NCBI GenBank assembly: GCA_964623775.1
Contig: CAZUVH010000001.1
Location: forward strand, 40,790-104,789
Direction: 5' to 3'
DNA length: 64,000 nucleotides
Origin: an uncultured Candidatus Saccharibacteria bacterium
Lineage (GTDB): Bacteria > Patescibacteriota > Minisyncoccia > Phycocordibacterales > UBA2100
Shown piece after piece: positions 1 to 64,000 of the stretch. Under the pieces are notes generated by a model. It was not told the origin of the DNA and did not search any database. It saw only the letters and a program-made list of their open reading frames with translations. The position numbers were made by a program, and so were the translations under genes. Numbering within the stretch: the first letter of the stretch is position 1; each line of letters opens with the position of its first letter.

Positions 1-673
1 GATTTGGATTTGTGCCGGTCACAGGATATGTCTGCGCAGTTGAGTATCCGCTCTTCGAGACGGTAATCTGATAATTACTCGCGGCGGGCGCGCCGATAAA
101 CGTGACCTCTCCATTTACATCGGAGTATGTGCGGATATTGATCGTGGGCGATGTGCTCGCGTTTACAATATCGACCTGCGCGTCATAGAGGGGTGCGTCC
201 ATTGCGTTCACGACCTTTATATTGAGTATGCCGCCAGGCACCGCCGTTTCTACGCCCTGCGGAGAGACGCGCCCGACAACAGTGACGCTGCGTGTCCCCT
301 GCTTCGACTGCCAAGATGTTTCTACGCGGATCGTTTTGAAATCGGCGACAATGCCGTTGGTATCGGCCACGCCGAGTCCATCTTCCGGATCGTCAGTGTA
401 TTCGACCGAGGTGCGGCGCGAATACACGATGCCGTCGGTCGTCGTCGCATTATCAAACTGCGGCACGTTGCCTGCCGGGATTCCCCCGATGACGCCGATT
501 TGCGAATACGTGAGTGATTTCAAATATTCCATGCGGTCGTTGCACAATGCAATCGCGCCAGCGCGCGCTTTGTTATTGCCGACGACGGTAAGTGACACTT
601 GAAATGCCGCGATAATGCCGACGAAAACAATCCCCATGAGAGCCGCCCCGACTAGAGTATCGATGAGCGTCAT
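1..673 (-). CDS. type IV pilin-like / pseudopilin, partial (reading frame runs off window start)
   Basis: The minus-strand frame from the ATG at 673-671 stays open to position 1. Its N-terminus, ...RDQRG|MTLIDTLVGAALMGIVFVGIIAAF, resembles a class III (prepilin) signal: Gly, then a hydrophobic helix with an acidic residue at +5. An in-frame upstream ATG would give a 24-aa leader. It lies just downstream of pilC in the same orientation. It is missing from the ORF track because there is no stop inside the window. Confidence 0.55.
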   Translation of the reverse strand, partial: MTLIDTLVGAALMGIVFVGIIAAFQVSLTVVGNNKARAGAIALCNDRMEYLKSLTYSQIGVIGGIPAGNVPQFDNATTTDGIVYSRRTSVEYTDDPEDGLGVADTNGIVADFKTIRVETSWQSKQGTRSVTVVGRVSPQGVETAVPGGILNIKVVNAMDAPLYDAQVDIVNASTSPTINIRTYSDVNGEVTFIGAPAASNYQITVSKSGYSTAQTYPVTGTNPN

Positions 674-770
674 GCCCCGCTGATCTCGCGTATGGCGTAT
701 GGCGTATGGCGTATGGCAGGTGTACGCAGTTGGATTTTCCTCCATACTCCATACTCCATACTCCATACGT

Positions 771-1985
771 TTAAATGTTGTTGCCCATCGAGTAGATCGG
801 CGCGATCATCGAGACCGCAAAAAATCCGACGGCGCCGCCGATAAAGAGCATGAGAATCGGCTCGATGACGGTGGAGAGATCTTTTGTCTTGCGGTCGACT
901 TCCTCTTCATAAAAGATGGCGAGACGCTTCATCATCTCATTGGTCTGTCCGGTCTCCTCGCCGACCGCCATCATTTCAGAGACGAATGGCGGATAAAGGT
1001 ACTCGTTGCGGCCAAATGTCTGCGAGAGCGGTTCGCCGCGGCGCACTGATTCCGACGCGCCGACTATCACCTCTTTGAAGTACGAATTTTGCACGACCTG
1101 TCCGACGATTTCGAGCGCCGTGAGGACATCCACGCCGGAAGAAAGGAGTGAGGCGAGTGTGCGTGACGTGCGCGCCGCATTTACCTCTCGGACAATTTGG
1201 CCAATCACCGGAATGCGCAAAAATGTCCAGTCCATCCCCCGATGGCCTATTTTTGTCCGCAGTGCGGCGACGATCATGCCTACGGCCACCATCACAATCA
1301 CGAGACTGAGGATGGTGTTTTGTGCCAAAAAGTCGCTGATTGCGATCACGACCTGAGTCGAGACCGGCAAATCAGCCCCGAGCTCCTTGAACGTCGCCGA
1401 CAAAGTCGGCACCACGGAAACCATCATGACGGCACCGATGCCGATGATCGCGACCACAATAATAGAAGGATAGATCAGGGCCCCGCGTATTTTTTTCTTG
1501 AGCGAATACATGCGATCCATCTGGTCGGCCACGACAGCGAGCGATCCCGGCAAGTCACCTCCCTCTTCTCCGGCACGCATCATCGCGATAAAGAGACGCG
1601 AAAAGACTTTGGGGAATTTCTCGAGCGCACCGTTCAAGGTCTCCCCGCGACGTACGTCGCCGGCAATCGAACTGATTACGCCAGCGAGCCTCGCGTTTTT
1701 CGTCTGGCGCTCCAAGACGGTGAGCGCGCGGGCAAGCGGCAAGCCGGCAGAGAGCATGGCGCCGAGATTGCGTGCAAAAAGGATTTTCTCGTACTCGCTC
1801 ACTCGAGAGAAAAGCGAGCTCCACCACTGCATGTTGAGGTACTTATTGCCCTGTTCTTCGGTGACGGAGATAATGCGACCACCCTCGCGTCGCACCATTG
1901 TGTAGAGTTCAAACCGATCGGCGGCTTCGGCAGATCCTTTGTACTGCTCGTCGTTTTTCTCCGCCGTGTACGTGAAATGAACCAT
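771..1985 (-). CDS. pilC: type IV pilus assembly protein PilC / T2SS protein F family (polytopic inner membrane platform)
   Basis: The 404-aa track ORF shows GspF/PilC-type conserved blocks and three TM regions. It sits in an operon with pilB. Confidence 0.9.
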   Translation of the reverse strand: MVHFTYTAEKNDEQYKGSAEAADRFELYTMVRREGGRIISVTEEQGNKYLNMQWWSSLFSRVSEYEKILFARNLGAMLSAGLPLARALTVLERQTKNARLAGVISSIAGDVRRGETLNGALEKFPKVFSRLFIAMMRAGEEGGDLPGSLAVVADQMDRMYSLKKKIRGALIYPSIIVVAIIGIGAVMMVSVVPTLSATFKELGADLPVSTQVVIAISDFLAQNTILSLVIVMVAVGMIVAALRTKIGHRGMDWTFLRIPVIGQIVREVNAARTSRTLASLLSSGVDVLTALEIVGQVVQNSYFKEVIVGASESVRRGEPLSQTFGRNEYLYPPFVSEMMAVGEETGQTNEMMKRLAIFYEEEVDRKTKDLSTVIEPILMLFIGGAVGFFAVSMIAPIYSMGNNI

Positions 1986-2040
1986 TACTCATAAGTATAG
2001 CGTATGGAGTATGGCGTATACCGGGAAAAAGCGGTACGTG

Positions 2041-2346
2041 TTAACGATCACTGGAACGCATGAGGCCCTTTATGAGAGCACCGACTGTATCGCTCCGGAT
2101 GTACAATTCAGAAAATTGTTCCTGCGAAATATAGTCGAGATCGCGCGAAATCATCAGTTGATTTTGCAATTCAGCGAGAGAGGTCTTCGCCATTGTGTAA
2201 AAGTGAAACTTATCTTTTGAAGAAAAACGGCCAAATCCTTCTGCGATGTTTGATGAAATTGAAACAGCCGCCCGCCTGCTCTGGTTCGCGAGTCCGAACT
2301 TTTCTTCGTTCGGATACTTCTTTGTGATTTTGTAGACAGCAAGCAC
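2041..2346 (-). CDS. four-helix-bundle protein (23S rRNA intervening-sequence protein family)
   Basis: VYKITKKYPNEEKFGLANQSRRAAVSISSNIAEGFGR matches the conserved core of this family. The frame stays open upstream to about 2388 (..FSDLKAWQKSHTF..) with no in-frame ATG. The track start is GTG, so the true N-terminus is uncertain. Confidence 0.65.
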   Translation of the reverse strand: MLAVYKITKKYPNEEKFGLANQSRRAAVSISSNIAEGFGRFSSKDKFHFYTMAKTSLAELQNQLMISRDLDYISQEQFSELYIRSDTVGALIKGLMRSSDR

Positions 2347-2427
2347 GAATGTGTGGGACTTTTGCCACGCTTTTAAATCTGAAAATCTCTAGATTTTGCC
2401 CTCCATACACAATACGCCATACTCTAT

Positions 2428-2455
2428 ACCTGATTTCTCCTACGGAGAAATCAGG
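2428..2455 (-). terminator. hairpin cctgatttctc-ctacg-gagaaatcagg straddling the DKNYY gene stop
   Basis: 11-bp perfect stem seen in the sequence. It may act as a terminator or attenuator inside the pilus operon. Confidence 0.4.
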
Positions 2456-3252
2456 ATTGGCGTCATGTCTGTCTCATCGCTTCCCGGTGTCACCACTGTG
2501 TCCACGATCACGCCGTCATTGAAAAGGTGTGAGCCGTCGACCGCATCCGCTGTCACGGTGCCTGAACCGTCGGATTTCTGAATGACTGTATCTTGAATTA
2601 CATGAAACGTATCGGGGTCGGCACCCACTACGATCACGAGCTCGAGCGTGCACGTCTCTCCCTGGCAGACCCAGCTGACTATATATACGTTGTTCGCGTC
2701 TTTCGCATACGTATCATTGAGAATTTGAAACGTCGCCGGATCGGCTGTGACTACGGTGGAGACCGAGGATTGCGTTGCTCCCGATTCTTGCGTGGTCGAC
2801 TGCGCGACAAAAACCTGGTCATTGTCGCGGTAGTACGTCACTGCAGTTTGCGAACCCGCCCCCGCATTACCAGGACTCTGCACCGACATCTTCTGTATCT
2901 CTGAGAACGTTGCGGGATCAGCCTCAGGTATCAGCGTGTAGGTGCCAGGCGGGGCGAGTTTATTTTTTTGAGTGCCACCGGTGCCCGCCGAAGCGACTGC
3001 GCTCGCGTTGTAGTACATACCTACAGGCGAGGAATAGACGAAGGAATCATACGAGATGAGCGACTGCGTGCCCGAACCATCAATCTCGACTTCCTCAGGC
3101 GCACCAGTCTGTGCAGCGATAGCAGCATTCCTCGCAGTCTCAAGTGATTCTTTGCTCCCGAAAATGTAATAGCTGAAAATACCTATCAGCACACTTGCGA
3201 GTCCGACAATCGCGACGGCGATGAGAGGCGACACTCCTCTTTCATTCGACAT
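2440..3252 (-). CDS. membrane-anchored DKNYY-repeat protein
   Basis: N-terminal TM anchor. Three repeats of the DPATF..I.....AKDANNVYI type (ADPATFSEI, ADPATFQILNDTYAKDANNVYI, ADPDTFHVI), typical of the DKNYY repeat family. Lies between pilB and pilC. Confidence 0.5.
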   Translation of the reverse strand: MSNERGVSPLIAVAIVGLASVLIGIFSYYIFGSKESLETARNAAIAAQTGAPEEVEIDGSGTQSLISYDSFVYSSPVGMYYNASAVASAGTGGTQKNKLAPPGTYTLIPEADPATFSEIQKMSVQSPGNAGAGSQTAVTYYRDNDQVFVAQSTTQESGATQSSVSTVVTADPATFQILNDTYAKDANNVYIVSWVCQGETCTLELVIVVGADPDTFHVIQDTVIQKSDGSGTVTADAVDGSHLFNDGVIVDTVVTPGSDETDMTPILISP

Positions 3253-3275
3253 ACCATTACTATCGCATGGATTCG

Positions 3276-5009
3276 CTACTCTGTAATGACTCTCAAGACC
3301 TCTTCAATGGTGGTGATGCCTTGAGCGGCTTTGAAGATGCCGTCTTCGCTCATGGTGAGCATACCTTCACTGTGCGCCTGCTTCGCGATCTCGTCACCTG
3401 TCGCATTTTTCATAATGAGTTCTTTGATGGTCGACGTGACGTTCATGACTTCGTAGATGCCGATACGTCCTGCATATCCCGTCGCGCACGCGGCGCTCGA
3501 TTTGGGCCGCGCGAACGAAATATTTTTCCACGTCGCGTCTTTTGCGATCACTTTTTCGTCTTTGAGCGCCTTGAGTACGATACCGGGATCGACGATATGC
3601 TCGAGCTGCGCCTGCTCATCGCGCGAAAGTTCGTACATGTCTTTCTCGGCACACAATCTTCGCACGAGGCGCTGTCCGATGACGGTACGCAATGTTGAGA
3701 CGAGGAGGAACGGCTCGATACCCATGTCGAGGAGGCGCGCGACGGCACCCGCAGCAGAGTTCGTGTGGAGCGTCGCGAGTACGAGGTGCCCGGTCAGAGA
3801 TGCATTGATCGCAAGCGACGCGGTCTCCTTGTCGCGGATTTCGCCGACCATGATGATGTCCGGATCCTGGCGCACGAGCGTGCGAAGACCGTTGGCAAAG
3901 GTGAAACCAATATCCGGACGCACCTGCGTCTGATTCACGCGCGCCATCTGGTATTCAATCGGATCTTCAATCGTTGAGATGTTTACGTTGGGCGTATTGA
4001 GGATATCGAGGAGCGTGTAGAGCGTCGTCGATTTACCGCTACCCGTCGGGCCTGTCGTGAGGATCATGCCTGTCGTCTTGCGCATCGCATCGTGCATGTG
4101 CTCAAGACCCGCACCGTGGAAGCCAATGCCCTCGAGTGTGAAGCCGGCGATGTTGTCGCGCAGCAAGCGCATGACGATCTTTTCACCAAAGTATGTGGGC
4201 AATATAGAGACGCGGAATGAAACTTTCTCGCCGCCACCTTCGGCACTGAAGCGACCGTCTTGCGGCAATCTCTTCTCGTCGAGTCGCATATTGGAGAGCA
4301 CCTTGAGGCGCGCAGTGATCGCAGCGGCCGCATGCTTGGGTAGCTCCATCGCATCGTGCAAGATACCGTCGATGCGATAGCGGATGAGGAGCGAGTCTTC
4401 GAGCGGCTCGATATGGATGTCGGACGCACCCTGCGCGCTCGCATGGCGCAAAAGTGTATCGACGATGCGTACCGCCGAGACGCCTTCTGCCATTTCCTTG
4501 AGATCTTGCTCTTTGTCGGAAGTCTTCGAGAGCGCTTCGGTCTCGTGTTTAATCACGTCGCCGAGATTGTCTTTGAGGGATTGTTGGTACTGCTTGAGCG
4601 CAGCCTTGACCGATGCAACATCCGTGAGGCGCGGCAGCACTTTCAGGTGCGTCTTCTTTTTAATGAAGTCGATCGCTGCGAGATCATCGGTGTCGAGCAT
4701 CGCGACTTCAAGCTCATTTGCATGATTACTGTACGCGATGATGTTGTTGCGTCTCGCGACAGGCTCGGGAATGAGTGAGAGTGTTTCGTACTTGATATTG
4801 GTCCCGACGAGCGAGACGAACGGGATACCGAGGATGTATGCATAGGTGCGGCGCAGCTCATCTTCGCCGATCGTATTGTGCGCAGTCAGGATCTCCGAGA
4901 CTGGCTTGCCGCTTTCTTTCGCCTCCTTCTCCGCCGCGTCAAAATCTTTTGCCGACACGAGTCCTGCATCGGCAAGAAACGTCTTCAGGTGCGAATCCGA
5001 AATGTACAT
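3276..5009 (-). CDS. pilB: type IV pilus assembly ATPase PilB (GspE family secretion ATPase)
   Basis: 577 aa with N-terminal GspII-like domain, Walker A GPTGSGKST, Asp box, His box and tetracysteine-like region. Canonical PilB/GspE architecture. Confidence 0.9.
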   Translation of the reverse strand: MYISDSHLKTFLADAGLVSAKDFDAAEKEAKESGKPVSEILTAHNTIGEDELRRTYAYILGIPFVSLVGTNIKYETLSLIPEPVARRNNIIAYSNHANELEVAMLDTDDLAAIDFIKKKTHLKVLPRLTDVASVKAALKQYQQSLKDNLGDVIKHETEALSKTSDKEQDLKEMAEGVSAVRIVDTLLRHASAQGASDIHIEPLEDSLLIRYRIDGILHDAMELPKHAAAAITARLKVLSNMRLDEKRLPQDGRFSAEGGGEKVSFRVSILPTYFGEKIVMRLLRDNIAGFTLEGIGFHGAGLEHMHDAMRKTTGMILTTGPTGSGKSTTLYTLLDILNTPNVNISTIEDPIEYQMARVNQTQVRPDIGFTFANGLRTLVRQDPDIIMVGEIRDKETASLAINASLTGHLVLATLHTNSAAGAVARLLDMGIEPFLLVSTLRTVIGQRLVRRLCAEKDMYELSRDEQAQLEHIVDPGIVLKALKDEKVIAKDATWKNISFARPKSSAACATGYAGRIGIYEVMNVTSTIKELIMKNATGDEIAKQAHSEGMLTMSEDGIFKAAQGITTIEEVLRVITE

Positions 5010-5065
5010 ATTTACTCAATTATATCGCACTGTTGATGCGTCTCGACATTTTTGTGGTGATACAC

Positions 5066-6177
5066 TTATCCGCATGACTGAGTCTCCCGTTCCACCTCCT
5101 ACTCCGGCACCGGACCCAATCACTCCGGAAAAAATGCCGGATCACCATCTCCCCGGCATCTACCTCATTGTTGGGGCCTTGGTCGTTGTGGGTGCCTGCG
5201 TGTACGCGTATTCATCGGGATCATTCGGACGGCCCGCACTCGCCGAGTGCAACATACCGAAGTCCGAAGAAGATCTCGCTGACGAAAAACAAATTGAGGA
5301 GCTCGTACAAAAAGCAGAATCGCTGAATAATCCGCTCATGAGCAGTGATTCCGCGTCGGATTTCGATATAGAAACGTATTTCTTAGAAAAAATGAAATTG
5401 GAGGACGAATACGCCGCAATTTACGAACAGATAGCAATGAAACAGATGTCCAGGGTAGCCCCCGCAGATCTCATATCTATATATGAACGCTACTGTACAC
5501 AGGAGCGACCGTTTGCGGCGGATTTGTCGCCGGAGCGATATGCAGCCTTGCGCGAAGAACTTGCGTCCTTAAATCTGCAAGAACTGACATGTAAGCTCAA
5601 GAGCGACGTCTATTGGCCCGGCGAAATTCCGTCCGTACTTTCGTCTGTCGGGCAGCGTCTCGCGGATGGCGGGGAATTCGACGCTGCCGTTCGGCTTTAT
5701 CAATGTGCTGCAAATCAATTCAACACGCTCGCTATGTATCGGATTGCTCAGGTCTTTGCCTACGGTAGTGACGGGATCATATCATCCGCTCCCGATACAA
5801 TTGCGTATACACCGATCGCTCGTGATCTAAAGAGTGCCTATTTCTGGATCGCTGCACTCGTCCACACGGAAAGACAGCAAAATTACGGGGTTCTCGACAC
5901 TGCGACTCAATTTGGATGGAATGCCATCGGCCTTCTTGATGCCCTCCAGCAAAGCAAGGAGCTCTCCGACAAAGACCTGCTCGACACGGAAGTCGAGGTG
6001 GTCGAGTTCGTACGAATCAGATATCCGTTTGCGCAGATCGACAAAACCAGCGTATACAACCATTCGATGCGTGCGATGTTGCCGGCGCTCGAAGCCGCCG
6101 CGGAAGGGAGAACCGAGATTCGACAGTCGCCAGACGATCCCAACACATATATTGTCGAACCTGTCACCCCTCGCTGA
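5066..6177 (+). CDS. hypothetical membrane-anchored protein with Sel1-like repeats
   Basis: The track ORF 4846..6177 overlaps pilB on the opposite strand. The internal Met at 5066 (MTESPVPPPTPAP...) precedes a Pro-rich stretch, one TM (IYLIVGALVVVGACVYAY) and Sel1/TPR-like repeats (AAVRLYQCAANQFNTLAMYRIAQVFAYGSDGI). Confidence 0.5.
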
Positions 6178-6258
6178 AGACACGAAATACATGCGCGTTG
6201 GATTTTTTTGGTGAATTGATGTAGAAATCGCATAGTTCCACAAGGATAGGAGTGACGT

Positions 6259-6477
6259 ATGTCGTATAAGAAGCAGGTGGACGTGGCTCTCTTTGTCTTC
6301 GCGCTGACCACCACAGCTCTCTTGTTCTTAAATATCGACACAGTGATGGCGGCGATCGCATCGGTAATCGAGAACGCCAAATTCTCGATCAATTTCGCGC
6401 TCATGACGATCGCCGCTTTCGCGATTGCTTTTGCGGGGGCGACGTACATGACCTTCCCAGAGGCATGGCGAGAATGA
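6259..6477 (+). CDS. small membrane protein (72 aa), hypothetical
   Basis: AGGAG ribosome-binding site 7 nt upstream. Two hydrophobic helices. Followed by an intrinsic terminator. Confidence 0.45.
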   Translation: MSYKKQVDVALFVFALTTTALLFLNIDTVMAAIASVIENAKFSINFALMTIAAFAIAFAGATYMTFPEAWRE

Positions 6478-6492
6478 TCTTTTCGCATTTTT

Positions 6493-6522
6493 AGGAGCCA
6501 CCCCGCGTGGCTCCTTTTGTTT
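6493..6522 (+). terminator. intrinsic terminator (ggagccacCCCGCgtggctcc + T-run)
   Basis: GC-rich hairpin with a TTTT tract directly after the small ORF. Confidence 0.6.
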
Positions 6523-6572
6523 GAGAGTCTCGACCGATACAATCACACGCAGAAGCGCCAAAGGAGTAGACG

Positions 6573-6830
6573 ATGCGGAATTGTACGAATCCAGAATGTC
6601 GACGTCCGATTGATGCATGCAACGGCTTCGTAAAAGCCGGCGACATCAACGAAGCGATTGCCGGCACGCGCCCCTGGAGAGAGGTGCGTGAATTATGCGG
6701 GAAGTGTGGCTTTTATATCGCTTGTCTGGGGATGATGGGACGAGATCAGGAGCTAAGCGAATTCTTCGTCAAGATCGGCTATGCCGACGCCCCTACTGTA
6801 CATAGTGAAGCAACAAACGGCCCGTCTTGA
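6573..6830 (+). CDS. small Cys-rich (CxxC...CxxC) zinc-ribbon-like protein, hypothetical
   Basis: aaaGGAGtagacgATG ribosome-binding site. CTNPEC and CGKC pairs. Confidence 0.4.
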   Translation: MRNCTNPECRRPIDACNGFVKAGDINEAIAGTRPWREVRELCGKCGFYIACLGMMGRDQELSEFFVKIGYADAPTVHSEATNGPS

Positions 6831-6851
6831 CGGGCCGTTGACTTTTTTATA
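6818..6851 (+). terminator. intrinsic terminator (acggcccgtcttgacgggccgt + TTTTTT)
   Basis: Perfect 9-bp stem with a T-run, seen directly in the sequence. Confidence 0.6.
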
Positions 6852-6943
6852 GTCGAAGCGTATAGTGCCCGCATTAGTTCCGCCGCTGGCGGGCGCTTTT
6901 TTTAAAGGGCGCCTTCGCGGCGAACAATAACAACATAATCCAT

Positions 6944-8269
6944 ATGGCACTGTTTGACCTTAAGACCCTGAATTCGGCTCTCGAGGAGCTCCAGCAGGAG
7001 CGCGGTATTACGCGTGACTCCGTTATTGATGCGCTCGCTACGGCGCTCGCCGCTGCGTATCGCCGTGAATACGGCAAGCGCGGGCAGATCATTCGCGCAA
7101 CCATGGATCCCCAGACGGGCGACGTGGAATTCCGCCAGGCCAAGATCGTCGTCGACTCATCTCTCGTCCGCAAGGAGGAAGAGGAGGCGAAGGATGAAAA
7201 TGACCACCGCTCACGATTCAATCCCGAACAGCACATCATGATCGAAGATGCGCGCCGTATCAAAAAGGATGCGCAGCTCGACGAAGAGATCTCCTTCCCT
7301 CTCGAGACGCAGGAAGATTTCGGCCGCATTGCAGCGCAGGCCGCAAAGCAAGTGATCATGCAGAAAGTCCGCGAGGCAGAGCGCGCTTCGATCATCGCCG
7401 AGTACGGCGAGCGCGAAGGTGAGATCGTCACTGGCCACGTGCAGCGCTTTGAGCGCGGCAATCTTTTCATCGACCTCGGTCGTGCGACCGCCATCTTGCC
7501 TTACGACGAACAAATCCCAGGCGAGCGTTATCGCCAGGGCGAGCGCGTCCGCGCACTCCTCCTTCGCGTAGACGAGGGCGTGCGTGGCACGTTCATCCGC
7601 CTCTCCCGTTCGCATCCGCGTTTCCTCACCAAGCTTTTCGAAGCAGAAGTGCCTGAAATGGCATCCGGTGTCGTGGAGGTAAAAGGAATCGTGCGCGAAC
7701 CAGGCAGCCGTGCCAAGATCGCTGTGTTCTCCAATGATGATCACGTCGACCCGGTCGGCGCACTCGTCGGTCAGCGCGGCGTACGCGTCGCGGTCGTCAC
7801 CTCCGAACTCGGCGGTGAAAAGATCGACGTCGTTGAATGGTCTGAGAAAGCAGAGGACTTCGTCAAAGAAGCGCTCAAGCCAGCACAGGTACTCGGTATC
7901 GAACTTGTGGAAGACGACAACCGCGCCACAGTGCAGGTCGCCGAAGACCAGCAGTCGCTCGCGATCGGCCGTGGCGGTCAAAATGTCCGCCTCGCAGCAC
8001 GCTTGACCGGCTGGAAGATCGATATCCGCTCCACAGGCGGCCAAGTCGTCAGCGAAGATGGCTCGCAGCAGAAACCCGTCCAGCCGACCGATGTCGAAGA
8101 TATTTCTGAGACAGAAAGCGGATTCGAGGAAACGAAAAAGGAAATGGGCGAAGATGAATCGAGCGAAGACACTATCGATCCCGTAGCTCAGGACCGCGAC
8201 ATCGCCGATGAAAAAGTAGAAGAGCAACAGGAAGAAACGGACGAGAGTAAAGAAAAGGACGCGGAGTAA
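6944..8269 (+). CDS. nusA: transcription termination/antitermination factor NusA
   Basis: N-terminal domain, S1 domain, two KH domains and an acidic C-terminal tail. Length 441 aa. Confidence 0.9.
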   Translation: MALFDLKTLNSALEELQQERGITRDSVIDALATALAAAYRREYGKRGQIIRATMDPQTGDVEFRQAKIVVDSSLVRKEEEEAKDENDHRSRFNPEQHIMIEDARRIKKDAQLDEEISFPLETQEDFGRIAAQAAKQVIMQKVREAERASIIAEYGEREGEIVTGHVQRFERGNLFIDLGRATAILPYDEQIPGERYRQGERVRALLLRVDEGVRGTFIRLSRSHPRFLTKLFEAEVPEMASGVVEVKGIVREPGSRAKIAVFSNDDHVDPVGALVGQRGVRVAVVTSELGGEKIDVVEWSEKAEDFVKEALKPAQVLGIELVEDDNRATVQVAEDQQSLAIGRGGQNVRLAARLTGWKIDIRSTGGQVVSEDGSQQKPVQPTDVEDISETESGFEETKKEMGEDESSEDTIDPVAQDRDIADEKVEEQQEETDESKEKDAE

Positions 8270-8289
8270 AAATCCCACGCATAAAAAAT

Positions 8290-8322
8290 TTAGAGGCGCG
8301 CCACCGTGGCGCGCCTCTGCAT
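8290..8322. terminator. bidirectional intrinsic terminator (agaggcgcgccaCCGtggcgcgcctct)
   Basis: 12-bp perfect stem between convergent nusA and the 8334..8768 gene. Confidence 0.6.
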
Positions 8323-8333
8323 TGAAGGAACAT

Positions 8334-8768
8334 TCACGCGCTGACGGAAATTTTCATGTCTTGGAGAAAAAATTCATCATAGCCGTCGTACTGAATGTGA
8401 ATCATACGGGGATACGGTTGTTTCTCGTTACCGATATCGGCCGGCAATCGTTGCGCAATGTACTGCGCAAGGTCTTTTAGAACCGTACACGCAATATTTC
8501 CGTGAAGAAAAAGGTCGGGAGTCTGCGGATTAATCGCGCCAAACAAATAAACGAACGGTTCTCCTGCCGCCTCCGACAACCCGAAACTCACATTGCACTC
8601 AAAACATCTCATCATGATGCGATGTGCTGGAATACACATCTTCCAGTTGTCACGATGTCGCATCGCTGAACCAACGAGGACGTGGGGTTCCTGTTCGATC
8701 TCGACAGGAATGCGGATCACGTACAACTTCGAACGCCCCCTGGTTTCACTAACCTTCTTCAACTCCAT
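8334..8768 (-). CDS. hypothetical protein (144 aa)
   Basis: AGGAGA ribosome-binding site 7 nt upstream of the ATG. No family recognised. Confidence 0.45.
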   Translation of the reverse strand: MELKKVSETRGRSKLYVIRIPVEIEQEPHVLVGSAMRHRDNWKMCIPAHRIMMRCFECNVSFGLSEAAGEPFVYLFGAINPQTPDLFLHGNIACTVLKDLAQYIAQRLPADIGNEKQPYPRMIHIQYDGYDEFFLQDMKISVSA

Positions 8769-8879
8769 GGCATATCTCCTGCGTCAAATGTACTGCGCGC
8801 CATTCAATATGATTACCGCCTTTCTGTCAAAAGATTCAGCGGCGGCGCCTATGGGCGCCGCCGCTGTTTTTGAAAAAGA

Positions 8880-9053
8880 TCATTGGGTCTTCTCTGGCCT
8901 TGCTGCCCACCACAGCGTAAGACCGAGCGCGATCATGCCTAACACAAGCATTAGAAGGTATTCTCGACCCGGATGCTCTGACATCTTGGCTGCCGACCAG
9001 CCTACGACACCCATCGCTATCACTAGTGGGAAAATCCTGAGCACAATTTTCAT
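8880..9053 (-). CDS. small two-TM membrane protein (57 aa)
   Basis: Internal Met MKIVLRIFPLVIAMGVV is preceded by GGGAGG at 6 nt. The longer track ORF 8880..9119 has a non-hydrophobic N-extension. Confidence 0.4.
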   Translation of the reverse strand: MKIVLRIFPLVIAMGVVGWSAAKMSEHPGREYLLMLVLGMIALGLTLWWAARPEKTQ

Positions 9054-9157
9054 AGCACCTCCCATGCTTCGCTCTGTGCCAACCTCGGGCACTCTAGACC
9101 TTTGTCCATTTTTTCGCAATAATGCGCGTACTTACCACGTAATCATCACTATCATCT

Positions 9158-9694
9158 ATGAATCTCTGGCACGGTGTACCACTCGGCGAAAAAGCCCCCG
9201 AAGAATTCCATGTAATTATCGAGATCCCGAAAGGCTCACACAATAAATACGAAATCGACAAAGACACGGGTCTTATCAAGCTCGACCGTGCAAATTTCAA
9301 CGCCGCAGCGTACCCATTTGATTACGGATTCGCACCACAAACACTCTGGGAAGACGGCGACGCACTCGATGTCATCGTCCTGACGACCTACCCCCTCAGT
9401 GTGGGTGTCCTCGTATCAGTCCGCCCGGTCGCTATCATGGAGATGACGGATTCCGGCGAGTCGGATCACAAAATCATCGCAGTTCCGACCGAAGACTATC
9501 GCTGGGACGATGTGCAGGATCTCAAAGATCTCAACAAGCACAATCTTAAGGAGTATCAGCACTTCTTTGAAACGATCAAGCAGCTGAAGAAAAAGCCTGC
9601 CGTTGTTACGATCCATGGCTACAAAGGCAAGAAGGAGGCTCTTGCCGCCGTCGAGAAATCGATCGAGCTCTATAAAAAGAAGTTCAAGGCGTAG
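9158..9694 (+). CDS. ppa: inorganic pyrophosphatase (family I)
   Basis: 178 aa. Conserved DALDVIVL and DHKIIAVP blocks of family I PPase. Confidence 0.9.
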   Translation: MNLWHGVPLGEKAPEEFHVIIEIPKGSHNKYEIDKDTGLIKLDRANFNAAAYPFDYGFAPQTLWEDGDALDVIVLTTYPLSVGVLVSVRPVAIMEMTDSGESDHKIIAVPTEDYRWDDVQDLKDLNKHNLKEYQHFFETIKQLKKKPAVVTIHGYKGKKEALAAVEKSIELYKKKFKA

Positions 9695-9760
9695 CTCTCG
9701 TCTGGTTGTCCACTCCTCTCTTTGCGACACACCTCCTATGGGGTGTTCTATACTACGCAT

Positions 9761-9949
9761 ATGCCACCTCAGACTCCCCCACCGCATAATCCTCAAAAAG
9801 AATCCGCTGGCCCGATCATCGGCGCGCTCATTATCGTGGTTCTCCTCATCGTCGGAGGATTGTATTTCTGGAGCGCACGATTGAGTCAGCAGAATATGCA
9901 GCAAGAAAATCTCCCCCTTATCGTCGGCGACGTGTCGGTCAATCCGTAA
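9761..9949 (+). CDS. small membrane protein, hypothetical
   Basis: Internal ATG giving MPPQTPPPHNPQ... plus a TM helix. The track ORF starts at a TTG. Confidence 0.3.
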   Translation: MPPQTPPPHNPQKESAGPIIGALIIVVLLIVGGLYFWSARLSQQNMQQENLPLIVGDVSVNP

Positions 9950-10073
9950 TACGTGCTTTTGGGCTCAAAGTGTGGTAAAAGTTATCGATAAATCGATAAC
10001 TTTGCTTGGCTTGTGTCGCTCGGAAGCGAAAGTAAACTTTCTCTTCCCTCGCTATCCTCGCAAGATAAAAAAC

Positions 10074-11165
10074 ATGATGACCGAACACCACAATCACGTG
10101 CATGGCGCACAAAACGTCAAAGTGACGCGCAATACCGATACCTGGGAAGTTGAGCTCAAGGCGGAGATCTCCGCTGAAGCACTCGCAGGATATCGCACCG
10201 AGGCGCTCAAGGAGATTCAGAGCACCGCCAAACTCGACGGCTTCCGCCCCGGCAAGGCCCCGGCCGATCGCATCATTGCCGTCTACGGCGAAGCGGCGAT
10301 CATGCGCGAAGCTGCTGAGCACGCTGTGCAGCACGAATTGCCCGAACTCCTCGCCAAGGAGAAGCTCATGATTATCGAATCCCCCCGCGTGGAGATCGCA
10401 TCTCCAGAGGCAGGCAAGCCGCTCGCCTTTACCGCTCGCGCACCGCTCGCGCCCGAAGTCACGCTCCCCGATTACAAAAAAATCGCCTCCAAGCACAACG
10501 CCAAAAAAGAGGAAATCACTATTTCAGACAAGGAGCACCAGGATGCCCTCATCCACTTGCGACGCGAGCGCGCCCGTATCGACAAAGTAGAATCCGGTAC
10601 AGATGCGCAGAAGGCATCCGAAGAGTCTCGCGCGATGAAAGAGGATGAACTGCCGGCACTCGACGATGAATTTTCAAAATCAATCGGCTACGAGAGCGCT
10701 GCTCATTTTACCGACACCATCCGCGTGAACATGCGAGAGGAAAAGGCGCGGCAGGCGATCGAGAAGCGTCGCACCATGATCCTCGACGATCTCATCAAGG
10801 AATCCCGCATTTCGTATCCGGCGATCCTTCGCGAATACGAGCTCAACGAGATGGAGGGCCGCATGAAGGATGACCTCGAGCGCATGGGCACCACCTTTGA
10901 AGCATATTTGAATCAGACAAAGAAGACGCACGAGCAAATCCGCGCAGATTGGAAAGACGCTGCAGACAAGCGCGCCCGCATGCGCCTCATCCTCGCGGAA
11001 ATTTCCCGCGCCGAAAAGATCGAGCCGAGCCGCGAAATGATTGATCAAGAAGTCGCTCATGCCAAAGAGCACTACAAAAATGCTGACGAAGGCGTCTTGC
11101 GCACCCACATCCAGCACGCGATGAAAAACGAAGCCGTGCTCAAATTCCTCGAGGCGCAAGAATAA
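10074..11165 (+). CDS. tig: trigger factor (short form, apparently lacking the PPIase domain)
   Basis: The conserved ribosome-binding signature GFRPGKAP sits in the N-domain, and the C-terminal arm domain is present. About 360 aa from the MMTEHH start. The track ORF begins earlier, at 9972. Confidence 0.8.
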   Translation: MMTEHHNHVHGAQNVKVTRNTDTWEVELKAEISAEALAGYRTEALKEIQSTAKLDGFRPGKAPADRIIAVYGEAAIMREAAEHAVQHELPELLAKEKLMIIESPRVEIASPEAGKPLAFTARAPLAPEVTLPDYKKIASKHNAKKEEITISDKEHQDALIHLRRERARIDKVESGTDAQKASEESRAMKEDELPALDDEFSKSIGYESAAHFTDTIRVNMREEKARQAIEKRRTMILDDLIKESRISYPAILREYELNEMEGRMKDDLERMGTTFEAYLNQTKKTHEQIRADWKDAADKRARMRLILAEISRAEKIEPSREMIDQEVAHAKEHYKNADEGVLRTHIQHAMKNEAVLKFLEAQE

Positions 11166-11196
11166 ATTCAACGCCGCACGTCTCCCGTACCTATCT

Positions 11197-11240
11197 TAAC
11201 CGGTCGGTTAAGATAGGTACCGATTCCAAGTTTGCTATTT
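11197..11240 (+). terminator. long perfect inverted repeat gtacctatcttaacc-GGTC-ggttaagataggtac followed by a T-rich tract
   Basis: 15-bp perfect stem just after the tig stop. Likely the tig terminator, though it could also serve as a protein-binding palindrome. Confidence 0.55.
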
Positions 11241-11284
11241 ATTTAATATCGTTGTAGAGTATTGACCGGAAAGGATTCGGTCAC

Positions 11285-11455
11285 ATGAGTGAATCGCGTC
11301 GCACTGAGGTCATCGCACGTACGGAGACTATGAAACGAGCGCTCAAGCTCGATCAAAAGACGCTCGCGGAGCTGGGTAAATTGTCTCTCCTGGGGCAAAT
11401 GTGCTTTCTCGCACTCATGCACGAAATGCGAAACGATTCAGACACAATCCACTGA
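11285..11455 (+). CDS. small protein (56 aa) MSESRRTEVIARTETMKRALKLDQKTLAELGKL..., hypothetical
   Basis: Below the ORF-track size cutoff. AAAGGA lies 10 nt upstream. Immediately followed by a perfect terminator, gggctcccgatcgggagccc + TTTT, at 11463-11488. Confidence 0.3.
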   Translation: MSESRRTEVIARTETMKRALKLDQKTLAELGKLSLLGQMCFLALMHEMRNDSDTIH

Positions 11456-11462
11456 TGTTTAA

Positions 11463-11488
11463 GGGCTCCCGATCGGGAGCCCTTTTGA
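11463..11488 (+). terminator. intrinsic terminator gggctccc-GATC-gggagccc + TTTT
   Basis: Perfect 8-bp stem with a T-run. Confidence 0.55.
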
Positions 11489-11497
11489 TTTTGAAAA

Positions 11498-11818
11498 TCA
11501 AAGCTCTGGGGCGCGCAACCCCTTCTCTTTCATATCAAGGCGCTCGGCCATTCCAGTCAAAACCGCTTCTTCAATTGTTTTATTCATATCTTCAGGCGAA
11601 ATATCCTCCGATTGCTTGAGTTTGCGATGCAGCCGATTCGCAACCAGATTGGATATGAGCCCAATCTCTTTATCATTCAAAGACTCGCCCTCTAAGAGAA
11701 GTCCCGAGGTATCAATAAATTGCTTTACCTGGCCCTCCATAGCTTGCATCTTTGCGGGATTCGTCGCGCGTAACTCCATCGCGTAATTTGCATGCTCTCC
11801 CTCCAAATGTTCGTTCAT
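11498..11818 (-). CDS. hypothetical protein (~106 aa, MNEHLEGEHANYAMELRATNPAK...)
   Basis: C-terminal two-fifths of track ORF 11498..12199. The Arg-rich N-terminal part of that ORF overlaps the better-supported small gene 11875..12081 and is probably not coding. Confidence 0.35.
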   Translation of the reverse strand: MNEHLEGEHANYAMELRATNPAKMQAMEGQVKQFIDTSGLLLEGESLNDKEIGLISNLVANRLHRKLKQSEDISPEDMNKTIEEAVLTGMAERLDMKEKGLRAPEL

Positions 11819-11874
11819 ATATTCGAGATTTGCTTGTATTGGGATAATAGTACTCCAATCAATCCAAAAGAAAA

Positions 11875-12081
11875 CTACCCCTTGGATTGCTCCTCGGAGT
11901 AGTGGGTGGGACCCATGTCGTCGACATAGTCGCCCGACATGGAATCGCCGTAGTAGGCGGTGTCGTCGAGCCCGCGCATCTCGTCGGCGCATCCGAGATA
12001 GTAGAGCACCGAAGCGAGTAGCGCCGCCGAAGTGACGACGCCGAAGACGAAACCGCCCGAAAAGATCAGAAACTTTTTCAT
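11875..12081 (-). CDS. small secreted/lipoprotein-like protein (68 aa), cassette A of a four-gene array
   Basis: GGAGG ribosome-binding site 5 nt upstream. N-terminal signal-like MKKFLIFSGGFVFGVVTSAALLASVLYYLGC. Preceded by conserved leader element A. Confidence 0.5.
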   Translation of the reverse strand: MKKFLIFSGGFVFGVVTSAALLASVLYYLGCADEMRGLDDTAYYGDSMSGDYVDDMGPTHYSEEQSKG

Positions 12082-12094
12082 GCGCCCCTCCAGG

Positions 12095-12133
12095 CTCTAT
12101 CAACCCACGAACCATTTCATGAGCTGAATAAAG
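12095..12133 (-). promoter_or_regulatory. conserved ~38-bp upstream element, copy A (minus-strand sense CTTTATTCAGCTCATGAAATGGTTCGTGGGTTGATAGAG)
   Basis: One of four near-identical copies (A 12095-12133, B ~12999-13035, C 13481-13519, D 13743-13779). Each ends 10-22 nt upstream of a minus-strand start codon. Each is preceded (on the RNA) by a hairpin that overlaps the stop of the previous gene. Confidence 0.6.
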
Positions 12134-12153
12134 GGGCGGATAGATATCCGCCC
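12133..12153 (-). terminator. hairpin ggggcggata-ga-tatccgcccc adjoining leader copy A
   Basis: Perfect stem seen in the sequence, at the end of the upstream minus-strand unit. Confidence 0.45.
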
Positions 12154-12422
12154 TAGTAGTCGTAGCAGGAGCGGCAATGTTGTCGCTCGGCCCGCGCAAT
12201 TATCTTGCGGTTATCGCGCGGAATGCGCCGTAAAGGTTTCCCTTTGACCTGCTTAATTCGTCCGCCACCGCCATACAGGCCATAGCGCAACGGCACGTCA
12301 TACAGACCGCCGCGGTGGCGGACTTGGTGAGAGCAATAATGCGCCATAGTTCCCCCTGTGTTGGCGATTACGTAAAACGAAGTTGCGGCTGCGTGATCCT
12401 GTTTTGTAGCGGCTATCAACAC
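12153..12422 (-). CDS. questionable small basic ORF (..RYGLYGGGGRIKQVKGKPLRRIPRDNRKIIARAERQHCRSCYDY)
   Basis: Track ORF only. Low-complexity and basic. Included because it occupies the gap between cassettes A and B. It may instead be non-coding. Confidence 0.15.
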   Translation of the reverse strand: MLIAATKQDHAAATSFYVIANTGGTMAHYCSHQVRHRGGLYDVPLRYGLYGGGGRIKQVKGKPLRRIPRDNRKIIARAERQHCRSCYDY

Positions 12423-12715
12423 CGCACATGCGCGATTCCTCGCGCATTTTCCTGGGACGAACCCCGGAAGTAGACAGGATCACGCAGTTTGTCCGCTTAC
12501 ATTGCTCGTCGACTTTGAGCAACGCTGTAACCCTCGGCAAAGGTCACAGTAGTTTTGGAAGAGTGCACGGTGATTTTTTCAGCACATGTGTTGATGCGCC
12601 GCAGTGTCCTTTGATTGCACATCCTGTAAGTACAGGGCACAAAGTCTTTGCCTGCCTTAGCAAAGCTGGACACGGGGAGGAGAAGCACCCCAAACACTCC
12701 ATCACCATTCTCTGC

Positions 12716-12976
12716 CTACGAGGAACTATCGGTCCCCGGAACTGGTTGCGCATTGCCGTGCGCTATCTGTAAAAGAACGATCTCTGTTAGCTCACGAAAG
12801 ATTCCCGAGCTAAATAGAGTCCTCGAAGATTCGTCGCCGAGTTTCTTCGAAGAGTTTTTCCCTTTGCGGGAATAGCGCTTTTTGTTGAGCACCACGCGGT
12901 GGTGGTAGCGGTTGTCAGCGAGCATACGCGCCGCCTCACTGCGGGGTTTCGGAAGCTGGATGACAATCTGCTTCAT
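12716..12976 (-). CDS. small basic protein (MKQIVIQLPKPRSEAARMLADNRYHHRVVLNKKRYSRKGK...), cassette B
   Basis: ATG at 12976 sits 22 nt after leader copy B, with an AGGAAA ribosome-binding site. The track ORF 12716..13003 starts slightly upstream. The C-terminal half is of doubtful coding quality. Confidence 0.35.
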   Translation of the reverse strand: MKQIVIQLPKPRSEAARMLADNRYHHRVVLNKKRYSRKGKNSSKKLGDESSRTLFSSGIFRELTEIVLLQIAHGNAQPVPGTDSSS

Positions 12977-12998
12977 GTGTTTTCCTTTCAAACAAAAT

Positions 12999-13035
12999 CT
13001 CAATCAGCCAACGACCATTCGCGGACTGAATAAAG
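12999..13035 (-). promoter_or_regulatory. conserved upstream element copy B (CTTTATTCAGTCCGCGAATGGTCGTTGGCTGATTGAG)
   Basis: See copy A. Copies B and D share the variant ..GCGAATGGTCGT.. Confidence 0.55.
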
Positions 13036-13468
13036 CGGGCGACGATGTGTCACCCATAGGAACTTCAACGAAGCCGGCGTGCCGGAACACCTGGACCTTT
13101 TTCACGGACCCGTCTTTCTGCATTTCATCCACGCTTTCGCGCTTCGAGAATGCATACAGAATTTTGATGTTGCGCGCACGGAGTGCGGCTTCGAGCGGCG
13201 CCATGAAGAAGGGCGCGCCGCCGATCATCACGGTGTCGTACTTGTCATACGCTACCATCTGCGCCAGCGCTTCTGCCTTTGCACGCAGCTCTTTTGCGAT
13301 GGGCAATTGCTCGAATGTGATGAGCGCTTGCACCAGCTCTTTGTCGGCCGGCTCCACTACACCAGCTGCAATTTGGTCCGCGGTCGCCACGTGCTGCGTG
13401 AGGTTGAGGATTTTCATCCGCTTGCCCTTTCTTTCGATTACTGATTCGATTGCGCCTTCAGATTTCAT
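13004..13468 (-). CDS. hypothetical protein (154 aa), cassette C
   Basis: ATG at 13468 sits 12 nt after leader copy C (GGGGCGGG ribosome-binding site). Motif MKILNLTQHVATADQIAAGVVEP. Probably a soluble alpha/beta protein. No confident family. Confidence 0.5.
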   Translation of the reverse strand: MKSEGAIESVIERKGKRMKILNLTQHVATADQIAAGVVEPADKELVQALITFEQLPIAKELRAKAEALAQMVAYDKYDTVMIGGAPFFMAPLEAALRARNIKILYAFSKRESVDEMQKDGSVKKVQVFRHAGFVEVPMGDTSSPALFSPRMVVG

Positions 13469-13480
13469 TTCCCGCCCCTA

Positions 13481-13519
13481 CTCTATCAACTCACGAGCCA
13501 TTTCATGAGCTGAATAAAG
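13481..13519 (-). promoter_or_regulatory. conserved upstream element copy C (CTTTATTCAGCTCATGAAATGGCTCGTGAGTTGATAGAG)
   Basis: Differs from copy A at 2 of 39 positions. Followed on the plus strand by the hairpin agatcgag-N15-ctcgatct at 13519-13549, which overlaps the stop of cassette D. Confidence 0.6.
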
Positions 13520-13548
13520 AGATCGAGAAACGCATGCGCCCCTCGATC

Positions 13549-13731
13549 TTAATGATTGGCCGGATGTTCGACGATGTAATCGATGATCGCCCACTGATCG
13601 ACCCGGCCCCAGTCCTTGCGGTCTTCGACCGCCTTCGCGTATCCCGCATATGCACGCGGATTCCGCTTGCGGAGATCCTTGACGAACGCGAGCTCGTCCT
13701 TGGTCTCCCAATAAACCTTCTGCTCGACCAT
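13549..13731 (-). CDS. small protein (60 aa, MVEQKVYWETKDELAFVKDLRKRNPRAYAGYAKAVEDRKDWGRVDQWAIIDYIVEHPANH), cassette D
   Basis: ATG sits 10 nt after leader copy D, with a GAGG ribosome-binding site. Stop overlaps the downstream hairpin. Confidence 0.45.
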   Translation of the reverse strand: MVEQKVYWETKDELAFVKDLRKRNPRAYAGYAKAVEDRKDWGRVDQWAIIDYIVEHPANH

Positions 13732-13742
13732 GACGGACCTCC

Positions 13743-13779
13743 TCTATCAACTCACGACCATTCGCAAGCTGAATAAAGT
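13743..13779 (-). promoter_or_regulatory. conserved upstream element copy D (CTTTATTCAGCTTGCGAATGGTCGTGAGTTGATAGAG)
   Basis: Preceded at 13779-13806 by the hairpin gtgcggag-N12-ctccgcac. Confidence 0.55.
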
Positions 13780-14790
13780 GCGGAGTATTTTTTGAGCCTC
13801 CGCACACTCAAGTTTTTTTCGAGAACCACTCGGCCATGCTTTTACACCGGAGCTTTTCATGTCTACTCTTTCGGCTCATCGCCGCTGTAGATCATTCAAA
13901 CCGGCAACCTCGGTCGAGGTGATTTCCCTGAAGTTGCGCTACCGACGCAGAGCTTCTCGAGCGTCTTTTAGAGTACGGTAGACGACACCGTTAATTACGT
14001 AATAGGTCATGAAGACACCCACCACGTCGCCGACATTCACGTCGACTTCCTCGCTCCCCCAGCCGCGAGGCCTGACTGTGCCACCAAAGCAGCAAAAAAT
14101 TGCAGGAGTTGTGCGTGGTTAGTGCACTTTTATTTAGTGGGACCAACCTCCCACTGAACCGGCTACTCCAAGCCGCACCTCTCCACGACCGGTCGCGAAG
14201 AGGATTACGATGAGGCCATCGTTTTACCGTGACCCCTCCTCCCTCACCTTACGGCGAAGGCCCTCTCAGCAGTCGTTCGCTGCTGCCTGAGCACCCTCAT
14301 CTTGGGGTGGCCAGGTACATTCTTGGAATCCTTTCAGATCCCTTCGCCCGACACCAGGTGCGATTGATCACCAAATAGTTATGATTGCGCTATAAAGCGC
14401 GTAAATTATTAATTGGTGATGTCAGCTGTTGATGTCGGGGCAAGGAATTACGAGTTTGCCCTGCGCCCGCCACCCCACCATGCTTTAAATGGGGTGGGAG
14501 GCGCAGGGCACCTCGCCGTGCCCGTCATCGCTTTCGCGATGGAGGGCTTTTTTGGACCATACAGCCTATTCCGAGGCCGTATGGGTTGAATACCTTTGAT
14601 TGGCTATGGGGTGTGTCAAAGATCAGAAGTCAGCTCGTACTGACAGCGGGAGTATACACATTTGAATCGATTTGTCAAGTATTTGTGACACTTTACATTC
14701 TATACCCAAAAAAGCTCTATAAATGAGCGGTTTGTAAGGCTTTGATTAGTCAGTCCTGTATGTCATTTTTGCCTTGTAAAATAACCACAT

Positions 14791-14819
14791 TTGACAACCT
14801 TCAGTGACCGGTATATAAT
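14791..14819 (+). promoter_or_regulatory. perfect consensus sigma70-type promoter TTGACA-N17-TATAAT
   Basis: ttgaca at 14791-14796 and tataat at 14814-14819 with a 17-nt spacer, read directly from the sequence. No ORF of 60 aa or more lies downstream. The transcript would start near 14826. Confidence 0.6.
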
Positions 14820-14825
14820 GTCCAT

Positions 14826-15075
14826 AGTGCTGAAGGAGGCACTCGGGTACTTCCCGGGCCCGCAACTTCGGGTTTCATGTGCAAAAGGGAGAATCTCGTG
14901 ATTCTCACACGTGGTGACGGCGGCGGCGCATAACCGACTGTCGTGAAAAGAGATGGAAAGTGATGTGTGAAGTTTGAGTCCGGCATCATTTCGGGTTCGG
15001 GATTGTCACATGTCCTTTCCCCAACAGGGCGGCTCTGCGAGAAGCAGAGCCGCCCACAACTTTATCTTTTTTGCT
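14826..15075 (+). ncRNA. candidate small RNA (or tiny-peptide transcript), unassigned
   Basis: ~240-nt unit bounded by the consensus promoter and the intrinsic terminator gggcggctctgc-gaga-gcagagccgccc + T-run at 15028-15075. Contains AAGGAGG with no usable start after it. Only 11-18-codon ORFs (MILTRGDGGGA, MCKRENLVILTRGDGGGA) are present. Several internal GC hairpins. Does not match RNase P, tmRNA, SRP or 5S rRNA signatures by eye. Confidence 0.3.
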
Positions 15076-15856
15076 CGAACTGACCCATTTCCCACAGTAA
15101 AGAGAACAACGTGCTAACACTTTGCGTTATTTCCTTACTTTCTATAGCAACGCCGAACACTTTCCCCTGTAATGCCATAATGGCGACTGTGTTGTTGTAA
15201 ATATAAATATCCGAATGTATCGGCATTCGATCATAGGGGATGAAACGACGCTCTGTAAATTCCACAATGTCGTCGCCGGAAAACGGACCATCCTTGCGCG
15301 TGTAAATAGCTTTGAGGTAAATCCCTTTCGCAGAACGTTTTTGAGCGTGGTCATATCGCTCCTTCTCGGAGTACACATTTGCGAGTGCGTCATGACAATA
15401 AATAAATTTTAATTCAGTGCCACTCGGCAGTGCGAGCAAGCTGTCTCGCATTCGTGCGACACCTTCTTTCCCATCAAAGAATCGTACGATAGGACGCTCG
15501 CCAGCTCCCTCAAACTTTTTTGTGAGTTCGGGAAGGATGGTGGCGAGGTCATTTTCCCTCGATTCAAATTCTCTTTTTTTCGCGTCGAAAATTTTCTTAA
15601 GCAATTCTGGTGATTCGGGGGCAAACATCGTCTTCTTCCCTTCTTCGTAGGTGCTCATGAGGCCCATTTTCATGAGCGACTCGAGCTGCACATAGGTAGT
15701 AGGGCGTTTGATCTTTGCATGCTTCGCGAGCTGATCAGCAGTAGCTTGGCCGATCTCGAGAGCTGCGAGATACACACGCGCTTCTTTTTCCGAGAGACCA
15801 AGATCTTGGAGTTCTTTTAACATCTTCGTATTGTATTGCACAAATGCCTGTATCAA
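15062..15856 (-). CDS. TrmB-family transcriptional regulator (paralog 1)
   Basis: N-terminal wHTH LGLSEKEARVYLAALEIGQATADQLAKHAKIKRPTTYVQLESLMKMGL plus a TrmB-type C-domain. The true start may be the internal Met near 15823. Confidence 0.75.
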   Translation of the reverse strand: MIQAFVQYNTKMLKELQDLGLSEKEARVYLAALEIGQATADQLAKHAKIKRPTTYVQLESLMKMGLMSTYEEGKKTMFAPESPELLKKIFDAKKREFESRENDLATILPELTKKFEGAGERPIVRFFDGKEGVARMRDSLLALPSGTELKFIYCHDALANVYSEKERYDHAQKRSAKGIYLKAIYTRKDGPFSGDDIVEFTERRFIPYDRMPIHSDIYIYNNTVAIMALQGKVFGVAIESKEITQSVSTLFSLLWEMGQFEQKR

Positions 15857-15934
15857 AAATGAATGCTGTTAAAAATTAATTTTAAAAGATTCGGAGGCAC
15901 CACTTTCGTGATACCTCCGTTTGTTGCAACGCGC

Positions 15935-16120
15935 CTACGCGCCGCCACCGTTCTTCTTGCGCGACCTGGCGGCCTTGCTGCCGACGCCGGCGACCGGCGC
16001 GCCGCGCTGGGGCAGGGTCGACTCCTTCTTTCCCTTGCGCCGCTGACGGATAAACCGCTTCGCGGCATTGTTGGAGCACTTGCGCGCGTCCGCCACGAGG
16101 GCGATCGTCTTCGAGTCCAT
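15935..16120 (-). CDS. small basic protein (61 aa, MDSKTIALVADARKCSNNAAKRFIRQRRKGKK...)
   Basis: GGGAGA ribosome-binding site 6 nt upstream of the ATG at 16120. Followed by the hairpin GGAGGUAUCAC-GAAA-GUGGUGCCUCC with a U-tract on the minus strand. Function unknown. Confidence 0.45.
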   Translation of the reverse strand: MDSKTIALVADARKCSNNAAKRFIRQRRKGKKESTLPQRGAPVAGVGSKAARSRKKNGGGA

Positions 16121-16227
16121 GTCAAATCTCCCATTGATGCACCGATCTTGATGCTGGCGAGAGTTTAGCACACTTAAATGCTTTTGTCAAGATCTATTTC
16201 TTGGCTCTATCGCTCGCTTTTTTTGGC

Positions 16228-16614
16228 TTAGTGGAGCGTCTCGTCCTGGTCACGATACGCATCGATTTCAAACCGCTTCACGATATCCTGCGCCAGCATT
16301 TTTAATGTTGCCTCATCATTGAGCGAGATTTTTTCCGGATCGAGGTCTTTCTCTCTCAAAATTTCATGAAAGTAGTGCGCCGGGACATGCTTATCGTCGT
16401 CGCCGGCACCCCATTCCATCATCGCATCTGAATGCTTATAACCTTCTTTTGTCCCGCCCTGACGTTGGATATTGAAAACGATCTCTGCGATCCTGCCTTG
16501 CAACAACATCTCGCGTTTGTATTTTTGCTTATCGAATCCTCCTTCAAATCCCATAGATAACAGTGTATCAGATGTGAAGAAAAATTTGGCCCTCATTGTC
16601 GATCTCTGATACAC
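16228..16614 (-). CDS. hypothetical protein (128 aa)
   Basis: Track ORF with plausible codon usage. No family recognised. Confidence 0.45.
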
Positions 16615-16623
16615 TCTTTTTAT

Positions 16624-17214
16624 ATGCAGAACATCAAATCCCAGCTCGTACCAATGGTCGTAGAGAAAACTTCCTTCGGCGAACGCGCATACGATATCTA
16701 TTCGCGACTTCTCAAAGAGCGCATCGTCTTTTTGGGCGGCCCGATCGACAATGAGGTGGCCAATCTCGTCGTCGCACAGCTCCTCTTCCTCGCATCAGAG
16801 GACCCAAAGAAAGACATCTCTTTCTATATCAACTCCCCCGGAGGCATGGTCACGGCCGGCCTTGCGATCCTCGACACCATGAATCATATCCAGCCCAATG
16901 TATCGACCGTCTGTGTGGGCATGGCCGCCTCGATGGGCGCCGTCCTCCTTTCGGCTGGTCAAAAGGGTAAGCGTTTTGCGCTCCCCAATGCCGAGGTGAT
17001 GATCCACCAGCCCTCAGGAGGTGCCGAGGGTATGGCTGCGGATATCGAGATCACAGCCAAGCAAATCCTCAAACTGCGCCAGCGTCTCAATATGATTTTG
17101 GCCAAAAATACCGGCCAAAAGCTCGAAAAAATCGAAAAAGACGTCGATCGCGACTTCTTTATGGATGCCCCGGAGGCCCTCAAGTACGGCATCATCGACA
17201 AGGTTCTCGGGTAG
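16624..17214 (+). CDS. clpP: ATP-dependent Clp protease proteolytic subunit ClpP
   Basis: Conserved catalytic-Ser (SMGA), His and Asp blocks of ClpP. 196 aa. Confidence 0.9.
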
Positions 17215-17424
17215 AAAACCTCTCACGTACCATCGAAAAGCGCGACACTAGCCACATTGTAAAATTGTGGTACACTCGCCGTGTACACTCTATTAGCTAT
17301 GAATTTCAAATTTTCCAAAACCGCTGGGGGCACCGACATGCAAAAGAAACCCATTCTTAATTTTCCGAATCTGGGGAGTTTTTCGCATTCGTAATCACTC
17401 ACGCGGTGGGAATAACCCACGCGT

Positions 17425-18957
17425 ATGTTATCAACAAAAATAATCCTTCTACTTCTCGCGGCAGCGGGAGTCACTGGTATTGCGGTCGGCTATTTCGCTC
17501 GACTGATCATTTCACTCGGTAAGCGAGGCTCTATGGAGCTCGAGATTCGCAAAATGCGACTCGACGCCGAGGAAAAAGCAAAACGCATCACCGAAGAAGC
17601 AGAGGTGAAGGCAAAGGAGAAGCACGACCAGCTTACTGCTGAATTCAAGGAGCGCGAGCGCGATCACAAAGCGACAGAAGAGCGCCTCATCCGCAAGGAA
17701 GAGCTTCTCGACAAGCGCCAGACGAATCAAGATACGGAACAGGAGACCCTGACCCGCAAGAATCAGGAGGTCGCTGAAGCGAAGGAGAAGGCAGAGGCTC
17801 TCCTTCGTGCCCAGCAAGAAAAACTCGAGAAGATCGCATCGCTCTCCGTCGAGGAGGCGAAGAACGAGCTCCTCAAATCAGTCGAGCAGCAATACGAGAA
17901 AGATATCGAGAGTCGCATGCGCAAGCTTGAGATCGCGGCCGACAACAAGATCGAACAGAAGGCCAATGAGATCCTCACGACTGCCGTACATCGCCTCGGC
18001 AATTCCGTCGTCTCTGATGTCCTCGCGACGACCGTGACGATCCCCAACGACGAGATCAAGGGCAAGATCATCGGCAAGGAGGGTCGCAATATTCGGCAAT
18101 TCGAACGCTCAACCGGTGTCGACGTGATCATCGACGACACGCCGGGCACGATTACCCTCTCTTCGTACGACCCGATTCGCCGCCAGATCGCCCGTATCGC
18201 GCTCGAGAATTTGATTCTCGACGGTCGCATCCAGCCGGCAAAGATCGAAGAGTCTGTGCAAAAGGCTGAGCAGGAGATCAACAACATCATCAAGAAAAAG
18301 GGTGCTGAGGCTGCGTACAACGCCAAGGTCCCGAATCTCGATCCGAAGCTCCTCATGATCCTCGGCCGCTTGTACTTCCGCACAAGCTACGGCCAGAATG
18401 TGCTCGACCATTCCGTAGAGGTCGCCCATCTCGCCGCCATGCTCGCAGCAGAGCTCGGTGCAGATGAAGCTGTCGCCCGCGCTGGCGCGCTCTTCCACGA
18501 CATCGGCAAGGCCGTCGACCATGAGGTCCCAGGTACGCACGTAGAGATCGGCCGCCGCATCCTTCAGAAATTCGGTATTTCAGAAGCAGTGGTCAAGGCG
18601 ATGCAGGCGCACCACGAGGAATATCCGTACGAGACTCCGGAATCCATGATCGTGCAGGTAGCCGATGCGATCTCTGGCGGACGCCCAGGCGCTCGCCGCG
18701 ATAGCGTTGAGAACTACATTAAGCGCCTCGAAGAGCTCGAAGCGATCGCCAACAACCAGCCAGGCGTCGAGAAAAGCTATGCAATCGCCGCAGGCCGCGA
18801 AATCCGCGTCATTGTGAAGCCGGAAGCCCTCTCCGACCTCGAGTCCCGCAAGCTTGCGCGCGATATCGCCGACAAGATCGAGAAAGAACTCCAGTATCCG
18901 GGCGAGATTAAAGTGAGTGTAATTAGAGAGATGAGGGTCATAGAATACGCGCGATAA
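17425..18957 (+). CDS. rny: ribonuclease Y
   Basis: N-terminal TM anchor, coiled coil, KH domain (GKIIGKEGRNIRQFE) and HD domain (HSVEVAHLAAML...FHDIGK). 510 aa. Confidence 0.9.
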   Translation: MLSTKIILLLLAAAGVTGIAVGYFARLIISLGKRGSMELEIRKMRLDAEEKAKRITEEAEVKAKEKHDQLTAEFKERERDHKATEERLIRKEELLDKRQTNQDTEQETLTRKNQEVAEAKEKAEALLRAQQEKLEKIASLSVEEAKNELLKSVEQQYEKDIESRMRKLEIAADNKIEQKANEILTTAVHRLGNSVVSDVLATTVTIPNDEIKGKIIGKEGRNIRQFERSTGVDVIIDDTPGTITLSSYDPIRRQIARIALENLILDGRIQPAKIEESVQKAEQEINNIIKKKGAEAAYNAKVPNLDPKLLMILGRLYFRTSYGQNVLDHSVEVAHLAAMLAAELGADEAVARAGALFHDIGKAVDHEVPGTHVEIGRRILQKFGISEAVVKAMQAHHEEYPYETPESMIVQVADAISGGRPGARRDSVENYIKRLEELEAIANNQPGVEKSYAIAAGREIRVIVKPEALSDLESRKLARDIADKIEKELQYPGEIKVSVIREMRVIEYAR

Positions 18958-19068
18958 AAAGTCTCCGCCTGCCCCGTAGTCAGCTTTGCTGTACTAATGG
19001 GGTCATTCGCGAGATGCGCGTGATCGAATACGCTCGATAAAAACGACACGTGTCATAAGTGTAACCAA

Positions 19069-19096
19069 AAAATGGCTCTGTGGAGCCATTTTTTGC
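19069..19096 (+). terminator. intrinsic terminator aaaaaATGGCTC-tgtg-GAGCCATttttt
   Basis: Perfect stem flanked by A- and T-runs, downstream of rny. Confidence 0.6.
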
Positions 19097-19225
19097 GTTC
19101 ATGGATTTTATGCCTTAAAGCCTGTGTATATATGCACTTACTTGATTGACAGGCTGAAAATACGGCTCAAAATGGTAAAAGAGTGGTCGAGAGGAGACTT
19201 TTTAACCATTTAATCAATACACACT

Positions 19226-19501
19226 ATGGCAAATAAAATGGATTTAGTAGATCGCGTACACTCGACAATCGGCTGCACCAAGGCCGATGCTGAGCGCGCC
19301 GTGGAATCGATGATCACCATGATCACTGAGACCCTCAAGAAGGGCGAGGAGGTATCTGTCGCCGGCTTGGGCATCTTCGAGGCAAAGACGCGTGCCGGCC
19401 GCATGGGACGCAATCCCCGCACCGGTGCGACGATTCAGATTCAGTCGATGCGCGTGCCAAAATTCCGCGCTTCAAAGACCTTGAAAGACGCGATCAAATA
19501 A
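19226..19501 (+). CDS. hup: DNA-binding protein HU
   Basis: 91 aa. Conserved HU arm RNPRTGATIQIQSMRVPKFRASK. Confidence 0.9.
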   Translation: MANKMDLVDRVHSTIGCTKADAERAVESMITMITETLKKGEEVSVAGLGIFEAKTRAGRMGRNPRTGATIQIQSMRVPKFRASKTLKDAIK

Positions 19502-19522
19502 TTTCTCCCTCTGAGAAATACA

Positions 19523-19551
19523 AAAACCGCTCAGCTGAGCGGTTTTTGCTC
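19523..19551. terminator. bidirectional terminator aaaaaccgctcagctgagcggttttt
   Basis: Perfect palindrome with flanking A/T runs, between convergent hup and the TrmB paralog. Confidence 0.6.
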
Positions 19552-19552
19552 T

Positions 19553-20332
19553 TTACTCGATCGACATGCGCCAGAGAGCTTCATAGATCTTCCGGAAGGA
19601 ATCTGCGGTGGACACACTTTCCATCACGACAGCAAAGTAGTCCTGCTTGATAGAGGTGATGATGACGCGGTTTCCATAAATGCCTATATCTGTTTCAAAT
19701 GGCGAGAATTCTGGGGGTAAAAACCTGACTTTTCGGTACTGTCCGCGGACTTTTTCGCCGTACTCTCTGCCTTCCGGAGTATCAAGTATCAGTTCCCTGA
19801 AATAAAATTCGTCCGACAGTGTTTTAAAGTCAACTCGACGGTACGTTTTCTCAAATACCTCTTGTGCAAGCTCCGCACTACTCAAAAAAAGGGCCTCGCC
19901 CTTGGTGATAAACCAATCGTCATAGGCTTTGTCTGCCCCTTCCTTTCCTTCAAAAATGAGGACCCGCGGCTTATTCTTTCCCTTCACAAAGAGTGTCTCC
20001 AACTGTGGAATAGCTTCTCGGATTTCCTTCAAGCGCATTTCTGCTTCAGAAACCAAGTATTTCGGATTTTGTGCAATATAGTATGTATGTTTCCCACGCT
20101 TGAATTGAGAAACGAAACCTTTTTCGGAAAGTTGATCCAATATCAGATATGCCGTCGGCCGCTTCAGAAGCGACTTTTGTGCAACCGCCGCGACTGTCCC
20201 TTCCCCGATTTCCAGGAGAGCCAAGTAAGCACTCTGCTCTTTCGGAGTAAGGCCTAAGTGCTGCAGGGGTTCGAAAGCTACCATTCTAACAAGAATGGCC
20301 CGAGAAACAATAAATGTCAATAAAACTGACAT
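19553..20332 (-). CDS. TrmB-family transcriptional regulator (paralog 2)
   Basis: wHTH LGLTPKEQSAYLALLEIGEGTVAAVAQKSLLKRPTAYLILDQLSEKGFV plus a TrmB C-domain. The likely true start is the internal Met near 20284 (MVAFEPLQHLGL). Confidence 0.75.
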   Translation of the reverse strand: MSVLLTFIVSRAILVRMVAFEPLQHLGLTPKEQSAYLALLEIGEGTVAAVAQKSLLKRPTAYLILDQLSEKGFVSQFKRGKHTYYIAQNPKYLVSEAEMRLKEIREAIPQLETLFVKGKNKPRVLIFEGKEGADKAYDDWFITKGEALFLSSAELAQEVFEKTYRRVDFKTLSDEFYFRELILDTPEGREYGEKVRGQYRKVRFLPPEFSPFETDIGIYGNRVIITSIKQDYFAVVMESVSTADSFRKIYEALWRMSIE

Positions 20333-20333
20333 T
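20313..20333. promoter_or_regulatory. palindrome AATGTCA-ATAAAAC-TGACATT (candidate TrmB operator)
   Basis: Perfect 7-bp arms. Same ATGTnn-AT-rich-nnACAT architecture as the 20-mer at 43119/43745. An extra half-site, ttattgacat, lies near 20388. Confidence 0.4.
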
Positions 20334-20428
20334 ATATGTCCAGGTATTGGCTAAAGTTCATTGAAATTTGCTCCAAAATTACCTAAATTTATTGACATAT
20401 ATGCACTTCAGGGGTAAAATATTCACGG

Positions 20429-20866
20429 TTGAACAACGGAGCACCGCACATGTCAGCATCATTAAGGGTCCTTACCGTCGGCATGACTATCTTTTCGATT
20501 ATCATTGCCCTACTTCTCTTGGACGTCATCTTCGGCCAGGCGAACAGGGAGGACGTTGGGCGCTGTCGGGCGGAAAGTCTTGTACTCACTGAAACTGCCA
20601 CTCGAGCTGGAATCTCGCGAATCGTTGATCGCGCAAAGGTCTCCTGTCCGCAACTCGCCCTCCGGATGGAAGACAGCATCATCTGGATCGAGGACAAAAA
20701 ATTTTGTTCTGATCCCAACAGCAAATTTTGTCGCGATCGGATTCTTGCAGATCTCAGCAATACGCGCATCGGAGACGTTTTCAAGTGCACTCAGGTGATC
20801 TACACAGACTACTCTCGATACCTAAAAGTGTTCTGGATTGAGAACTGTGCCCGAAAAACCGACTAA
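20429..20866 (+). CDS. hypothetical membrane-anchored Cys-rich protein
   Basis: TTGACA-N17-TAAAAT promoter upstream. TM anchor MTIFSIIIALLLLDVIF. Six Cys in the C-domain. Terminator ccggcg-N12-cgccgg + T-run at ~20872-20910. Confidence 0.4.
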   Translation: MNNGAPHMSASLRVLTVGMTIFSIIIALLLLDVIFGQANREDVGRCRAESLVLTETATRAGISRIVDRAKVSCPQLALRMEDSIIWIEDKKFCSDPNSKFCRDRILADLSNTRIGDVFKCTQVIYTDYSRYLKVFWIENCARKTD

Positions 20867-20941
20867 TCACTGCACCGGCGCCTCAATTGAGACGCCGGAC
20901 TTTTTTGTATTACGGCAACCATCGTGTAAAGTGACACTAAA

Positions 20942-21012
20942 GCGGGATTAGTTTAATGGCAAAATAGCGGTTTTCCAAACCGCGGTCGGGGGTCCGATTC
21001 CCCCATCCCGCA
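20942..21012 (+). tRNA. tRNA-Gly (anticodon UCC), T-loop atypical (TCCGATT)
   Basis: Hand-folded cloverleaf: acceptor GCGGGAT/ATCCCGC, D-stem GTTT/AAAT, anticodon stem GCGGT/ACCGC with loop TTTCCAA, T-stem GGGGG/CCCCC. Position 55 reads C instead of the usual U. Confidence 0.55.
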
Positions 21013-21041
21013 CAAATTCCAAAAATGTATAATGACCGCAC

Positions 21042-22220
21042 ATGAGGTTCCTTGGCGTGTATTTTTTTACTTTTTTGACGCTGCTTGTGGCGGGAGGAAT
21101 TTTGTACCTCAGTGCGGGCGCGCGCACAGATTTTCGAAGAGAGATTGAACGCCCCTCGGGGCAGATCTCTACGAGCTCCGTGCCGGGCATTGCATCATCG
21201 ACACCTCTGCGGGCCGCATCGACTACCGCGACTTCCACGATAAAAAAGGTAGCGACTGCACCCAAAAAACCAAGCGTTGAGGCCCCGGAAACGGCGGAAG
21301 AAGCTTCCCTTCCCCCTGCCGATCCCAACATGGCGACCCGCATAAATGATCCCTATCCATTTCCACCCCTCCCCGCCGAAACAATCAACGAAAAGGCCCG
21401 CGAGGCGCTTGTAAATATCTTTTGTGTGCCAAGTGGCGGTAGTATGAGGCCCACCTCCGGGAGCGGAATAATCATCGACCCTCGCGGCGTGATCCTGACC
21501 AACGCCCACGTGGCCCAGTACGTCCTCCTCTCTCAGAGCCAAAATATCGATCTCTCCTGCACCATTCGTTCAGGCTCGCCCGCTGCTCCAAAGTGGCGTG
21601 CTGAAGTGATGTATCTTCCACCAGTCTGGGTACAAGAGCACGTACAAGAGATAAAGTCGCAGCGAGCGTATGGGACGGGCGAGCACGATTACGCTCTCCT
21701 CCTTATCACTCAACCACTAGAAGGTCTGCCGCCTGCAGCCTATCCGTACCTCCCTATCGATACGAGACATGCGATCGGCTTCGAGGGTGATCCTGTCCTC
21801 GTCGCAAGCTATCCTGCCGAGCTTATTGGCGGATTTGCAGCCCAAAATAGCCTCTATGCGATCTCCTCTCATACAACAATCCAGAAACTCCTCACATTTG
21901 TCGCTCAGACGATTGACCTGATCTCCCTCGGTGGCGTCATTGGGGCCCAAAGCGGGTCTTCCGGCGGGGCCGCCGTCAATGCATGGGGGCGCCTCGTTGG
22001 GCTCGTGGTCACGACCAGCGCCGGCGACACCACTGGCGAACGCGACCTCCGTGCCCTTACCTTGAGCTATATAGACCGTGATTTGGCGGTACAGACGGGT
22101 CACAATCTGACGGAGATACTCAGCGCCGATGTAAACATCCTGACATCTGATTTCAGGCAAAAAACCGTCCCTACCCTCATAAAAAAATATATCGATACCC
22201 TCACTGGCTCGAGTCAGTAA
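21042..22220 (+). CDS. membrane-anchored trypsin-like (S1 family) serine peptidase
   Basis: N-terminal TM. His motif ILTNAHV and Ser motif GSSGGA (GDSGG-like) at the expected spacing. No PDZ domain recognised. Confidence 0.6.
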   Translation: MRFLGVYFFTFLTLLVAGGILYLSAGARTDFRREIERPSGQISTSSVPGIASSTPLRAASTTATSTIKKVATAPKKPSVEAPETAEEASLPPADPNMATRINDPYPFPPLPAETINEKAREALVNIFCVPSGGSMRPTSGSGIIIDPRGVILTNAHVAQYVLLSQSQNIDLSCTIRSGSPAAPKWRAEVMYLPPVWVQEHVQEIKSQRAYGTGEHDYALLLITQPLEGLPPAAYPYLPIDTRHAIGFEGDPVLVASYPAELIGGFAAQNSLYAISSHTTIQKLLTFVAQTIDLISLGGVIGAQSGSSGGAAVNAWGRLVGLVVTTSAGDTTGERDLRALTLSYIDRDLAVQTGHNLTEILSADVNILTSDFRQKTVPTLIKKYIDTLTGSSQ

Positions 22221-22270
22221 TCCCTGCGAGTGTGAAATGTGTGATAATATGCCCAAGTTCACATAACTTT

Positions 22271-22344
22271 TCGGGGCGTAGTATACCGGTAGTACGCTTG
22301 CTTTGGGAGCAAGTAGACCGAGTTCGATTCTCGGCGCCCCGACC
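22271..22344 (+). tRNA. tRNA-Pro (anticodon UGG), CCA encoded
   Basis: Cloverleaf with C1-G72 acceptor pair CGGGGCG/CGCCCCG, anticodon stem CTTGC/GCAAG with loop TTTGGGA, T-arm CCGAG-TTCGATT-CTCGG, and 3' ACCA. Confidence 0.85.
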
Positions 22345-22404
22345 AAAAGGTAGTATCTATAAAGGACATGCTGTAGGACACCGTGTCCTATAATGGCTCT
22401 GGGC

Positions 22405-22791
22405 CTACATTACCTGCTCATATAGCCTGCAGGACGCCCGCCGCGTCGAGGTGTTTAAGTATACCGTCACGACATCGATCTGAAAGTCCCTATCGTCCCG
22501 CTTGGTTTCCATATAGAGCTGGGCAGTCCTGGCGACTTTGCCAAGCTTAGACTCGTTGGCGAGCTCCTCGGCTGAGTTATACATTCTTTCACGTGTAACG
22601 TCTGGCGACGTGTCACGTGAAACTGTCTTGACCTCTACAAAGCGGACTTCCCCGCCCTTTTCCGCAATTATATCGATCTCTCCCCAGGGTTTCCTGAAGT
22701 TGCGCTCGATAATCTTGAACCCCTTGCGCTCGAGAAATTGGGCGGCAATTCCCTCTCCAATGTCCCCTGTTTTTCTCTTTTCGGTAACCAC
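22405..22791 (-). CDS. YraN-family (UPF0102) endonuclease-like protein
   Basis: 128 aa. Conserved GE.IA..FL...G..I...N.....GEIDIIA and E.K block layout of UPF0102. Confidence 0.75.
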   Translation of the reverse strand: MVTEKRKTGDIGEGIAAQFLERKGFKIIERNFRKPWGEIDIIAEKGGEVRFVEVKTVSRDTSPDVTRERMYNSAEELANESKLGKVARTAQLYMETKRDDRDFQIDVVTVYLNTSTRRASCRLYEQVM

Positions 22792-23268
22792 AGTCGGGAT
22801 TATATGCCAGATGCGCCATTAGCTATAATTTGGATGCTTTCACGTGAAAACATGCCTAAAACGTTACGTAGTAACATATTTCGTCCTTTATTTGGTCTGG
22901 AATTGGTATTAAATGGCTTAAAATAAGACTATTACAGACAAAAGGACGTTTTGGTAAGAAACATGTATCGAACGTCCTTTATCCCCATATCCCCAGAGTT
23001 TTCCCCAGTTATGCACATCCTGTACTTTTGCGTGCTTCTGGAAGTCCGATCAGGGGAGTCGGTGCATGTCTGCGTCTTTTACGTGTAACAGACAATTTCA
23101 CGCGCTCTTCATCCGGCTTGAGTTTAATACTGCCTGGCTTACTGCTGTGCGCTCTTTTCTTGTGATGCATGTGCTCCTTTTGATCTTTCGAATTCACACA
23201 AGCCCTGTCGGTCGATCTGGGTGAAAATTTTCACGACTGCGATCATGAAAAATTTATGAAATATCTTT

Positions 23269-24363
23269 TTGCTTGACGCAAGTCGTGGCCGTGTAATACG
23301 TTTTCCAGCATCTATGAATACCTCAAAAATCGGGTTGCAAAAACTCCTCATAACAACTGGAGTTGTTTTTGTCGTTCTTTTTTCGTGGATAATGCCGGTC
23401 GTCGCGAGCGCTGCAGAAATGTCAGCAAATGCATCCGCTCAAACGGTCCAGCTGCTTCCTCCGAATGTCGGCAATACGTGTCCACAGCTTCAGACGCCGA
23501 TTTTCAAGGCGTACGTATATGACAACGCGGTCAATTCATTCGATGTAACGATTGCAGATCCATCGTACGTCGCGATCGCAGGCACGATAGGGGAGACACA
23601 GATCCCATTCAACCTCATGACGAGATTCGTCGATGCGTCCGGCATACTCCACATGCATGTGGATACCGAGGCCGTATCAGTGCGTGGCACACTGCCAGTT
23701 ACGCTCACACTCCTTTCCGTTCGTCCCGACAAAACTGTCTGCGCCGCCACTATCTCGGCGACGCTCGTCGGTAGTTCCTCTGGATCGAGCGTTTCTTCTC
23801 CTACAGGGAGCGGCTCTGGTCAGAGCACCTACACGCCGCCGGCGAAAGGTCAGAAGCCTGTCATGGGCAAGCCTGACGTCGTGGGTGGCATCATTGATAC
23901 CAAGTCTCCAGACGGGGAAGTTGTAAAAAGCGTCGGCATACAAAATGCACTTGCTATGGTGTGCGCGACCGCAAGCGGTGCCACGCGCCTCTGGACCGTC
24001 CTTTTGGCCGTGTACCTGCTCATTGTCGCAGCGACAATCCTTGCACAGCCGAGCAACAAGCCTTCGGATCAATCATCTGTGCTCCTTGGCGCAGCGATTG
24101 TGATCCCGCTCATCGTTCTTTTAGGAGTATGGGGATCTGCTGCTTCGTGCAGGGTAGGGATGTGGGCACCAATCGCCGCCCTCGCAATAGCGGCCGTCGG
24201 GTTCGCACTCGGATTCCGCAACCACAATCAATTTTCAAAGACATTCACACCTGTGCAGGCTCCCAAATCTCCACCAATGCCGTCGACAAAGCCACTGATC
24301 ACTCCTCCACCCAAGTCTCCACCTCCTCCGCCTCCCACACCAAAGAGCGACAAAGACAAGTAA
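23269..24363 (+). CDS. hypothetical surface/membrane protein with Pro-rich C-terminus
   Basis: Probable start at the internal Met (MNTSKIGLQKLLITTGVVFVVLFSWIMPVVASAAE) acting as signal peptide. Two C-terminal TM helices. Tail PPPKSPPPPPPTPK. Terminator agactcccc-TA-ggggagtct at 24371-24390. Confidence 0.45.
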   Translation: MLDASRGRVIRFPASMNTSKIGLQKLLITTGVVFVVLFSWIMPVVASAAEMSANASAQTVQLLPPNVGNTCPQLQTPIFKAYVYDNAVNSFDVTIADPSYVAIAGTIGETQIPFNLMTRFVDASGILHMHVDTEAVSVRGTLPVTLTLLSVRPDKTVCAATISATLVGSSSGSSVSSPTGSGSGQSTYTPPAKGQKPVMGKPDVVGGIIDTKSPDGEVVKSVGIQNALAMVCATASGATRLWTVLLAVYLLIVAATILAQPSNKPSDQSSVLLGAAIVIPLIVLLGVWGSAASCRVGMWAPIAALAIAAVGFALGFRNHNQFSKTFTPVQAPKSPPMPSTKPLITPPPKSPPPPPPTPKSDKDK

Positions 24364-24397
24364 TCGATAAAGACTCCCCTAGGGGAGTCTTTATCTT

Positions 24398-24471
24398 TGG
24401 TGCGGATACGGGGAATCGAACCCCGATCTCCACCTTGGCAAGGTGGCGTTCTACCACTAAACCATATCCGC
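24398..24471 (-). tRNA. tRNA-Gly (anticodon GCC), CCA encoded
   Basis: Reverse complement GCGGATATGGTTTAGTGGTAGAACGCCACCTTGCCAAGGTGGAGATCGGGGTTCGATTCCCCGTATCCGCACCA folds into a canonical cloverleaf. Confidence 0.85.
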
Positions 24472-24639
24472 TAATTTCGAACGCTTAGTAAACCACTAAA
24501 ACTAACTACTATCGGGTACGCTTGGCGACAGTATCATCCACCGAAGCCATATCCGCGATTGCGCTTGATTATACAGAAGAAGTGACGGTCGGCAATTTTT
24601 TGTTGTATCTGAGCGGCCTCAGGGTATGATAGGAGCCAC

Positions 24640-24711
24640 GCTCCGATGGTGAAACGGATATCACGGCAGTCTTCGGAACTGCTATTCCAGGTTCGAATCC
24701 TGGTCGGAGCA
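24640..24711 (+). tRNA. tRNA-Arg (anticodon UCG), no encoded CCA
   Basis: GCTCCGA acceptor, D-arm GTGA-AACGGATA-TCAC, anticodon stem GCAGT/ACTGC with loop CTTCGGA, T-arm CCAGG-TTCGAATC-CTGG, then TCGGAGC-A. Ends 8 nt before the cca start codon. Confidence 0.8.
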
Positions 24712-24718
24712 CAACGCA

Positions 24719-26209
24719 ATGAGCTACAATACGTCGATGCAGACACACGATCTACGAGTCCCCGATACGGTCAAGAAGCTCGCTGAGACTCTAAAAACGG
24801 CCGGGTATGAGGCATATCTGGTAGGAGGGTGTGTGAGAGACCTCGTGCTCGAACGTACGCCAAAAGATTGGGATATCACGACCAACGCCACACCCGAAGA
24901 CATCCAGAAACTCTTCGCGGAGACGTTCTATGAGAACGATTACGGCACAGTCGGCGTGGTGACAGATTCGGAAGATCCACGGCTCAAGGTGGTGGAAATC
25001 ACTCCCTATCGTATCGAAGGGAAGTACTCCAACGCGAGACATCCCGACGAGGTGAAATTCAGCGACACGCTTTCCGACGATCTCAAACGACGCGATTTCA
25101 CGATCAATGCGATCGCATACGACCCGCTTTCGCACGGATTGATTGATGAGCACGGAGGCCAAGAAGATCTCAAACGTCGCGTCATCAAGACAGTGGGGAA
25201 TCCAGAGGAGCGTTTCGCCGAAGACGCGCTCCGCATGCTTCGAGCGGTGCGCATTTCTGCCGAACTCGACTTCGTGATTGAGGCGCAGACGGCTACCGGC
25301 ATCCTTGCATCAGCGGCACAATTGCAAAAAATTTCACGCGAGCGCGTGCGCGACGAACTCATCAGAATCCTCATGAGTCCGCGCCCCATGCAAGCGCTCT
25401 ATGTAGCCCAAAAGCTTGGCATATTAGGTGCCATTATCCCTGAGCTCGAGCAGTCGATCGGTGTCGACCAGAATCAGGCACACTCGTACGACGTATTCGA
25501 GCACTTGCTTCGATCGATGCAGCACGCAGCTGACAAAGAGTGGCCACTTGAAGTACGCCTCGCTGCGCTTTTGCATGACATCGGCAAACCAGCATCAAGG
25601 CGATGGTCTGACGAGAAAAAAGATTGGACCTTCCACGGGCACGAAGTGATCGGTGCAAAAATGGCGAAAAAAATCATGAGCGATTTGCGCCTCCCGAATG
25701 AAACGGTGGAAATGGTGACGAGACTTATTCGCTGGCATATGTTTTTCTCCGATCCCGAAAAAGTCACGCTCTCGGCCGTGCGTCGCATCATTGCAAATGT
25801 CGGTCAAGAACACATTAAAGACCTCCTCAATCTACGTATTTGTGACCGTATTGGTACAGGACGTCCTAAGGAACAGCCGTTTCGCCTGCGTAAATACATG
25901 TCGATGGTGGATGAGGCTCTCCGTGACCCGATTTCCGTAGCAATGCTCGCGATAGACGGGACAAAGATCATTGATATGGGTATTGCAAAGCCGGGACCGC
26001 GCATCGGATGGATCTTGCACGCACTTCTCGAAGAAGTACTTGACGATCCGAAGAAAAATACGCCCGACTATCTTTCAGAACAAGCGACAAATCTCGCAAA
26101 ATTACCCGACGAAGAGTTGAAAAAAATAGGGGAGAAGGGCAAGAGCCGGCGCGAGGAAGAGGATGAGGCGGTAATACGCGGCCTCCGGGAAAAGCATCAC
26201 GTGGATTAA
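24719..26209 (+). CDS. cca: CCA-adding tRNA nucleotidyltransferase with HD domain
   Basis: Pol-beta-type head with GGCVRD, PolyA-pol body, and a C-terminal HD phosphohydrolase domain (HD.GK). 496 aa. Confidence 0.9.
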   Translation: MSYNTSMQTHDLRVPDTVKKLAETLKTAGYEAYLVGGCVRDLVLERTPKDWDITTNATPEDIQKLFAETFYENDYGTVGVVTDSEDPRLKVVEITPYRIEGKYSNARHPDEVKFSDTLSDDLKRRDFTINAIAYDPLSHGLIDEHGGQEDLKRRVIKTVGNPEERFAEDALRMLRAVRISAELDFVIEAQTATGILASAAQLQKISRERVRDELIRILMSPRPMQALYVAQKLGILGAIIPELEQSIGVDQNQAHSYDVFEHLLRSMQHAADKEWPLEVRLAALLHDIGKPASRRWSDEKKDWTFHGHEVIGAKMAKKIMSDLRLPNETVEMVTRLIRWHMFFSDPEKVTLSAVRRIIANVGQEHIKDLLNLRICDRIGTGRPKEQPFRLRKYMSMVDEALRDPISVAMLAIDGTKIIDMGIAKPGPRIGWILHALLEEVLDDPKKNTPDYLSEQATNLAKLPDEELKKIGEKGKSRREEEDEAVIRGLREKHHVD

Positions 26210-26526
26210 GGCCGCACATAAGAAAAACCGCCTCGCGGGATAATTCGTTCGTTTTTTCTTTTTTGAACAAATCATCGCCGCGAGGCGGCTTTGTGTGGTT
26301 TGTCTTTTCCTTTAAAGATCTCGGTTAATGATGTACCTTAGCATCCAATACGGAACAGAGGTTCCGTTATAATTTTTTTTGCTGTGGTACTTATATACCG
26401 TTTAATTCCTTGATGGAATTAAGGACGACAAAACCTGAAAGAGCGACTGAGATTGATTCTAATATGTCCGATACAAGTGTAAAGGACATGCGTGTGGATA
26501 ACTTGTCCTTTATAAAGGACGCGGCT

Positions 26527-27324
26527 TCATAGGCTGATCTCGAGCAGAATGGGGCAGTGGTCTGACCCACAGAGATCGGCGTGGATCTCAGATTTTTTGA
26601 CCTTCTTCTTCAATGACTCGCTCACAAACCAGTAGTCTATTCTCCAGCCAATATTACGAGCCCTCGCATTACCAAAGTTGCTCCACCAACTATAGTGACC
26701 GTTTCCTTTGTGGAACATGCGGAAGGTGTCTATAAAACCAGCATCTATGACTTTCTGGAGACCCTCCCGCTCTTCCTTCGTGAAACCATGCTCTCCCTCG
26801 TTGGCCTCTGGCCTCGCGAGGTCTTCGGCGGTATGGGCGACATTGAGATCTCCGCAAAAAATGACCGGCTTCTTCTTTTCGAGCTGTTTCACGAATACCA
26901 AAAAGGCAGGGTCCCAATGCTTGTGCCGCAGGGGAAGGCGGCTCAGGTCGGGCTTTGAGTTCGGTGTGTACACGTTTACCACATAAAAGTCCTCGTATTC
27001 GGCGGCAATGACACGCCCCTCCTTGTTGGGATCGCCATATCCATCTACGAGGTGGAATTTTTTGATGATCTCCTCAGGGAAGCCGAGAATAACGCTTAAA
27101 GGCTTCGTTTTCGTAAAAATTGCCGTCCCTGCATAGCCCTTTTTACCTGCGGATGAGTGCCAATACTCTTCATATTGAGGGAGGTCTACTTCAGACTGGT
27201 GCTGCTCTGCCTTGGTCTCCTGGAGGCACAAAATATCGGGTTTCAGGGTTTCGATGACCGGCAGAAGCAAATTCTTCTTGTGTACTGCCCGTATGCCATT
27301 TACGTTCCATGAAACGAGTTTCAT
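26527..27324 (-). CDS. xth: exodeoxyribonuclease III (Xth/APE family)
   Basis: MKLVSWNVNGIRA start and conserved ETK..., ..GD.N and D...SDH blocks. The track ORF carries an implausible 47-aa N-extension back to 27465. Confidence 0.85.
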   Translation of the reverse strand: MKLVSWNVNGIRAVHKKNLLLPVIETLKPDILCLQETKAEQHQSEVDLPQYEEYWHSSAGKKGYAGTAIFTKTKPLSVILGFPEEIIKKFHLVDGYGDPNKEGRVIAAEYEDFYVVNVYTPNSKPDLSRLPLRHKHWDPAFLVFVKQLEKKKPVIFCGDLNVAHTAEDLARPEANEGEHGFTKEEREGLQKVIDAGFIDTFRMFHKGNGHYSWWSNFGNARARNIGWRIDYWFVSESLKKKVKKSEIHADLCGSDHCPILLEISL

Positions 27325-27661
27325 GTGACAAACCATACCATATTTGATCGGTTCATCCCGCCCTTTCCAGAGAGGGGGCGGATTCACCTGAAAGTCATCG
27401 CGGATAGGGTACAAGTGAAAGCCCGACCCGATAGCAACTAGCAACCATCGCCATGAAAAATTCAAATAATAGCCGCAAAATAAGCATTTTTGAGCCGGTT
27501 CATGAGAAAGGTAGCCGCGAATGGCGGACCTTTGAGGCTATTCGAGACGAACTCGCTAAAAAACCGCAGGAAGCCCCTCGAAGGAGGCCGCAGCCCGGGT
27601 ACATTGAGCCGCTCCCCCAAGCTCCACGACCCGTGCGACCATCGCCCGAATTTGGTCGGGG

Positions 27662-28573
27662 TTAACTCTTGCGTCTTTTGCCGTGAAAGGCTCTGTGGAC
27701 CTCTCTGAGATGTTTGTCGGTGACATGTGTATAGACTTGGGTCGTCGCGATATTGGCATGACCAAGGAGCGCTTGCACTGAGCGGAGGTCTGCACCATTT
27801 TCGAGAAGGTCGGTCGCAAATGAGTGCCGAATCACGTGCGGCGTCACTTTGCGCGTGATACCTGCCTTGATGGCGTATTGTTTCACGAGGCGCTCGACGG
27901 AGCGCGGTGTGATCGCCGCAAGATCTTTACCCTTTTTTGCCTTGCCGTATCCCACGAAAAGCGCGTCACTCATGTCGCCGCGTTTTTTGAGATATGCAGC
28001 GACGGCCTCCTTTGCCGAAGGGGAGAGGAACACGACCCGCACTTTGTCGCCCTTACCGCGCACTGAAAATTCATCACGGGTGAGATCAATATCGCTCTTG
28101 AGGGAGCAGAGTTCGGATACGCGAAGTCCTGTCGAAAAGAGGAGCTCAAGTATGGCTCGATCCCTGAGGGAGGCGAGATCATCGCCCGAGGGCGCTTTCA
28201 TGATGCGGTTGAGTTCATCGGCGGTAATGAGGTCGAGATCTCTGCCACCCGTCTTTGCGAGCTCGATGCGTTCGGGGTTGAGCGATTCCACATCGCGTTT
28301 ACGGAGAAATTTGAGGAACGCGCGCAGCGCTATCAGGTGATAATTCTGCGTATTTTTCTTCATGGTCCCCGATGTGCCGCTCGAGCGATTGAGATTGATG
28401 CGAAACTCACGCACCATTTGCTCGGTGACCTGCGAAGGGGATTTTACTTTTGCGAATTCGAGGAAGCGATTGAGGTAGCGATCGTAATTTTCGACTGTCT
28501 TTACACCACGCCCCTTCTCGATCTCAAGGTACTCAAGAAATTGTATTTTCAGGGTCTTAAGATCAACTGCCAT
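27662..28573 (-). CDS. tyrosine site-specific recombinase XerC/XerD family
   Basis: N-terminal SAM-like domain. Catalytic R...H..R.....Y signature (ARDRAILELL, HVIRHSFAT, LGHANIATTQVYTHV). Start taken at the internal Met MAVDLKTL. Confidence 0.85.
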   Translation of the reverse strand: MAVDLKTLKIQFLEYLEIEKGRGVKTVENYDRYLNRFLEFAKVKSPSQVTEQMVREFRINLNRSSGTSGTMKKNTQNYHLIALRAFLKFLRKRDVESLNPERIELAKTGGRDLDLITADELNRIMKAPSGDDLASLRDRAILELLFSTGLRVSELCSLKSDIDLTRDEFSVRGKGDKVRVVFLSPSAKEAVAAYLKKRGDMSDALFVGYGKAKKGKDLAAITPRSVERLVKQYAIKAGITRKVTPHVIRHSFATDLLENGADLRSVQALLGHANIATTQVYTHVTDKHLREVHRAFHGKRRKS

Positions 28574-28718
28574 ATCTTCATAATAGCAGTAAATATTGTG
28601 CGACCTATTTTTCTTGCCCGTACTTGGGTCTGGAAACAACGGAAGTGCCCTTGTGGCGCGACATTGAATTCATACACATGTCGCGCGTGCTAGATTTGAA
28701 ACGGGAAGGAGACTGGCT

Positions 28719-29009
28719 ATGGCGCTCTGGCACGACGTCTATATAGATAGAATGTTTCGTGCTGCGGCACGATACCGCCTCGCAATGGGAGGGGAGATCA
28801 AGGTACACGATGGGATACGTGCTCATGCATGGGAGATTGCACGAGACGCAATTCGCCTTGAGGAGATCAACTGCCTCAACATGGACGGGCTTACCCATGC
28901 GGTCATGAAGCTCGGCGAATACCGGCACCGCTACGATAGGCAGGGGGAGCAGCTTAAAATCATCGCGAATTTTTACGATCTCGTGTGGTTTTCGCGGATT
29001 CTCGTATAA
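28719..29009 (+). CDS. hypothetical protein (96 aa)
   Basis: GGAAGGAG ribosome-binding site. Followed by the terminator ggcgcgcgac-acac-tgtcgcgcgcc + TTTT at ~29012-29045. Confidence 0.45.
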   Translation: MALWHDVYIDRMFRAAARYRLAMGGEIKVHDGIRAHAWEIARDAIRLEEINCLNMDGLTHAVMKLGEYRHRYDRQGEQLKIIANFYDLVWFSRILV

Positions 29010-29141
29010 CGGCGCGCGACACACTGTCGCGCGCCTTTTCAATTTTCGAAATTTTTATATCTATTTGGAGTGCCGGAGCGGAAGTGCTAAAGTGCCGGCA
29101 GTGTTCATTGACAGAACACGTCAACTCCAGAGGAAGCCGCA

Positions 29142-30605
29142 GTGGCCAACGGAATTAAAACCGCAGTGAAACCAGTCGTGAAGCTCCAAAAGCAGGGAGT
29201 TTCGAGCAAAAAGCTCATCATCCTCGATACGAGCGTTCTCCTGCACGATCCCGAATCGCTTTTTCGTTTCCAAGAGCATGACATCTTTATGCCCCGAGAA
29301 GTGCTCGCACAGATCGACCACCATAAAAAGGGGCAGACCGACGTCGCTCGTAACGCTCGCCAGGTCACGCGAACCATGGATCATCTCTTTAGGGGTGACA
29401 GAAATCTGATGAGCAAAGGTGCCTCTCTTGCAGAGGCTTCCAATGGCTCGGCAACAGGAAAATTCTTTTTCCAAACCGACGAGCTCACGGCGAAGTTGCC
29501 ACAAGACCTCCTTCGCGATGAGGGGGACCGTCGGATTATTGCCGCCGCCGTCGCTCTTCGAGATAAAAAAAGTCGATCTGAGTACAGTGAAGTCGTTCTC
29601 GTGACGAAGGATGCGAACATGCGATATGCCGCCCTCTGTTTCGAAAACGGCGACATCGAGGCTCAGGATTACCTCAGTGATCGCGTCCTCCTCAAGGATT
29701 CAGATGTCTTACCGACCGGCTATGTAGAACTCCCGGCAAACTTCTGGGAGACACATGACGTCGTTTGGGTAAAGAAAGATGGTCCACATAATTTTTGGCA
29801 CGCTCAGGGTCCGATTTGCACCCAACTTGCGTTCAATGATTGTGTCTACGGCAAATCAAAAGACGGCAGTGATTTTTTCGCCAAGGTTTCTCAAATGAAT
29901 GATGGCGGCGTGACCTTAAAAAGTCTCACTCGCTATGATCATAACAAGAATGCCGTGTCCGGTATTGTGGCAAGAAATCGAGAGCAGATCATCGCGCTCG
30001 ACCATCTTATGGATCCAGAGATAGATCTCGTCTGTCTGCTCGGCGAAGCAGGTACTGGCAAATCACTGTGTGCAATCGCGGCTGGCTACGAACACATTAA
30101 ACAGGGGAAAATTACCAGCATCCTCGCGACCCGTGCAATGGTAAAGGTCGAGGGCGAAGATGCGGGGTTTCTCCCGGGCGACATGAATGATAAGTTCGGG
30201 CCCTGGATGGAAGCACTCGAAGATAGTAAGGCGGTACTGCTCAGGAATGCGGGTAAGACAAAAGACAATAAGATTGAACAAAATGTTCAGGATAAGGACT
30301 TGTTCGAGATTAAGCCTATCGGCTTTCTACGAGGTCGCACCTTTGAAGACCGTTTCGTCATCATTGATGAGGCACAGAATCTGACATTGCGCCAAGTGAA
30401 ATTGCTCGCCACGCGACCAGGCAATGGTGCAAAGCTCGTCTTTTGCGGTAATCTGGGCCAGATTGATACGCCGTTCCTCGACGAAATGAGCTCCGGCCTG
30501 ACCAATCTCATCATGAAAATGCGAGGTAGCCGACATGTGGCCCACGTGATCCTTCAAGAATGCGTGCGGTCGCGACTTGCAGAACTCGCAGTCGAGCGAC
30601 TCTGA
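29142..30605 (+). CDS. PhoH2: N-terminal PIN-domain nuclease fused to PhoH-like ATPase
   Basis: GTG start with GAGGAAG ribosome-binding site. PIN acidic residues at the N-terminus (ILDTSVLL). Walker A GEAGTGKS and PhoH signature blocks (IIDEAQNLT, GQIDTPFL). Confidence 0.85.
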   Translation: MANGIKTAVKPVVKLQKQGVSSKKLIILDTSVLLHDPESLFRFQEHDIFMPREVLAQIDHHKKGQTDVARNARQVTRTMDHLFRGDRNLMSKGASLAEASNGSATGKFFFQTDELTAKLPQDLLRDEGDRRIIAAAVALRDKKSRSEYSEVVLVTKDANMRYAALCFENGDIEAQDYLSDRVLLKDSDVLPTGYVELPANFWETHDVVWVKKDGPHNFWHAQGPICTQLAFNDCVYGKSKDGSDFFAKVSQMNDGGVTLKSLTRYDHNKNAVSGIVARNREQIIALDHLMDPEIDLVCLLGEAGTGKSLCAIAAGYEHIKQGKITSILATRAMVKVEGEDAGFLPGDMNDKFGPWMEALEDSKAVLLRNAGKTKDNKIEQNVQDKDLFEIKPIGFLRGRTFEDRFVIIDEAQNLTLRQVKLLATRPGNGAKLVFCGNLGQIDTPFLDEMSSGLTNLIMKMRGSRHVAHVILQECVRSRLAELAVERL

Positions 30606-30647
30606 CAGCCAGCAACGTGGGGAGAGGCATGCGCCTCTCCCCATTTT

Positions 30648-31835
30648 TTATTCATCTCTCAGATACTTTTTCTTGTTGATTTTCTCAGGTAGATACGACT
30701 CCTTGTCGTACATTTCATACCCTTTTCCGTACTTCAAATTTTTCATGAGCTTGGTCGGCGCGTTGCGCACCTTGAGTGGAATGGGGAGATTGCCGAATTT
30801 TTTCACATCGTCGAGCGCCTCGAAGACCGCGTCATAGGCGCGGCGATCTTTCTTACATTGTGCGAGGTAGGCGACACCGTGAGCCAGGTTGATCGTGGCC
30901 TCCGGATAGCCGATCTTGTTGACCGCCTCGAATACCGCGTTGGCGACGACGAGTGCTGTCGGCTGTGCGAGTCCGATGTCTTCGCTCGCAAAGATCACCA
31001 TGCGCCGCGCGATGAATTTCGGATCTTCTCCCGCATCTACCATACGCGCCAGATAGTAGAGCGCCGCGTCCGGCTGAGACGCACGCATGGATTTTATAAA
31101 CGCGGAGATAGTGTTGTAGTGCTCTTCGCCCTTCTTGTCATAGCGCAGATGTTTGGACTGTACAGCCTCTTTCAGTGTATCGAGCGTGATTTTTCCGTAC
31201 AATTTTTGCGCAGTTTCCAAGACCGTTATGACTTGTCGCGCATCACCCTGCACCATTTGTATGAGCCAATCACGTGCAGCTTTCGGCACTTTTCCGCCCG
31301 AGGCGGATCCGCCTTGGGCGGATATTTTCTTTACAGCATTCGAGATTATTATCTCCATATCATCATTAGAGTGTTCGTTGAGTACAAAAACGCGGCAACG
31401 CGAAAGGAGTGGGGAGATCACCTCAAAGCTCGGATTTTCCGTCGTCGCACCGACGAGTGTGATGTCGCCACGCTCCACGAAGGGGAGGAGAAAGTCCTGC
31501 TGCGCCTTATTGAAGCGGTGGATTTCGTCGACAAACAATACTTTCGGTTTTTGGGTGAGGAGTGATCTGCCGCCACCAATGACTTTCCGTATATCTTCCT
31601 TGCCCGCGTCGACTGCGGAGAGTTCAAAAAAGTCTGCGCCGAGTGCGTTGGCGTAGATGCGCGCGAGTGTCGTCTTGCCGCACCCAGGCGGGCCCCACAA
31701 AATGAACGAGAAGAGCTCTTTCTTCTCGATAGCGACGCGCAGCGGCTTACCTGGACCGGTCAGATGCTTTTGTCCCACGAATTCACTCAAATTTTTTGGC
31801 CGAATTTTCGATGCGAGCGGTTCCATACAGGTCAC
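30648..31835 (-). CDS. rarA: replication-associated recombination protein A (AAA+ ATPase, MgsA/WRNIP1 family)
   Basis: Walker A GPPGCGKTT, Walker B VLFVDEIHR, sensor motifs and the MgsA C-terminal domain. 395 aa. Confidence 0.9.
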   Translation of the reverse strand: MTCMEPLASKIRPKNLSEFVGQKHLTGPGKPLRVAIEKKELFSFILWGPPGCGKTTLARIYANALGADFFELSAVDAGKEDIRKVIGGGRSLLTQKPKVLFVDEIHRFNKAQQDFLLPFVERGDITLVGATTENPSFEVISPLLSRCRVFVLNEHSNDDMEIIISNAVKKISAQGGSASGGKVPKAARDWLIQMVQGDARQVITVLETAQKLYGKITLDTLKEAVQSKHLRYDKKGEEHYNTISAFIKSMRASQPDAALYYLARMVDAGEDPKFIARRMVIFASEDIGLAQPTALVVANAVFEAVNKIGYPEATINLAHGVAYLAQCKKDRRAYDAVFEALDDVKKFGNLPIPLKVRNAPTKLMKNLKYGKGYEMYDKESYLPEKINKKKYLRDE

Positions 31836-31891
31836 TCTACTCCTCGAAATACGTAAACGAAAGCGGAGTCGTGAGTGCTATTATTGCGACC

Positions 31892-32824
31892 ATGGAGTCG
31901 ATCGATAAAAAGCGGCGCCCGACGATAGAGGGGACCCTTATCGCAAGGAAGGTTGAACGAGGTATCGAGCAAACAAGGTGGCGACTCGATGCGGGTGACT
32001 ATGTTGCTGATATAGGATTTCGCCAGTTCGGCAAATTCGAATCAGACTGGTTTTCCGGCGCGAACAACAGTGAAGAAATGCGGCAGCGTCCACTGGTCTT
32101 GGACCATCAAAACCAGGATGTGCAGCGTTTTGCAGAAAAACTACTCAGTGGAGATGTATATCCTGATTCACACGATTTTATTCACCATATCGACGAGCGT
32201 CTCTCGCGCCTCCTGCCTTCCGCGGATCTTTCTGAATACGAACACTACGAGAGACTGAGTGACATTGTGAACGCCGGGCGAGCAATGTGTGACGCAAAAT
32301 GCACGGTGCTCGGTACCCTGCTCGTGCACGAAATTCCTTCGCTTAAGGCGCAAATGATCTACGGACAGATCGCACCAATCCGCGAGCGTGCTTCGTATCC
32401 ATTTGGTCATGCGTGGCTCCGAGTCGAATCGAATTCCTACGTGTCTCTGTACGATGCAATGTATTCGAGGACGACTGTGTTTGAAAAAAGTGGACGAGAT
32501 TTTACGTCTTTAGACGACGGATACATGACGTTTCAGAAATACGGTGCTCAATTCGGCCAATTCGGTAAACTCATGAGCGAACTGGGCATTTCCGCTTGGA
32601 CGGGAAACATAACTTTTGTCGAAGACTACGAAAACGATCGGAGCGTGACTCCATACGTTGCCCAGGAAGAATCGCTCGATGCACAGGTCGCAGGATCAGT
32701 TAGTTTCGGCTTTAGAATCGACGAGCCGGCTGAACTTGAGCTTTTCAACGATCACCTTCGGGCTACGAAGAGAGCAGGTGCAGCACTGTACTACCCAGTA
32801 CAAAGAATCAAAAGGAATTTTTAG
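31892..32824 (+). CDS. transglutaminase-like superfamily protein (putative Cys protease fold)
   Basis: Cys-His-Asp core in transglutaminase-like spacing: GRAMCDAKCTVLGTLL ... GHAWLRVESNSYVSLYD. The track ORF start at 31796 overlaps rarA; an internal Met is used instead. Confidence 0.5.
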   Translation: MESIDKKRRPTIEGTLIARKVERGIEQTRWRLDAGDYVADIGFRQFGKFESDWFSGANNSEEMRQRPLVLDHQNQDVQRFAEKLLSGDVYPDSHDFIHHIDERLSRLLPSADLSEYEHYERLSDIVNAGRAMCDAKCTVLGTLLVHEIPSLKAQMIYGQIAPIRERASYPFGHAWLRVESNSYVSLYDAMYSRTTVFEKSGRDFTSLDDGYMTFQKYGAQFGQFGKLMSELGISAWTGNITFVEDYENDRSVTPYVAQEESLDAQVAGSVSFGFRIDEPAELELFNDHLRATKRAGAALYYPVQRIKRNF

Positions 32825-32899
32825 ATATTTCATACGCTCCACAATTTTTTCCCCACGTATGCAAGTTGCACATTATTTCTCGCGCGCTATTCTGCTCTG

Positions 32900-33412
32900 A
32901 TGAGTTCAAAATCTATAATTATTTGGGTTGTCGTTATTATTATCGTAGCAGCAGGTGCATATTTTATTGTTAAACGCTCATCAACAGCTCCTGCAACTAC
33001 AGATACCCCCGCTGCGGCTAACACCAACGCAACCACGACCGATCAGGTCCAGGGTCAGGATGTCACTGTCGGCACCGGAGCCGAGGCGCAGCCGGGTACT
33101 GTCGTCTCTGTCTTGTACGTCGGCAAGTTGCAAGACGGAACCGTCTTCGACAGTTCGGCCGCACATGACAATCAGCCGCTTATGTTTACGCTTGGTCAGC
33201 AAGGCCTCATCGCAGGATTCCAGATCGGCATCAACGGCATGAAAGAGGGGGGTGAACGCCTCCTCGCGATCCCGCCGTCACTCGGTTATGGAGACCAGGA
33301 TGTCAAAGATGCCAATGGCAAGGTCATAATCCCGGCCAATTCCACCCTCCTTTTTGACGTCAAACTCGTCAAAGTAGCCCCCGCGACCACCGAAACCCCC
33401 GCCAAGAAATAG
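32900..33412 (+). CDS. FKBP-type peptidyl-prolyl cis-trans isomerase, membrane-anchored
   Basis: N-terminal TM, then an FKBP domain (VSVLYVGKLQDGTVFDSS...GLIAGFQIGINGMKEGGERLLAIPPSLGYG...LLFDVKLVKV). Confidence 0.85.
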   Translation: MSSKSIIIWVVVIIIVAAGAYFIVKRSSTAPATTDTPAAANTNATTTDQVQGQDVTVGTGAEAQPGTVVSVLYVGKLQDGTVFDSSAAHDNQPLMFTLGQQGLIAGFQIGINGMKEGGERLLAIPPSLGYGDQDVKDANGKVIIPANSTLLFDVKLVKVAPATTETPAKK

Positions 33413-33446
33413 GCTTACCGAGGGCTTTGCCGAGACTTGCAACCAT

Positions 33447-33472
33447 GGTCGGAATGTGATATCATTCCGACC
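33447..33472 (+). promoter_or_regulatory. hairpin GGTCGGAATG-tgatatc-CATTCCGACC abutting the rpsO start codon
   Basis: 10-bp perfect stem ending at the ATG. Candidate S15 autoregulatory leader structure. Confidence 0.35.
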
Positions 33473-33739
33473 ATGCTCACGAAGCGCAAGAAACAGAACG
33501 AGATCGCGAAAACGCGACGCCATGACACCGACACCGGTTCTCCGGAGGTGCAGGTCGCCGTTTTGACCCGCCGAATCGCAGAACTTTCGGCCCACCTTGA
33601 TAAAAATCGCAAAGATAAGCACTCGCGCCGCGGCCTCCTCGGCCTCGTAGCGGACCGCCGCAAGCACTTGAAGTATCTCGAAGAGACCAACAAGCGCGCA
33701 TACGGCGTTTTGGTGAAGAAGCTCGGTTTGAAGAAGTAA
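33473..33739 (+). CDS. rpsO: 30S ribosomal protein S15
   Basis: 88 aa. Conserved S15 blocks TGSPEVQVAVLTRRI..L..HL..N.KD.HSRRGLL..V..RRK.L.YL. Confidence 0.9.
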   Translation: MLTKRKKQNEIAKTRRHDTDTGSPEVQVAVLTRRIAELSAHLDKNRKDKHSRRGLLGLVADRRKHLKYLEETNKRAYGVLVKKLGLKK

Positions 33740-33849
33740 TCTCTCCTTCGTTTCGTACGCTATACTCTATCTAGAGGGTATTTTTAATAAATGTATGCAC
33801 TAGTGACTAGATCCTGGTGCACAAAAACAGTTAATTTTAATTATTTTAT

Positions 33850-34497
33850 ATGGCAATCATTAAACATCCAGAGCAGCGCGTCGGTGTATTCATCGATACG
33901 CAAAATCTCTATCACAGCGCCAAGAACATCTATCACGCGCGTGTCAATTTCGGCAACGTCCTCAAAGATGCTGTCGCGGGTCGTCGCCTCATCCGCGCAC
34001 GTGCCTACTCGGTCACGACGGAAAGCGGCGAAGAAAAGGGCTTCTTTGAAGCACTTGCAAAAGTCGGCATCGAGATGCGCACAAAAGACCTTCAGGTCTT
34101 CTTCGGTGGCGCCAAGAAGGCCGACTGGGACGTCGGACTGGCAGTCGACGCGATCACCGCAGCGCCCAAGCTCGACACGGTGGTCTTGGTGACCGGCGAT
34201 GGCGACTTCATCCCGCTCGTCGAATACCTTCGCACCCATTCAGGCTGCCAGGTAGAAGTCGTCTCATTCGGCCGCTCCACGTCAGGCAAGCTCAAAGAAG
34301 CGACCGACCACTTCCTCGATCTCGATGAAGATCCCCGCCGCTATCTCATTAATTATCGTGGAGGGAGCGCGGGCGGTGCGCGTCGCTCGACAAGCTCACG
34401 TGCCGGAAGGGATATTTCGGTCTCTGCTCCTGACGATTCAATCGCGGAAAACGAGGAAATACCTGCCGAAGAGAGCGGCGAAAATAGTAATCAGTAG
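33850..34497 (+). CDS. NYN-domain (LabA-like) protein
   Basis: GVFIDTQNL, ...DVGLAVDA... and LVTGDGDF blocks of the NYN/LabA nuclease fold. Acidic C-tail. Confidence 0.7.
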   Translation: MAIIKHPEQRVGVFIDTQNLYHSAKNIYHARVNFGNVLKDAVAGRRLIRARAYSVTTESGEEKGFFEALAKVGIEMRTKDLQVFFGGAKKADWDVGLAVDAITAAPKLDTVVLVTGDGDFIPLVEYLRTHSGCQVEVVSFGRSTSGKLKEATDHFLDLDEDPRRYLINYRGGSAGGARRSTSSRAGRDISVSAPDDSIAENEEIPAEESGENSNQ

Positions 34498-34498
34498 A

Positions 34499-34531
34499 AA
34501 AACGCCCCGACGAGTCGGGGCGTTTTTTTGA
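34499..34531 (+). terminator. intrinsic terminator aaaaacgccccgac-gagt-cggggcgttttttt
   Basis: Perfect stem with a T-run. Confidence 0.6.
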
Positions 34532-34535
34532 TAAT

Positions 34536-34760
34536 TTAACGTGAGCGGACGGCGTACAGGAGCCCGAGAAGCAGGGTAGTACCACTCACGGTGAGCGCCG
34601 CCAATTCGCCGCCGCCAAGGAACGTGAAGTCTTTGTTGATCGTCCAGCGCACATATATTTCAAATCCACTGACGACGAGCGCGAGCGCGAGCATGACGAT
34701 CGCCGATACAAGAGAGATCAAAAAAACAGTGCTCTGATATTTTTCCATTTGGGTGTTCAT
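34536..34760 (-). CDS. small two-TM membrane protein
   Basis: Start placed downstream of the upstream gene's terminator hairpin (ccgtcgc-aaa-gcgacgg, 34781-34797). Hydrophobic helices. Confidence 0.35.
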   Translation of the reverse strand: MNTQMEKYQSTVFLISLVSAIVMLALALVVSGFEIYVRWTINKDFTFLGGGELAALTVSGTTLLLGLLYAVRSR

Positions 34761-34816
34761 GCGGCCATCGTAGCACGCCATATGAAAAGACCGTCGCAAA
34801 GCGACGGCCTTTAAGT

Positions 34817-35131
34817 TTAGAGCTCGAAGTTACATTCGATCGCCAAACGACCTTCCTCAAGATGAGGCCGGACCGGTATACCATCGGCCCGTAGCAGTGA
34901 AAGGATCATGTTGTCTAGATAGAGCTCCGGCCAACGACCGAGATGCGGTTTTAACGCCGCCTGTCCTTCTAGAATCTTTTTCTCCGCCCCGGTAAAAACG
35001 AGATGGAGTTTCCGTTTTTCATTCTCCATATACTGCCGAAGAAATGTATGGAGACCATCCTCGGTGGTGTATACGTGCGGCTCCTGGAGAGCGACCAAGA
35101 TCTCTGCACCGTCCCGATACCATATCTGCAT
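34817..35131 (-). CDS. hypothetical protein (104 aa)
   Basis: Track ORF. No family recognised. Confidence 0.4.
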   Translation of the reverse strand: MQIWYRDGAEILVALQEPHVYTTEDGLHTFLRQYMENEKRKLHLVFTGAEKKILEGQAALKPHLGRWPELYLDNMILSLLRADGIPVRPHLEEGRLAIECNFEL

Positions 35132-35296
35132 GACGCAATTCCTTTCTTTTTTCCGCGCAAACTATAGTTGCGATGCGATTCATTGTCAAAACAGATCTCG
35201 CGAGTATACTGGCTCTATTAGTCACTAGTTGTGGCGTACGGATAGGCAGGACTGGCTTCTAGCCAGCGCTGAAATCCGGACGTCACCAAAAAGAAA

Positions 35297-37510
35297 ATGC
35301 AGAAAAAAGAATATTCCCTCGAAATCGGGGGGAAAACGATGATCGCCGAGTTCAATGACTGGGCTGATCAGGCAAATGGAAGTGTGCTCTTGCGCTACGG
35401 CAACAGCGCCGTACTCGCAACGGTTGTTATGGGCAGTAAAGAGTCGAATCTCGATTATTTTCCACTCTCAGTCGAATACGAGGAGAAGTTTTATGCTGTC
35501 GGCGCAATCCTCGGATCGCGCTTTATGCGACGCGAGGGCAGGCCGTCGGATGAGGCCGTGCTCTCGGGCCGCATTGTGGATCGCACGATCCGTCCACTCT
35601 TTCCGAAAGGTCTGAAACGCGATGTGCAGGTCATCATCTCGGTCATATCGATCGAGGACTACGATACCGATATCCTTGCAGTAAATGCAGCGTCACTTGC
35701 GATCGCCACATCAAACATCCCGTGGAATGGTCCCGTCTCCGCTGTACGCATCGGTATAGAGGATCAGAGCGACGAACTTCTCATTAATCCGACGTACGGT
35801 CAACGCAGCGAAGAGTTGCCGCCTCGCGCACGCATGGATCTCACGGTATCCGGCAAGGACGGTCTTGTGAATATGATCGAGGTCAATGCCCGAGAGGTCT
35901 CCGAAGAGGTGCTCGCAAAATCACTCGCGCGCGCGAGCGAAGAAATCGAAAAGATCCAGACATGGCAGAAAAAGATCATTTCCGAGATCGGTAAAGAGAA
36001 GAAATCGTTTCCTGCTCCAGATCATCCCGAGACACTCGGGGCCATGTGGAGCGAGATCATGATCTCAAAGATCGCGACCTACAAAGGAATCCTCGGAAAA
36101 GAGGAGCTCGGTACGCTCAAAAGTGAGTGGATGAAAGCAGTCACCGAGAAAAATCCGGACATCAAACCCGGCACGATCGACAGCTTCTACGAACACAAAA
36201 TGGATGAATACGTCCACGACCTTGCCATCAAAGAAGGGAAGCGAGTCGACGGCCGCGCATTCGACCAGATACGACCGCTCTATGCACAGGCTGGCGGTAT
36301 TTCCCCAGTCATTCACGGCACCGGCCTCTTCTACCGTGGCCAGACGCACGTATTGGCAGCGCTTACGCTTGGCGGCCCCGGTGACGCACAGCTTCTCGAC
36401 ACGATCGAGTTCCAAGACAAAAAGAAAACATTCATGCTCCACTACAACTTCCCGCCGTTTTCCGTGGGCGAAACGGGGCGCGTCGGTGGTATGAATCGAC
36501 GCATGATCGGACACGGCGCGCTTGCGGAAAAATCGATCCGCGCCGTCCTTCCCGAGAAAGAAGTCTTCCCGTACACGATCCGTATCGTCGCCGATTGTCT
36601 CGCATCCAACGGCTCCACATCGATGGCGACCGTCTGCGCGAGCACTCTCGCACTCATGGACGCAGGTGTGCCGATTTCAAAGCCGGTCGCCGGCATCGCA
36701 ATGGGTATGATGTCCGCCCCAGGCGGATCCGCCTTGGGCGGAAACGAGGGCGTATACAAGGTCCTGACTGACATCCAAGGTCCGGAAGATCACCACGGTG
36801 ATATGGACTTCAAGGTCGCGGGTACTCGCGACGGTGTCACGGGCGTGCAGATGGACGTGAAGGTCAACGGTGTTCCTGTCGACGTGCTCGTCCAGGCTTT
36901 CACTCAGGCGAAGAAAGCTCGCCTTCAAATTCTTGACGTTATCACGAAAGAGATCGCCTCACCGCGACCGGACATTTCTCCTCGTGCACCGAAGATACTT
37001 ACAACACATGTCATGGTTGACCAGATCGGCCTCGTCATTGGTCCCGGCGGTAAGACGATCAACGGCATCCGCGAGCGCACCAAGTGCGATGACATCACGA
37101 TCGAAGAGGATGGCACGATCTTCATCACGGGAAGCAACGGTACTGCAGAAGCTGCACTCAAGGAGGTGGAAGATCTCACGCGCATCCTCCAGGTAGGGGA
37201 TCGCTTCGAGGGCCCGGTCGTACGAATGATGGATTTCGGCGCGTTCGTGAAGATCACGCCAAATCAGGACGGCCTCGTGCATGTATCCGAAGTCGCGCCG
37301 TTCAGGATCGGAAAAATTTCCGATGCGGTGCAGCTCGGCGATGTTGTGCCAGTCGTTATTAAGGAAATCGACGACAAAGGACGTTATAATCTTTCTATCA
37401 AAGCAGCTGATCCAGAGTGGGCCAAACGAAAGGGTCTCACTCCGAGTGAAGGCGGCTCAGATAATTATGGCGGACGAAACAGGGAAGACAGGCCAAGGAG
37501 ACGCATCTAA
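35297..37510 (+). CDS. pnp: polynucleotide phosphorylase
   Basis: Two RNase PH domains, a KH domain (VDQIGLVIGPGGKTIN) and an S1 domain. 737 aa. Confidence 0.95.
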   Translation: MQKKEYSLEIGGKTMIAEFNDWADQANGSVLLRYGNSAVLATVVMGSKESNLDYFPLSVEYEEKFYAVGAILGSRFMRREGRPSDEAVLSGRIVDRTIRPLFPKGLKRDVQVIISVISIEDYDTDILAVNAASLAIATSNIPWNGPVSAVRIGIEDQSDELLINPTYGQRSEELPPRARMDLTVSGKDGLVNMIEVNAREVSEEVLAKSLARASEEIEKIQTWQKKIISEIGKEKKSFPAPDHPETLGAMWSEIMISKIATYKGILGKEELGTLKSEWMKAVTEKNPDIKPGTIDSFYEHKMDEYVHDLAIKEGKRVDGRAFDQIRPLYAQAGGISPVIHGTGLFYRGQTHVLAALTLGGPGDAQLLDTIEFQDKKKTFMLHYNFPPFSVGETGRVGGMNRRMIGHGALAEKSIRAVLPEKEVFPYTIRIVADCLASNGSTSMATVCASTLALMDAGVPISKPVAGIAMGMMSAPGGSALGGNEGVYKVLTDIQGPEDHHGDMDFKVAGTRDGVTGVQMDVKVNGVPVDVLVQAFTQAKKARLQILDVITKEIASPRPDISPRAPKILTTHVMVDQIGLVIGPGGKTINGIRERTKCDDITIEEDGTIFITGSNGTAEAALKEVEDLTRILQVGDRFEGPVVRMMDFGAFVKITPNQDGLVHVSEVAPFRIGKISDAVQLGDVVPVVIKEIDDKGRYNLSIKAADPEWAKRKGLTPSEGGSDNYGGRNREDRPRRRI

Positions 37511-39362
37511 ACAGCAGGACCCTCTGCAGGGCAATGTTCCATTGCCAAAACCAGAGGATATAAAAATAATTCCTCCGGCAATGCCGGTATCGCAAAGGGC
37601 GATACCGGCATTGCCACTTGATGACCTGCTTGCACCCGACACGAGCGAGCTTCCTCCATCAAAAATCATTCCTCCGATTTCGGTGATGCCGTCGGTCTCT
37701 GTAACGCCCACACCCACGCCTCCTCCACCCGCACACGTGCCGCCGAACACTCCTCCGGTACCACCCGCACCAGCGACGCGGCCGGTCCCCCCGGAAGTTG
37801 AACCATTTATCCGCAAGACGACACAGCCGACACCCCCTGTCAGTGTGCCGGTTTCTGACCGTATCACTCCTGTGCCTCTCACCCCTTTGAAGCCTCTCGC
37901 ACCTCTTCCACCCAAACCGGCCCCGATTACACCACCCACTTCTGAGCAAGAAATCCCAGAGCCGGTGATTCTTTCTGAGACTGTGAGGCCAAAAGAAAGT
38001 CCGGTGCCCCCTGGAGCGAGTCCGAATATCGCAGGGGAGAGTGCGTCAGCACCCAACAAATCATGGGGGCCGTTTAGCGACAATATTTCCAACATCCTGA
38101 ACGCCATCAAACTACCCGAGCGATTTGATGCAAAGGCATCGGGCGACATCAAAACCCGACCGCCACAAAAAAATCCAGAACCGATTGTGGTTTCCGAAAA
38201 AGTTGTCCCGACGACGAAACAGCCTGCAGCGCCGATAGGTCATAGTGCACCCGTCCCCACACAATCTGCCGCCCAAGAGACTCCTATTCCGGACGTCGGT
38301 CTCCCAAGTCGCGCCGCTGTATCTACGCATGCGCCTGCAGCTTCCACCCCAAGAATGCCGCTTCCTGATCCGGGGCCGTTTATGCCGCCTCCCCCGGCTC
38401 CACCTCCCGCGCCGCCACAACCAACCCCGGTCGCGAATCCCGCCCCGGCTCCAATGCCCGAGCCTGCTGTAGAGACCGCTCCGGATCACTCGATCACACC
38501 ACTGCGCACGTTTAAAGAAGACCTCATGCATGTGGTCCACGATCGCAAGATCTCACTCGTGAGCGCGGCTGCACTCGAACAAGATAAGAAGCGCGACCTC
38601 CCACAGCCGACTCCGGCGGAAATCGCGATAACACGCCACAAGCGGCGACGCATATTTGCAGTACTGTACACAGTGGTAATCCTCATAGGGCTCAGTGCAG
38701 CGGCGCTCTACGGCGTATACACGGTACAGACCCAGCACGCGACGCCCGCACCAAATCCCAATAACACGTCGATCATTTTTGCGGAGCAGACATTTTCTTT
38801 CCCTCTCCAAGACCTCACTCCCAACGACATCAAGCGCACACTCTCACAATCAAGTGGCTCTTCCAACCCATCTTTAGGCTCGATCACACGCATCGTCCCG
38901 ACCGTGAAAACAGAGGAGGGGGGTGCGCGCCTCGCAACGACGGCGGAATTTTTCAAAGCGATAGACCTTCATGTGTCCGATGATCTCGTCCGTGCACTCA
39001 GCAGCGAATTTTTCCTCGGTATTCATACGATCGACAAAAATTCGGCGATGATCATCATCCCCGTCTACTCATACGAACGTGCGTTCGCGGGTATGCTCGA
39101 CTGGGAAGCGGCAATGAATACTGACCTCGCGCCCGCCTTCACCCCAGTTTCTCAATTCACGACCGATGAAAACGGCCTGCCAAAACGACGCGTGTTTGAA
39201 GATGTCGTCATGCGCAATTACGATACACGTGCGCTCAAAGATGATTCGGGTACGGTCCAGCTGTATTACTCGTTCCCGACACCCAATGTCCTGATTATTT
39301 CCGAGAATCCGTTCAGTTTTACGGAAATACTGAGCCGTCTCCAGGTGCAGCGCAGGCTCTAG
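37474..39362 (+). CDS. proline-rich single-pass membrane protein, hypothetical
   Basis: Track ORF 37281..39362 overlaps the pnp 3' end. The internal Met MADETGKTGQ at ~37474 overlaps the pnp stop by ~37 nt. Long Pro-rich N-region, TM IFAVLYTVVILIGLSAAALYGVYTV, and a C-terminal extracytoplasmic domain. Confidence 0.45.
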
Positions 39363-39391
39363 TACGAAAATTTGATGAAGTTGAAAGAATG

Positions 39392-39435
39392 GTATACCCC
39401 GCACCACTTTTCAAAAAAAGTGGTGCGGGGTATAC
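39392..39435. promoter_or_regulatory. 20-bp inverted repeat GTATACCCCGCACCACTTTT-caaa-AAAAGTGGTGCGGGGTATAC, with TATACT -10 inside the right arm
   Basis: Perfect palindrome. The right arm ends 8 nt before the ATG of the DksA/TraR-like gene. The same arms recur at 56923-56942 and 57015-57033. Confidence 0.55.
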
Positions 39436-39443
39436 TGCACGTC

Positions 39444-39818
39444 ATGAAAAAACTCAGCCAAGTAGAAATCGACGAGCTGCGCGAAGCGCTCGAAATTGAA
39501 GAATCGAATCTTGTAGAAGAATTGGCATCGCATGGTCGCGTACAAAATGAGACCGGCGACTGGCAGGGGAATTCAAGCGGTCTCGAGGGCGAAGAAGCGG
39601 ACCCAAATGACGCTGCTGATCAGATCGAGGAACTCGTCACCAATATTCCACTCGTCGAAGAGCTTGAAGCCCGCCACAACGACGTGGAGGAAGCGCTCGA
39701 GAGAATGGATCAGGGAATCTACGGCATCTGCGAAGAATGTGGCGAACAGATCAAGCTCGATCGCCTCAAGGCCAATCCCGCCGCACGCACCTGCGTCGAA
39801 CACGCGGAGGAAGAGTAA
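39444..39818 (+). CDS. DksA/TraR-family C4 zinc-finger protein
   Basis: C-terminal CEECGEQI...C...C zinc finger and the acidic coiled-coil region typical of the DksA/TraR family. ~124 aa from the MKKLSQ start. Confidence 0.7.
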   Translation: MKKLSQVEIDELREALEIEESNLVEELASHGRVQNETGDWQGNSSGLEGEEADPNDAADQIEELVTNIPLVEELEARHNDVEEALERMDQGIYGICEECGEQIKLDRLKANPAARTCVEHAEEE

Positions 39819-39861
39819 ATTCTATTTGCTCAAGCGGAAAGAGGGAACGGCCTGATTTTTA

Positions 39862-40401
39862 TCAGGCCGTTTTAAAAAGTACTCGCTTCGTTTCTTTTGC
39901 AATCGTTTCGCTCACCTGTTTGTTGTGCACAATGTCGGTTAGGTGATTTGAGTGCAGTTTGATGTGCTCCAGAGCCTGCGGATGCTCTGCCCCCCACCAC
40001 ACGAGTTCATCATACTTGGCAGCAAACGATACGATCGGCACATCGGCACTGAGGGCTCGTGAGTTCAAACTTTGCGTAAAAACTCCACCCCAAGATCGGT
40101 GCGGCGAAAAGATCGTAGCTATTCCACATACCGGTGACCTCTTGAACGAAGGCGAACTCGCACAAGCGATGACGCCGCCCATACTATGTCCGACGAGAAG
40201 CAGTCTCTCTCCATCGTCATGTTTTGCGACCACTTCAGCTGTAAATGAACGCAGTCGTTCAATTTCCCACGGGTGACAAAAATATTCTTCCTCGACCGAA
40301 AATTGGGCCGACGGAAAGACGTCCAGAAACGCCGCCCCCAGATTTTTCCATGGATTTTTGTTTTCGTTTGACCACACGCCACTTATGCCGACGATGCGCA
40401 T
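39862..40401 (-). CDS. alpha/beta-hydrolase fold esterase/lipase-like protein
   Basis: Nucleophile elbow GHSMGG. Length 179 aa. Confidence 0.65.
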   Translation of the reverse strand: MRIVGISGVWSNENKNPWKNLGAAFLDVFPSAQFSVEEEYFCHPWEIERLRSFTAEVVAKHDDGERLLLVGHSMGGVIACASSPSFKRSPVCGIATIFSPHRSWGGVFTQSLNSRALSADVPIVSFAAKYDELVWWGAEHPQALEHIKLHSNHLTDIVHNKQVSETIAKETKRVLFKTA

Positions 40402-40488
40402 TCGCGCCTCCCGGTTTGAGTTCCTAATCTGGTATTACCGCCAATCAGTGAGCGGGTCAAGGCGAATCAGTTCGTCAATATTGCGCAC

Positions 40489-42096
40489 GTGTACATACCC
40501 GCCTACAATGTCCCCACTATGGGGTCAAAGCAGGCGATCGCTTCCGGTTTTGCTCGTGTCTTTGGCGCACAACCGATGCTGCCGAAAGCCACAATCGTCT
40601 CGATCGAGTGCGACATTGTAAAAGGACTGCACGCATTCACGATCGTGGGACTACCTGACAAATCGGTGGAAGAAGCAAAAGATCGCATCGCTGCTGCGAT
40701 CAAAAACACCGAGCCACCAGTCCCGACAGGACGCGAAGAGAACGGCTATGAATCTCCAAAGCGCAGTAATAAAAAGATCGTGCTCTCACTCGCGCCCGCC
40801 GAGCTCAAGAAAGAGGGTGCGGCTTTTGATATTCCACTCGCACTTGCGTTTTTACTTGCATCCAAGCAAGTCAAATTCGATCCCAAGGGAAAAATATTTG
40901 CCGGGGAGCTCGCGCTCGATGGCAGCGTACGAAAAATCCTCGGCACGCTTTCCATTACAGCTGCAGCACGTGACGCAGGTTACACAGACGTCTACATACC
41001 GGCAGAAAATGCCGAGGAGGCGTCGCTCATTACGGGATTGCGAATACATCCGGTCGTTTCACTTCAGGGGCTTGTCGAAGAACTCTCCGGTGACACACTC
41101 ACTGAATACGTACCGAGAATGAAGGATGTTTCATACGAGAGTGCCGACGCCGCACTCGATGAGATCCGCGGGCAAGAGAGCGCGAAGCGCGGTCTCATCA
41201 TCGCCGCAGCGGGCGGTCACAATATCGCGCTTTATGGACCGCCAGGCACTGGCAAGACGCTGCTCGCACGCGCAGCCACCTCCATTCTTCCAGATCTTTC
41301 AGAGGATGAGATAGTCGAAGTAACGACCATTCATTCGCTTGCAGGTGTGTTACACGGCGGCCCGATGTTTCGTCCACCGTTTCGCTCGCCACATCACACA
41401 TCATCATACGCGTCGCTTATAGGTGGCGGTTCATCGACAATCCGTCCTGGCGAGGCAACACTCGCCCACAGGGGAGTGCTCTTCGCCGATGAATTTCCTG
41501 AGTTTCACCGTGATGTGATCAACGCACTGCGCGAACCGCTCGAAGATCGCGTTGTCTCGATTTCACGCGCGAAAGGTTCTGCAATATTTCCCGCGAATTT
41601 TATGCTCATCGCCGCACTCAATCCGTGTCCGTGCGGATTTGCCGGCACCTCGCAATGCCAGTGCATGCCGCACTCTATAGAAAAATATCGCCGCAAAATT
41701 TCCGGACCAATCGCGGATCGCATCGATATGTGGGTGTCGGTCGGACATTTGCCGATCGAGACGCTCTCGACACAACAAAAAGCGGTGAGTGGAGAAACGG
41801 CGCGCGCACGAAGGTCAGTCGCTGATGCGCGCAAACGACAAAGGGAGCGATTCAAGGGTGCACGCGGCATGTCGACCAACGCCGACATGGGACCCAAAGA
41901 AATCGAGTCGCACGCAAACCTCTCTCCGAAAGCTGAGGAGACGCTTGTGGGCGCAGCAAAATCCCTGAAGCTCTCCCCGCGTGGCTACCACCGCACCATC
42001 AAGCTCGCACGCACCATTGCCGATCTCGCCAGTAGCGACACGATCGAGCCTTCACACATGCTCGAAGCTCTACAATATCGCGCACGTGAAATATAA
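40489..42096 (+). CDS. comM: Mg-chelatase-like AAA+ protein ComM/YifB family
   Basis: Lon-like N-domain, Walker A GPPGTGKT and the ChlI-type C-domain. The start could be an internal Met at 40519 or 40576. Confidence 0.85.
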   Translation: MYIPAYNVPTMGSKQAIASGFARVFGAQPMLPKATIVSIECDIVKGLHAFTIVGLPDKSVEEAKDRIAAAIKNTEPPVPTGREENGYESPKRSNKKIVLSLAPAELKKEGAAFDIPLALAFLLASKQVKFDPKGKIFAGELALDGSVRKILGTLSITAAARDAGYTDVYIPAENAEEASLITGLRIHPVVSLQGLVEELSGDTLTEYVPRMKDVSYESADAALDEIRGQESAKRGLIIAAAGGHNIALYGPPGTGKTLLARAATSILPDLSEDEIVEVTTIHSLAGVLHGGPMFRPPFRSPHHTSSYASLIGGGSSTIRPGEATLAHRGVLFADEFPEFHRDVINALREPLEDRVVSISRAKGSAIFPANFMLIAALNPCPCGFAGTSQCQCMPHSIEKYRRKISGPIADRIDMWVSVGHLPIETLSTQQKAVSGETARARRSVADARKRQRERFKGARGMSTNADMGPKEIESHANLSPKAEETLVGAAKSLKLSPRGYHRTIKLARTIADLASSDTIEPSHMLEALQYRAREI

Positions 42097-42108
42097 AGAA
42101 AACCCCGG

Positions 42109-42522
42109 TCATTGACCGGGGTTTTGATTTATGTAGTCAGAGAACATCTGAAAGTGATCGGCGATGAACTCTCCGCTTCGCGATTCGATTTCGGCTCGCG
42201 AGAGGAGAAGTACGCGCGTCTTGCCGGCTTCAGATTTCGGCTTGCCGGTCGCGATACCGCGAAACGCGACGGAGATATACGGGCCGCGAGGATCACGCCC
42301 CGCCGCGTCATACAGCCCGACACTACCTTCGATGAAAAATGAAAGGCCAGTTTCTTCGGCGACCTCTCTCATCACGGCTGCCTCGGAACTCTCTCCCGGC
42401 TCGATCTTGCCGCCGGGGAAGGCGAGACCATACGGCTCCGTCAGGCGCTCAGTGACGACAAACTTGTCGTCAAGCCTCGCCAGGGCGTCCACACAGCGGA
42501 TCGGAATGACACTGTGGCTCAT
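42109..42522 (-). CDS. Nudix hydrolase
   Basis: Nudix box GGKIEPGESSEAAVMREVAEETGL. Confidence 0.75.
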   Translation of the reverse strand: MSHSVIPIRCVDALARLDDKFVVTERLTEPYGLAFPGGKIEPGESSEAAVMREVAEETGLSFFIEGSVGLYDAAGRDPRGPYISVAFRGIATGKPKSEAGKTRVLLLSRAEIESRSGEFIADHFQMFSDYINQNPGQ

Positions 42523-42526
42523 GGGA

Positions 42527-43051
42527 TTACTCCTTTTCCCCGTAGGTCACGAGCGACTGGATCGCCCGCGCACCGAGCTTACCCTTCCCGCCGAGGCCGT
42601 CAAGCTCGATGACGAATGCACATCCCGCGACCGTGGCACCCACCGATTCAATGAGAGCACACGCCGCAGCGGCAGTACCGCCAGTGGCCAAGAGGTCGTC
42701 AACCAAGAGCACCTTCATACCGGCATTCACCGCATCTTTCTTGATCTCGATGGTGTCCTCTCCGTACTCCAGCGAGTAGGTCATCTTGACTGTTTCACCG
42801 GGCAACTTGCCCTTCTTACGCACCATCACGAATGGCACACCGAGTGCGAGAGCGATGGGAGCGCCGAAGACAAAGCCACGGGCGTCGAGCGCCGCGACCA
42901 TATCAACTTTTCCCTTCCACTCATCAGTGACCTTCTTCACGACCCATACAAACACCTCAGGGTTCGCAAGAAGCGGCGTGATATCACGGAACATGATCCC
43001 TTTCTTCGGGAAGTCCGGCACATTTCCGATGACTGATTTGAGATTCATCAT
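42527..43051 (-). CDS. apt: adenine phosphoribosyltransferase
   Basis: PRPP-binding motif VLLVDDLLATGGTA. 174 aa. Confidence 0.9.
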   Translation of the reverse strand: MMNLKSVIGNVPDFPKKGIMFRDITPLLANPEVFVWVVKKVTDEWKGKVDMVAALDARGFVFGAPIALALGVPFVMVRKKGKLPGETVKMTYSLEYGEDTIEIKKDAVNAGMKVLLVDDLLATGGTAAAACALIESVGATVAGCAFVIELDGLGGKGKLGARAIQSLVTYGEKE

Positions 43052-43118
43052 ATCCTCCTGTCAAAGAACTTTTGTATTGTGGAGTACATGTATGAAAAAT
43101 GTTGTCGTGACAGATAGT

Positions 43119-43138
43119 ATGTACTAAATAAAGTACAT
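43119..43138. promoter_or_regulatory. palindromic 20-mer ATGTACTAAATAAAGTACAT (copy 1)
   Basis: Identical to the copy at 43745-43764. Sits ~68 nt upstream of the apt start. Confidence 0.5.
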
Positions 43139-43181
43139 ATGTGTATAAAAAAACCGCGGCCAGATGGCCGCGGCGAAGACG

Positions 43182-43469
43182 CTAGATACTGTGATCGGTC
43201 CCATCGAATACTGCCTGCTTCTTACTCACCTTGCCCCAGACGGAATCGGGCACGTTTTTGACCGCAGAATACGCCCCGCACTGCGGACACAAGATACCTG
43301 GATACTTATGGGCGAAATGCGTTCCGTACCACAGCATCGGCACAAGATCATCGGTTTCGACTTCCAGTTCGGCACCACAGCCCTTACTCTTCATTGATTT
43401 GATGCCCTTGCACTCCACCTTGGTCTTCCAATTCTTGCCGACGTTGCCGTCCTTTAACACCTTAACCAT
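43182..43469 (-). CDS. small zinc-ribbon protein (CxxxxxxxxxC ... CPQC)
   Basis: AGGAGG ribosome-binding site before MVKVLKDG. Four Cys in two pairs. The track ORF starts slightly upstream. Confidence 0.45.
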   Translation of the reverse strand: MVKVLKDGNVGKNWKTKVECKGIKSMKSKGCGAELEVETDDLVPMLWYGTHFAHKYPGILCPQCGAYSAVKNVPDSVWGKVSKKQAVFDGTDHSI

Positions 43470-43477
43470 GCTTCCTC

Positions 43478-43669
43478 CTACCAACTACTGATCGTGATGT
43501 CCTTCTTGCAAGTCGGGCACACCACATATTCACCGCCACACGAACCGCCCATGTCCCGTCCAGACCAACTCTTGAGGTCGTTGGGCACATAGGCGATCGT
43601 GGTGCCACAACCCTTGCAGGTTACCTTCTTCTCGACTTCCTTCGAGGGCTTCGTGCTGATGATCCGCAT
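43478..43669 (-). CDS. small zinc-ribbon protein (CKGC ... CPTC), paralog of the downstream gene
   Basis: GGAGAA ribosome-binding site. 63 aa. VTCKGCGTT... resembles VECKG..GCGAE of its neighbour. Confidence 0.45.
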   Translation of the reverse strand: MRIISTKPSKEVEKKVTCKGCGTTIAYVPNDLKSWSGRDMGGSCGGEYVVCPTCKKDITISSW

Positions 43670-43744
43670 GATGGTTCTCCTTTTTTCAAAGAACTACTTG
43701 TAGGATACCGGGAGGGGGCGAGAAAGTCGTCGATGGTTGTAAAA

Positions 43745-43764
43745 ATGTACTAAATAAAGTACAT
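43745..43764. promoter_or_regulatory. palindromic 20-mer ATGTACTAAATAAAGTACAT (copy 2)
   Basis: 8 nt upstream of the TrmB paralog 3 start, in the divergent promoter region shared with the zinc-ribbon gene pair. Confidence 0.5.
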
Positions 43765-43771
43765 TCAGGAC

Positions 43772-44482
43772 ATGAATCTCCGTGAGACTTTCACACGACT
43801 TGGGCTGCCAAAACACAGCGACGAGATTTTTTCGACTCTGGAGAAAAGCGGACCGTCATCGGTGAGTGCACTCAAAAACGCGACCGGCGTGCATCGCCCC
43901 GCCATCTACCGTTCACTCAAGGCGCTTTTAAAGAGAAGGCTTGTTTCCGAAAAAACGTTTGGCAAGCGAATCTACTACGTGGCTGAATCCCGTGCGCATA
44001 TAACAAAAATCTTTGTGCACACAGCCGAAGAGGTGACACGTCTTGAAAGTGGTGCACCAAAAAATAGTGCGGGGGCAGTCAGATACTTCGAAGGGGAGAG
44101 TGCCGTCACCGCGCTTTTCAATGACCTCGTTGAGCACAGCAGGCGCGGCGACACCTTTTACCGATATACGTCGGAAAAAAACCTCGATCAGGTGAATCGG
44201 CTTTTGCCTTCCGATTACCGCAAGCGTCGAGACGCAAAGAGGCTCGAGCGCCTTGTGATCAGTAATCCCGAGTCGGGCAAGCGCAAACAAAACAGGCTCG
44301 AGCGTTTTATAAAATTCCTCGGCTCAGAAAAAGAATCGTTCCATCAAAACGCAATCCAGCTCATCTACGGAGATCGCCTCGCGTTTATTGATCTCAATAC
44401 ATTCAAAGGCTTCATTATAGAAAACAAAACCCTCGCCGAATTCCAAAAAACGATCTTCCGAGCGCTCTACAAGCGTCTTTAG
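43772..44482 (+). CDS. TrmB-like HTH transcriptional regulator (paralog 3)
   Basis: N-terminal wHTH LGLPKHSDEIFSTLEKSGPSSVSALKNATGVHRPAIYRSLKALLKRRLV, with a C-domain collinear with the other two paralogs. Confidence 0.65.
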   Translation: MNLRETFTRLGLPKHSDEIFSTLEKSGPSSVSALKNATGVHRPAIYRSLKALLKRRLVSEKTFGKRIYYVAESRAHITKIFVHTAEEVTRLESGAPKNSAGAVRYFEGESAVTALFNDLVEHSRRGDTFYRYTSEKNLDQVNRLLPSDYRKRRDAKRLERLVISNPESGKRKQNRLERFIKFLGSEKESFHQNAIQLIYGDRLAFIDLNTFKGFIIENKTLAEFQKTIFRALYKRL

Positions 44483-44483
44483 A

Positions 44484-44783
44484 CTACACCTCGGTCTTTG
44501 CGAGCTGCCTAACGACTTCCGAGGGAGAGGCCCCGATGATCTTCGCCTTCATAATGCGATGATTGTGGAGTCCCCAGAAGAAGATAAAGACGGCCGTCGC
44601 GAGTGAAAGGGGCCCGAAGATCATTGCTTCAAATGGCGTGGCGAATTTGAATATAACGATTGCGGCACCGATGAGACCCAGTGACGTGCGCACATAGGAG
44701 AGGAGAGTGCTTTCATTGGCGAGAAGTGTACGATCACGTGCCATCTCTAATTGATCGTATGTTTCACTGTGATACTCGAACAT
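44484..44783 (-). CDS. DUF202 (YidH-like) small membrane protein
   Basis: RDRTLLANESTLLSYVRTSLGL signature followed by two TM helices. Confidence 0.55.
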   Translation of the reverse strand: MFEYHSETYDQLEMARDRTLLANESTLLSYVRTSLGLIGAAIVIFKFATPFEAMIFGPLSLATAVFIFFWGLHNHRIMKAKIIGASPSEVVRQLAKTEV

Positions 44784-44885
44784 ACTAAAAGTATACGCCT
44801 ATTGCTACTATACTTTTTACTATGCTCCCGGAAAGGGGATAACGCAAGAGAAAAGGCCAGTCCGTCGCCGGATTGGCCTTTAAAA

Positions 44886-45875
44886 TCATTCCTTCGGAGA
44901 AACACAATCTTCGGGGCGCTTATCTCCCCGGTCGCGTACGCGCAGGATGTGCGCGCCGATTAGACGCTTGTTCGGCGTCCGTCGCTCAAACTCGACCTCG
45001 ACGACGTAATGGTACGTTCTACTCATGAGATCCCGCCTCTCATCTGTACTGAGACCAGTACCAACCTTGCCCCAAGAGACGAGTTCCCCCGTCGCGGGAT
45101 CATACTGTGCGATATTCAGATCTTCGATGAGACCGTAATGTGTCGGTGCCGTCGATGGGTTCCAACCCGTAACCACGAAGTCATCTTCATCGTAGTCCTT
45201 CCACTTCCATGACCCCTTGTCGCGGGGAATGTTCCCACCGTCGGTTCGGTAGGAAGAGCCCGTATGCTTGTCGTAGAGAACGAGGCCTTCCCATTTACTG
45301 GAGATGCTCAGGGCTTTTGCTTCTTCGAACGTCATGTTAAGCGGTTTGACGACGCTCACATTCGGTCGATCGCACTTCACCAGCATTTCTTGGAGAATCT
45401 CGAGTCGGTCGATATACGGCAGCCCGATAACCGACTTCCCCTTATATACGGCGATATTGAAGAACGAAAGATGTACCGGGGCATACTCTTTCTGTAGCGC
45501 AATCGCCCTTTCCGGATTCGACAGAGAAAGTCGGCCAAACGTGGTCGGGTTTTGAACACCATCCACGAGTAGGGTCATTTCTCCCAAAGGCATCGTGTCA
45601 TGAGGGATATTCATCGACAGTAACGTGTCGGTGATGCTCGGAAACTTTTCAGTCCACTCCTGAATACCGCGTGAATAAATACCCACATGCCGCTTGCGCA
45701 GACCAGTCACAGGCGTGAAGACGCCGTGACCGTTCTCTTTGCGCTCGATCAAAATATTACCGCCAGCCTCGAGCTCATGAATCTTCTTGAGACTTGGAGT
45801 TTTCTTGATGGGCTTCGCAGCAACGAAATTCGGCTCGAGCGGACGAAGAGAGAATAAGGATGTGCTCCCGTGCAC
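44886..45875 (-). CDS. ATP-dependent polynucleotide ligase-like nucleotidyltransferase (DNA/RNA ligase superfamily)
   Basis: Motif III LLVDGV, motif IV EGLVLY and motif V KGSWKWK are at ligase-like spacing. Motif I reads ERKENGHG (KxNG rather than KxDGxR), so DNA versus RNA ligase is unresolved. Confidence 0.6.
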   Translation of the reverse strand: MHGSTSLFSLRPLEPNFVAAKPIKKTPSLKKIHELEAGGNILIERKENGHGVFTPVTGLRKRHVGIYSRGIQEWTEKFPSITDTLLSMNIPHDTMPLGEMTLLVDGVQNPTTFGRLSLSNPERAIALQKEYAPVHLSFFNIAVYKGKSVIGLPYIDRLEILQEMLVKCDRPNVSVVKPLNMTFEEAKALSISSKWEGLVLYDKHTGSSYRTDGGNIPRDKGSWKWKDYDEDDFVVTGWNPSTAPTHYGLIEDLNIAQYDPATGELVSWGKVGTGLSTDERRDLMSRTYHYVVEVEFERRTPNKRLIGAHILRVRDRGDKRPEDCVSPKE

Positions 45876-46019
45876 GTATGTCTCCTATTTGATGACGAAA
45901 AGAACTACGTGGCGGAATAATGCCACAAAAAAGTTACCGGGTCAATTTAGAAGGGGAGAAACCCGCGGAGAGTGCGTATGAGTAATACAAAAGTATCAAA
46001 GTATCGTAAGTCCCACATT

Positions 46020-47048
46020 TTAGAATGGATTGCGGATGCCGTTGCGGATCTCGAAGTGGAGGTGCGGGCCGGTGGCTTTACCTGTCGCGCCCACGTAGCC
46101 GATCACTTGCCCCTTCATCACATGCTGTGCACCGTATGCCGTAACTCTCGACATGTGGCTGTAGAGCGTCTGGCTGCCGTTGCCATGCTGGATCACGACA
46201 TAGCTGCCGTAGCCGCCGTTGTATCCGCCCTGCTTCGCGATAATCACATCGCCTTCAGCAGACGCGAGGACCGGCGTCCCGACTGGAGCTGCGAGGTCAA
46301 CGCCGTTATACCCGTGCACACCCTGGGTGCGCGTACCGCCGATGAGCGGTCGCAGGTAGTAGCCGATCTCCATAGGATTACCCGCTGGTCCGACGTTGCG
46401 GGCTGGTGCAGTAGAAATCCTGGTCGGGGCAGGGGCGGCAGCGATTTCGCCATCAGGGATGATGATTTCAGCGCCTACGGCGAGCTCGTCGATGCCGTTG
46501 TAACTCGCGATTTCGTCGGCATTTCCGCCGTATTTCTTGGCAATTGATGAAAGCGTGTCACCCTTCTTGACCGTGTATTTGATACCGGTGACAGGGAGGA
46601 TGGTAAGCATTTGCCCGATTTGGAGACTAGAGCCACGGGGGATGTCATTGGCCCAGAGAATGGTGTTGGGGGAGACGTTGAACATCTTGGCGATGCCCGT
46701 TAGGGTATCGCCCGCATGTACGACATACACACTGATGGTCGCGTCTTTCGGTTTCTCAATATCGGCTATCGTGCCCGATGGACCCTCTTCCGGCATGAGC
46801 GCTGTGTCGTCGACGATCGTGATCTCGCCACCGCCACGAGCGGCAGAGGGGTCGATATTCATGGCGGGTCGGAGAAGTGGCATGGTCTGAAGATTGCTCG
46901 TACTTGAGATCGCCTCGGCATCCACCGGCCGGCCTGCAAACATGTCTATAATGTCAGTGAAGACACCTGCATGTACGCGAAACGGTAAGAGCGCGCCGAT
47001 GAGAAGCGTCAAAGAGATGAGTGGGACCGCTGTGCGAACAGCGCGCAA
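46020..47048 (-). CDS. LysM-domain M23 family metallopeptidase
   Basis: Signal peptide, two LysM repeats (YVVHAGDTLTGIA..., YTVKKGDTLSSIA...) and an M23 catalytic domain with the HLHFE motif. Confidence 0.85.
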   Translation of the reverse strand: MRAVRTAVPLISLTLLIGALLPFRVHAGVFTDIIDMFAGRPVDAEAISSTSNLQTMPLLRPAMNIDPSAARGGGEITIVDDTALMPEEGPSGTIADIEKPKDATISVYVVHAGDTLTGIAKMFNVSPNTILWANDIPRGSSLQIGQMLTILPVTGIKYTVKKGDTLSSIAKKYGGNADEIASYNGIDELAVGAEIIIPDGEIAAAPAPTRISTAPARNVGPAGNPMEIGYYLRPLIGGTRTQGVHGYNGVDLAAPVGTPVLASAEGDVIIAKQGGYNGGYGSYVVIQHGNGSQTLYSHMSRVTAYGAQHVMKGQVIGYVGATGKATGPHLHFEIRNGIRNPF

Positions 47049-47314
47049 ACGCGTATATGTCCTTCTCCGCAGGTTGTTGCGTGCAGAGAGATTCTTTTTT
47101 TTGCCTGTAATAAGCCAATGTAAGGTGATTTTTCTGTGGGGCGGAAAAATATGGCTCTAAATAAGGATTTTTTTCTTATTTAGAAACACGGAAAACTCAG
47201 GTATCACCGTACTTTTCACTGTAGCGTTCAGGGCTTCAGAGTCAATTCATCTAGAAAGATGCAGTGGATATCTCAAAAAGGCACCCCCGTGCTCGTGTGT
47301 GATATCATTCACCG

Positions 47315-49207
47315 GTGAGTTACATAAATGGCTTAAATGAACGACAAAAAGAGGCTGTTCTCTTGACAGAGGGGCCTCTTTTGATCATAGCGGGTGCCGG
47401 GGCGGGAAAAACGAAAACAATAACACACCGTATTGCGCACCTTATGGCAAGGGGTATTCCTGCTCACCGCATTCTGGCCGTGACATTCACCAACAAGGCT
47501 GCGGGGGAGATGCGTGAGCGTGTCCGTGCACTGCTGGGGGGCCAGTCGGGAATGCCTCTCATCACAACATTCCATAGTTTGGGTGTACGAATCCTGCGCG
47601 AATTCCACCACCAGGCAAACCTGCCGCGCAACTTTTCGATCTGGGATCGCGACGACAGCATCAAGGCGATCAAGAGAATCCAGGGTGGGGCGGAGGAACA
47701 GGGTTACAAGGCGAGCGCGCTCATCTCCGCAATCTCAAGAGAGAAGGGAAACGGCACGTCGGCACGGGAATTTGAGGAAAATGCGAAGAATTTCCGCGAG
47801 AAAGAGCTCGCCCGCATCTGGCGTTCGTATGAAACGGCACTGAAAGAAGAGGGCGCCTTGGACTTTGATGACCTTCTTTTGCATACTGTGACGCTTCTCA
47901 AAGCATCTGAGGCGACCCTGGAGAAACTCCGCGAACGGTACGCTTACATTACGATCGATGAATACCAAGACACCAACAAGACTCAGTACGAGATCGCCCG
48001 TCTCCTTGCAGGGGAGCGCAAGAATATCTGCGTAGTCGGTGACATCGATCAAAACATCTACAGCTGGCGTGGTGCCGATATCGAACACCTTATGTCATTT
48101 GAGAAGTCATTCCCTGGAGCCGCGACCGTGCTTTTGGAGCAAAATTACCGCTCCACCCGCACCATTCTCGCGGCGGCAAACGGCGTCATTTCAAAAAATA
48201 TCCGCCGCAAAGAAAAAAATCTTTTTACCGAGAACGAAACGGGGGAGCCGATCGCGATCTATGGCGCACGCAACGAGATCGACGAAGCGTGGTTTGTCGC
48301 GGCAACAGCACAAAAAATGATCTCGAGTGGTATACCTGCGTCTCAAATCGCCGTACTTTACCGCGAAAATTTCCAATCGCGCGCGATTGAAGAAGCGCTT
48401 CTCCATCTGGAGGTGCCGTATCGCGTCCTTGGTACGCGCTTTTTCGAGCGCAAGGAGGTGAAAGACCTACTTTCGTACGTCCGCGCCGCTCTTAATCCGC
48501 TCAGTAAGGTGGATTTCGCACGCGCCGTCGCTACCCCTTCGCGCGGCATCGGGAAGACGACGCTTGAGAAGGTGTTTGCCGGCCAAGAGGCCGCGCTTCC
48601 TGCCGCTGCGCGCGCAAAGGTCGCGACCTTCAAAGATACCCTCACAAAGATCGCGCACGCGGCAAAGACACTGCCACCATCAGAGGCACTCCGATATACG
48701 CTCGAGGCGAGCGGCATCGAAGTGATGCTCAAGAAAGACGCCGAGGAGGGGAGCGAGCGCATGGAAAACTTGAACGAACTCCTCAATCTCGCGGTACGCT
48801 ACGACGAAATGCTCCCCCCGGAGGGTATCGAGAAAATGCTCGAGGAGGCCGCGCTCCAATCCGATCAGGACGAACTCGCCGAAAAAAGCGACGGCGTCGT
48901 GCTTCTGACAGTACACGCATCGAAAGGATTGGAATTCGACGTGGTCTTCGTGACCGGCCTTGAGCAAGGCCTTTTTCCCTCTCTTCGCGAAGGTACGCGC
49001 GACCCAGAGGAGGAACGTCGGCTTTTTTATGTGGCAATCACGCGTGCCCGAAAGCAGGTATATCTTTCATACGCGCACGATCGCATGCGGTGGGGATCAC
49101 GTGAGCTCACGACACCTTCGGAATTTTTCGACGACATCGACCCGCGACTTATCGTTTCCGTAAACCCCGGCGAGCAGAGTGAGGAGAGTACGATCGAATT
49201 TCTATGA
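47315..49207 (+). CDS. uvrD: ATP-dependent DNA helicase UvrD/PcrA family
   Basis: GTG start. Helicase motifs I (AGAGAGKT), II (DEYQDTN) and III-VI. 630 aa. Confidence 0.9.
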   Translation: MSYINGLNERQKEAVLLTEGPLLIIAGAGAGKTKTITHRIAHLMARGIPAHRILAVTFTNKAAGEMRERVRALLGGQSGMPLITTFHSLGVRILREFHHQANLPRNFSIWDRDDSIKAIKRIQGGAEEQGYKASALISAISREKGNGTSAREFEENAKNFREKELARIWRSYETALKEEGALDFDDLLLHTVTLLKASEATLEKLRERYAYITIDEYQDTNKTQYEIARLLAGERKNICVVGDIDQNIYSWRGADIEHLMSFEKSFPGAATVLLEQNYRSTRTILAAANGVISKNIRRKEKNLFTENETGEPIAIYGARNEIDEAWFVAATAQKMISSGIPASQIAVLYRENFQSRAIEEALLHLEVPYRVLGTRFFERKEVKDLLSYVRAALNPLSKVDFARAVATPSRGIGKTTLEKVFAGQEAALPAAARAKVATFKDTLTKIAHAAKTLPPSEALRYTLEASGIEVMLKKDAEEGSERMENLNELLNLAVRYDEMLPPEGIEKMLEEAALQSDQDELAEKSDGVVLLTVHASKGLEFDVVFVTGLEQGLFPSLREGTRDPEEERRLFYVAITRARKQVYLSYAHDRMRWGSRELTTPSEFFDDIDPRLIVSVNPGEQSEESTIEFL

Positions 49208-50004
49208 AGAAGAACCGGGGGGCACGCAAAGGAGCACGATTGGGTCAGCACTTTCTCACAGGCACCTGGGCTGCTGTGTCGCTTGTGAAAGCGACGGCGA
49301 TGAAGGAGGGTGATATCACGCTCGAGATCGGCCCCGGGAAAGGTGCGCTCACAAAGGAAATTCTCAAGACAGGTGCGCATGTCGTTGCGGTAGAGAAAGA
49401 CGAGGCGCTTGCCGATCTTCTTGCTGCGATATTTTCGAAAGAAATTTTTCACAAGCAGCTGGAAATTGTACGGGATGATGTGCGCAACTTTCTGCCGGAA
49501 AAAGCTGGTTTGCGAGCAGGGGAGTACATACTTGCGGCCAACATCCCGTATTACATCACCGGTGAGATCATACGGCAGTTTCTTTCGTGCAATGTGCAGC
49601 CACACACGATGGCAATCCTCATACAAAAAGAGGTCGCGGAGCGCATTCTCGCGCGTGATGGCAAAGAAAGCATCCTCTCGATCGCGGTCAAAGTGTATGG
49701 CACGCCAAAGATCGCAGCAAAAGTGTCGAGAGGAAATTTCAATCCGCCACCGTCTGTTGATTCCGCGATCCTGCTCGTGACGAATATTTCAAAAAAGTCA
49801 TTCGATGATGTGAGTGAAGAGATGTTTTTTAGAGTATTGCGTGCAGGTTTTTCGTCAAAAAGAAAGTTGCTCGCAAGTAATCTAGGTAATGTGTTTGGGA
49901 GGGAAAGGGTAGACACCGCACTTGAGAACTGCAAGATTCCGGGGAAGGCGCGGGCGGAGGATTTGAAGGTAGGGGATTGGTTGGGGTTGGCGACGAACCT
50001 TTAA
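49204..50004 (+). CDS. rsmA: 16S rRNA (adenine1518/1519-N6)-dimethyltransferase RsmA/KsgA
   Basis: LGQHFL motif and SAM-binding fold. ATGA start/stop overlap with uvrD. Confidence 0.9.
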   Translation: MKKNRGARKGARLGQHFLTGTWAAVSLVKATAMKEGDITLEIGPGKGALTKEILKTGAHVVAVEKDEALADLLAAIFSKEIFHKQLEIVRDDVRNFLPEKAGLRAGEYILAANIPYYITGEIIRQFLSCNVQPHTMAILIQKEVAERILARDGKESILSIAVKVYGTPKIAAKVSRGNFNPPPSVDSAILLVTNISKKSFDDVSEEMFFRVLRAGFSSKRKLLASNLGNVFGRERVDTALENCKIPGKARAEDLKVGDWLGLATNL

Positions 50005-50039
50005 CACAAGACTGCGGCCGTGCCCTTCGGGCGTCACAA

Positions 50040-50068
50040 ATATTTTGCCCGCCGTCGCGGGCAAAATT
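50040..50068 (+). terminator. intrinsic terminator ttttgcccgc-cgtc-gcgggcaaaa + T-run
   Basis: Perfect stem downstream of rsmA. Confidence 0.55.
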
Positions 50069-50185
50069 TTCTGACCACGGCTCGCCGGCGCAGCCCATGG
50101 ACTGTTTTTATCTCAGGCACGGATCAAATTTTGCCGTCCCCACGCCTCGCGGTCGCGCAAGCTTGCGCGACATCGCTCCGGCCGT

Positions 50186-50240
50186 CCAGTAGGAGAAAAA
50201 AGGGTGCGCAGGCACCCTTTTTCTACCTACTGGACCCCAT
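50186..50240. terminator. long nested hairpin gtccagtaggagaaaaaagggtgc-gcag-gcaccctttttctacctactggac
   Basis: ~24-bp stem between rsmA (+) and the minus-strand gene ending at 50223. Likely a bidirectional terminator. A second 20-bp perfect palindrome, GTCGCGCAAGCTTGCGCGAC, lies at ~50148-50168. Confidence 0.5.
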
Positions 50241-50567
50241 CATCGTAATCAAGATTCCGGGCCAAACGATAACTGGTTCGATAGAGACCACGCAGTAGTA
50301 GGGAGGACCGGCGAGACCAAGGTGCCACTGGCCTGCATGCGACGGCGGACCGAATTGATACGTGCGAGTAGAAGGCGTCCAGATGAAATCGCCTCCGCGT
50401 GGCGGGCCGGTGCGTGCAAAGATCGCACTGTTGTAACAAAAGATGATTTGAGAAATCTGTCCGCCGTACGGAAATGCCGAGGTGAATGTGGGGACGACGA
50501 GCGCAAGTATTATGAGGATCGCGGCAAACATGAGAATGAGTCGTATCACAGACAATTTCATGTGCAT
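50223..50567 (-). CDS. hypothetical membrane/secreted protein (114 aa)
   Basis: N-terminal hydrophobic helix MKLSVIRLILMFAAILIILALVVP. Divergent from the T4SS-like cluster. Confidence 0.4.
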   Translation of the reverse strand: MHMKLSVIRLILMFAAILIILALVVPTFTSAFPYGGQISQIIFCYNSAIFARTGPPRGGDFIWTPSTRTYQFGPPSHAGQWHLGLAGPPYYCVVSIEPVIVWPGILITMMGSSR

Positions 50568-50606
50568 AGCAAAATTCTACCATGTATTCAGTGGTACAAT
50601 TTTTGA

Positions 50607-51575
50607 ATGGGGAAATTACCGCCAATGCACATAATCGAGATCGAAAATCAAAGTACTCCAGAAGTCGTCGCCCCGCATTCGCAGCACTGGGTCTCTGCGC
50701 ATCCCATCACCGCATCTTTGATAGCATCGACGGCGTTACTCTTGATTGGCAGCGCGATCGTGTTTCGTCACTCTGCAGCAAACCCGCCAGCACCCGTCAT
50801 CACCGCCTGGGGCGGGGGCGGTATTGATCCATACAACACGGTCACCGGCTCGGTGACCGCAGATCAGGAAGAGATCGTACAACAGGTACAAAACAACCCG
50901 CCCTACACATACGTCATACCTGATCTAAAAGGCAACACGACCCCCTCGTCTCCGCAGCCCACCGAAAATTCCAACGATCTGCTGGATTTTGAGCAGTTTA
51001 TGGCGGGATTGGGGCAAAGCACCGCACCGGGAAATACCGCACCAAAAGAGGTCGCCGATATTACCAACGCGTTTCCTCCCACTTCACTCTTTATCGCGCC
51101 CACACCGAAAACGGATCGGACACCTCTCCAACAGGCGCTTTACAACTACGGGAACGAGATCGGGTCGTACATCCAGTCATACGAGCAGCAGCATCCAGAT
51201 CAGACACAAGTCCTGAAAAATCACATCGAGGACCAGAATAATCCGATCAAAATAAATGCGGTCGTCCAGATGGGACGCGACCTTCAGGGTATTGGCACAA
51301 GCCTTCTCGGTATGGAAGATGTGCCAGCGCAGGTAAGCGCGGCGCACAAGAAGCTCGCCGAAAGCTACCAGACCATCGGTAAAAACCTCACACTTGTACC
51401 GCAAGCCAAGGGAAATGATGCGCTCTTAAGCGCGATTGGCACGTACAACGCCTCTGCGGATGTGTTTGCAAAAGATCTCGTTGCGCTCGTAGGATTTTTC
51501 TCAATGTACGGTGTCACCTTTAGCGCCGAAGATGCGGGAAACATCTTCACGTTTACCTATTCGGGCGGAATGTAG
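50607..51575 (+). CDS. hypothetical single-pass membrane protein
   Basis: TGGTACAAT extended -10 just upstream (near-leaderless). TM ITASLIASTALLLIGSAIVF. The C-domain loosely resembles that of the next gene. Confidence 0.4.
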   Translation: MGKLPPMHIIEIENQSTPEVVAPHSQHWVSAHPITASLIASTALLLIGSAIVFRHSAANPPAPVITAWGGGGIDPYNTVTGSVTADQEEIVQQVQNNPPYTYVIPDLKGNTTPSSPQPTENSNDLLDFEQFMAGLGQSTAPGNTAPKEVADITNAFPPTSLFIAPTPKTDRTPLQQALYNYGNEIGSYIQSYEQQHPDQTQVLKNHIEDQNNPIKINAVVQMGRDLQGIGTSLLGMEDVPAQVSAAHKKLAESYQTIGKNLTLVPQAKGNDALLSAIGTYNASADVFAKDLVALVGFFSMYGVTFSAEDAGNIFTFTYSGGM

Positions 51576-51704
51576 CATCACGTATGACGCGCCCTGCCCC
51601 AACGCCAACGCTGGCATTTTCTTGCTGCGCCTTTAAGACTCAAAGTGAAATACACGAGTGACGTTGTGTGACTTTCTATCCCCGAAAACACCAGATATGC
51701 AGCC

Positions 51705-52544
51705 ATGCCAACGTTGGTGAGGGGGTATAATTCTAGTGTGGAAAAAGAACGCTCACACGAAAGCGGTTTTTCGGTTATTGAGGTCACTGCGATCCTTGCC
51801 GTTCTCGTCTTGATCGGATCAGCACTCTGGCAATCGCAGGCAAAAATCGATACGCAGAAAAAAAATCTCACCTACGAACAGCAGTCTGCCCCCGAATCTA
51901 CGGACTCGCTCGAAGACGACCCGCTCGCGCAAGCACTTGCCGATGTCACCGCAGCAGGGAAGCCCGGCACGATCGGCACCGCTGTCATGAATCAGATGTT
52001 GAACTCCTACCTCGTCTCCAAAAACAACGGTACGTATTCGCCCGAATATGCTGCGGCACTCGGGAGCTCACTCGCACCGATGATTCAAAACACGCTCGCG
52101 TACCAGACCTTTTCCGAGAAAAATCTCGTGATCAATCCAGACACATCGGAGAAAGCGTCCGTTGCATACCAGAAGGCGCTGTATGACGCGCTCGCGCCAC
52201 TGCGCACCAACACCGCGCCCGAGTTTGAGTTTTTCGCTCTCTACGTGCAGACGAAAGACCCCGTACATCTCGTGCGCCTACAAAGCGTGGCAACACTCTA
52301 TCGAGACGCGGTCGCCAATGCGGCTGTCCTTTTCGTGCCGTCTGACGTAGCTCAGAGGCATGTGGCGATTCTCAATGCGATGGGGGAATTCGCTGCCGCA
52401 CTCGACGCGCTTGCCCTGCATGCTGATGATCCTATCGAATCCGTCGCGCTCTTGCGCGATTACAACGCGGGCGAACAGCACGTGCTCGCCGCATTCAACG
52501 CACTTCAGTCCTACTACGCCACCAAATATGCAAAACGCTCATAA
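51705..52544 (+). CDS. prepilin-type N-terminal cleavage/methylation-domain protein (pilin/pseudopilin-like)
   Basis: ...ERSHESG|FSVIEVTAILAVLVLIGSAL fits the class III signal (G|F-x-x-I-E-hydrophobic), followed by a 250-aa extracellular domain. Confidence 0.55.
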   Translation: MPTLVRGYNSSVEKERSHESGFSVIEVTAILAVLVLIGSALWQSQAKIDTQKKNLTYEQQSAPESTDSLEDDPLAQALADVTAAGKPGTIGTAVMNQMLNSYLVSKNNGTYSPEYAAALGSSLAPMIQNTLAYQTFSEKNLVINPDTSEKASVAYQKALYDALAPLRTNTAPEFEFFALYVQTKDPVHLVRLQSVATLYRDAVANAAVLFVPSDVAQRHVAILNAMGEFAAALDALALHADDPIESVALLRDYNAGEQHVLAAFNALQSYYATKYAKRS

Positions 52545-53997
52545 CATCACCCTGTATATTGTGGGCGCAGCGCTCGTGCTTTTACTGAGTGCGACGCATA
52601 GTGCATACGCACAGACAGTCCAGTATCCGAGCGGTATCACGACGTGCGAACGCACCGGCGCTGCGGGACTCAGCTCGTCGGTCGGCTCGTTCTCCCCGAT
52701 TGGCGGGCCATATGTGCCGGTCGTCGATTATGCCGTCGAGCTCAATTCAGCAACACTTGTCTACAAAGAATGCGTGCTGCGGCAACTCGTCGATCAGCAA
52801 AGAAAAGCGGCCGTTGCGCTCATCACGAAAGATACGTTGCAAAAATTCATGACACAGCGAAATGGCCGCCCGATGTTCCCGGGGTATCTCCAGGGCGAAG
52901 TCGTCGAGAGAGAGGACGCCGCGATGGCTCGCACACTCAGGAGTCCGTCGCTTGCGACGATCAACCCGGCTTATAAAAACCTGATCCTGGGTGCTATCGC
53001 GCTCGACTACCGCGTCGACACGCGCGCGTACAACAACACAGTTACCTGCCCGTACCAGGGCAACCTCGATACGATACATAAGGCGCGAGATTTTACGTTT
53101 GATGGATTGTGGATAGGGGTGGGCGATCCGCGATGCCGGCCACTCGACGTATACTACCCAGCTTCCGATATCGCACACAACGACGTCGCGCTCGATCAGC
53201 AAGAGATGGGGTATCGCCTTAACACAAGCAATGGCCTCTACGGTCTTGAAGCGATCGATGCAAACGGCAATCGCATCACGCTCACGCCCGGTATATTCAC
53301 GCGCGACGTCGCGAGCCAGGCACTCACATCTGGTTTCCGAATGCTCGAAAGTGCGGATGATGTCGGTGAAGTCGTCGACGCGCTTTTTGCGGCAATGGGC
53401 GATCAAGCTCTCACGAGTGCTCCCGGGGGTGGGACGAGCGGGCTTTCGGGTCTCGGCGGTGGACTCTCGGGCATGATGAATGGTTCCAACAATTACTTCA
53501 ATCAGGTGTTGCAAAGTCAGCTCGGGGGCTTGGGTGGCACGATCACGACCGGTATTCTCGCTACACTGCAAAATCTGCTCGCCAACGAGCAGCTCTACAA
53601 CCAGGTCGTGATCGCGGTAGGACAACTCATTCAAAAAGCGACGGACGATCTCAAAAAATACGAGGCGAAATGCTTCTCCGACACTACGCACTCTGAGCAG
53701 GTTATCAGCACGAATTTTGCTCCAATCGTCGTCGATATCGCCCCAAAAATCGCAAGCTCGACTGCCGCTGTTACTGGCTTGCAGGCACTCATTGCGCAGG
53801 TGAGCGGGCCGAATCCGCCGAGCAATGCGCAGATCACCGCGACGCTCACTTCGCTGGGATTGCACTCACAACAACAAACACAGGCAGAGCAGTCGCGCCT
53901 GCAGACACTCCAGGTCGATATCACACAATTTGTGCAAAATGTCGTTGCCGGCTGGCAAAACAGTGCATCCGTTCCCGTCGGGTGCGGACAACTATGA
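52526..53997 (+). CDS. secreted hypothetical protein with Gly-rich segment
   Basis: Signal peptide MQNAHNITLYIVGAALVLLLSATHSAYA. Internal Met start overlapping the previous gene's end. The track ORF start at 52360 is out of context. Confidence 0.45.
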
Positions 53998-56321
53998 TAT
54001 CCATGACTCACTCATCAAGAATAATTCGCGACGCGATCATCGGAGTCGTTCTTTTCATGAGCATCGCGCTCCCACTCCTCACACCCTCGTACGCTTCGGC
54101 GCAAGCGCCGAGTGGCGGCGCAGCAGCGAGTGTAAACACTCCGAATGCACGGCCGACCGTATGCGACGGCGGATTACTTTCGATGTCGTCTCTTGATCCG
54201 GTGTGCTGGTTCCGCAGAATCACCGCCGCACTCGGCGCATCCATCATACAAATCGCCATATGGGTCCTTACGGTCTCTGGCATGCTCTTCAATCTGCTCG
54301 TGGATCACACGATAATCAACTTTGGACAATTTCTATACGGTAGTGAAATGAAAAGCGCGATCGAGACGGCCTGGACCGCCTTCCGCGACATTTCCAATAT
54401 TGTGATCATCGGCATGTTCGTATTTATGGCGATCATGACAATCCTCGGCAGCATCGACTATGGGTATAAAAAGCTTGTCGCAAAAATCATCATCATCGCC
54501 GTTCTCATCAATTTCAGCCTGCTCTTTACGAAGATTATTATCGATTTCTCGAATTTTGCGGCACTGCAGTTTTACAACGCGGCCAGCCTCCAGGCGAGCC
54601 CCTCTTCTACGGGAGCTGCGACCGACCCAAATACGACACAGCAAAAAGGCATTTCCGGAGCGTTTCTCGACTACATGGGCGTCACCGGCATCGGCGACAG
54701 TTATTCCGCAGTGAGAAAAGTCGCTGAATCGAGCGATAGTGGAGGATTGGCGCTCCTTCATGCGATTATCGCGAGTATTTTTATACTTGCTGCAGCGATC
54801 GTACTCTTCTACGGATCGTTCCTGCTCGCCTCTCGTGCACTGCTTCTGATTTTCCTCCTCCTCACCTCATCCATTGCATTCGCCACATACTTGATACCGA
54901 TTGGGGTTGTGAATTCCACCTGGGGGTGGAAAAAGTGGTGGAGCTCACTTCTTCAAAGCGCCGTCTTCGCCCCGCTTCTCATGATATTTCTGTGGGTAAC
55001 GCTCGCGATTGGGAGGGCACTAAAGGATCAGGCGGGGACGCTCGGCGACCTCCTCACCAACCCAACAAAGGGGGCTAATTATGAGTCGCTCTTTGGCTAC
55101 ATTATAGTGCTCGGGCTTCTCTTCATCTCGTTCAAGATTTCATCAAGTTTTGCGGCCGGCATCGGCGGATTCAATTACGCCGCGATGATACCTGCGGGCC
55201 TCGCCGGGATCGGTGCTCGAGCTGCAGCCATGTCAACAAGATGGACTGTCGGGGCAGGAGGTAGATGGGCTGGTGAAAAACTACAGGCGCAGGCTCGCAA
55301 CACAAATCGTTCTGACTTGAGTAGATCTCTCTTTGATTTCGGCGCAAAACCATTCCAGGCTCTCGCTAAGAAAGACTTCAATCCTTTACGGAACGCGCTG
55401 GGTGGCCAGATGGCAAAGATGGCAGGCCTGAAGAAGGAGACACTCGGTGGTGAAAAGGTTGGCGGATTCGAGGGTACAGTTAAAAATTTCCAGAAGGCGC
55501 TCGGGGAACGAGCAAAGAACATGACTCCGACGAAGGAGGAGTTGGAAAAGCAGCTGGAAGCTCGTAAAGCTGCAACAACCACACTAAAACCTGAGGTTCC
55601 AAAACCATCGACGATGGCTCCGCCCGAGGACAAAAAGAAAGACACTGAGACGGTTCGCGCAGAAGAGCTCAAGGCGTACTTTGACAATAATCCGAAAGAA
55701 AAAGAGGTTCATGAAAAGGCGAAAGAAGAGGTGCACATCAGTAAGGAGGACATGGATGCATCCCGCCGCACAAATGCTGACGTGGTTGCGAAGTTGTCAC
55801 AAAGCATCAAGGGTCTCAAGGAACAGCAGGCTACTTTGCGTAGCAACAAAGCCGACACCGTGGCCATAGCCCGCGCTGATGAAATCCAGAAAAAAGTTTC
55901 GGAATCTAAAGTGGAATTGGGCAGAGCACTGAAAGAGCGGCGCGAACAAATTAGGGAGGCCACAAAAAAATCTCAGGTGGCGGATGAAAAACTAAGAGAG
56001 ATTGAGAAGAAGGCGGTGGACGCGATGCAAGATCGCGTGCGAACACAACAGGAGCAGAACGCGAGCATAAAGGAGAGTGACGTTAAGGAAAAGAATACCA
56101 CAGAGGCCATCGCACAGAGACTTGCCGATAAAAGTCTCACTGGCGTGCTACTGAAGTCGCTTGGGGTGTCGAGTAAATCCCTTTCTAGTGGCGCAGTAAA
56201 ACATCTGAAAGAGCAGGCGAAGAGGGAGCGAGCGAAACTAAATGCTGAGGAGCGTAAGAAACTTGACGACAAAGACAAGCCAAAGAGCGAGCCCCCAGCG
56301 CCTGCTGGCGATAAACACTAA
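53994..56321 (+). CDS. VirB6/TrbL-like polytopic membrane protein with long charged coiled-coil C-terminal tail
   Basis: ATGA overlap with the upstream gene. Signal/TM plus about 6-8 TM helices over ~450 aa, then ~300 aa rich in K/E. This architecture is common in T4SS VirB6/TrbL proteins. Confidence 0.45.
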   Translation: MISMTHSSRIIRDAIIGVVLFMSIALPLLTPSYASAQAPSGGAAASVNTPNARPTVCDGGLLSMSSLDPVCWFRRITAALGASIIQIAIWVLTVSGMLFNLLVDHTIINFGQFLYGSEMKSAIETAWTAFRDISNIVIIGMFVFMAIMTILGSIDYGYKKLVAKIIIIAVLINFSLLFTKIIIDFSNFAALQFYNAASLQASPSSTGAATDPNTTQQKGISGAFLDYMGVTGIGDSYSAVRKVAESSDSGGLALLHAIIASIFILAAAIVLFYGSFLLASRALLLIFLLLTSSIAFATYLIPIGVVNSTWGWKKWWSSLLQSAVFAPLLMIFLWVTLAIGRALKDQAGTLGDLLTNPTKGANYESLFGYIIVLGLLFISFKISSSFAAGIGGFNYAAMIPAGLAGIGARAAAMSTRWTVGAGGRWAGEKLQAQARNTNRSDLSRSLFDFGAKPFQALAKKDFNPLRNALGGQMAKMAGLKKETLGGEKVGGFEGTVKNFQKALGERAKNMTPTKEELEKQLEARKAATTTLKPEVPKPSTMAPPEDKKKDTETVRAEELKAYFDNNPKEKEVHEKAKEEVHISKEDMDASRRTNADVVAKLSQSIKGLKEQQATLRSNKADTVAIARADEIQKKVSESKVELGRALKERREQIREATKKSQVADEKLREIEKKAVDAMQDRVRTQQEQNASIKESDVKEKNTTEAIAQRLADKSLTGVLLKSLGVSSKSLSSGAVKHLKEQAKRERAKLNAEERKKLDDKDKPKSEPPAPAGDKH

Positions 56322-56325
56322 AACC

Positions 56326-56910
56326 ATGAACGATCAGATTGAAGAGAAAAAGTATGACGAGGTAATTCAGGAGAGACTCTCGCAACTGCCGAAAGTTGTC
56401 CAAGACGCTATACGCTCCGGTAATGTAACAGAACACATGCGTAAGCTTGCCGAGGCCCATAAACTACACTTGGATCAGTGGCAAACGCTTGAACAGGAGG
56501 TCCAGTTTACTTTACTCGGTTTTCAACCTGCTGAAGAGCTCGAACAAAATATTAAAAATGAAGTGGGGGTCTTGGACGAGGTTGCTCACGCGCTTACCCT
56601 TGATATCTCTCACACTGTGTTCGAGCCAATTCGCCAAGAGCTTGAGCGCACTCTCGGAAATCCCGAGGCGAAGAAAGTGGAGGTGAGTGACATGGAGGCG
56701 TCGCGAACACAGGCGATAGCGATCGAAAAAAAGTCGGCCACTCCAGAGGCTGCTGCAGCGCCCAAGACTGTCGCACCCGCCACGCCGCCTGCTCCCGCAC
56801 CTCAGGGCACCGCAAAGCGCGCACCGATTGCTGATACCTATCTCTCGAGCAGTCCGAGTCACGAGCGCAAAGTAATCGAGGGTGATCCGTACAGGGAGCA
56901 GACTTCTTGA
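56326..56910 (+). CDS. hypothetical soluble protein (~194 aa)
   Basis: Internal Met MNDQIEEKKYDEV directly after the previous stop. No family recognised. Confidence 0.4.
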   Translation: MNDQIEEKKYDEVIQERLSQLPKVVQDAIRSGNVTEHMRKLAEAHKLHLDQWQTLEQEVQFTLLGFQPAEELEQNIKNEVGVLDEVAHALTLDISHTVFEPIRQELERTLGNPEAKKVEVSDMEASRTQAIAIEKKSATPEAAAAPKTVAPATPPAPAPQGTAKRAPIADTYLSSSPSHERKVIEGDPYREQTS

Positions 56911-56922
56911 CGCCAACAAGGG

Positions 56923-57033
56923 GTATACCCCGCACCACTTTTAACACCCGGGCGATGGGCGACTAACTTCATTAAGTTTTGAGTGGCTAGTTATCAACGA
57001 ATTATAAAAGGTTTAAAAGTGGTGCGGGGTATA
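56923..57033. promoter_or_regulatory. inverted-repeat arms GTATACCCCGCACCACTTTT (56923-56942) and AAAAGTGGTGCGGGGTATA (57015-57033) separated by ~72 bp, with TATAAT inside the right arm
   Basis: Same 20-mer arms as at 39392-39435. The right arm ends 8 nt before the ATG at 57042, so the mRNA is essentially leaderless. Confidence 0.55.
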
Positions 57034-57041
57034 ATTACTGA

Positions 57042-57614
57042 ATGCAGTTTCAGGTTCCTCAATTCATCGAGGTGGAGGACAAGATCTTCGGCCCGCTCAC
57101 GTTTAAGCAGTTCATATATATAGGAGGGGGGATAGGGGCAGCTTACTTACTCTGGCGCGTCCTGCCGATGTACGTCGCGGCCCCCATCATTGCGGTAGTG
57201 GGTGGACTTGCCGCAGCGCTTGCGTTTTTCCAATACAACGGGCGTCCATTCATAATAGCGCTCGAAAACGCCTTCTTTTTCCTTGTTCGCAGCAAGCTCT
57301 ACCTCTGGAACAATGAAAACAAGAAAAAGTCACGAGAGGTGGTCGAGCAAAATTTTGCACAGGCGTCTAATCTATATGTTCCGAAACTCTCGGGCAGCAA
57401 GCTGCACGAACTCGCGTGGAGCCTCGACATCAAGGAGCGTATCGCCGGCGGTGTCGCCACAGAGTCCGAGCGCACAGGAAATCGGCCTCCCGAAGATATA
57501 TTGGCTCCCATAAAGACCGCGAGGGCAGCAGCAGCGACCAGAGAGCAATCACTTGCGCAGCAGATTGAGAGCTTGGCACGCCAGCGCGCCAATACTGCGC
57601 CGTCTACACAATAA
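57042..57614 (+). CDS. PrgI-family (VirB3-like) T4SS membrane protein
   Basis: MQFQVPQFIEVEDKIFGPLTFKQFIYIGGGIGAAYLLW matches the PrgI-family N-terminal signature (..VP..I...E.KIF..LT.RQ...), followed by a TM hairpin. Confidence 0.5.
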   Translation: MQFQVPQFIEVEDKIFGPLTFKQFIYIGGGIGAAYLLWRVLPMYVAAPIIAVVGGLAAALAFFQYNGRPFIIALENAFFFLVRSKLYLWNNENKKKSREVVEQNFAQASNLYVPKLSGSKLHELAWSLDIKERIAGGVATESERTGNRPPEDILAPIKTARAAAATREQSLAQQIESLARQRANTAPSTQ

Positions 57615-57616
57615 AT

Positions 57617-58285
57617 ATGCCTCCACAGACATCTCTTCGCTCCAATACGAAATCGACGCAGGAATTCGTTCCGATCTCTGAAGTACGCGACGGTATCGTG
57701 GTTATGAAAGACGGAAGCCTGCGTGGCATCCTCCTCGCCTCATCGATCAACTTTGCCCTCAAATCGGAAGATGAACAGACGGCGTTTATAGTTCAATTTC
57801 AAAACTTTCTCAACTCACTCGATTTTTCGGTGCAAATTTTCGTACAGTCGCGCATGCTCGATATTCGTCCATACATCACCACGCTCGAAGCGCAGTTCAA
57901 ACAGCAGCTCGACGACCTTATGCGCGTACAGATTCGTGAATACATTCAATTCATCAAGAGCTTTACCGAGGCTGCAAACATCATGACGAAAAATTTCTTC
58001 GTCGTTGTACCGTACTCACCGAGTATCGCCGTGACGGCGGCGAGCGCGAGCTCATTCTTGCCGTTTGGAAAAAAGAGCACAAAGGCGGAGGACAACAAGA
58101 CATTCGAGGAACAAGCCTCTCAGCTCGAGCAACGCATCTCGATCGTACAGCAGGGTCTTGTGCGTACAGGCGTACGCACTGTGCAGCTTGGTACCGAGGA
58201 GACTATCGAGCTTCTCTACAAGATGTTCAATCCGGGCGAAGAGGGAAAGCCGATTCCGGTCTCGGAGCTCGCAAATCAAAGATAG
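57617..58285 (+). CDS. VirB4/TrbE N-terminal domain (separate ORF)
   Basis: FVPISEVRDGIVVMKDGSLRGILLASSINFALKSEDEQ..IQIFVQSRMLDIRPY is collinear with the N-domain of Gram-positive-type VirB4 (PrgJ/TrsE). Ends with TAG 1 nt before the next ATG, in a different frame. Confidence 0.6.
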   Translation: MPPQTSLRSNTKSTQEFVPISEVRDGIVVMKDGSLRGILLASSINFALKSEDEQTAFIVQFQNFLNSLDFSVQIFVQSRMLDIRPYITTLEAQFKQQLDDLMRVQIREYIQFIKSFTEAANIMTKNFFVVVPYSPSIAVTAASASSFLPFGKKSTKAEDNKTFEEQASQLEQRISIVQQGLVRTGVRTVQLGTEETIELLYKMFNPGEEGKPIPVSELANQR

Positions 58286-58286
58286 T

Positions 58287-60206
58287 ATGGCACTCCTCGA
58301 CTTATTCAGAAAAAAACCCGCCGCAGACGACGCCGCACGCGTACTGCCGGTTTTGCCCGAAGAAATCTACAATACCGGCGTTCTCGATCTGCAGGACGTG
58401 ATCGCCCCACACGCGCTCAAGGTCAACTCCCGCGAACTCGATCTCGGCGAAAAGATCGCCCGTACATTCTTCGTCATTTCGTATCCACGCTTTCTGACGA
58501 CGGGCTGGTTTGCGCCGATCATCAACATGGACAAAGTGATCGATATTTCGATTTTTGTACACCCGATGGATACGAATGAGATGCTCCGTAAGTTCCAGAA
58601 AAAAGTCGCCGAAGTACAGAGCCAGATCGCGACCCGCGAAGAAAAGGGGATGGTGCGCGATCCAATGCTGGACACTGCATATACCGACCTCGAGCAACTG
58701 CGTAATTCGCTACAACAGGCGCAGGAGCGCATCTTCGAAGTGGGTCTCTACCTTACGATCTACGGCAATTCGCGTGAAGAGATCGATAAGATCGAGAGCG
58801 AGGTCCGTTCGATCCTTGAATCCCGCCTCGTGTACATCCGCCCGGCACTCTTCCAGCAGGAGCAGGGCTTCAGGAGCGTTTTGCCGCTTTCGACCGACGA
58901 GCTTGCGGTCCACACCAAACTCAATTCCGCGCCGCTTTCTTCAATCTTTCCATTCATCTCTTTCGACCTCACGTCCGACCGCGGCATTCTCTACGGCATC
59001 AACAGACACAACTCATCGCTCATTCTTTTCGATCGATTCTCGCTCGAAAACTACAACTCAGTGACGTTTGCAAAATCGGGTGCCGGCAAGTCGTACACGA
59101 CAAAACTCGAAATTCTACGCTCACTCATGTTCGATACAGAGGTGATCGTGATCGATCCTGAGCGTGAATACGAGTATTTGGCGGAGACCGTGGGCGGCCG
59201 CTACTTCAATATTTCGCTCTCTTCCGAACACCACATCAATCCGTTTGATCTTCCGATTCCGCGTGAGGATGAAAATCCGGGCGACATCTTGCGCAACAAC
59301 ATCATCACGCTCGTCGGGCTCTTCCGCATCATGCTCGGAGGACTTACGCCCGAAGAAGATGCTGTTATCGACAAGGCAATCACCGAGACCTACGCGCTCA
59401 AAGACATCACGGCCGATGCCAATTTTGCCGCTGTCGAGCCGCCGCTGCTCTCAGACTTCGAGCTCGTGCTCTCCGGCATGGAGGGAAGTGACTCACTCGT
59501 CGCGCGCCTTTCGAAATACACGAAGGGCACCTGGTCGGGATTCATGAATCGCCCGACAAACGTGGACATGAATAAAAAGTTGATCGTGTTTTCCGTCCGC
59601 GACATGGAGGACGACTTGAAGCCCGTGGCGATGTATATAATCACGCACCACATCTGGAATGCGGTGCGAAAAGAGCTCCGCAAGCGCCTCCTCGTGATCG
59701 ACGAGGCCTGGTGGATGATGAAATCTCAGGATACGGCGAGCTTCCTCTTCGGTATTGCAAAACGCGGACGCAAATACTATCTTGGCCTCTCTACAATCAC
59801 ACAAGACGTCAACGACTTCCTTACATCACCGTACGGGACAGCGATGATCACAAACTCTTCGATCCAGCTACTCTTGCGTCAATCGCCCACCTCCGTCGAT
59901 CTCGTACAAAGCACCTTTAAACTCTCCGACGAGGAAAAGTACCTGTTGCTCGAATCCGACGTAGGGGAAGGCATCTTCTTCGCAGGCCTCAAGCACGTCG
60001 CGATCAAGGTGATTGCCTCTTACACAGAAGATCAGATTATCACCTCCGATCCTTCACAAATTCTCGCGATCAAGAAGGCGAAGCGAGAGCTTGCCGCATC
60101 AACAGAAATTCCTGAAGAAGCGCTCCCTGGTGCGCAGCATGCTGCTCCGGGTGCTGATACTGCACCTGTCTCCAAGATGACTTCGCAGAGTATTTCGACT
60201 CAATAA
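58287..60206 (+). CDS. VirB4/TrbE-family T4SS ATPase (C-terminal two-thirds)
   Basis: P..I..........F.ISYPRFL.TGWF membrane-proximal region, Walker A KSGAGKSYT, Walker B VIVIDPEREY, and C-terminal motifs DEAWWMM and GLSTITQ. The track ORF 58065..60206 starts inside the previous gene. Confidence 0.85.
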   Translation: MALLDLFRKKPAADDAARVLPVLPEEIYNTGVLDLQDVIAPHALKVNSRELDLGEKIARTFFVISYPRFLTTGWFAPIINMDKVIDISIFVHPMDTNEMLRKFQKKVAEVQSQIATREEKGMVRDPMLDTAYTDLEQLRNSLQQAQERIFEVGLYLTIYGNSREEIDKIESEVRSILESRLVYIRPALFQQEQGFRSVLPLSTDELAVHTKLNSAPLSSIFPFISFDLTSDRGILYGINRHNSSLILFDRFSLENYNSVTFAKSGAGKSYTTKLEILRSLMFDTEVIVIDPEREYEYLAETVGGRYFNISLSSEHHINPFDLPIPREDENPGDILRNNIITLVGLFRIMLGGLTPEEDAVIDKAITETYALKDITADANFAAVEPPLLSDFELVLSGMEGSDSLVARLSKYTKGTWSGFMNRPTNVDMNKKLIVFSVRDMEDDLKPVAMYIITHHIWNAVRKELRKRLLVIDEAWWMMKSQDTASFLFGIAKRGRKYYLGLSTITQDVNDFLTSPYGTAMITNSSIQLLLRQSPTSVDLVQSTFKLSDEEKYLLLESDVGEGIFFAGLKHVAIKVIASYTEDQIITSDPSQILAIKKAKRELAASTEIPEEALPGAQHAAPGADTAPVSKMTSQSISTQ

Positions 60207-60553
60207 TGAACTATTCCCGTATCAGCAAGACGACGGGGATCGCCCTCATCGTGGCCGCCACACTCGTTGACCTCGCGCAATTCTTCGCGACATTTCTCGC
60301 GCTTATCCCTTTTATCGGCTTTGTTATTGTCTTCGCTGCAAACACCCTGATCAGTGTGTGTGCGCTCATTTTTTTCGGAATATGCTTTTCGCACGTGGGC
60401 GTGAGCCTACTTGATTCGAGACGCGCCCTCGGGACCCTTGGCACAATTCTTGGAGAGGCGGTGCCGTTTATAAACAGTATGTTGTGGTGGACATGTCTTG
60501 TTTCGTACATTGTCATCACAGAGTGGAGAAAGCCGGAAGGTGCTGTGGAATGA
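60206..60553 (+). CDS. small three-TM membrane protein (T4SS-associated, hypothetical)
   Basis: Start overlaps the VirB4 stop (ATGA-type coupling). Very hydrophobic. Confidence 0.4.
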   Translation: MNYSRISKTTGIALIVAATLVDLAQFFATFLALIPFIGFVIVFAANTLISVCALIFFGICFSHVGVSLLDSRRALGTLGTILGEAVPFINSMLWWTCLVSYIVITEWRKPEGAVE

Positions 60554-60566
60554 GCGGTATAATTAC

Positions 60567-61637
60567 ATGATGCTCGTGGTGCGAAACATCCTAACCACTT
60601 CGCTTTTATCGATTAGCTTTCTTTTGGTTCTCAATCTCCCTGTATACGCGCAACTTGAATTACCGAACATGGCGAGTTCTATATTCATCACCACCATCCC
60701 CGAACATCCTGGGCCGGGAGAGACCGTGCGTGTCTACGCACAAAGTGTTTTCTACGACCTCCTGAAGGCAAACAATGTGTGGGAGGTCAACGGCAAGGTG
60801 GTCGCTCAGGGGATAGGGGTGACGGAGGGCACGTTTGTAGTGGGAGCGCTCGGATCCCGAAATACCGTCGTGTTTGAGGCACAGTCCGATACGAGCACTG
60901 CCAGTGCCCGCCTGACCATCATCCCGACCGAAGTCGACCTCTTGTATGAGGCAAGTTCCTACGTGCCACCTTTCTATCGCGGACGCGCGCTTCCTTCAGA
61001 GGGGACCCTTGTGCGGCTCACAGCCTTGCCGCGATTTCAGAGTTCAGGCGGAAATTTTATCCCTGCCAGCTCTCTCTTATATACATGGAAGCGAAACGGC
61101 TCGACGGTGGCTGCTGTTTCAGGAAGAGGAAAAAGTTCTGCCGTATTTCCCTCGCCGGTTCTTTTTGGTACCGACGTGATCGCGGTTGATGTCACAACAG
61201 CAGATGGCACCATGACTGGCAGTGCACTTATTAATATCCCCTCGACGAAACCCTTGCTTTTACTCTACGAGGATCATCCGCTTTTCGGTGTGACCTATCA
61301 TAAAGCGCTCGGGCCTGCGACTTTCGTCCCTGAATCAGAGGCGACCTTCGTCGCGGTACCGTTTTATACCAATGCAGTGAGTTCTAATGACAATTCGTTT
61401 GACTACAACTGGACCGTCAACGGTCAGCGCATTCCTGCCGATACTGTTAGGAAAGGTTCGATTACAATCAGTTCTGCTGGGCAAAAGACGGGGGTCGCAC
61501 ACGTGCAACTCGATCTCACGCAGCCGCAAAATCCGTTCTTTAGCGCTCGAGGTGAGTGGAGTATTTCTTTCTCCGAAATACGCGGAAACAGGGCTCCCGA
61601 CGGTACAATCAATAATCCATTCTTACCTCGCCAATAA
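60567..61637 (+). CDS. secreted hypothetical protein (beta-rich)
   Basis: Internal Met MMLVVRNILTTSLLSISFLLVLNLPVYAQ acts as a signal peptide. Confidence 0.4.
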   Translation: MMLVVRNILTTSLLSISFLLVLNLPVYAQLELPNMASSIFITTIPEHPGPGETVRVYAQSVFYDLLKANNVWEVNGKVVAQGIGVTEGTFVVGALGSRNTVVFEAQSDTSTASARLTIIPTEVDLLYEASSYVPPFYRGRALPSEGTLVRLTALPRFQSSGGNFIPASSLLYTWKRNGSTVAAVSGRGKSSAVFPSPVLFGTDVIAVDVTTADGTMTGSALINIPSTKPLLLLYEDHPLFGVTYHKALGPATFVPESEATFVAVPFYTNAVSSNDNSFDYNWTVNGQRIPADTVRKGSITISSAGQKTGVAHVQLDLTQPQNPFFSARGEWSISFSEIRGNRAPDGTINNPFLPRQ

Positions 61638-61638
61638 T

Positions 61639-62934
61639 ATGCAAAAGAGCCTGCTCGTCGTTCGATACCTGATAGTCATAGTTGTCGTATTTGCGCTGGT
61701 GGGGTTATTGGGCTGGTATTTCTTCTTGAAGTCCCGCACAAGCACGACTGTCGCGCTTGATGACGCTCGCGGACTTGATTCAACTGCACCTTCGTTTACC
61801 GGAAGCACCGGCAGTACGTACGAAAACATCGCACAAACCACAGTAGAAGATACCGGGCAAGTGAGTGCGGAGACAGTAAGTGCTCCGCCCCAACTCTGGC
61901 GCGTATCACAAACACCGACCTCCGGTATGGGATTCGTGGAGGATAGTGCATTTCTAAAAGTGTATTTTGTCGAACGCGCAAGCGGCAATGTATTTTCTGC
62001 AGATGTCATAAACGGGAAGGTCGAACGCCTCACAAACACACTCTTACCGAGGACATACTCAGCAGCAATAACTCGTGACGGTGCCGTAGCTCTTCGTGGT
62101 ATCGATGACGGGGGCAAAACAACTCTTTTCGCGGGCACTATCCCTCCGAAGACGGCGCCCGCCACGGCCGAGATATCCTCCTCGTCACCTGTGGCGATGA
62201 AAGGCACGAGCCTTGCAGCAGACGTGAGTGACCTCGCAATAAATCCAAAAACGAACGAGGTCTTTTACGTCCTTCCTGATGCAAAAATCGGCGCAATCGG
62301 CATCCGAAGCTCGTGGGATGGGAAGGTGCAAAAGCGTGTACTTGAATCCGGCATTATCGGCTGGCGACCACTGTGGCTCTCCGATGGCCGCATCGTTCTC
62401 ACACAATACCCGGCGTACGATCTTCCCGGTAACGCATACGTGCTTGAGAGTGGGGGTACTTTGACACCACTTATCCGCAACATCCCGGGTCTTACAATAT
62501 TGCCGCGCGCCTCATCGAAGACGTTTGTGTACGGCACTGCGACGGGCGGGACAATCGCAATGTACGTCCAGAAAGAAAAGAAGGAGCCAGAACTACTCCC
62601 AATCAAAACAATTGCCGATAAATGCGTGTGGGCGCCAAAAAAAGAGTTTATTCTTTACTGCGCAGTGCCCCAGACGCTTGGCTCGGGTAATTTCATTGAT
62701 AATTACCTGCAGGGTAGAATTCACACATCCGATACGTGGTGGGAAGTGAACACTGCGGACGGCACTGCACAGATATTCTTTGTGTCGGATAGTTCTTCCG
62801 GGGCGATTGATGTAATTCAGCCGACAATCGACGAAAACGGCAAATACATTTCATTTATGAACGGGTTTGACCAGTCTTTGTGGGTACTTCGGATGCCGAC
62901 CAATACAGAAAACACCGCAGCATCAGTAATATGA
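61639..62934 (+). CDS. membrane-anchored hypothetical protein, possibly beta-propeller-like
   Basis: ATG 1 nt after the previous stop. N-terminal TM LIVIVVVFALVGLLGWYFF, then a ~400-aa extracytoplasmic domain. Confidence 0.4.
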   Translation: MQKSLLVVRYLIVIVVVFALVGLLGWYFFLKSRTSTTVALDDARGLDSTAPSFTGSTGSTYENIAQTTVEDTGQVSAETVSAPPQLWRVSQTPTSGMGFVEDSAFLKVYFVERASGNVFSADVINGKVERLTNTLLPRTYSAAITRDGAVALRGIDDGGKTTLFAGTIPPKTAPATAEISSSSPVAMKGTSLAADVSDLAINPKTNEVFYVLPDAKIGAIGIRSSWDGKVQKRVLESGIIGWRPLWLSDGRIVLTQYPAYDLPGNAYVLESGGTLTPLIRNIPGLTILPRASSKTFVYGTATGGTIAMYVQKEKKEPELLPIKTIADKCVWAPKKEFILYCAVPQTLGSGNFIDNYLQGRIHTSDTWWEVNTADGTAQIFFVSDSSSGAIDVIQPTIDENGKYISFMNGFDQSLWVLRMPTNTENTAASVI

Positions 62935-63443
62935 AAGACAAAATAAAAAAATGGTTTAGGAACATGAGGACCACAAGTTCTGGTCTTCTCTTCCAGGCGA
63001 CGACGCAATTCGTCCCGCTCGCGCCGATAGACGCGCAGCAGGGGAGCAAACTTTCGGGTATTTATACCGGTGGCGATCTTTCGACCTATATCAGTAAGAT
63101 GTTTGTTTTTGCACTCTCAATCGGCGCCATAATCGCCGTGGTTCGTCTCATGTGGGCTGGGTATCTCTACATGGGGGAGGGCACCATCGGGAGCATTTCA
63201 AAGGCAAAGGAGGTCTTTCGTGAGGTTATTATCGGATTGCTGTTGCTGCTCGCAATCTACCTGATACTTCAAAAGATAAATCCACAGCTCTTAAACATTA
63301 CAATTCTCAACAGTATAAAAAGTACGCCGTCGACAGGGCAGCAAGTACCTGCCGGGACACAGAAACAAGGTACTCAAACATGCGGGGGATCGTGCTCGTG
63401 GTGCGACACCGGGACAGGACAGTGCATTATTCCGGCCAACTAA
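62931..63443 (+). CDS. two-TM small protein, candidate VirB2/TrbC-like pilin with Cys-rich C-terminus
   Basis: ATGA overlap with the previous gene. Hydrophobic helices FVFALSIGAIIAVVRLMWAGYLYM and VIIGLLLLLAIYLIL separated by a short loop. Tail CGGSCSWCDTGTGQC. Confidence 0.3.
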   Translation: MKDKIKKWFRNMRTTSSGLLFQATTQFVPLAPIDAQQGSKLSGIYTGGDLSTYISKMFVFALSIGAIIAVVRLMWAGYLYMGEGTIGSISKAKEVFREVIIGLLLLLAIYLILQKINPQLLNITILNSIKSTPSTGQQVPAGTQKQGTQTCGGSCSWCDTGTGQCIIPAN

Positions 63444-63452
63444 GGCGCAATG

Positions 63453-63932
63453 CTACTCTGCCGAGTATTTAATGACTACACGTCTGTTGCGTCCCTCTCC
63501 CTGGGACTCGGTTTTTACGTTGGGGGCGTTTTGCAGTGCTGTGTGGATTATGAGGCGCTCGTATCCTGACATTGGGGTGAGTTCGACATCATACTGGAAG
63601 GATCGGGCGCGTTCGGCCATCATAAGTGCCTTAGTCTCCAGGTCTTTGATCTGCTTTGTGCGGTAATCATTCACATCCACGAGGAACTTAGGCCCGCCAT
63701 CTGACGCTCCTTCACCGGAGGTTTCGGGAGGGAGGCGTTTTTCTGCAATTTTCTTTACCAGAAAATCGATCGCGTGTACCGTATCGCCGTGAGCGCCTAT
63801 AAGTTGGCGAGAGTTGTCTCCGGCTTCGATTGAAAAAATGACCTGCCCCACCGCTTCTACACGGTTGACCTTCGCCGCGCCGAGGCCAAGCGAAGAGAGA
63901 AGTTCCTTGAGGATGGTTTCGATCGTATCGTG
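63453..63932 (-). CDS. khpB: Jag/KhpB RNA-binding protein (KH + R3H domains)
   Basis: Jag N-domain, KH-like region and C-terminal R3H motif (LTPMSGYERLIIHTAL..RRVVI). Confidence 0.7.
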   Translation of the reverse strand, partial: HDTIETILKELLSSLGLGAAKVNRVEAVGQVIFSIEAGDNSRQLIGAHGDTVHAIDFLVKKIAEKRLPPETSGEGASDGGPKFLVDVNDYRTKQIKDLETKALMMAERARSFQYDVELTPMSGYERLIIHTALQNAPNVKTESQGEGRNRRVVIKYSAE

Positions 63933-64000
63933 CATGCAGGGCACTATACGCCTTTTTTAGCGAATGAGCAAAATTGGCGGCTTGTTTTACAGCGCCGGGC

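Follow-up and report, generated by a model that had tools for sequence, protein, structure and literature searches.

Known one-gene and two-gene VirB4 systems

VirB4 of type IV secretion systems (T4SS) is described both as a single polypeptide and together with a free-standing partner. In the single-polypeptide form, represented by the Clostridium CD1110 family and TrwK of R388, the N-terminal domain and the ATPase domain lie on one chain. The N-terminal domain of TrwK comprises residues 15-400, and in the R388 structure VirB3 wraps the N-terminal domain of VirB4, which serves VirB4 dimerisation (PMC9259494). The two-gene form, TrsD and TrsE (TraD and TraE), is found in the staphylococcal conjugative plasmids pGO1/pSK41 (MPF_FATA, pGO1 subclass); the conjugation system of pSK41 also encodes a coupling protein of the VirD4 type and a relaxase. 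The gene order in these plasmids is a small VirB3-like protein, a protein of ~225 aa and a DUF87/VirB4 ATPase of ~650 aa; in pSK41 the successive products measure 135 aa, 227 aa (TrsD) and 672 aa (TrsE).

The same pairing has been reported in Patescibacteria (Microb Genom 2025, PMC12102498), where the T4SS belongs to a small set of systems with a demonstrated essential role in the epibiotic lifestyle. In that work TrsD, which is homologous to the N-terminus of VirB4 and encoded by a gene of its own, lies beside virB4 in 1,664 Patescibacteria cases and is essential in Ca. Southlakia epibionticum, and its entry reads 'no function assigned' (PMC12102498). The phrase 'split VirB4' retrieves no papers, and the arrangement is described under the name TrsD.

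The locus analysed here lies within a stretch of 64,000 nt (the window) and is an instance of these Patescibacteria TrsD-VirB4 pairs. It shares with them a TrsD homologue adjoining virB4, PrgI/VirB3, a candidate VirB2-like pilin and, in the vicinity, KsgA, M23/LysM peptidase and origin-proximal genes, with no substantive difference. The two-gene arrangement is normal, ancient and already published for these ultra-small bacteria, and the locus does not contain a broken gene. We regard it as very probable that the locus is a genuine, conserved two-gene VirB4, composed of a TrsD-like N piece and a short VirB4, in a chromosomal T4SS cluster.

Organisation of the two genes and their junction

ORF-N (57617..58285, + strand) encodes a TrsD-like free-standing protein of 222 aa, the counterpart of the first subdomain within the N-terminal domain of VirB4. 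ORF-N sits between the gene for the VirB3-like PrgI and ORF-C (58287..60206, + strand), which encodes a short-form VirB4 ATPase of 639 aa with the second half of the N-terminal domain and a RecA-like C-terminal ATPase domain. The junction reads TAG-T-ATG (58283..58289, + strand): ORF-N ends in ...ELANQR at the stop codon TAG (58283-58285), a lone T follows at 58286, and ORF-C (MALLDLFRK...) starts at the ATG at 58287, in frame +1 with respect to ORF-N. The initial annotation had described a VirB4 encoded by two ORFs, the second starting in another frame one nucleotide past the TAG of the first, and its coordinates, lengths (222 + 639 aa) and quoted peptides all agree with the sequence. No Shine-Dalgarno motif is present at the junction, and the closest GGAG ends 19 nt 5´ of the ORF-C ATG. 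An upstream extension of the ORF-C frame to a TTG at 58065 was considered and rejected as coding, because relatives differ freely in where this frame becomes open.

ORF-N and ORF-C cover a complete VirB4

ORF-N and ORF-C match non-overlapping, collinear parts of fused VirB4 proteins and of NCBIfam models. In BLASTP alignments with a 797-aa fused VirB4 from Clostridium, ORF-N residues 7-210 correspond to residues 20-199 (E 3e-15) and ORF-C residues 33-567 to residues 213-757 (E 2e-86), which places the break at fused VirB4 residue ~200-212, within the N-terminal domain. The same division is seen with the 752-position CD1110 VirB4-like model (NF045971), in which ORF-N matches positions 2-119 and ORF-C spans positions 185-733 with a score of 359.7 bits, above the curated cutoff of 325. 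The two proteins together cover the whole of the CD1110-type or TrwK chain collinearly, the difference being that this locus uses two polypeptides and those systems one.

The ATPase, of the VirB4/TraC/CagE type, resides on the second ORF, as first proposed. Walker A (AKSGAGKS) occupies ORF-C residues 262-269 (nt 59070-59093) and Walker B (LLVIDE) residues 468-473 (nt 59688-59705), and residues 232-587 are homologous to the VirB4 C-terminal domain of known structure (4AG5, E 1e-43). Pfam assigns P-loop_TraG (E 1.6e-24), AAA_10 and DUF87 to the protein. The ATPase domain is also homologous to that of TrwK; this alignment (E 1e-6) runs from TrwK residue 300 onward and includes the ~230 residues that precede the ATPase domain within ORF-C. 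ORF-C starts at fused VirB4 residue ~213 and does not carry the full N-terminal domain. The split had been placed between the N-terminal domain and the membrane-proximal region; the TrwK alignment moves it inside the N-terminal domain.

The matches of ORF-N to NCBIfam VirB4 models are confined to the N-termini of the models. With the TrsD/TraD model NF041427, residues 7-131 align to model positions 8-142 of 201 (E 1.6e-7), and the score of 31.4 bits lies far under the curated cutoff of 200, so that the relation, as judged from sequence, is one of remote homology only. More than 8000 homologues of ORF-N are found. The best 120 are all 193-240 aa long, and all 120 listed carry PF26593 (TraC-like N-terminal domain) in their precomputed annotation, with identities to ORF-N of up to 91% (100% for one truncated entry). 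A Pfam scan of ORF-N itself returned no match even at E 10, and the Pfam copy scanned apparently lacks PF26593. A chance match to Vps28 (E 0.18) was all that a search of the PDB with the ORF-N sequence retrieved. An AlphaFold2 model was built from a 51-sequence alignment of shallow diversity (mean column identity 75%); the best 14 PDB matches to this model in Foldseek are all TrwK/VirB4 (E 1e-3, TM 0.40-0.48), and this weak fold match lends weak support because the model is of low confidence (pLDDT 59.5).

The gene order matches that of pSK41, and the breakpoint coincides. The ATPase begins at the same alignment position in both systems, with ORF-C residue 30 equivalent to TrsE residue 27 (E 2e-36). 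In contrast, TrsD of pSK41 has very low sequence identity to ORF-N: phmmer covers residues 13-93 only, and when the ORF-N family is compared with this one TrsD sequence by hhalign, the probability is poor (1.7%). The pSK41 genes also belong to a plasmid conjugation system, unlike the chromosomal locus in the window.

A natural fusion is present in one relative. Among the best 150 representatives of 50%-identity clusters, a single Patescibacteria protein of 797 aa, at a locus with the same synteny (L086), is fused, and its residues 1-210 align with ORF-N (E 9e-47, BLASTP). Its N and C parts are joined by a linker of ~14 residues. The other 149 representatives are free-standing proteins of 146-443 aa. 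This range of lengths bears on the idea that ORF-N is a paralogue of the VirB4 N-terminus acting as an independent accessory factor with its own function instead of completing VirB4; the upper end of the range would suit such a role, as would the additional C-terminal extensions (~120 aa) borne by N-proteins of other phyla. However, the segment matched by ORF-N is exactly what ORF-C is without, the two sets of matches are collinear and non-overlapping, and the fusion joins both parts in the same synteny through that short linker. We consider an accessory factor unlikely.

The split is conserved and both halves are under selection

In 78/78 scorable related Patescibacteria genomes of the Kaiserbacteria/Paceibacteria type, all independent assemblies, the homologous point has a stop codon together with an ATG that aligns with the one in the window. 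The spacer between the two codons is 1 nt in 15 genomes, which have the same TAA/TAG-T-ATG form as the window, 2-6 nt in 22 and 9-21 nt in 8; longer spacers measure 70-98 nt in 27, 134-175 nt in 3 and 411 nt in 3. The frame of the C gene relative to the N gene is +1 in 34, +2 in 23 and 0 in 21. Both ORFs are under strong purifying selection at saturated synonymous sites, with a pN/pS of 0.18 for ORF-N (pN 0.137, pS 0.742) and of 0.10 for ORF-C (pN 0.071, pS 0.714). The breakpoint is also shared by ATPases from Paenibacillus, Actinomycetota and haloarchaeal plasmids, and an N-protein precedes the ATPase in Paenibacillus, Miltoncostaea and Haloprofundus.

These comparisons decide between the two options left by the initial annotation, a genuine split and a recent lesion. 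A frameshift or nonsense pseudogene, or an assembly or sequencing error of 1-2 nt in an originally fused virB4, has some appeal at first sight: the ORFs lie 1 nt apart in different frames, one single-base change would yield an 862-aa fusion, and fused VirB4 is known in Clostridium and in one Patescibacteria relative. Such a lesion would nevertheless have to recur with many different spacers in all 78 independent assemblies and to coexist with the low pN/pS of both halves, and nearly all cluster representatives are free-standing; this explanation is extremely improbable, and the comparison with relatives refutes it in favour of the genuine split. Because the TrsD + VirB4 architecture is already known from pGO1/pSK41 and from Patescibacteria (PMC12102498), the split is neither recent nor unusual.

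The variation in spacers and frames is equally relevant to recoding, in which a programmed +1 ribosomal frameshift or a bypass of the TAG stop codon would produce a fused, full-length VirB4, either in addition to the two separate proteins or in their place. With the spacing seen in the window, and shared by 15 relatives, a +1 shift would indeed give an in-frame ...ANQR-S-MALLD... fusion. Against this, the last sense codon is variable (CAA, AAA, GAA, GCA, AAC, AGA), the site has neither a conserved slippery sequence nor an upstream Shine-Dalgarno stimulator, and relatives have spacers of 2-411 nt, with each of the three frames represented. Since spacers and frames vary and the inserts are rich in stop codons, one recoding rule cannot account for all of them, and recoding is a very unlikely source of a fused VirB4 at this locus.

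The T4SS cluster and translation of the two genes

The genes around ORF-N and ORF-C are consistent with a T4SS operon. The gene directly upstream (57042..57614, + strand) encodes a PrgI-family (VirB3-like) membrane protein (Pfam PF12666 PrgI, E 4.8e-11), and its stop codon TAA (57612-57614) lies 2 nt ahead of the ORF-N ATG. PrgI is also encoded upstream of the N-protein in Paenibacillus and Miltoncostaea and of the fused gene at L086. Further upstream in the same cluster, the ORF list contains a large polytopic membrane protein whose C-terminal tail is charged (53982..56321, + strand); it has no Pfam match, and it may be a VirB6-like channel component, in agreement with the position of its gene in the published T4SS repertoire of Patescibacteria (PMC12102498). 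Downstream, the ATG of a gene for a small membrane protein of 115 aa (60206..60553, + strand), likewise with no Pfam match, overlaps the ORF-C stop codon by 1 nt. A candidate VirB2-like T4SS pilin gene (62931..63443, + strand; start uncertain, ATG 62931 or 62964) closes the cluster, with a score against Pfam PF18895 T4SS_pilin (E 1e-5) of 26.0 bits, just below the cutoff of 26.6. The locus is chromosomal and lies near an R3H/Jag gene, a neighbourhood that adjoins dnaA at L086, and KsgA, an M23/LysM peptidase and origin-proximal genes are nearby. No relaxase or coupling-protein family was matched among the scanned ORFs of 37-64 kb.

The close spacing of stop and start had been taken as a sign of translational coupling that slightly favours a functional split. 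The argument is sound but does not single out this junction. Similar tight junctions occur elsewhere in the operon (PrgI TAA-at-ATG, 57612-57619; TAAtATG, 61635-61641; TA[A]TG overlap, 60204-60208), and none of them has a Shine-Dalgarno motif. Furthermore, the homologues of ORF-N and ORF-C are 70-411 nt apart in 33/78 relatives, so tight stop-start coupling is not needed for function.

A 110-nt hairpin element identified by a repeat search (56924..57033) lies just upstream of PrgI. It consists of 21-nt perfect arms around a 68-nt loop, with an RNA fold of -48.1 kcal/mol (z -6.5). Its right arm supplies a TATAAT 8 nt ahead of the PrgI ATG, and its arms recur at 39392-39435. An Rfam scan of the window finds just four tRNAs; neither the junction nor the hairpins match a known RNA family. 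In relatives, hairpin elements cluster at the junction between the N and C genes, which is a hot spot for them; some contain a gene for a 23S-rRNA-IVS protein (IVP), and many of the elements that occupy the junction carry a TACAAT box.

Insertion of an IVP-gene element was considered as the cause of the split and rejected, because the breakpoint is shared with Bacillota, Actinomycetota and Archaea, where no such elements accompany it.

A model for the two-gene VirB4

The preferred reading, a genuine two-gene VirB4, suggests the following model. The host is a Patescibacterium of the Kaiserbacteria/Paceibacteria type with a chromosomal T4SS cluster. Relative to a full-length VirB4, ORF-N makes up the first half of the N-terminal domain (the first ~200 residues), and ORF-C the remainder of that domain together with the ATPase domain. 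Both are translated from one operon transcript independently of Shine-Dalgarno sites; most probably, a ribosome that terminates at the ORF-N stop codon starts again at the ATG 1 nt further on, as at other operon junctions. The two polypeptides would then associate non-covalently and restore a complete VirB4 N-terminal domain, which could dock the ATPase hexamer to the PrgI/VirB3-like protein encoded just upstream. By analogy with the R388 structure and the natural fusion, the N-protein may bind both the ATPase and PrgI.

A further possibility, which we hold to be rather improbable, is that the break is functionally exploited. The separate first subdomain might be loaded on only some VirB4 protomers or expressed independently, thereby controlling ATPase assembly on PrgI, and junction elements might uncouple the cistrons. 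If so, the hairpin and 23S-rRNA-IVS-protein elements would be internal promoters or RNase III processing sites.

Our analysis adds little overall to published work: it makes explicit that the pair is complementary to fused VirB4, counts the spacers at the junction and identifies one fused exception. In annotations, a TrsD-like VirB4 N-terminal subunit plus a short-form VirB4 is the appropriate label for the pair, with neither a pseudogene flag nor merging of the ORFs. For the family, the equivalence of TrsD plus a short VirB4 to one canonical VirB4 suggests, by analogy, that TrsD may supply the VirB3-binding, dimerisation half of the VirB4 N-terminal domain.

Two adjacent ORFs encode collinear parts of VirB4

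ORF-N, a TrsD-like gene that corresponds to the N-terminal part of VirB4, occupies 57617..58285 on the plus strand (222 aa) and ends with ELANQR and a TAG stop codon. A single T separates this stop from the ATG (58287) of ORF-C, a short VirB4 ATPase gene on the plus strand that runs to 60206 (639 aa) in frame +1 relative to ORF-N, as described in the initial annotation. A PrgI-family (VirB3-like) gene is located directly 5´ of ORF-N (57042..57614; Pfam PF12666, E 4.8e-11). Judged from its sequence, ORF-C is a VirB4-type ATPase. It contains Walker A (AKSGAGKS) and Walker B (LLVIDE) motifs and P-loop_TraG/AAA_10/DUF87 Pfam domains, exceeds the cutoff of the NCBIfam CD1110 VirB4 family (359.7 bits; cutoff 325) and is matched at residues 232–587 by the solved VirB4 C-terminal domain 4AG5 (E 1e-43). 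ORF-N matches VirB4 models at their N-terminal ends only (CD1110 positions 2–119 and TIGR00929 positions 3–178), with a further match to the NCBIfam model of the free-standing TrsD/TraD family (E 1.6e-7).

The 797-aa CD1110-family VirB4 of Clostridium botulinum pCDC3897 was used as the fused reference. Residues 7–210 of ORF-N align with its residues 20–199 (E 3e-15), and residues 33–567 of ORF-C align with its residues 213–757 (E 2e-86). ORF-N is the missing piece of VirB4 and not an extra paralogue. The two alignments are collinear and do not overlap, which places the break at fused residues ~200–212, a short variable linker. In ORF-C, ~230 residues still precede the ATPase domain, and the N-terminal domain of TrwK, the VirB4 of R388, comprises residues 15–400 (PMC9259494). 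The break is therefore inside the N-terminal domain rather than at its edge, and the earlier placement between this domain and a membrane-proximal region has to be revised. The AlphaFold2 model of ORF-N is of low confidence (pLDDT 59.5); each of its best 14 Foldseek matches in the PDB is a TrwK/VirB4 chain from the R388 system (E 1e-3 to 8e-2, TM 0.40–0.48), below which the matches fall sharply to unrelated folds.

The arrangement in the window is the published, already known TrsD + VirB4 architecture. Among the T4SS components recovered in Patescibacteria, TrsD is the most abundant, with 2,272 homologues, 1,664 of which are associated with virB4; it occurs beyond this group only in the pGO1 subclass of MPF_FATA, has no assigned function and is essential in Ca. 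Southlakia epibionticum (PMC12102498, Microbial Genomics 2025). The setting also agrees with the Patescibacteria T4SS setting of that study. The window carries KsgA (49204–50001), an M23/LysM peptidase (46020–47045, minus strand), a candidate VirB2-like pilin at the end of the T4SS cluster and an R3H/Jag gene (63453–63941, minus strand), the last of which implies that the origin region is just past the window end. No relaxase or coupling-protein domain was matched among the scanned ORFs of 37–64 kb of the window.

The two-gene junction is conserved among relatives

A recent frameshift or nonsense mutation, in a pseudogene or through sequencing error, had been proposed beside a genuine split gene. 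The search for ORF-N homologues gave more than 8000 matches; among the matches listed, 120 of 120 are free-standing proteins of 193–240 aa from Kaiserbacteria/Paceibacterota-type Patescibacteria. The comparison of split and fused orthologues suggested in the initial annotation was performed on 80 species-level genome loci, in each of which the junction was located. All 78 scorable loci are split, with an N-gene stop codon and an ATG aligned to the MALLD start of the window. Fifteen loci share the 1-nt spacer of the window (TAA/TAG-T-ATG); the stop and the ATG are 2–6 nt apart in 22 others, 9–21 nt in 8, 70–98 nt in 27, 134–175 nt in 3 and 411 nt in the remaining 3. Relative to the N gene, the C gene is in frame +1 in 34 loci, in frame +2 in 23 and in frame 0 in 21, and the codon preceding the N stop varies (CAA, AAA, GAA, GCA, AAC, AGA). 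Compared with relatives, synonymous sites are saturated and non-synonymous divergence is low in both ORF-N (pS 0.74, pN 0.137, pN/pS 0.18) and ORF-C (pS 0.71, pN 0.071, pN/pS 0.10), a substitution pattern which shows that both are kept by selection.

The free-standing homologues, the junction census and the pN/pS values thus exclude a recent frameshift and an assembly error, and the split gene is genuine. A programmed frameshift is likewise ruled out by spacers of 1–411 nt, the use of three frames, the non-conserved last sense codon and pN/pS.

Hairpins and 23S_rRNA_IVP cassettes

The long spacers in relatives are non-random and fold into long hairpins. The 70–98-nt inserts, at about locus positions 4640–4760, occur in 27 of the 78 related genomes (loci L005, L007, L011, L013, L014, L017, L024, L026, L029, L030, L032, L033, L035, L041, L048, L050, L054, L059, L065, L068, L071, L074–L077, L079 and L080). 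The left arm, rich in TAG/TAA, begins at the stop codon; the loop is A-rich, with a TACAAT-like box in many, and many to most inserts contain an ATG. Arm sequences vary between genomes, and in several relatives the arm is repeated between other genes of its locus. Internal promoters and RNase III sites are possible roles of these hairpins, which could also be MITE-like remnants.

The 411-nt inserts (L027, L057 and L072, each at 4670–5084) are co-oriented with the operon and encode a 117-aa 23S_rRNA_IVP protein (PF05635, four-helix bundle; E 2e-14). Inverted repeats flank the gene, so that a hairpin encloses it, and the cassette is placed between two protein-coding cistrons, not in rRNA. The short inserts may be deletion derivatives of this version. 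The window has its own cassette at 2002–2429, in which a 392-nt stretch with a 23S_rRNA_IVP gene (2041–2346, minus strand; PF05635 E 3e-31, with a weaker bAvd-like match) lies between 18-nt inverted repeats that are 94% complementary; the cassette is flanked by minus-strand ORFs of 404 aa (771–1985) and 270 aa (2440–3252). 23S_rRNA_IVP ORFs are known from rRNA insertions of these bacteria (PMC11270868); a limited literature search found no description of inverted-repeat-flanked cassettes between protein-coding cistrons.

A 110-nt hairpin is located just 5´ of PrgI (56924–57033), with 21-nt perfect arms (TATACCCCGCACCACTTTTAA), a 68-nt loop and a predicted RNA fold of -48.1 kcal/mol (z -6.5). 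Its right arm supplies a TATAAT 8 nt 5´ of the PrgI ATG. A second copy, with a 4-nt loop, is located at 39392–39435. The repeated hairpin is genome-specific and could act as both terminator and promoter, or it could be mobile.

Operon junctions and a proposed mechanism

The T4SS genes of the window are co-oriented in one operon, and its junctions are very tight: TAA-at-ATG after PrgI, TAG-t-ATG after ORF-N, a TA[A]TG overlap after ORF-C and TAAtATG at 61635–61641. A check for ribosome-binding sites and stop-start coupling bore out the tight junction, and no Shine-Dalgarno motif was found at any gene of the cluster. TATAAT boxes are located within 57034–57044, 8 nt 5´ of ATG 57042 (PrgI), and within 60554–60572, 3 nt 5´ of ATG 60567. 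Their closeness to the start codons, together with the lack of Shine-Dalgarno motifs, suggests that the mRNAs of this organism are leaderless or have very short leaders and that initiation is SD-independent.

Ribosomes ending ORF-N may start again at the ATG of ORF-C, so that roughly equal amounts of both proteins would be made. These would associate and rebuild the VirB4 N-terminal domain. In R388, VirB3 wraps this domain, which also mediates VirB4 dimerisation (PMC9259494); by analogy, the rebuilt domain would tether the ATPase to PrgI. Tight coupling is not essential, as spacers of 70–411 nt occur in 33 of the 78 relatives.

Distribution of the split and a natural fusion

Outside Patescibacteria, tblastn against plasmids revealed the order of the window, PrgI, an N-protein of ~330–350 aa and a DUF87 ATPase of ~635–660 aa, in Paenibacillus polymyxa, Miltoncostaea (Actinomycetota) and the archaeon Haloprofundus. 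The Haloprofundus halobius plasmid (NZ_CP083668.1 38839–41792) encodes a 349-aa N-protein and, after a 2-nt gap, a 633-aa 'transfer complex protein', so the breakpoint is common to different domains of life. pSK41 similarly encodes TrsD (227 aa) and then TrsE (672 aa). In all four, the ATPase starts at the alignment position of ORF-C (subject residues 13–33 against ORF-C 8–39); on this alignment, the split would be either ancient or recurrent at one structurally permissive linker. Despite the fused VirB4 of the Clostridium system, PrgI and virB4 are separated there by the gene of a 328-aa hypothetical protein (2936–3922 of locus L083), for which neither BLASTP (E<=1e-3) nor phmmer (E<=1) gave a match to ORF-N.

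An exhaustive search of 50%-identity cluster representatives with ORF-N returned 2374 proteins at E<=1e-3. Among the best 150 of these, 149 are 146–443 aa long. The remaining one, P0266 (797 aa), is genuinely fused, with the N part at residues 6–211 and a C part from residue 226 that is 56% identical to ORF-C. Its gene (544–2937 of locus L086, CAZTUR010000004.1, from another Patescibacterium) has the synteny of the window, with PrgI upstream and R3H/Jag-YidC-RnpA-RpmH-DnaA downstream. A natural fusion in the same synteny is Rosetta-stone evidence, at the sequence level, that the ORF-N and ORF-C products work as one unit, and this fused TrsD-VirB4 is a possible natural control for split-versus-fused function.
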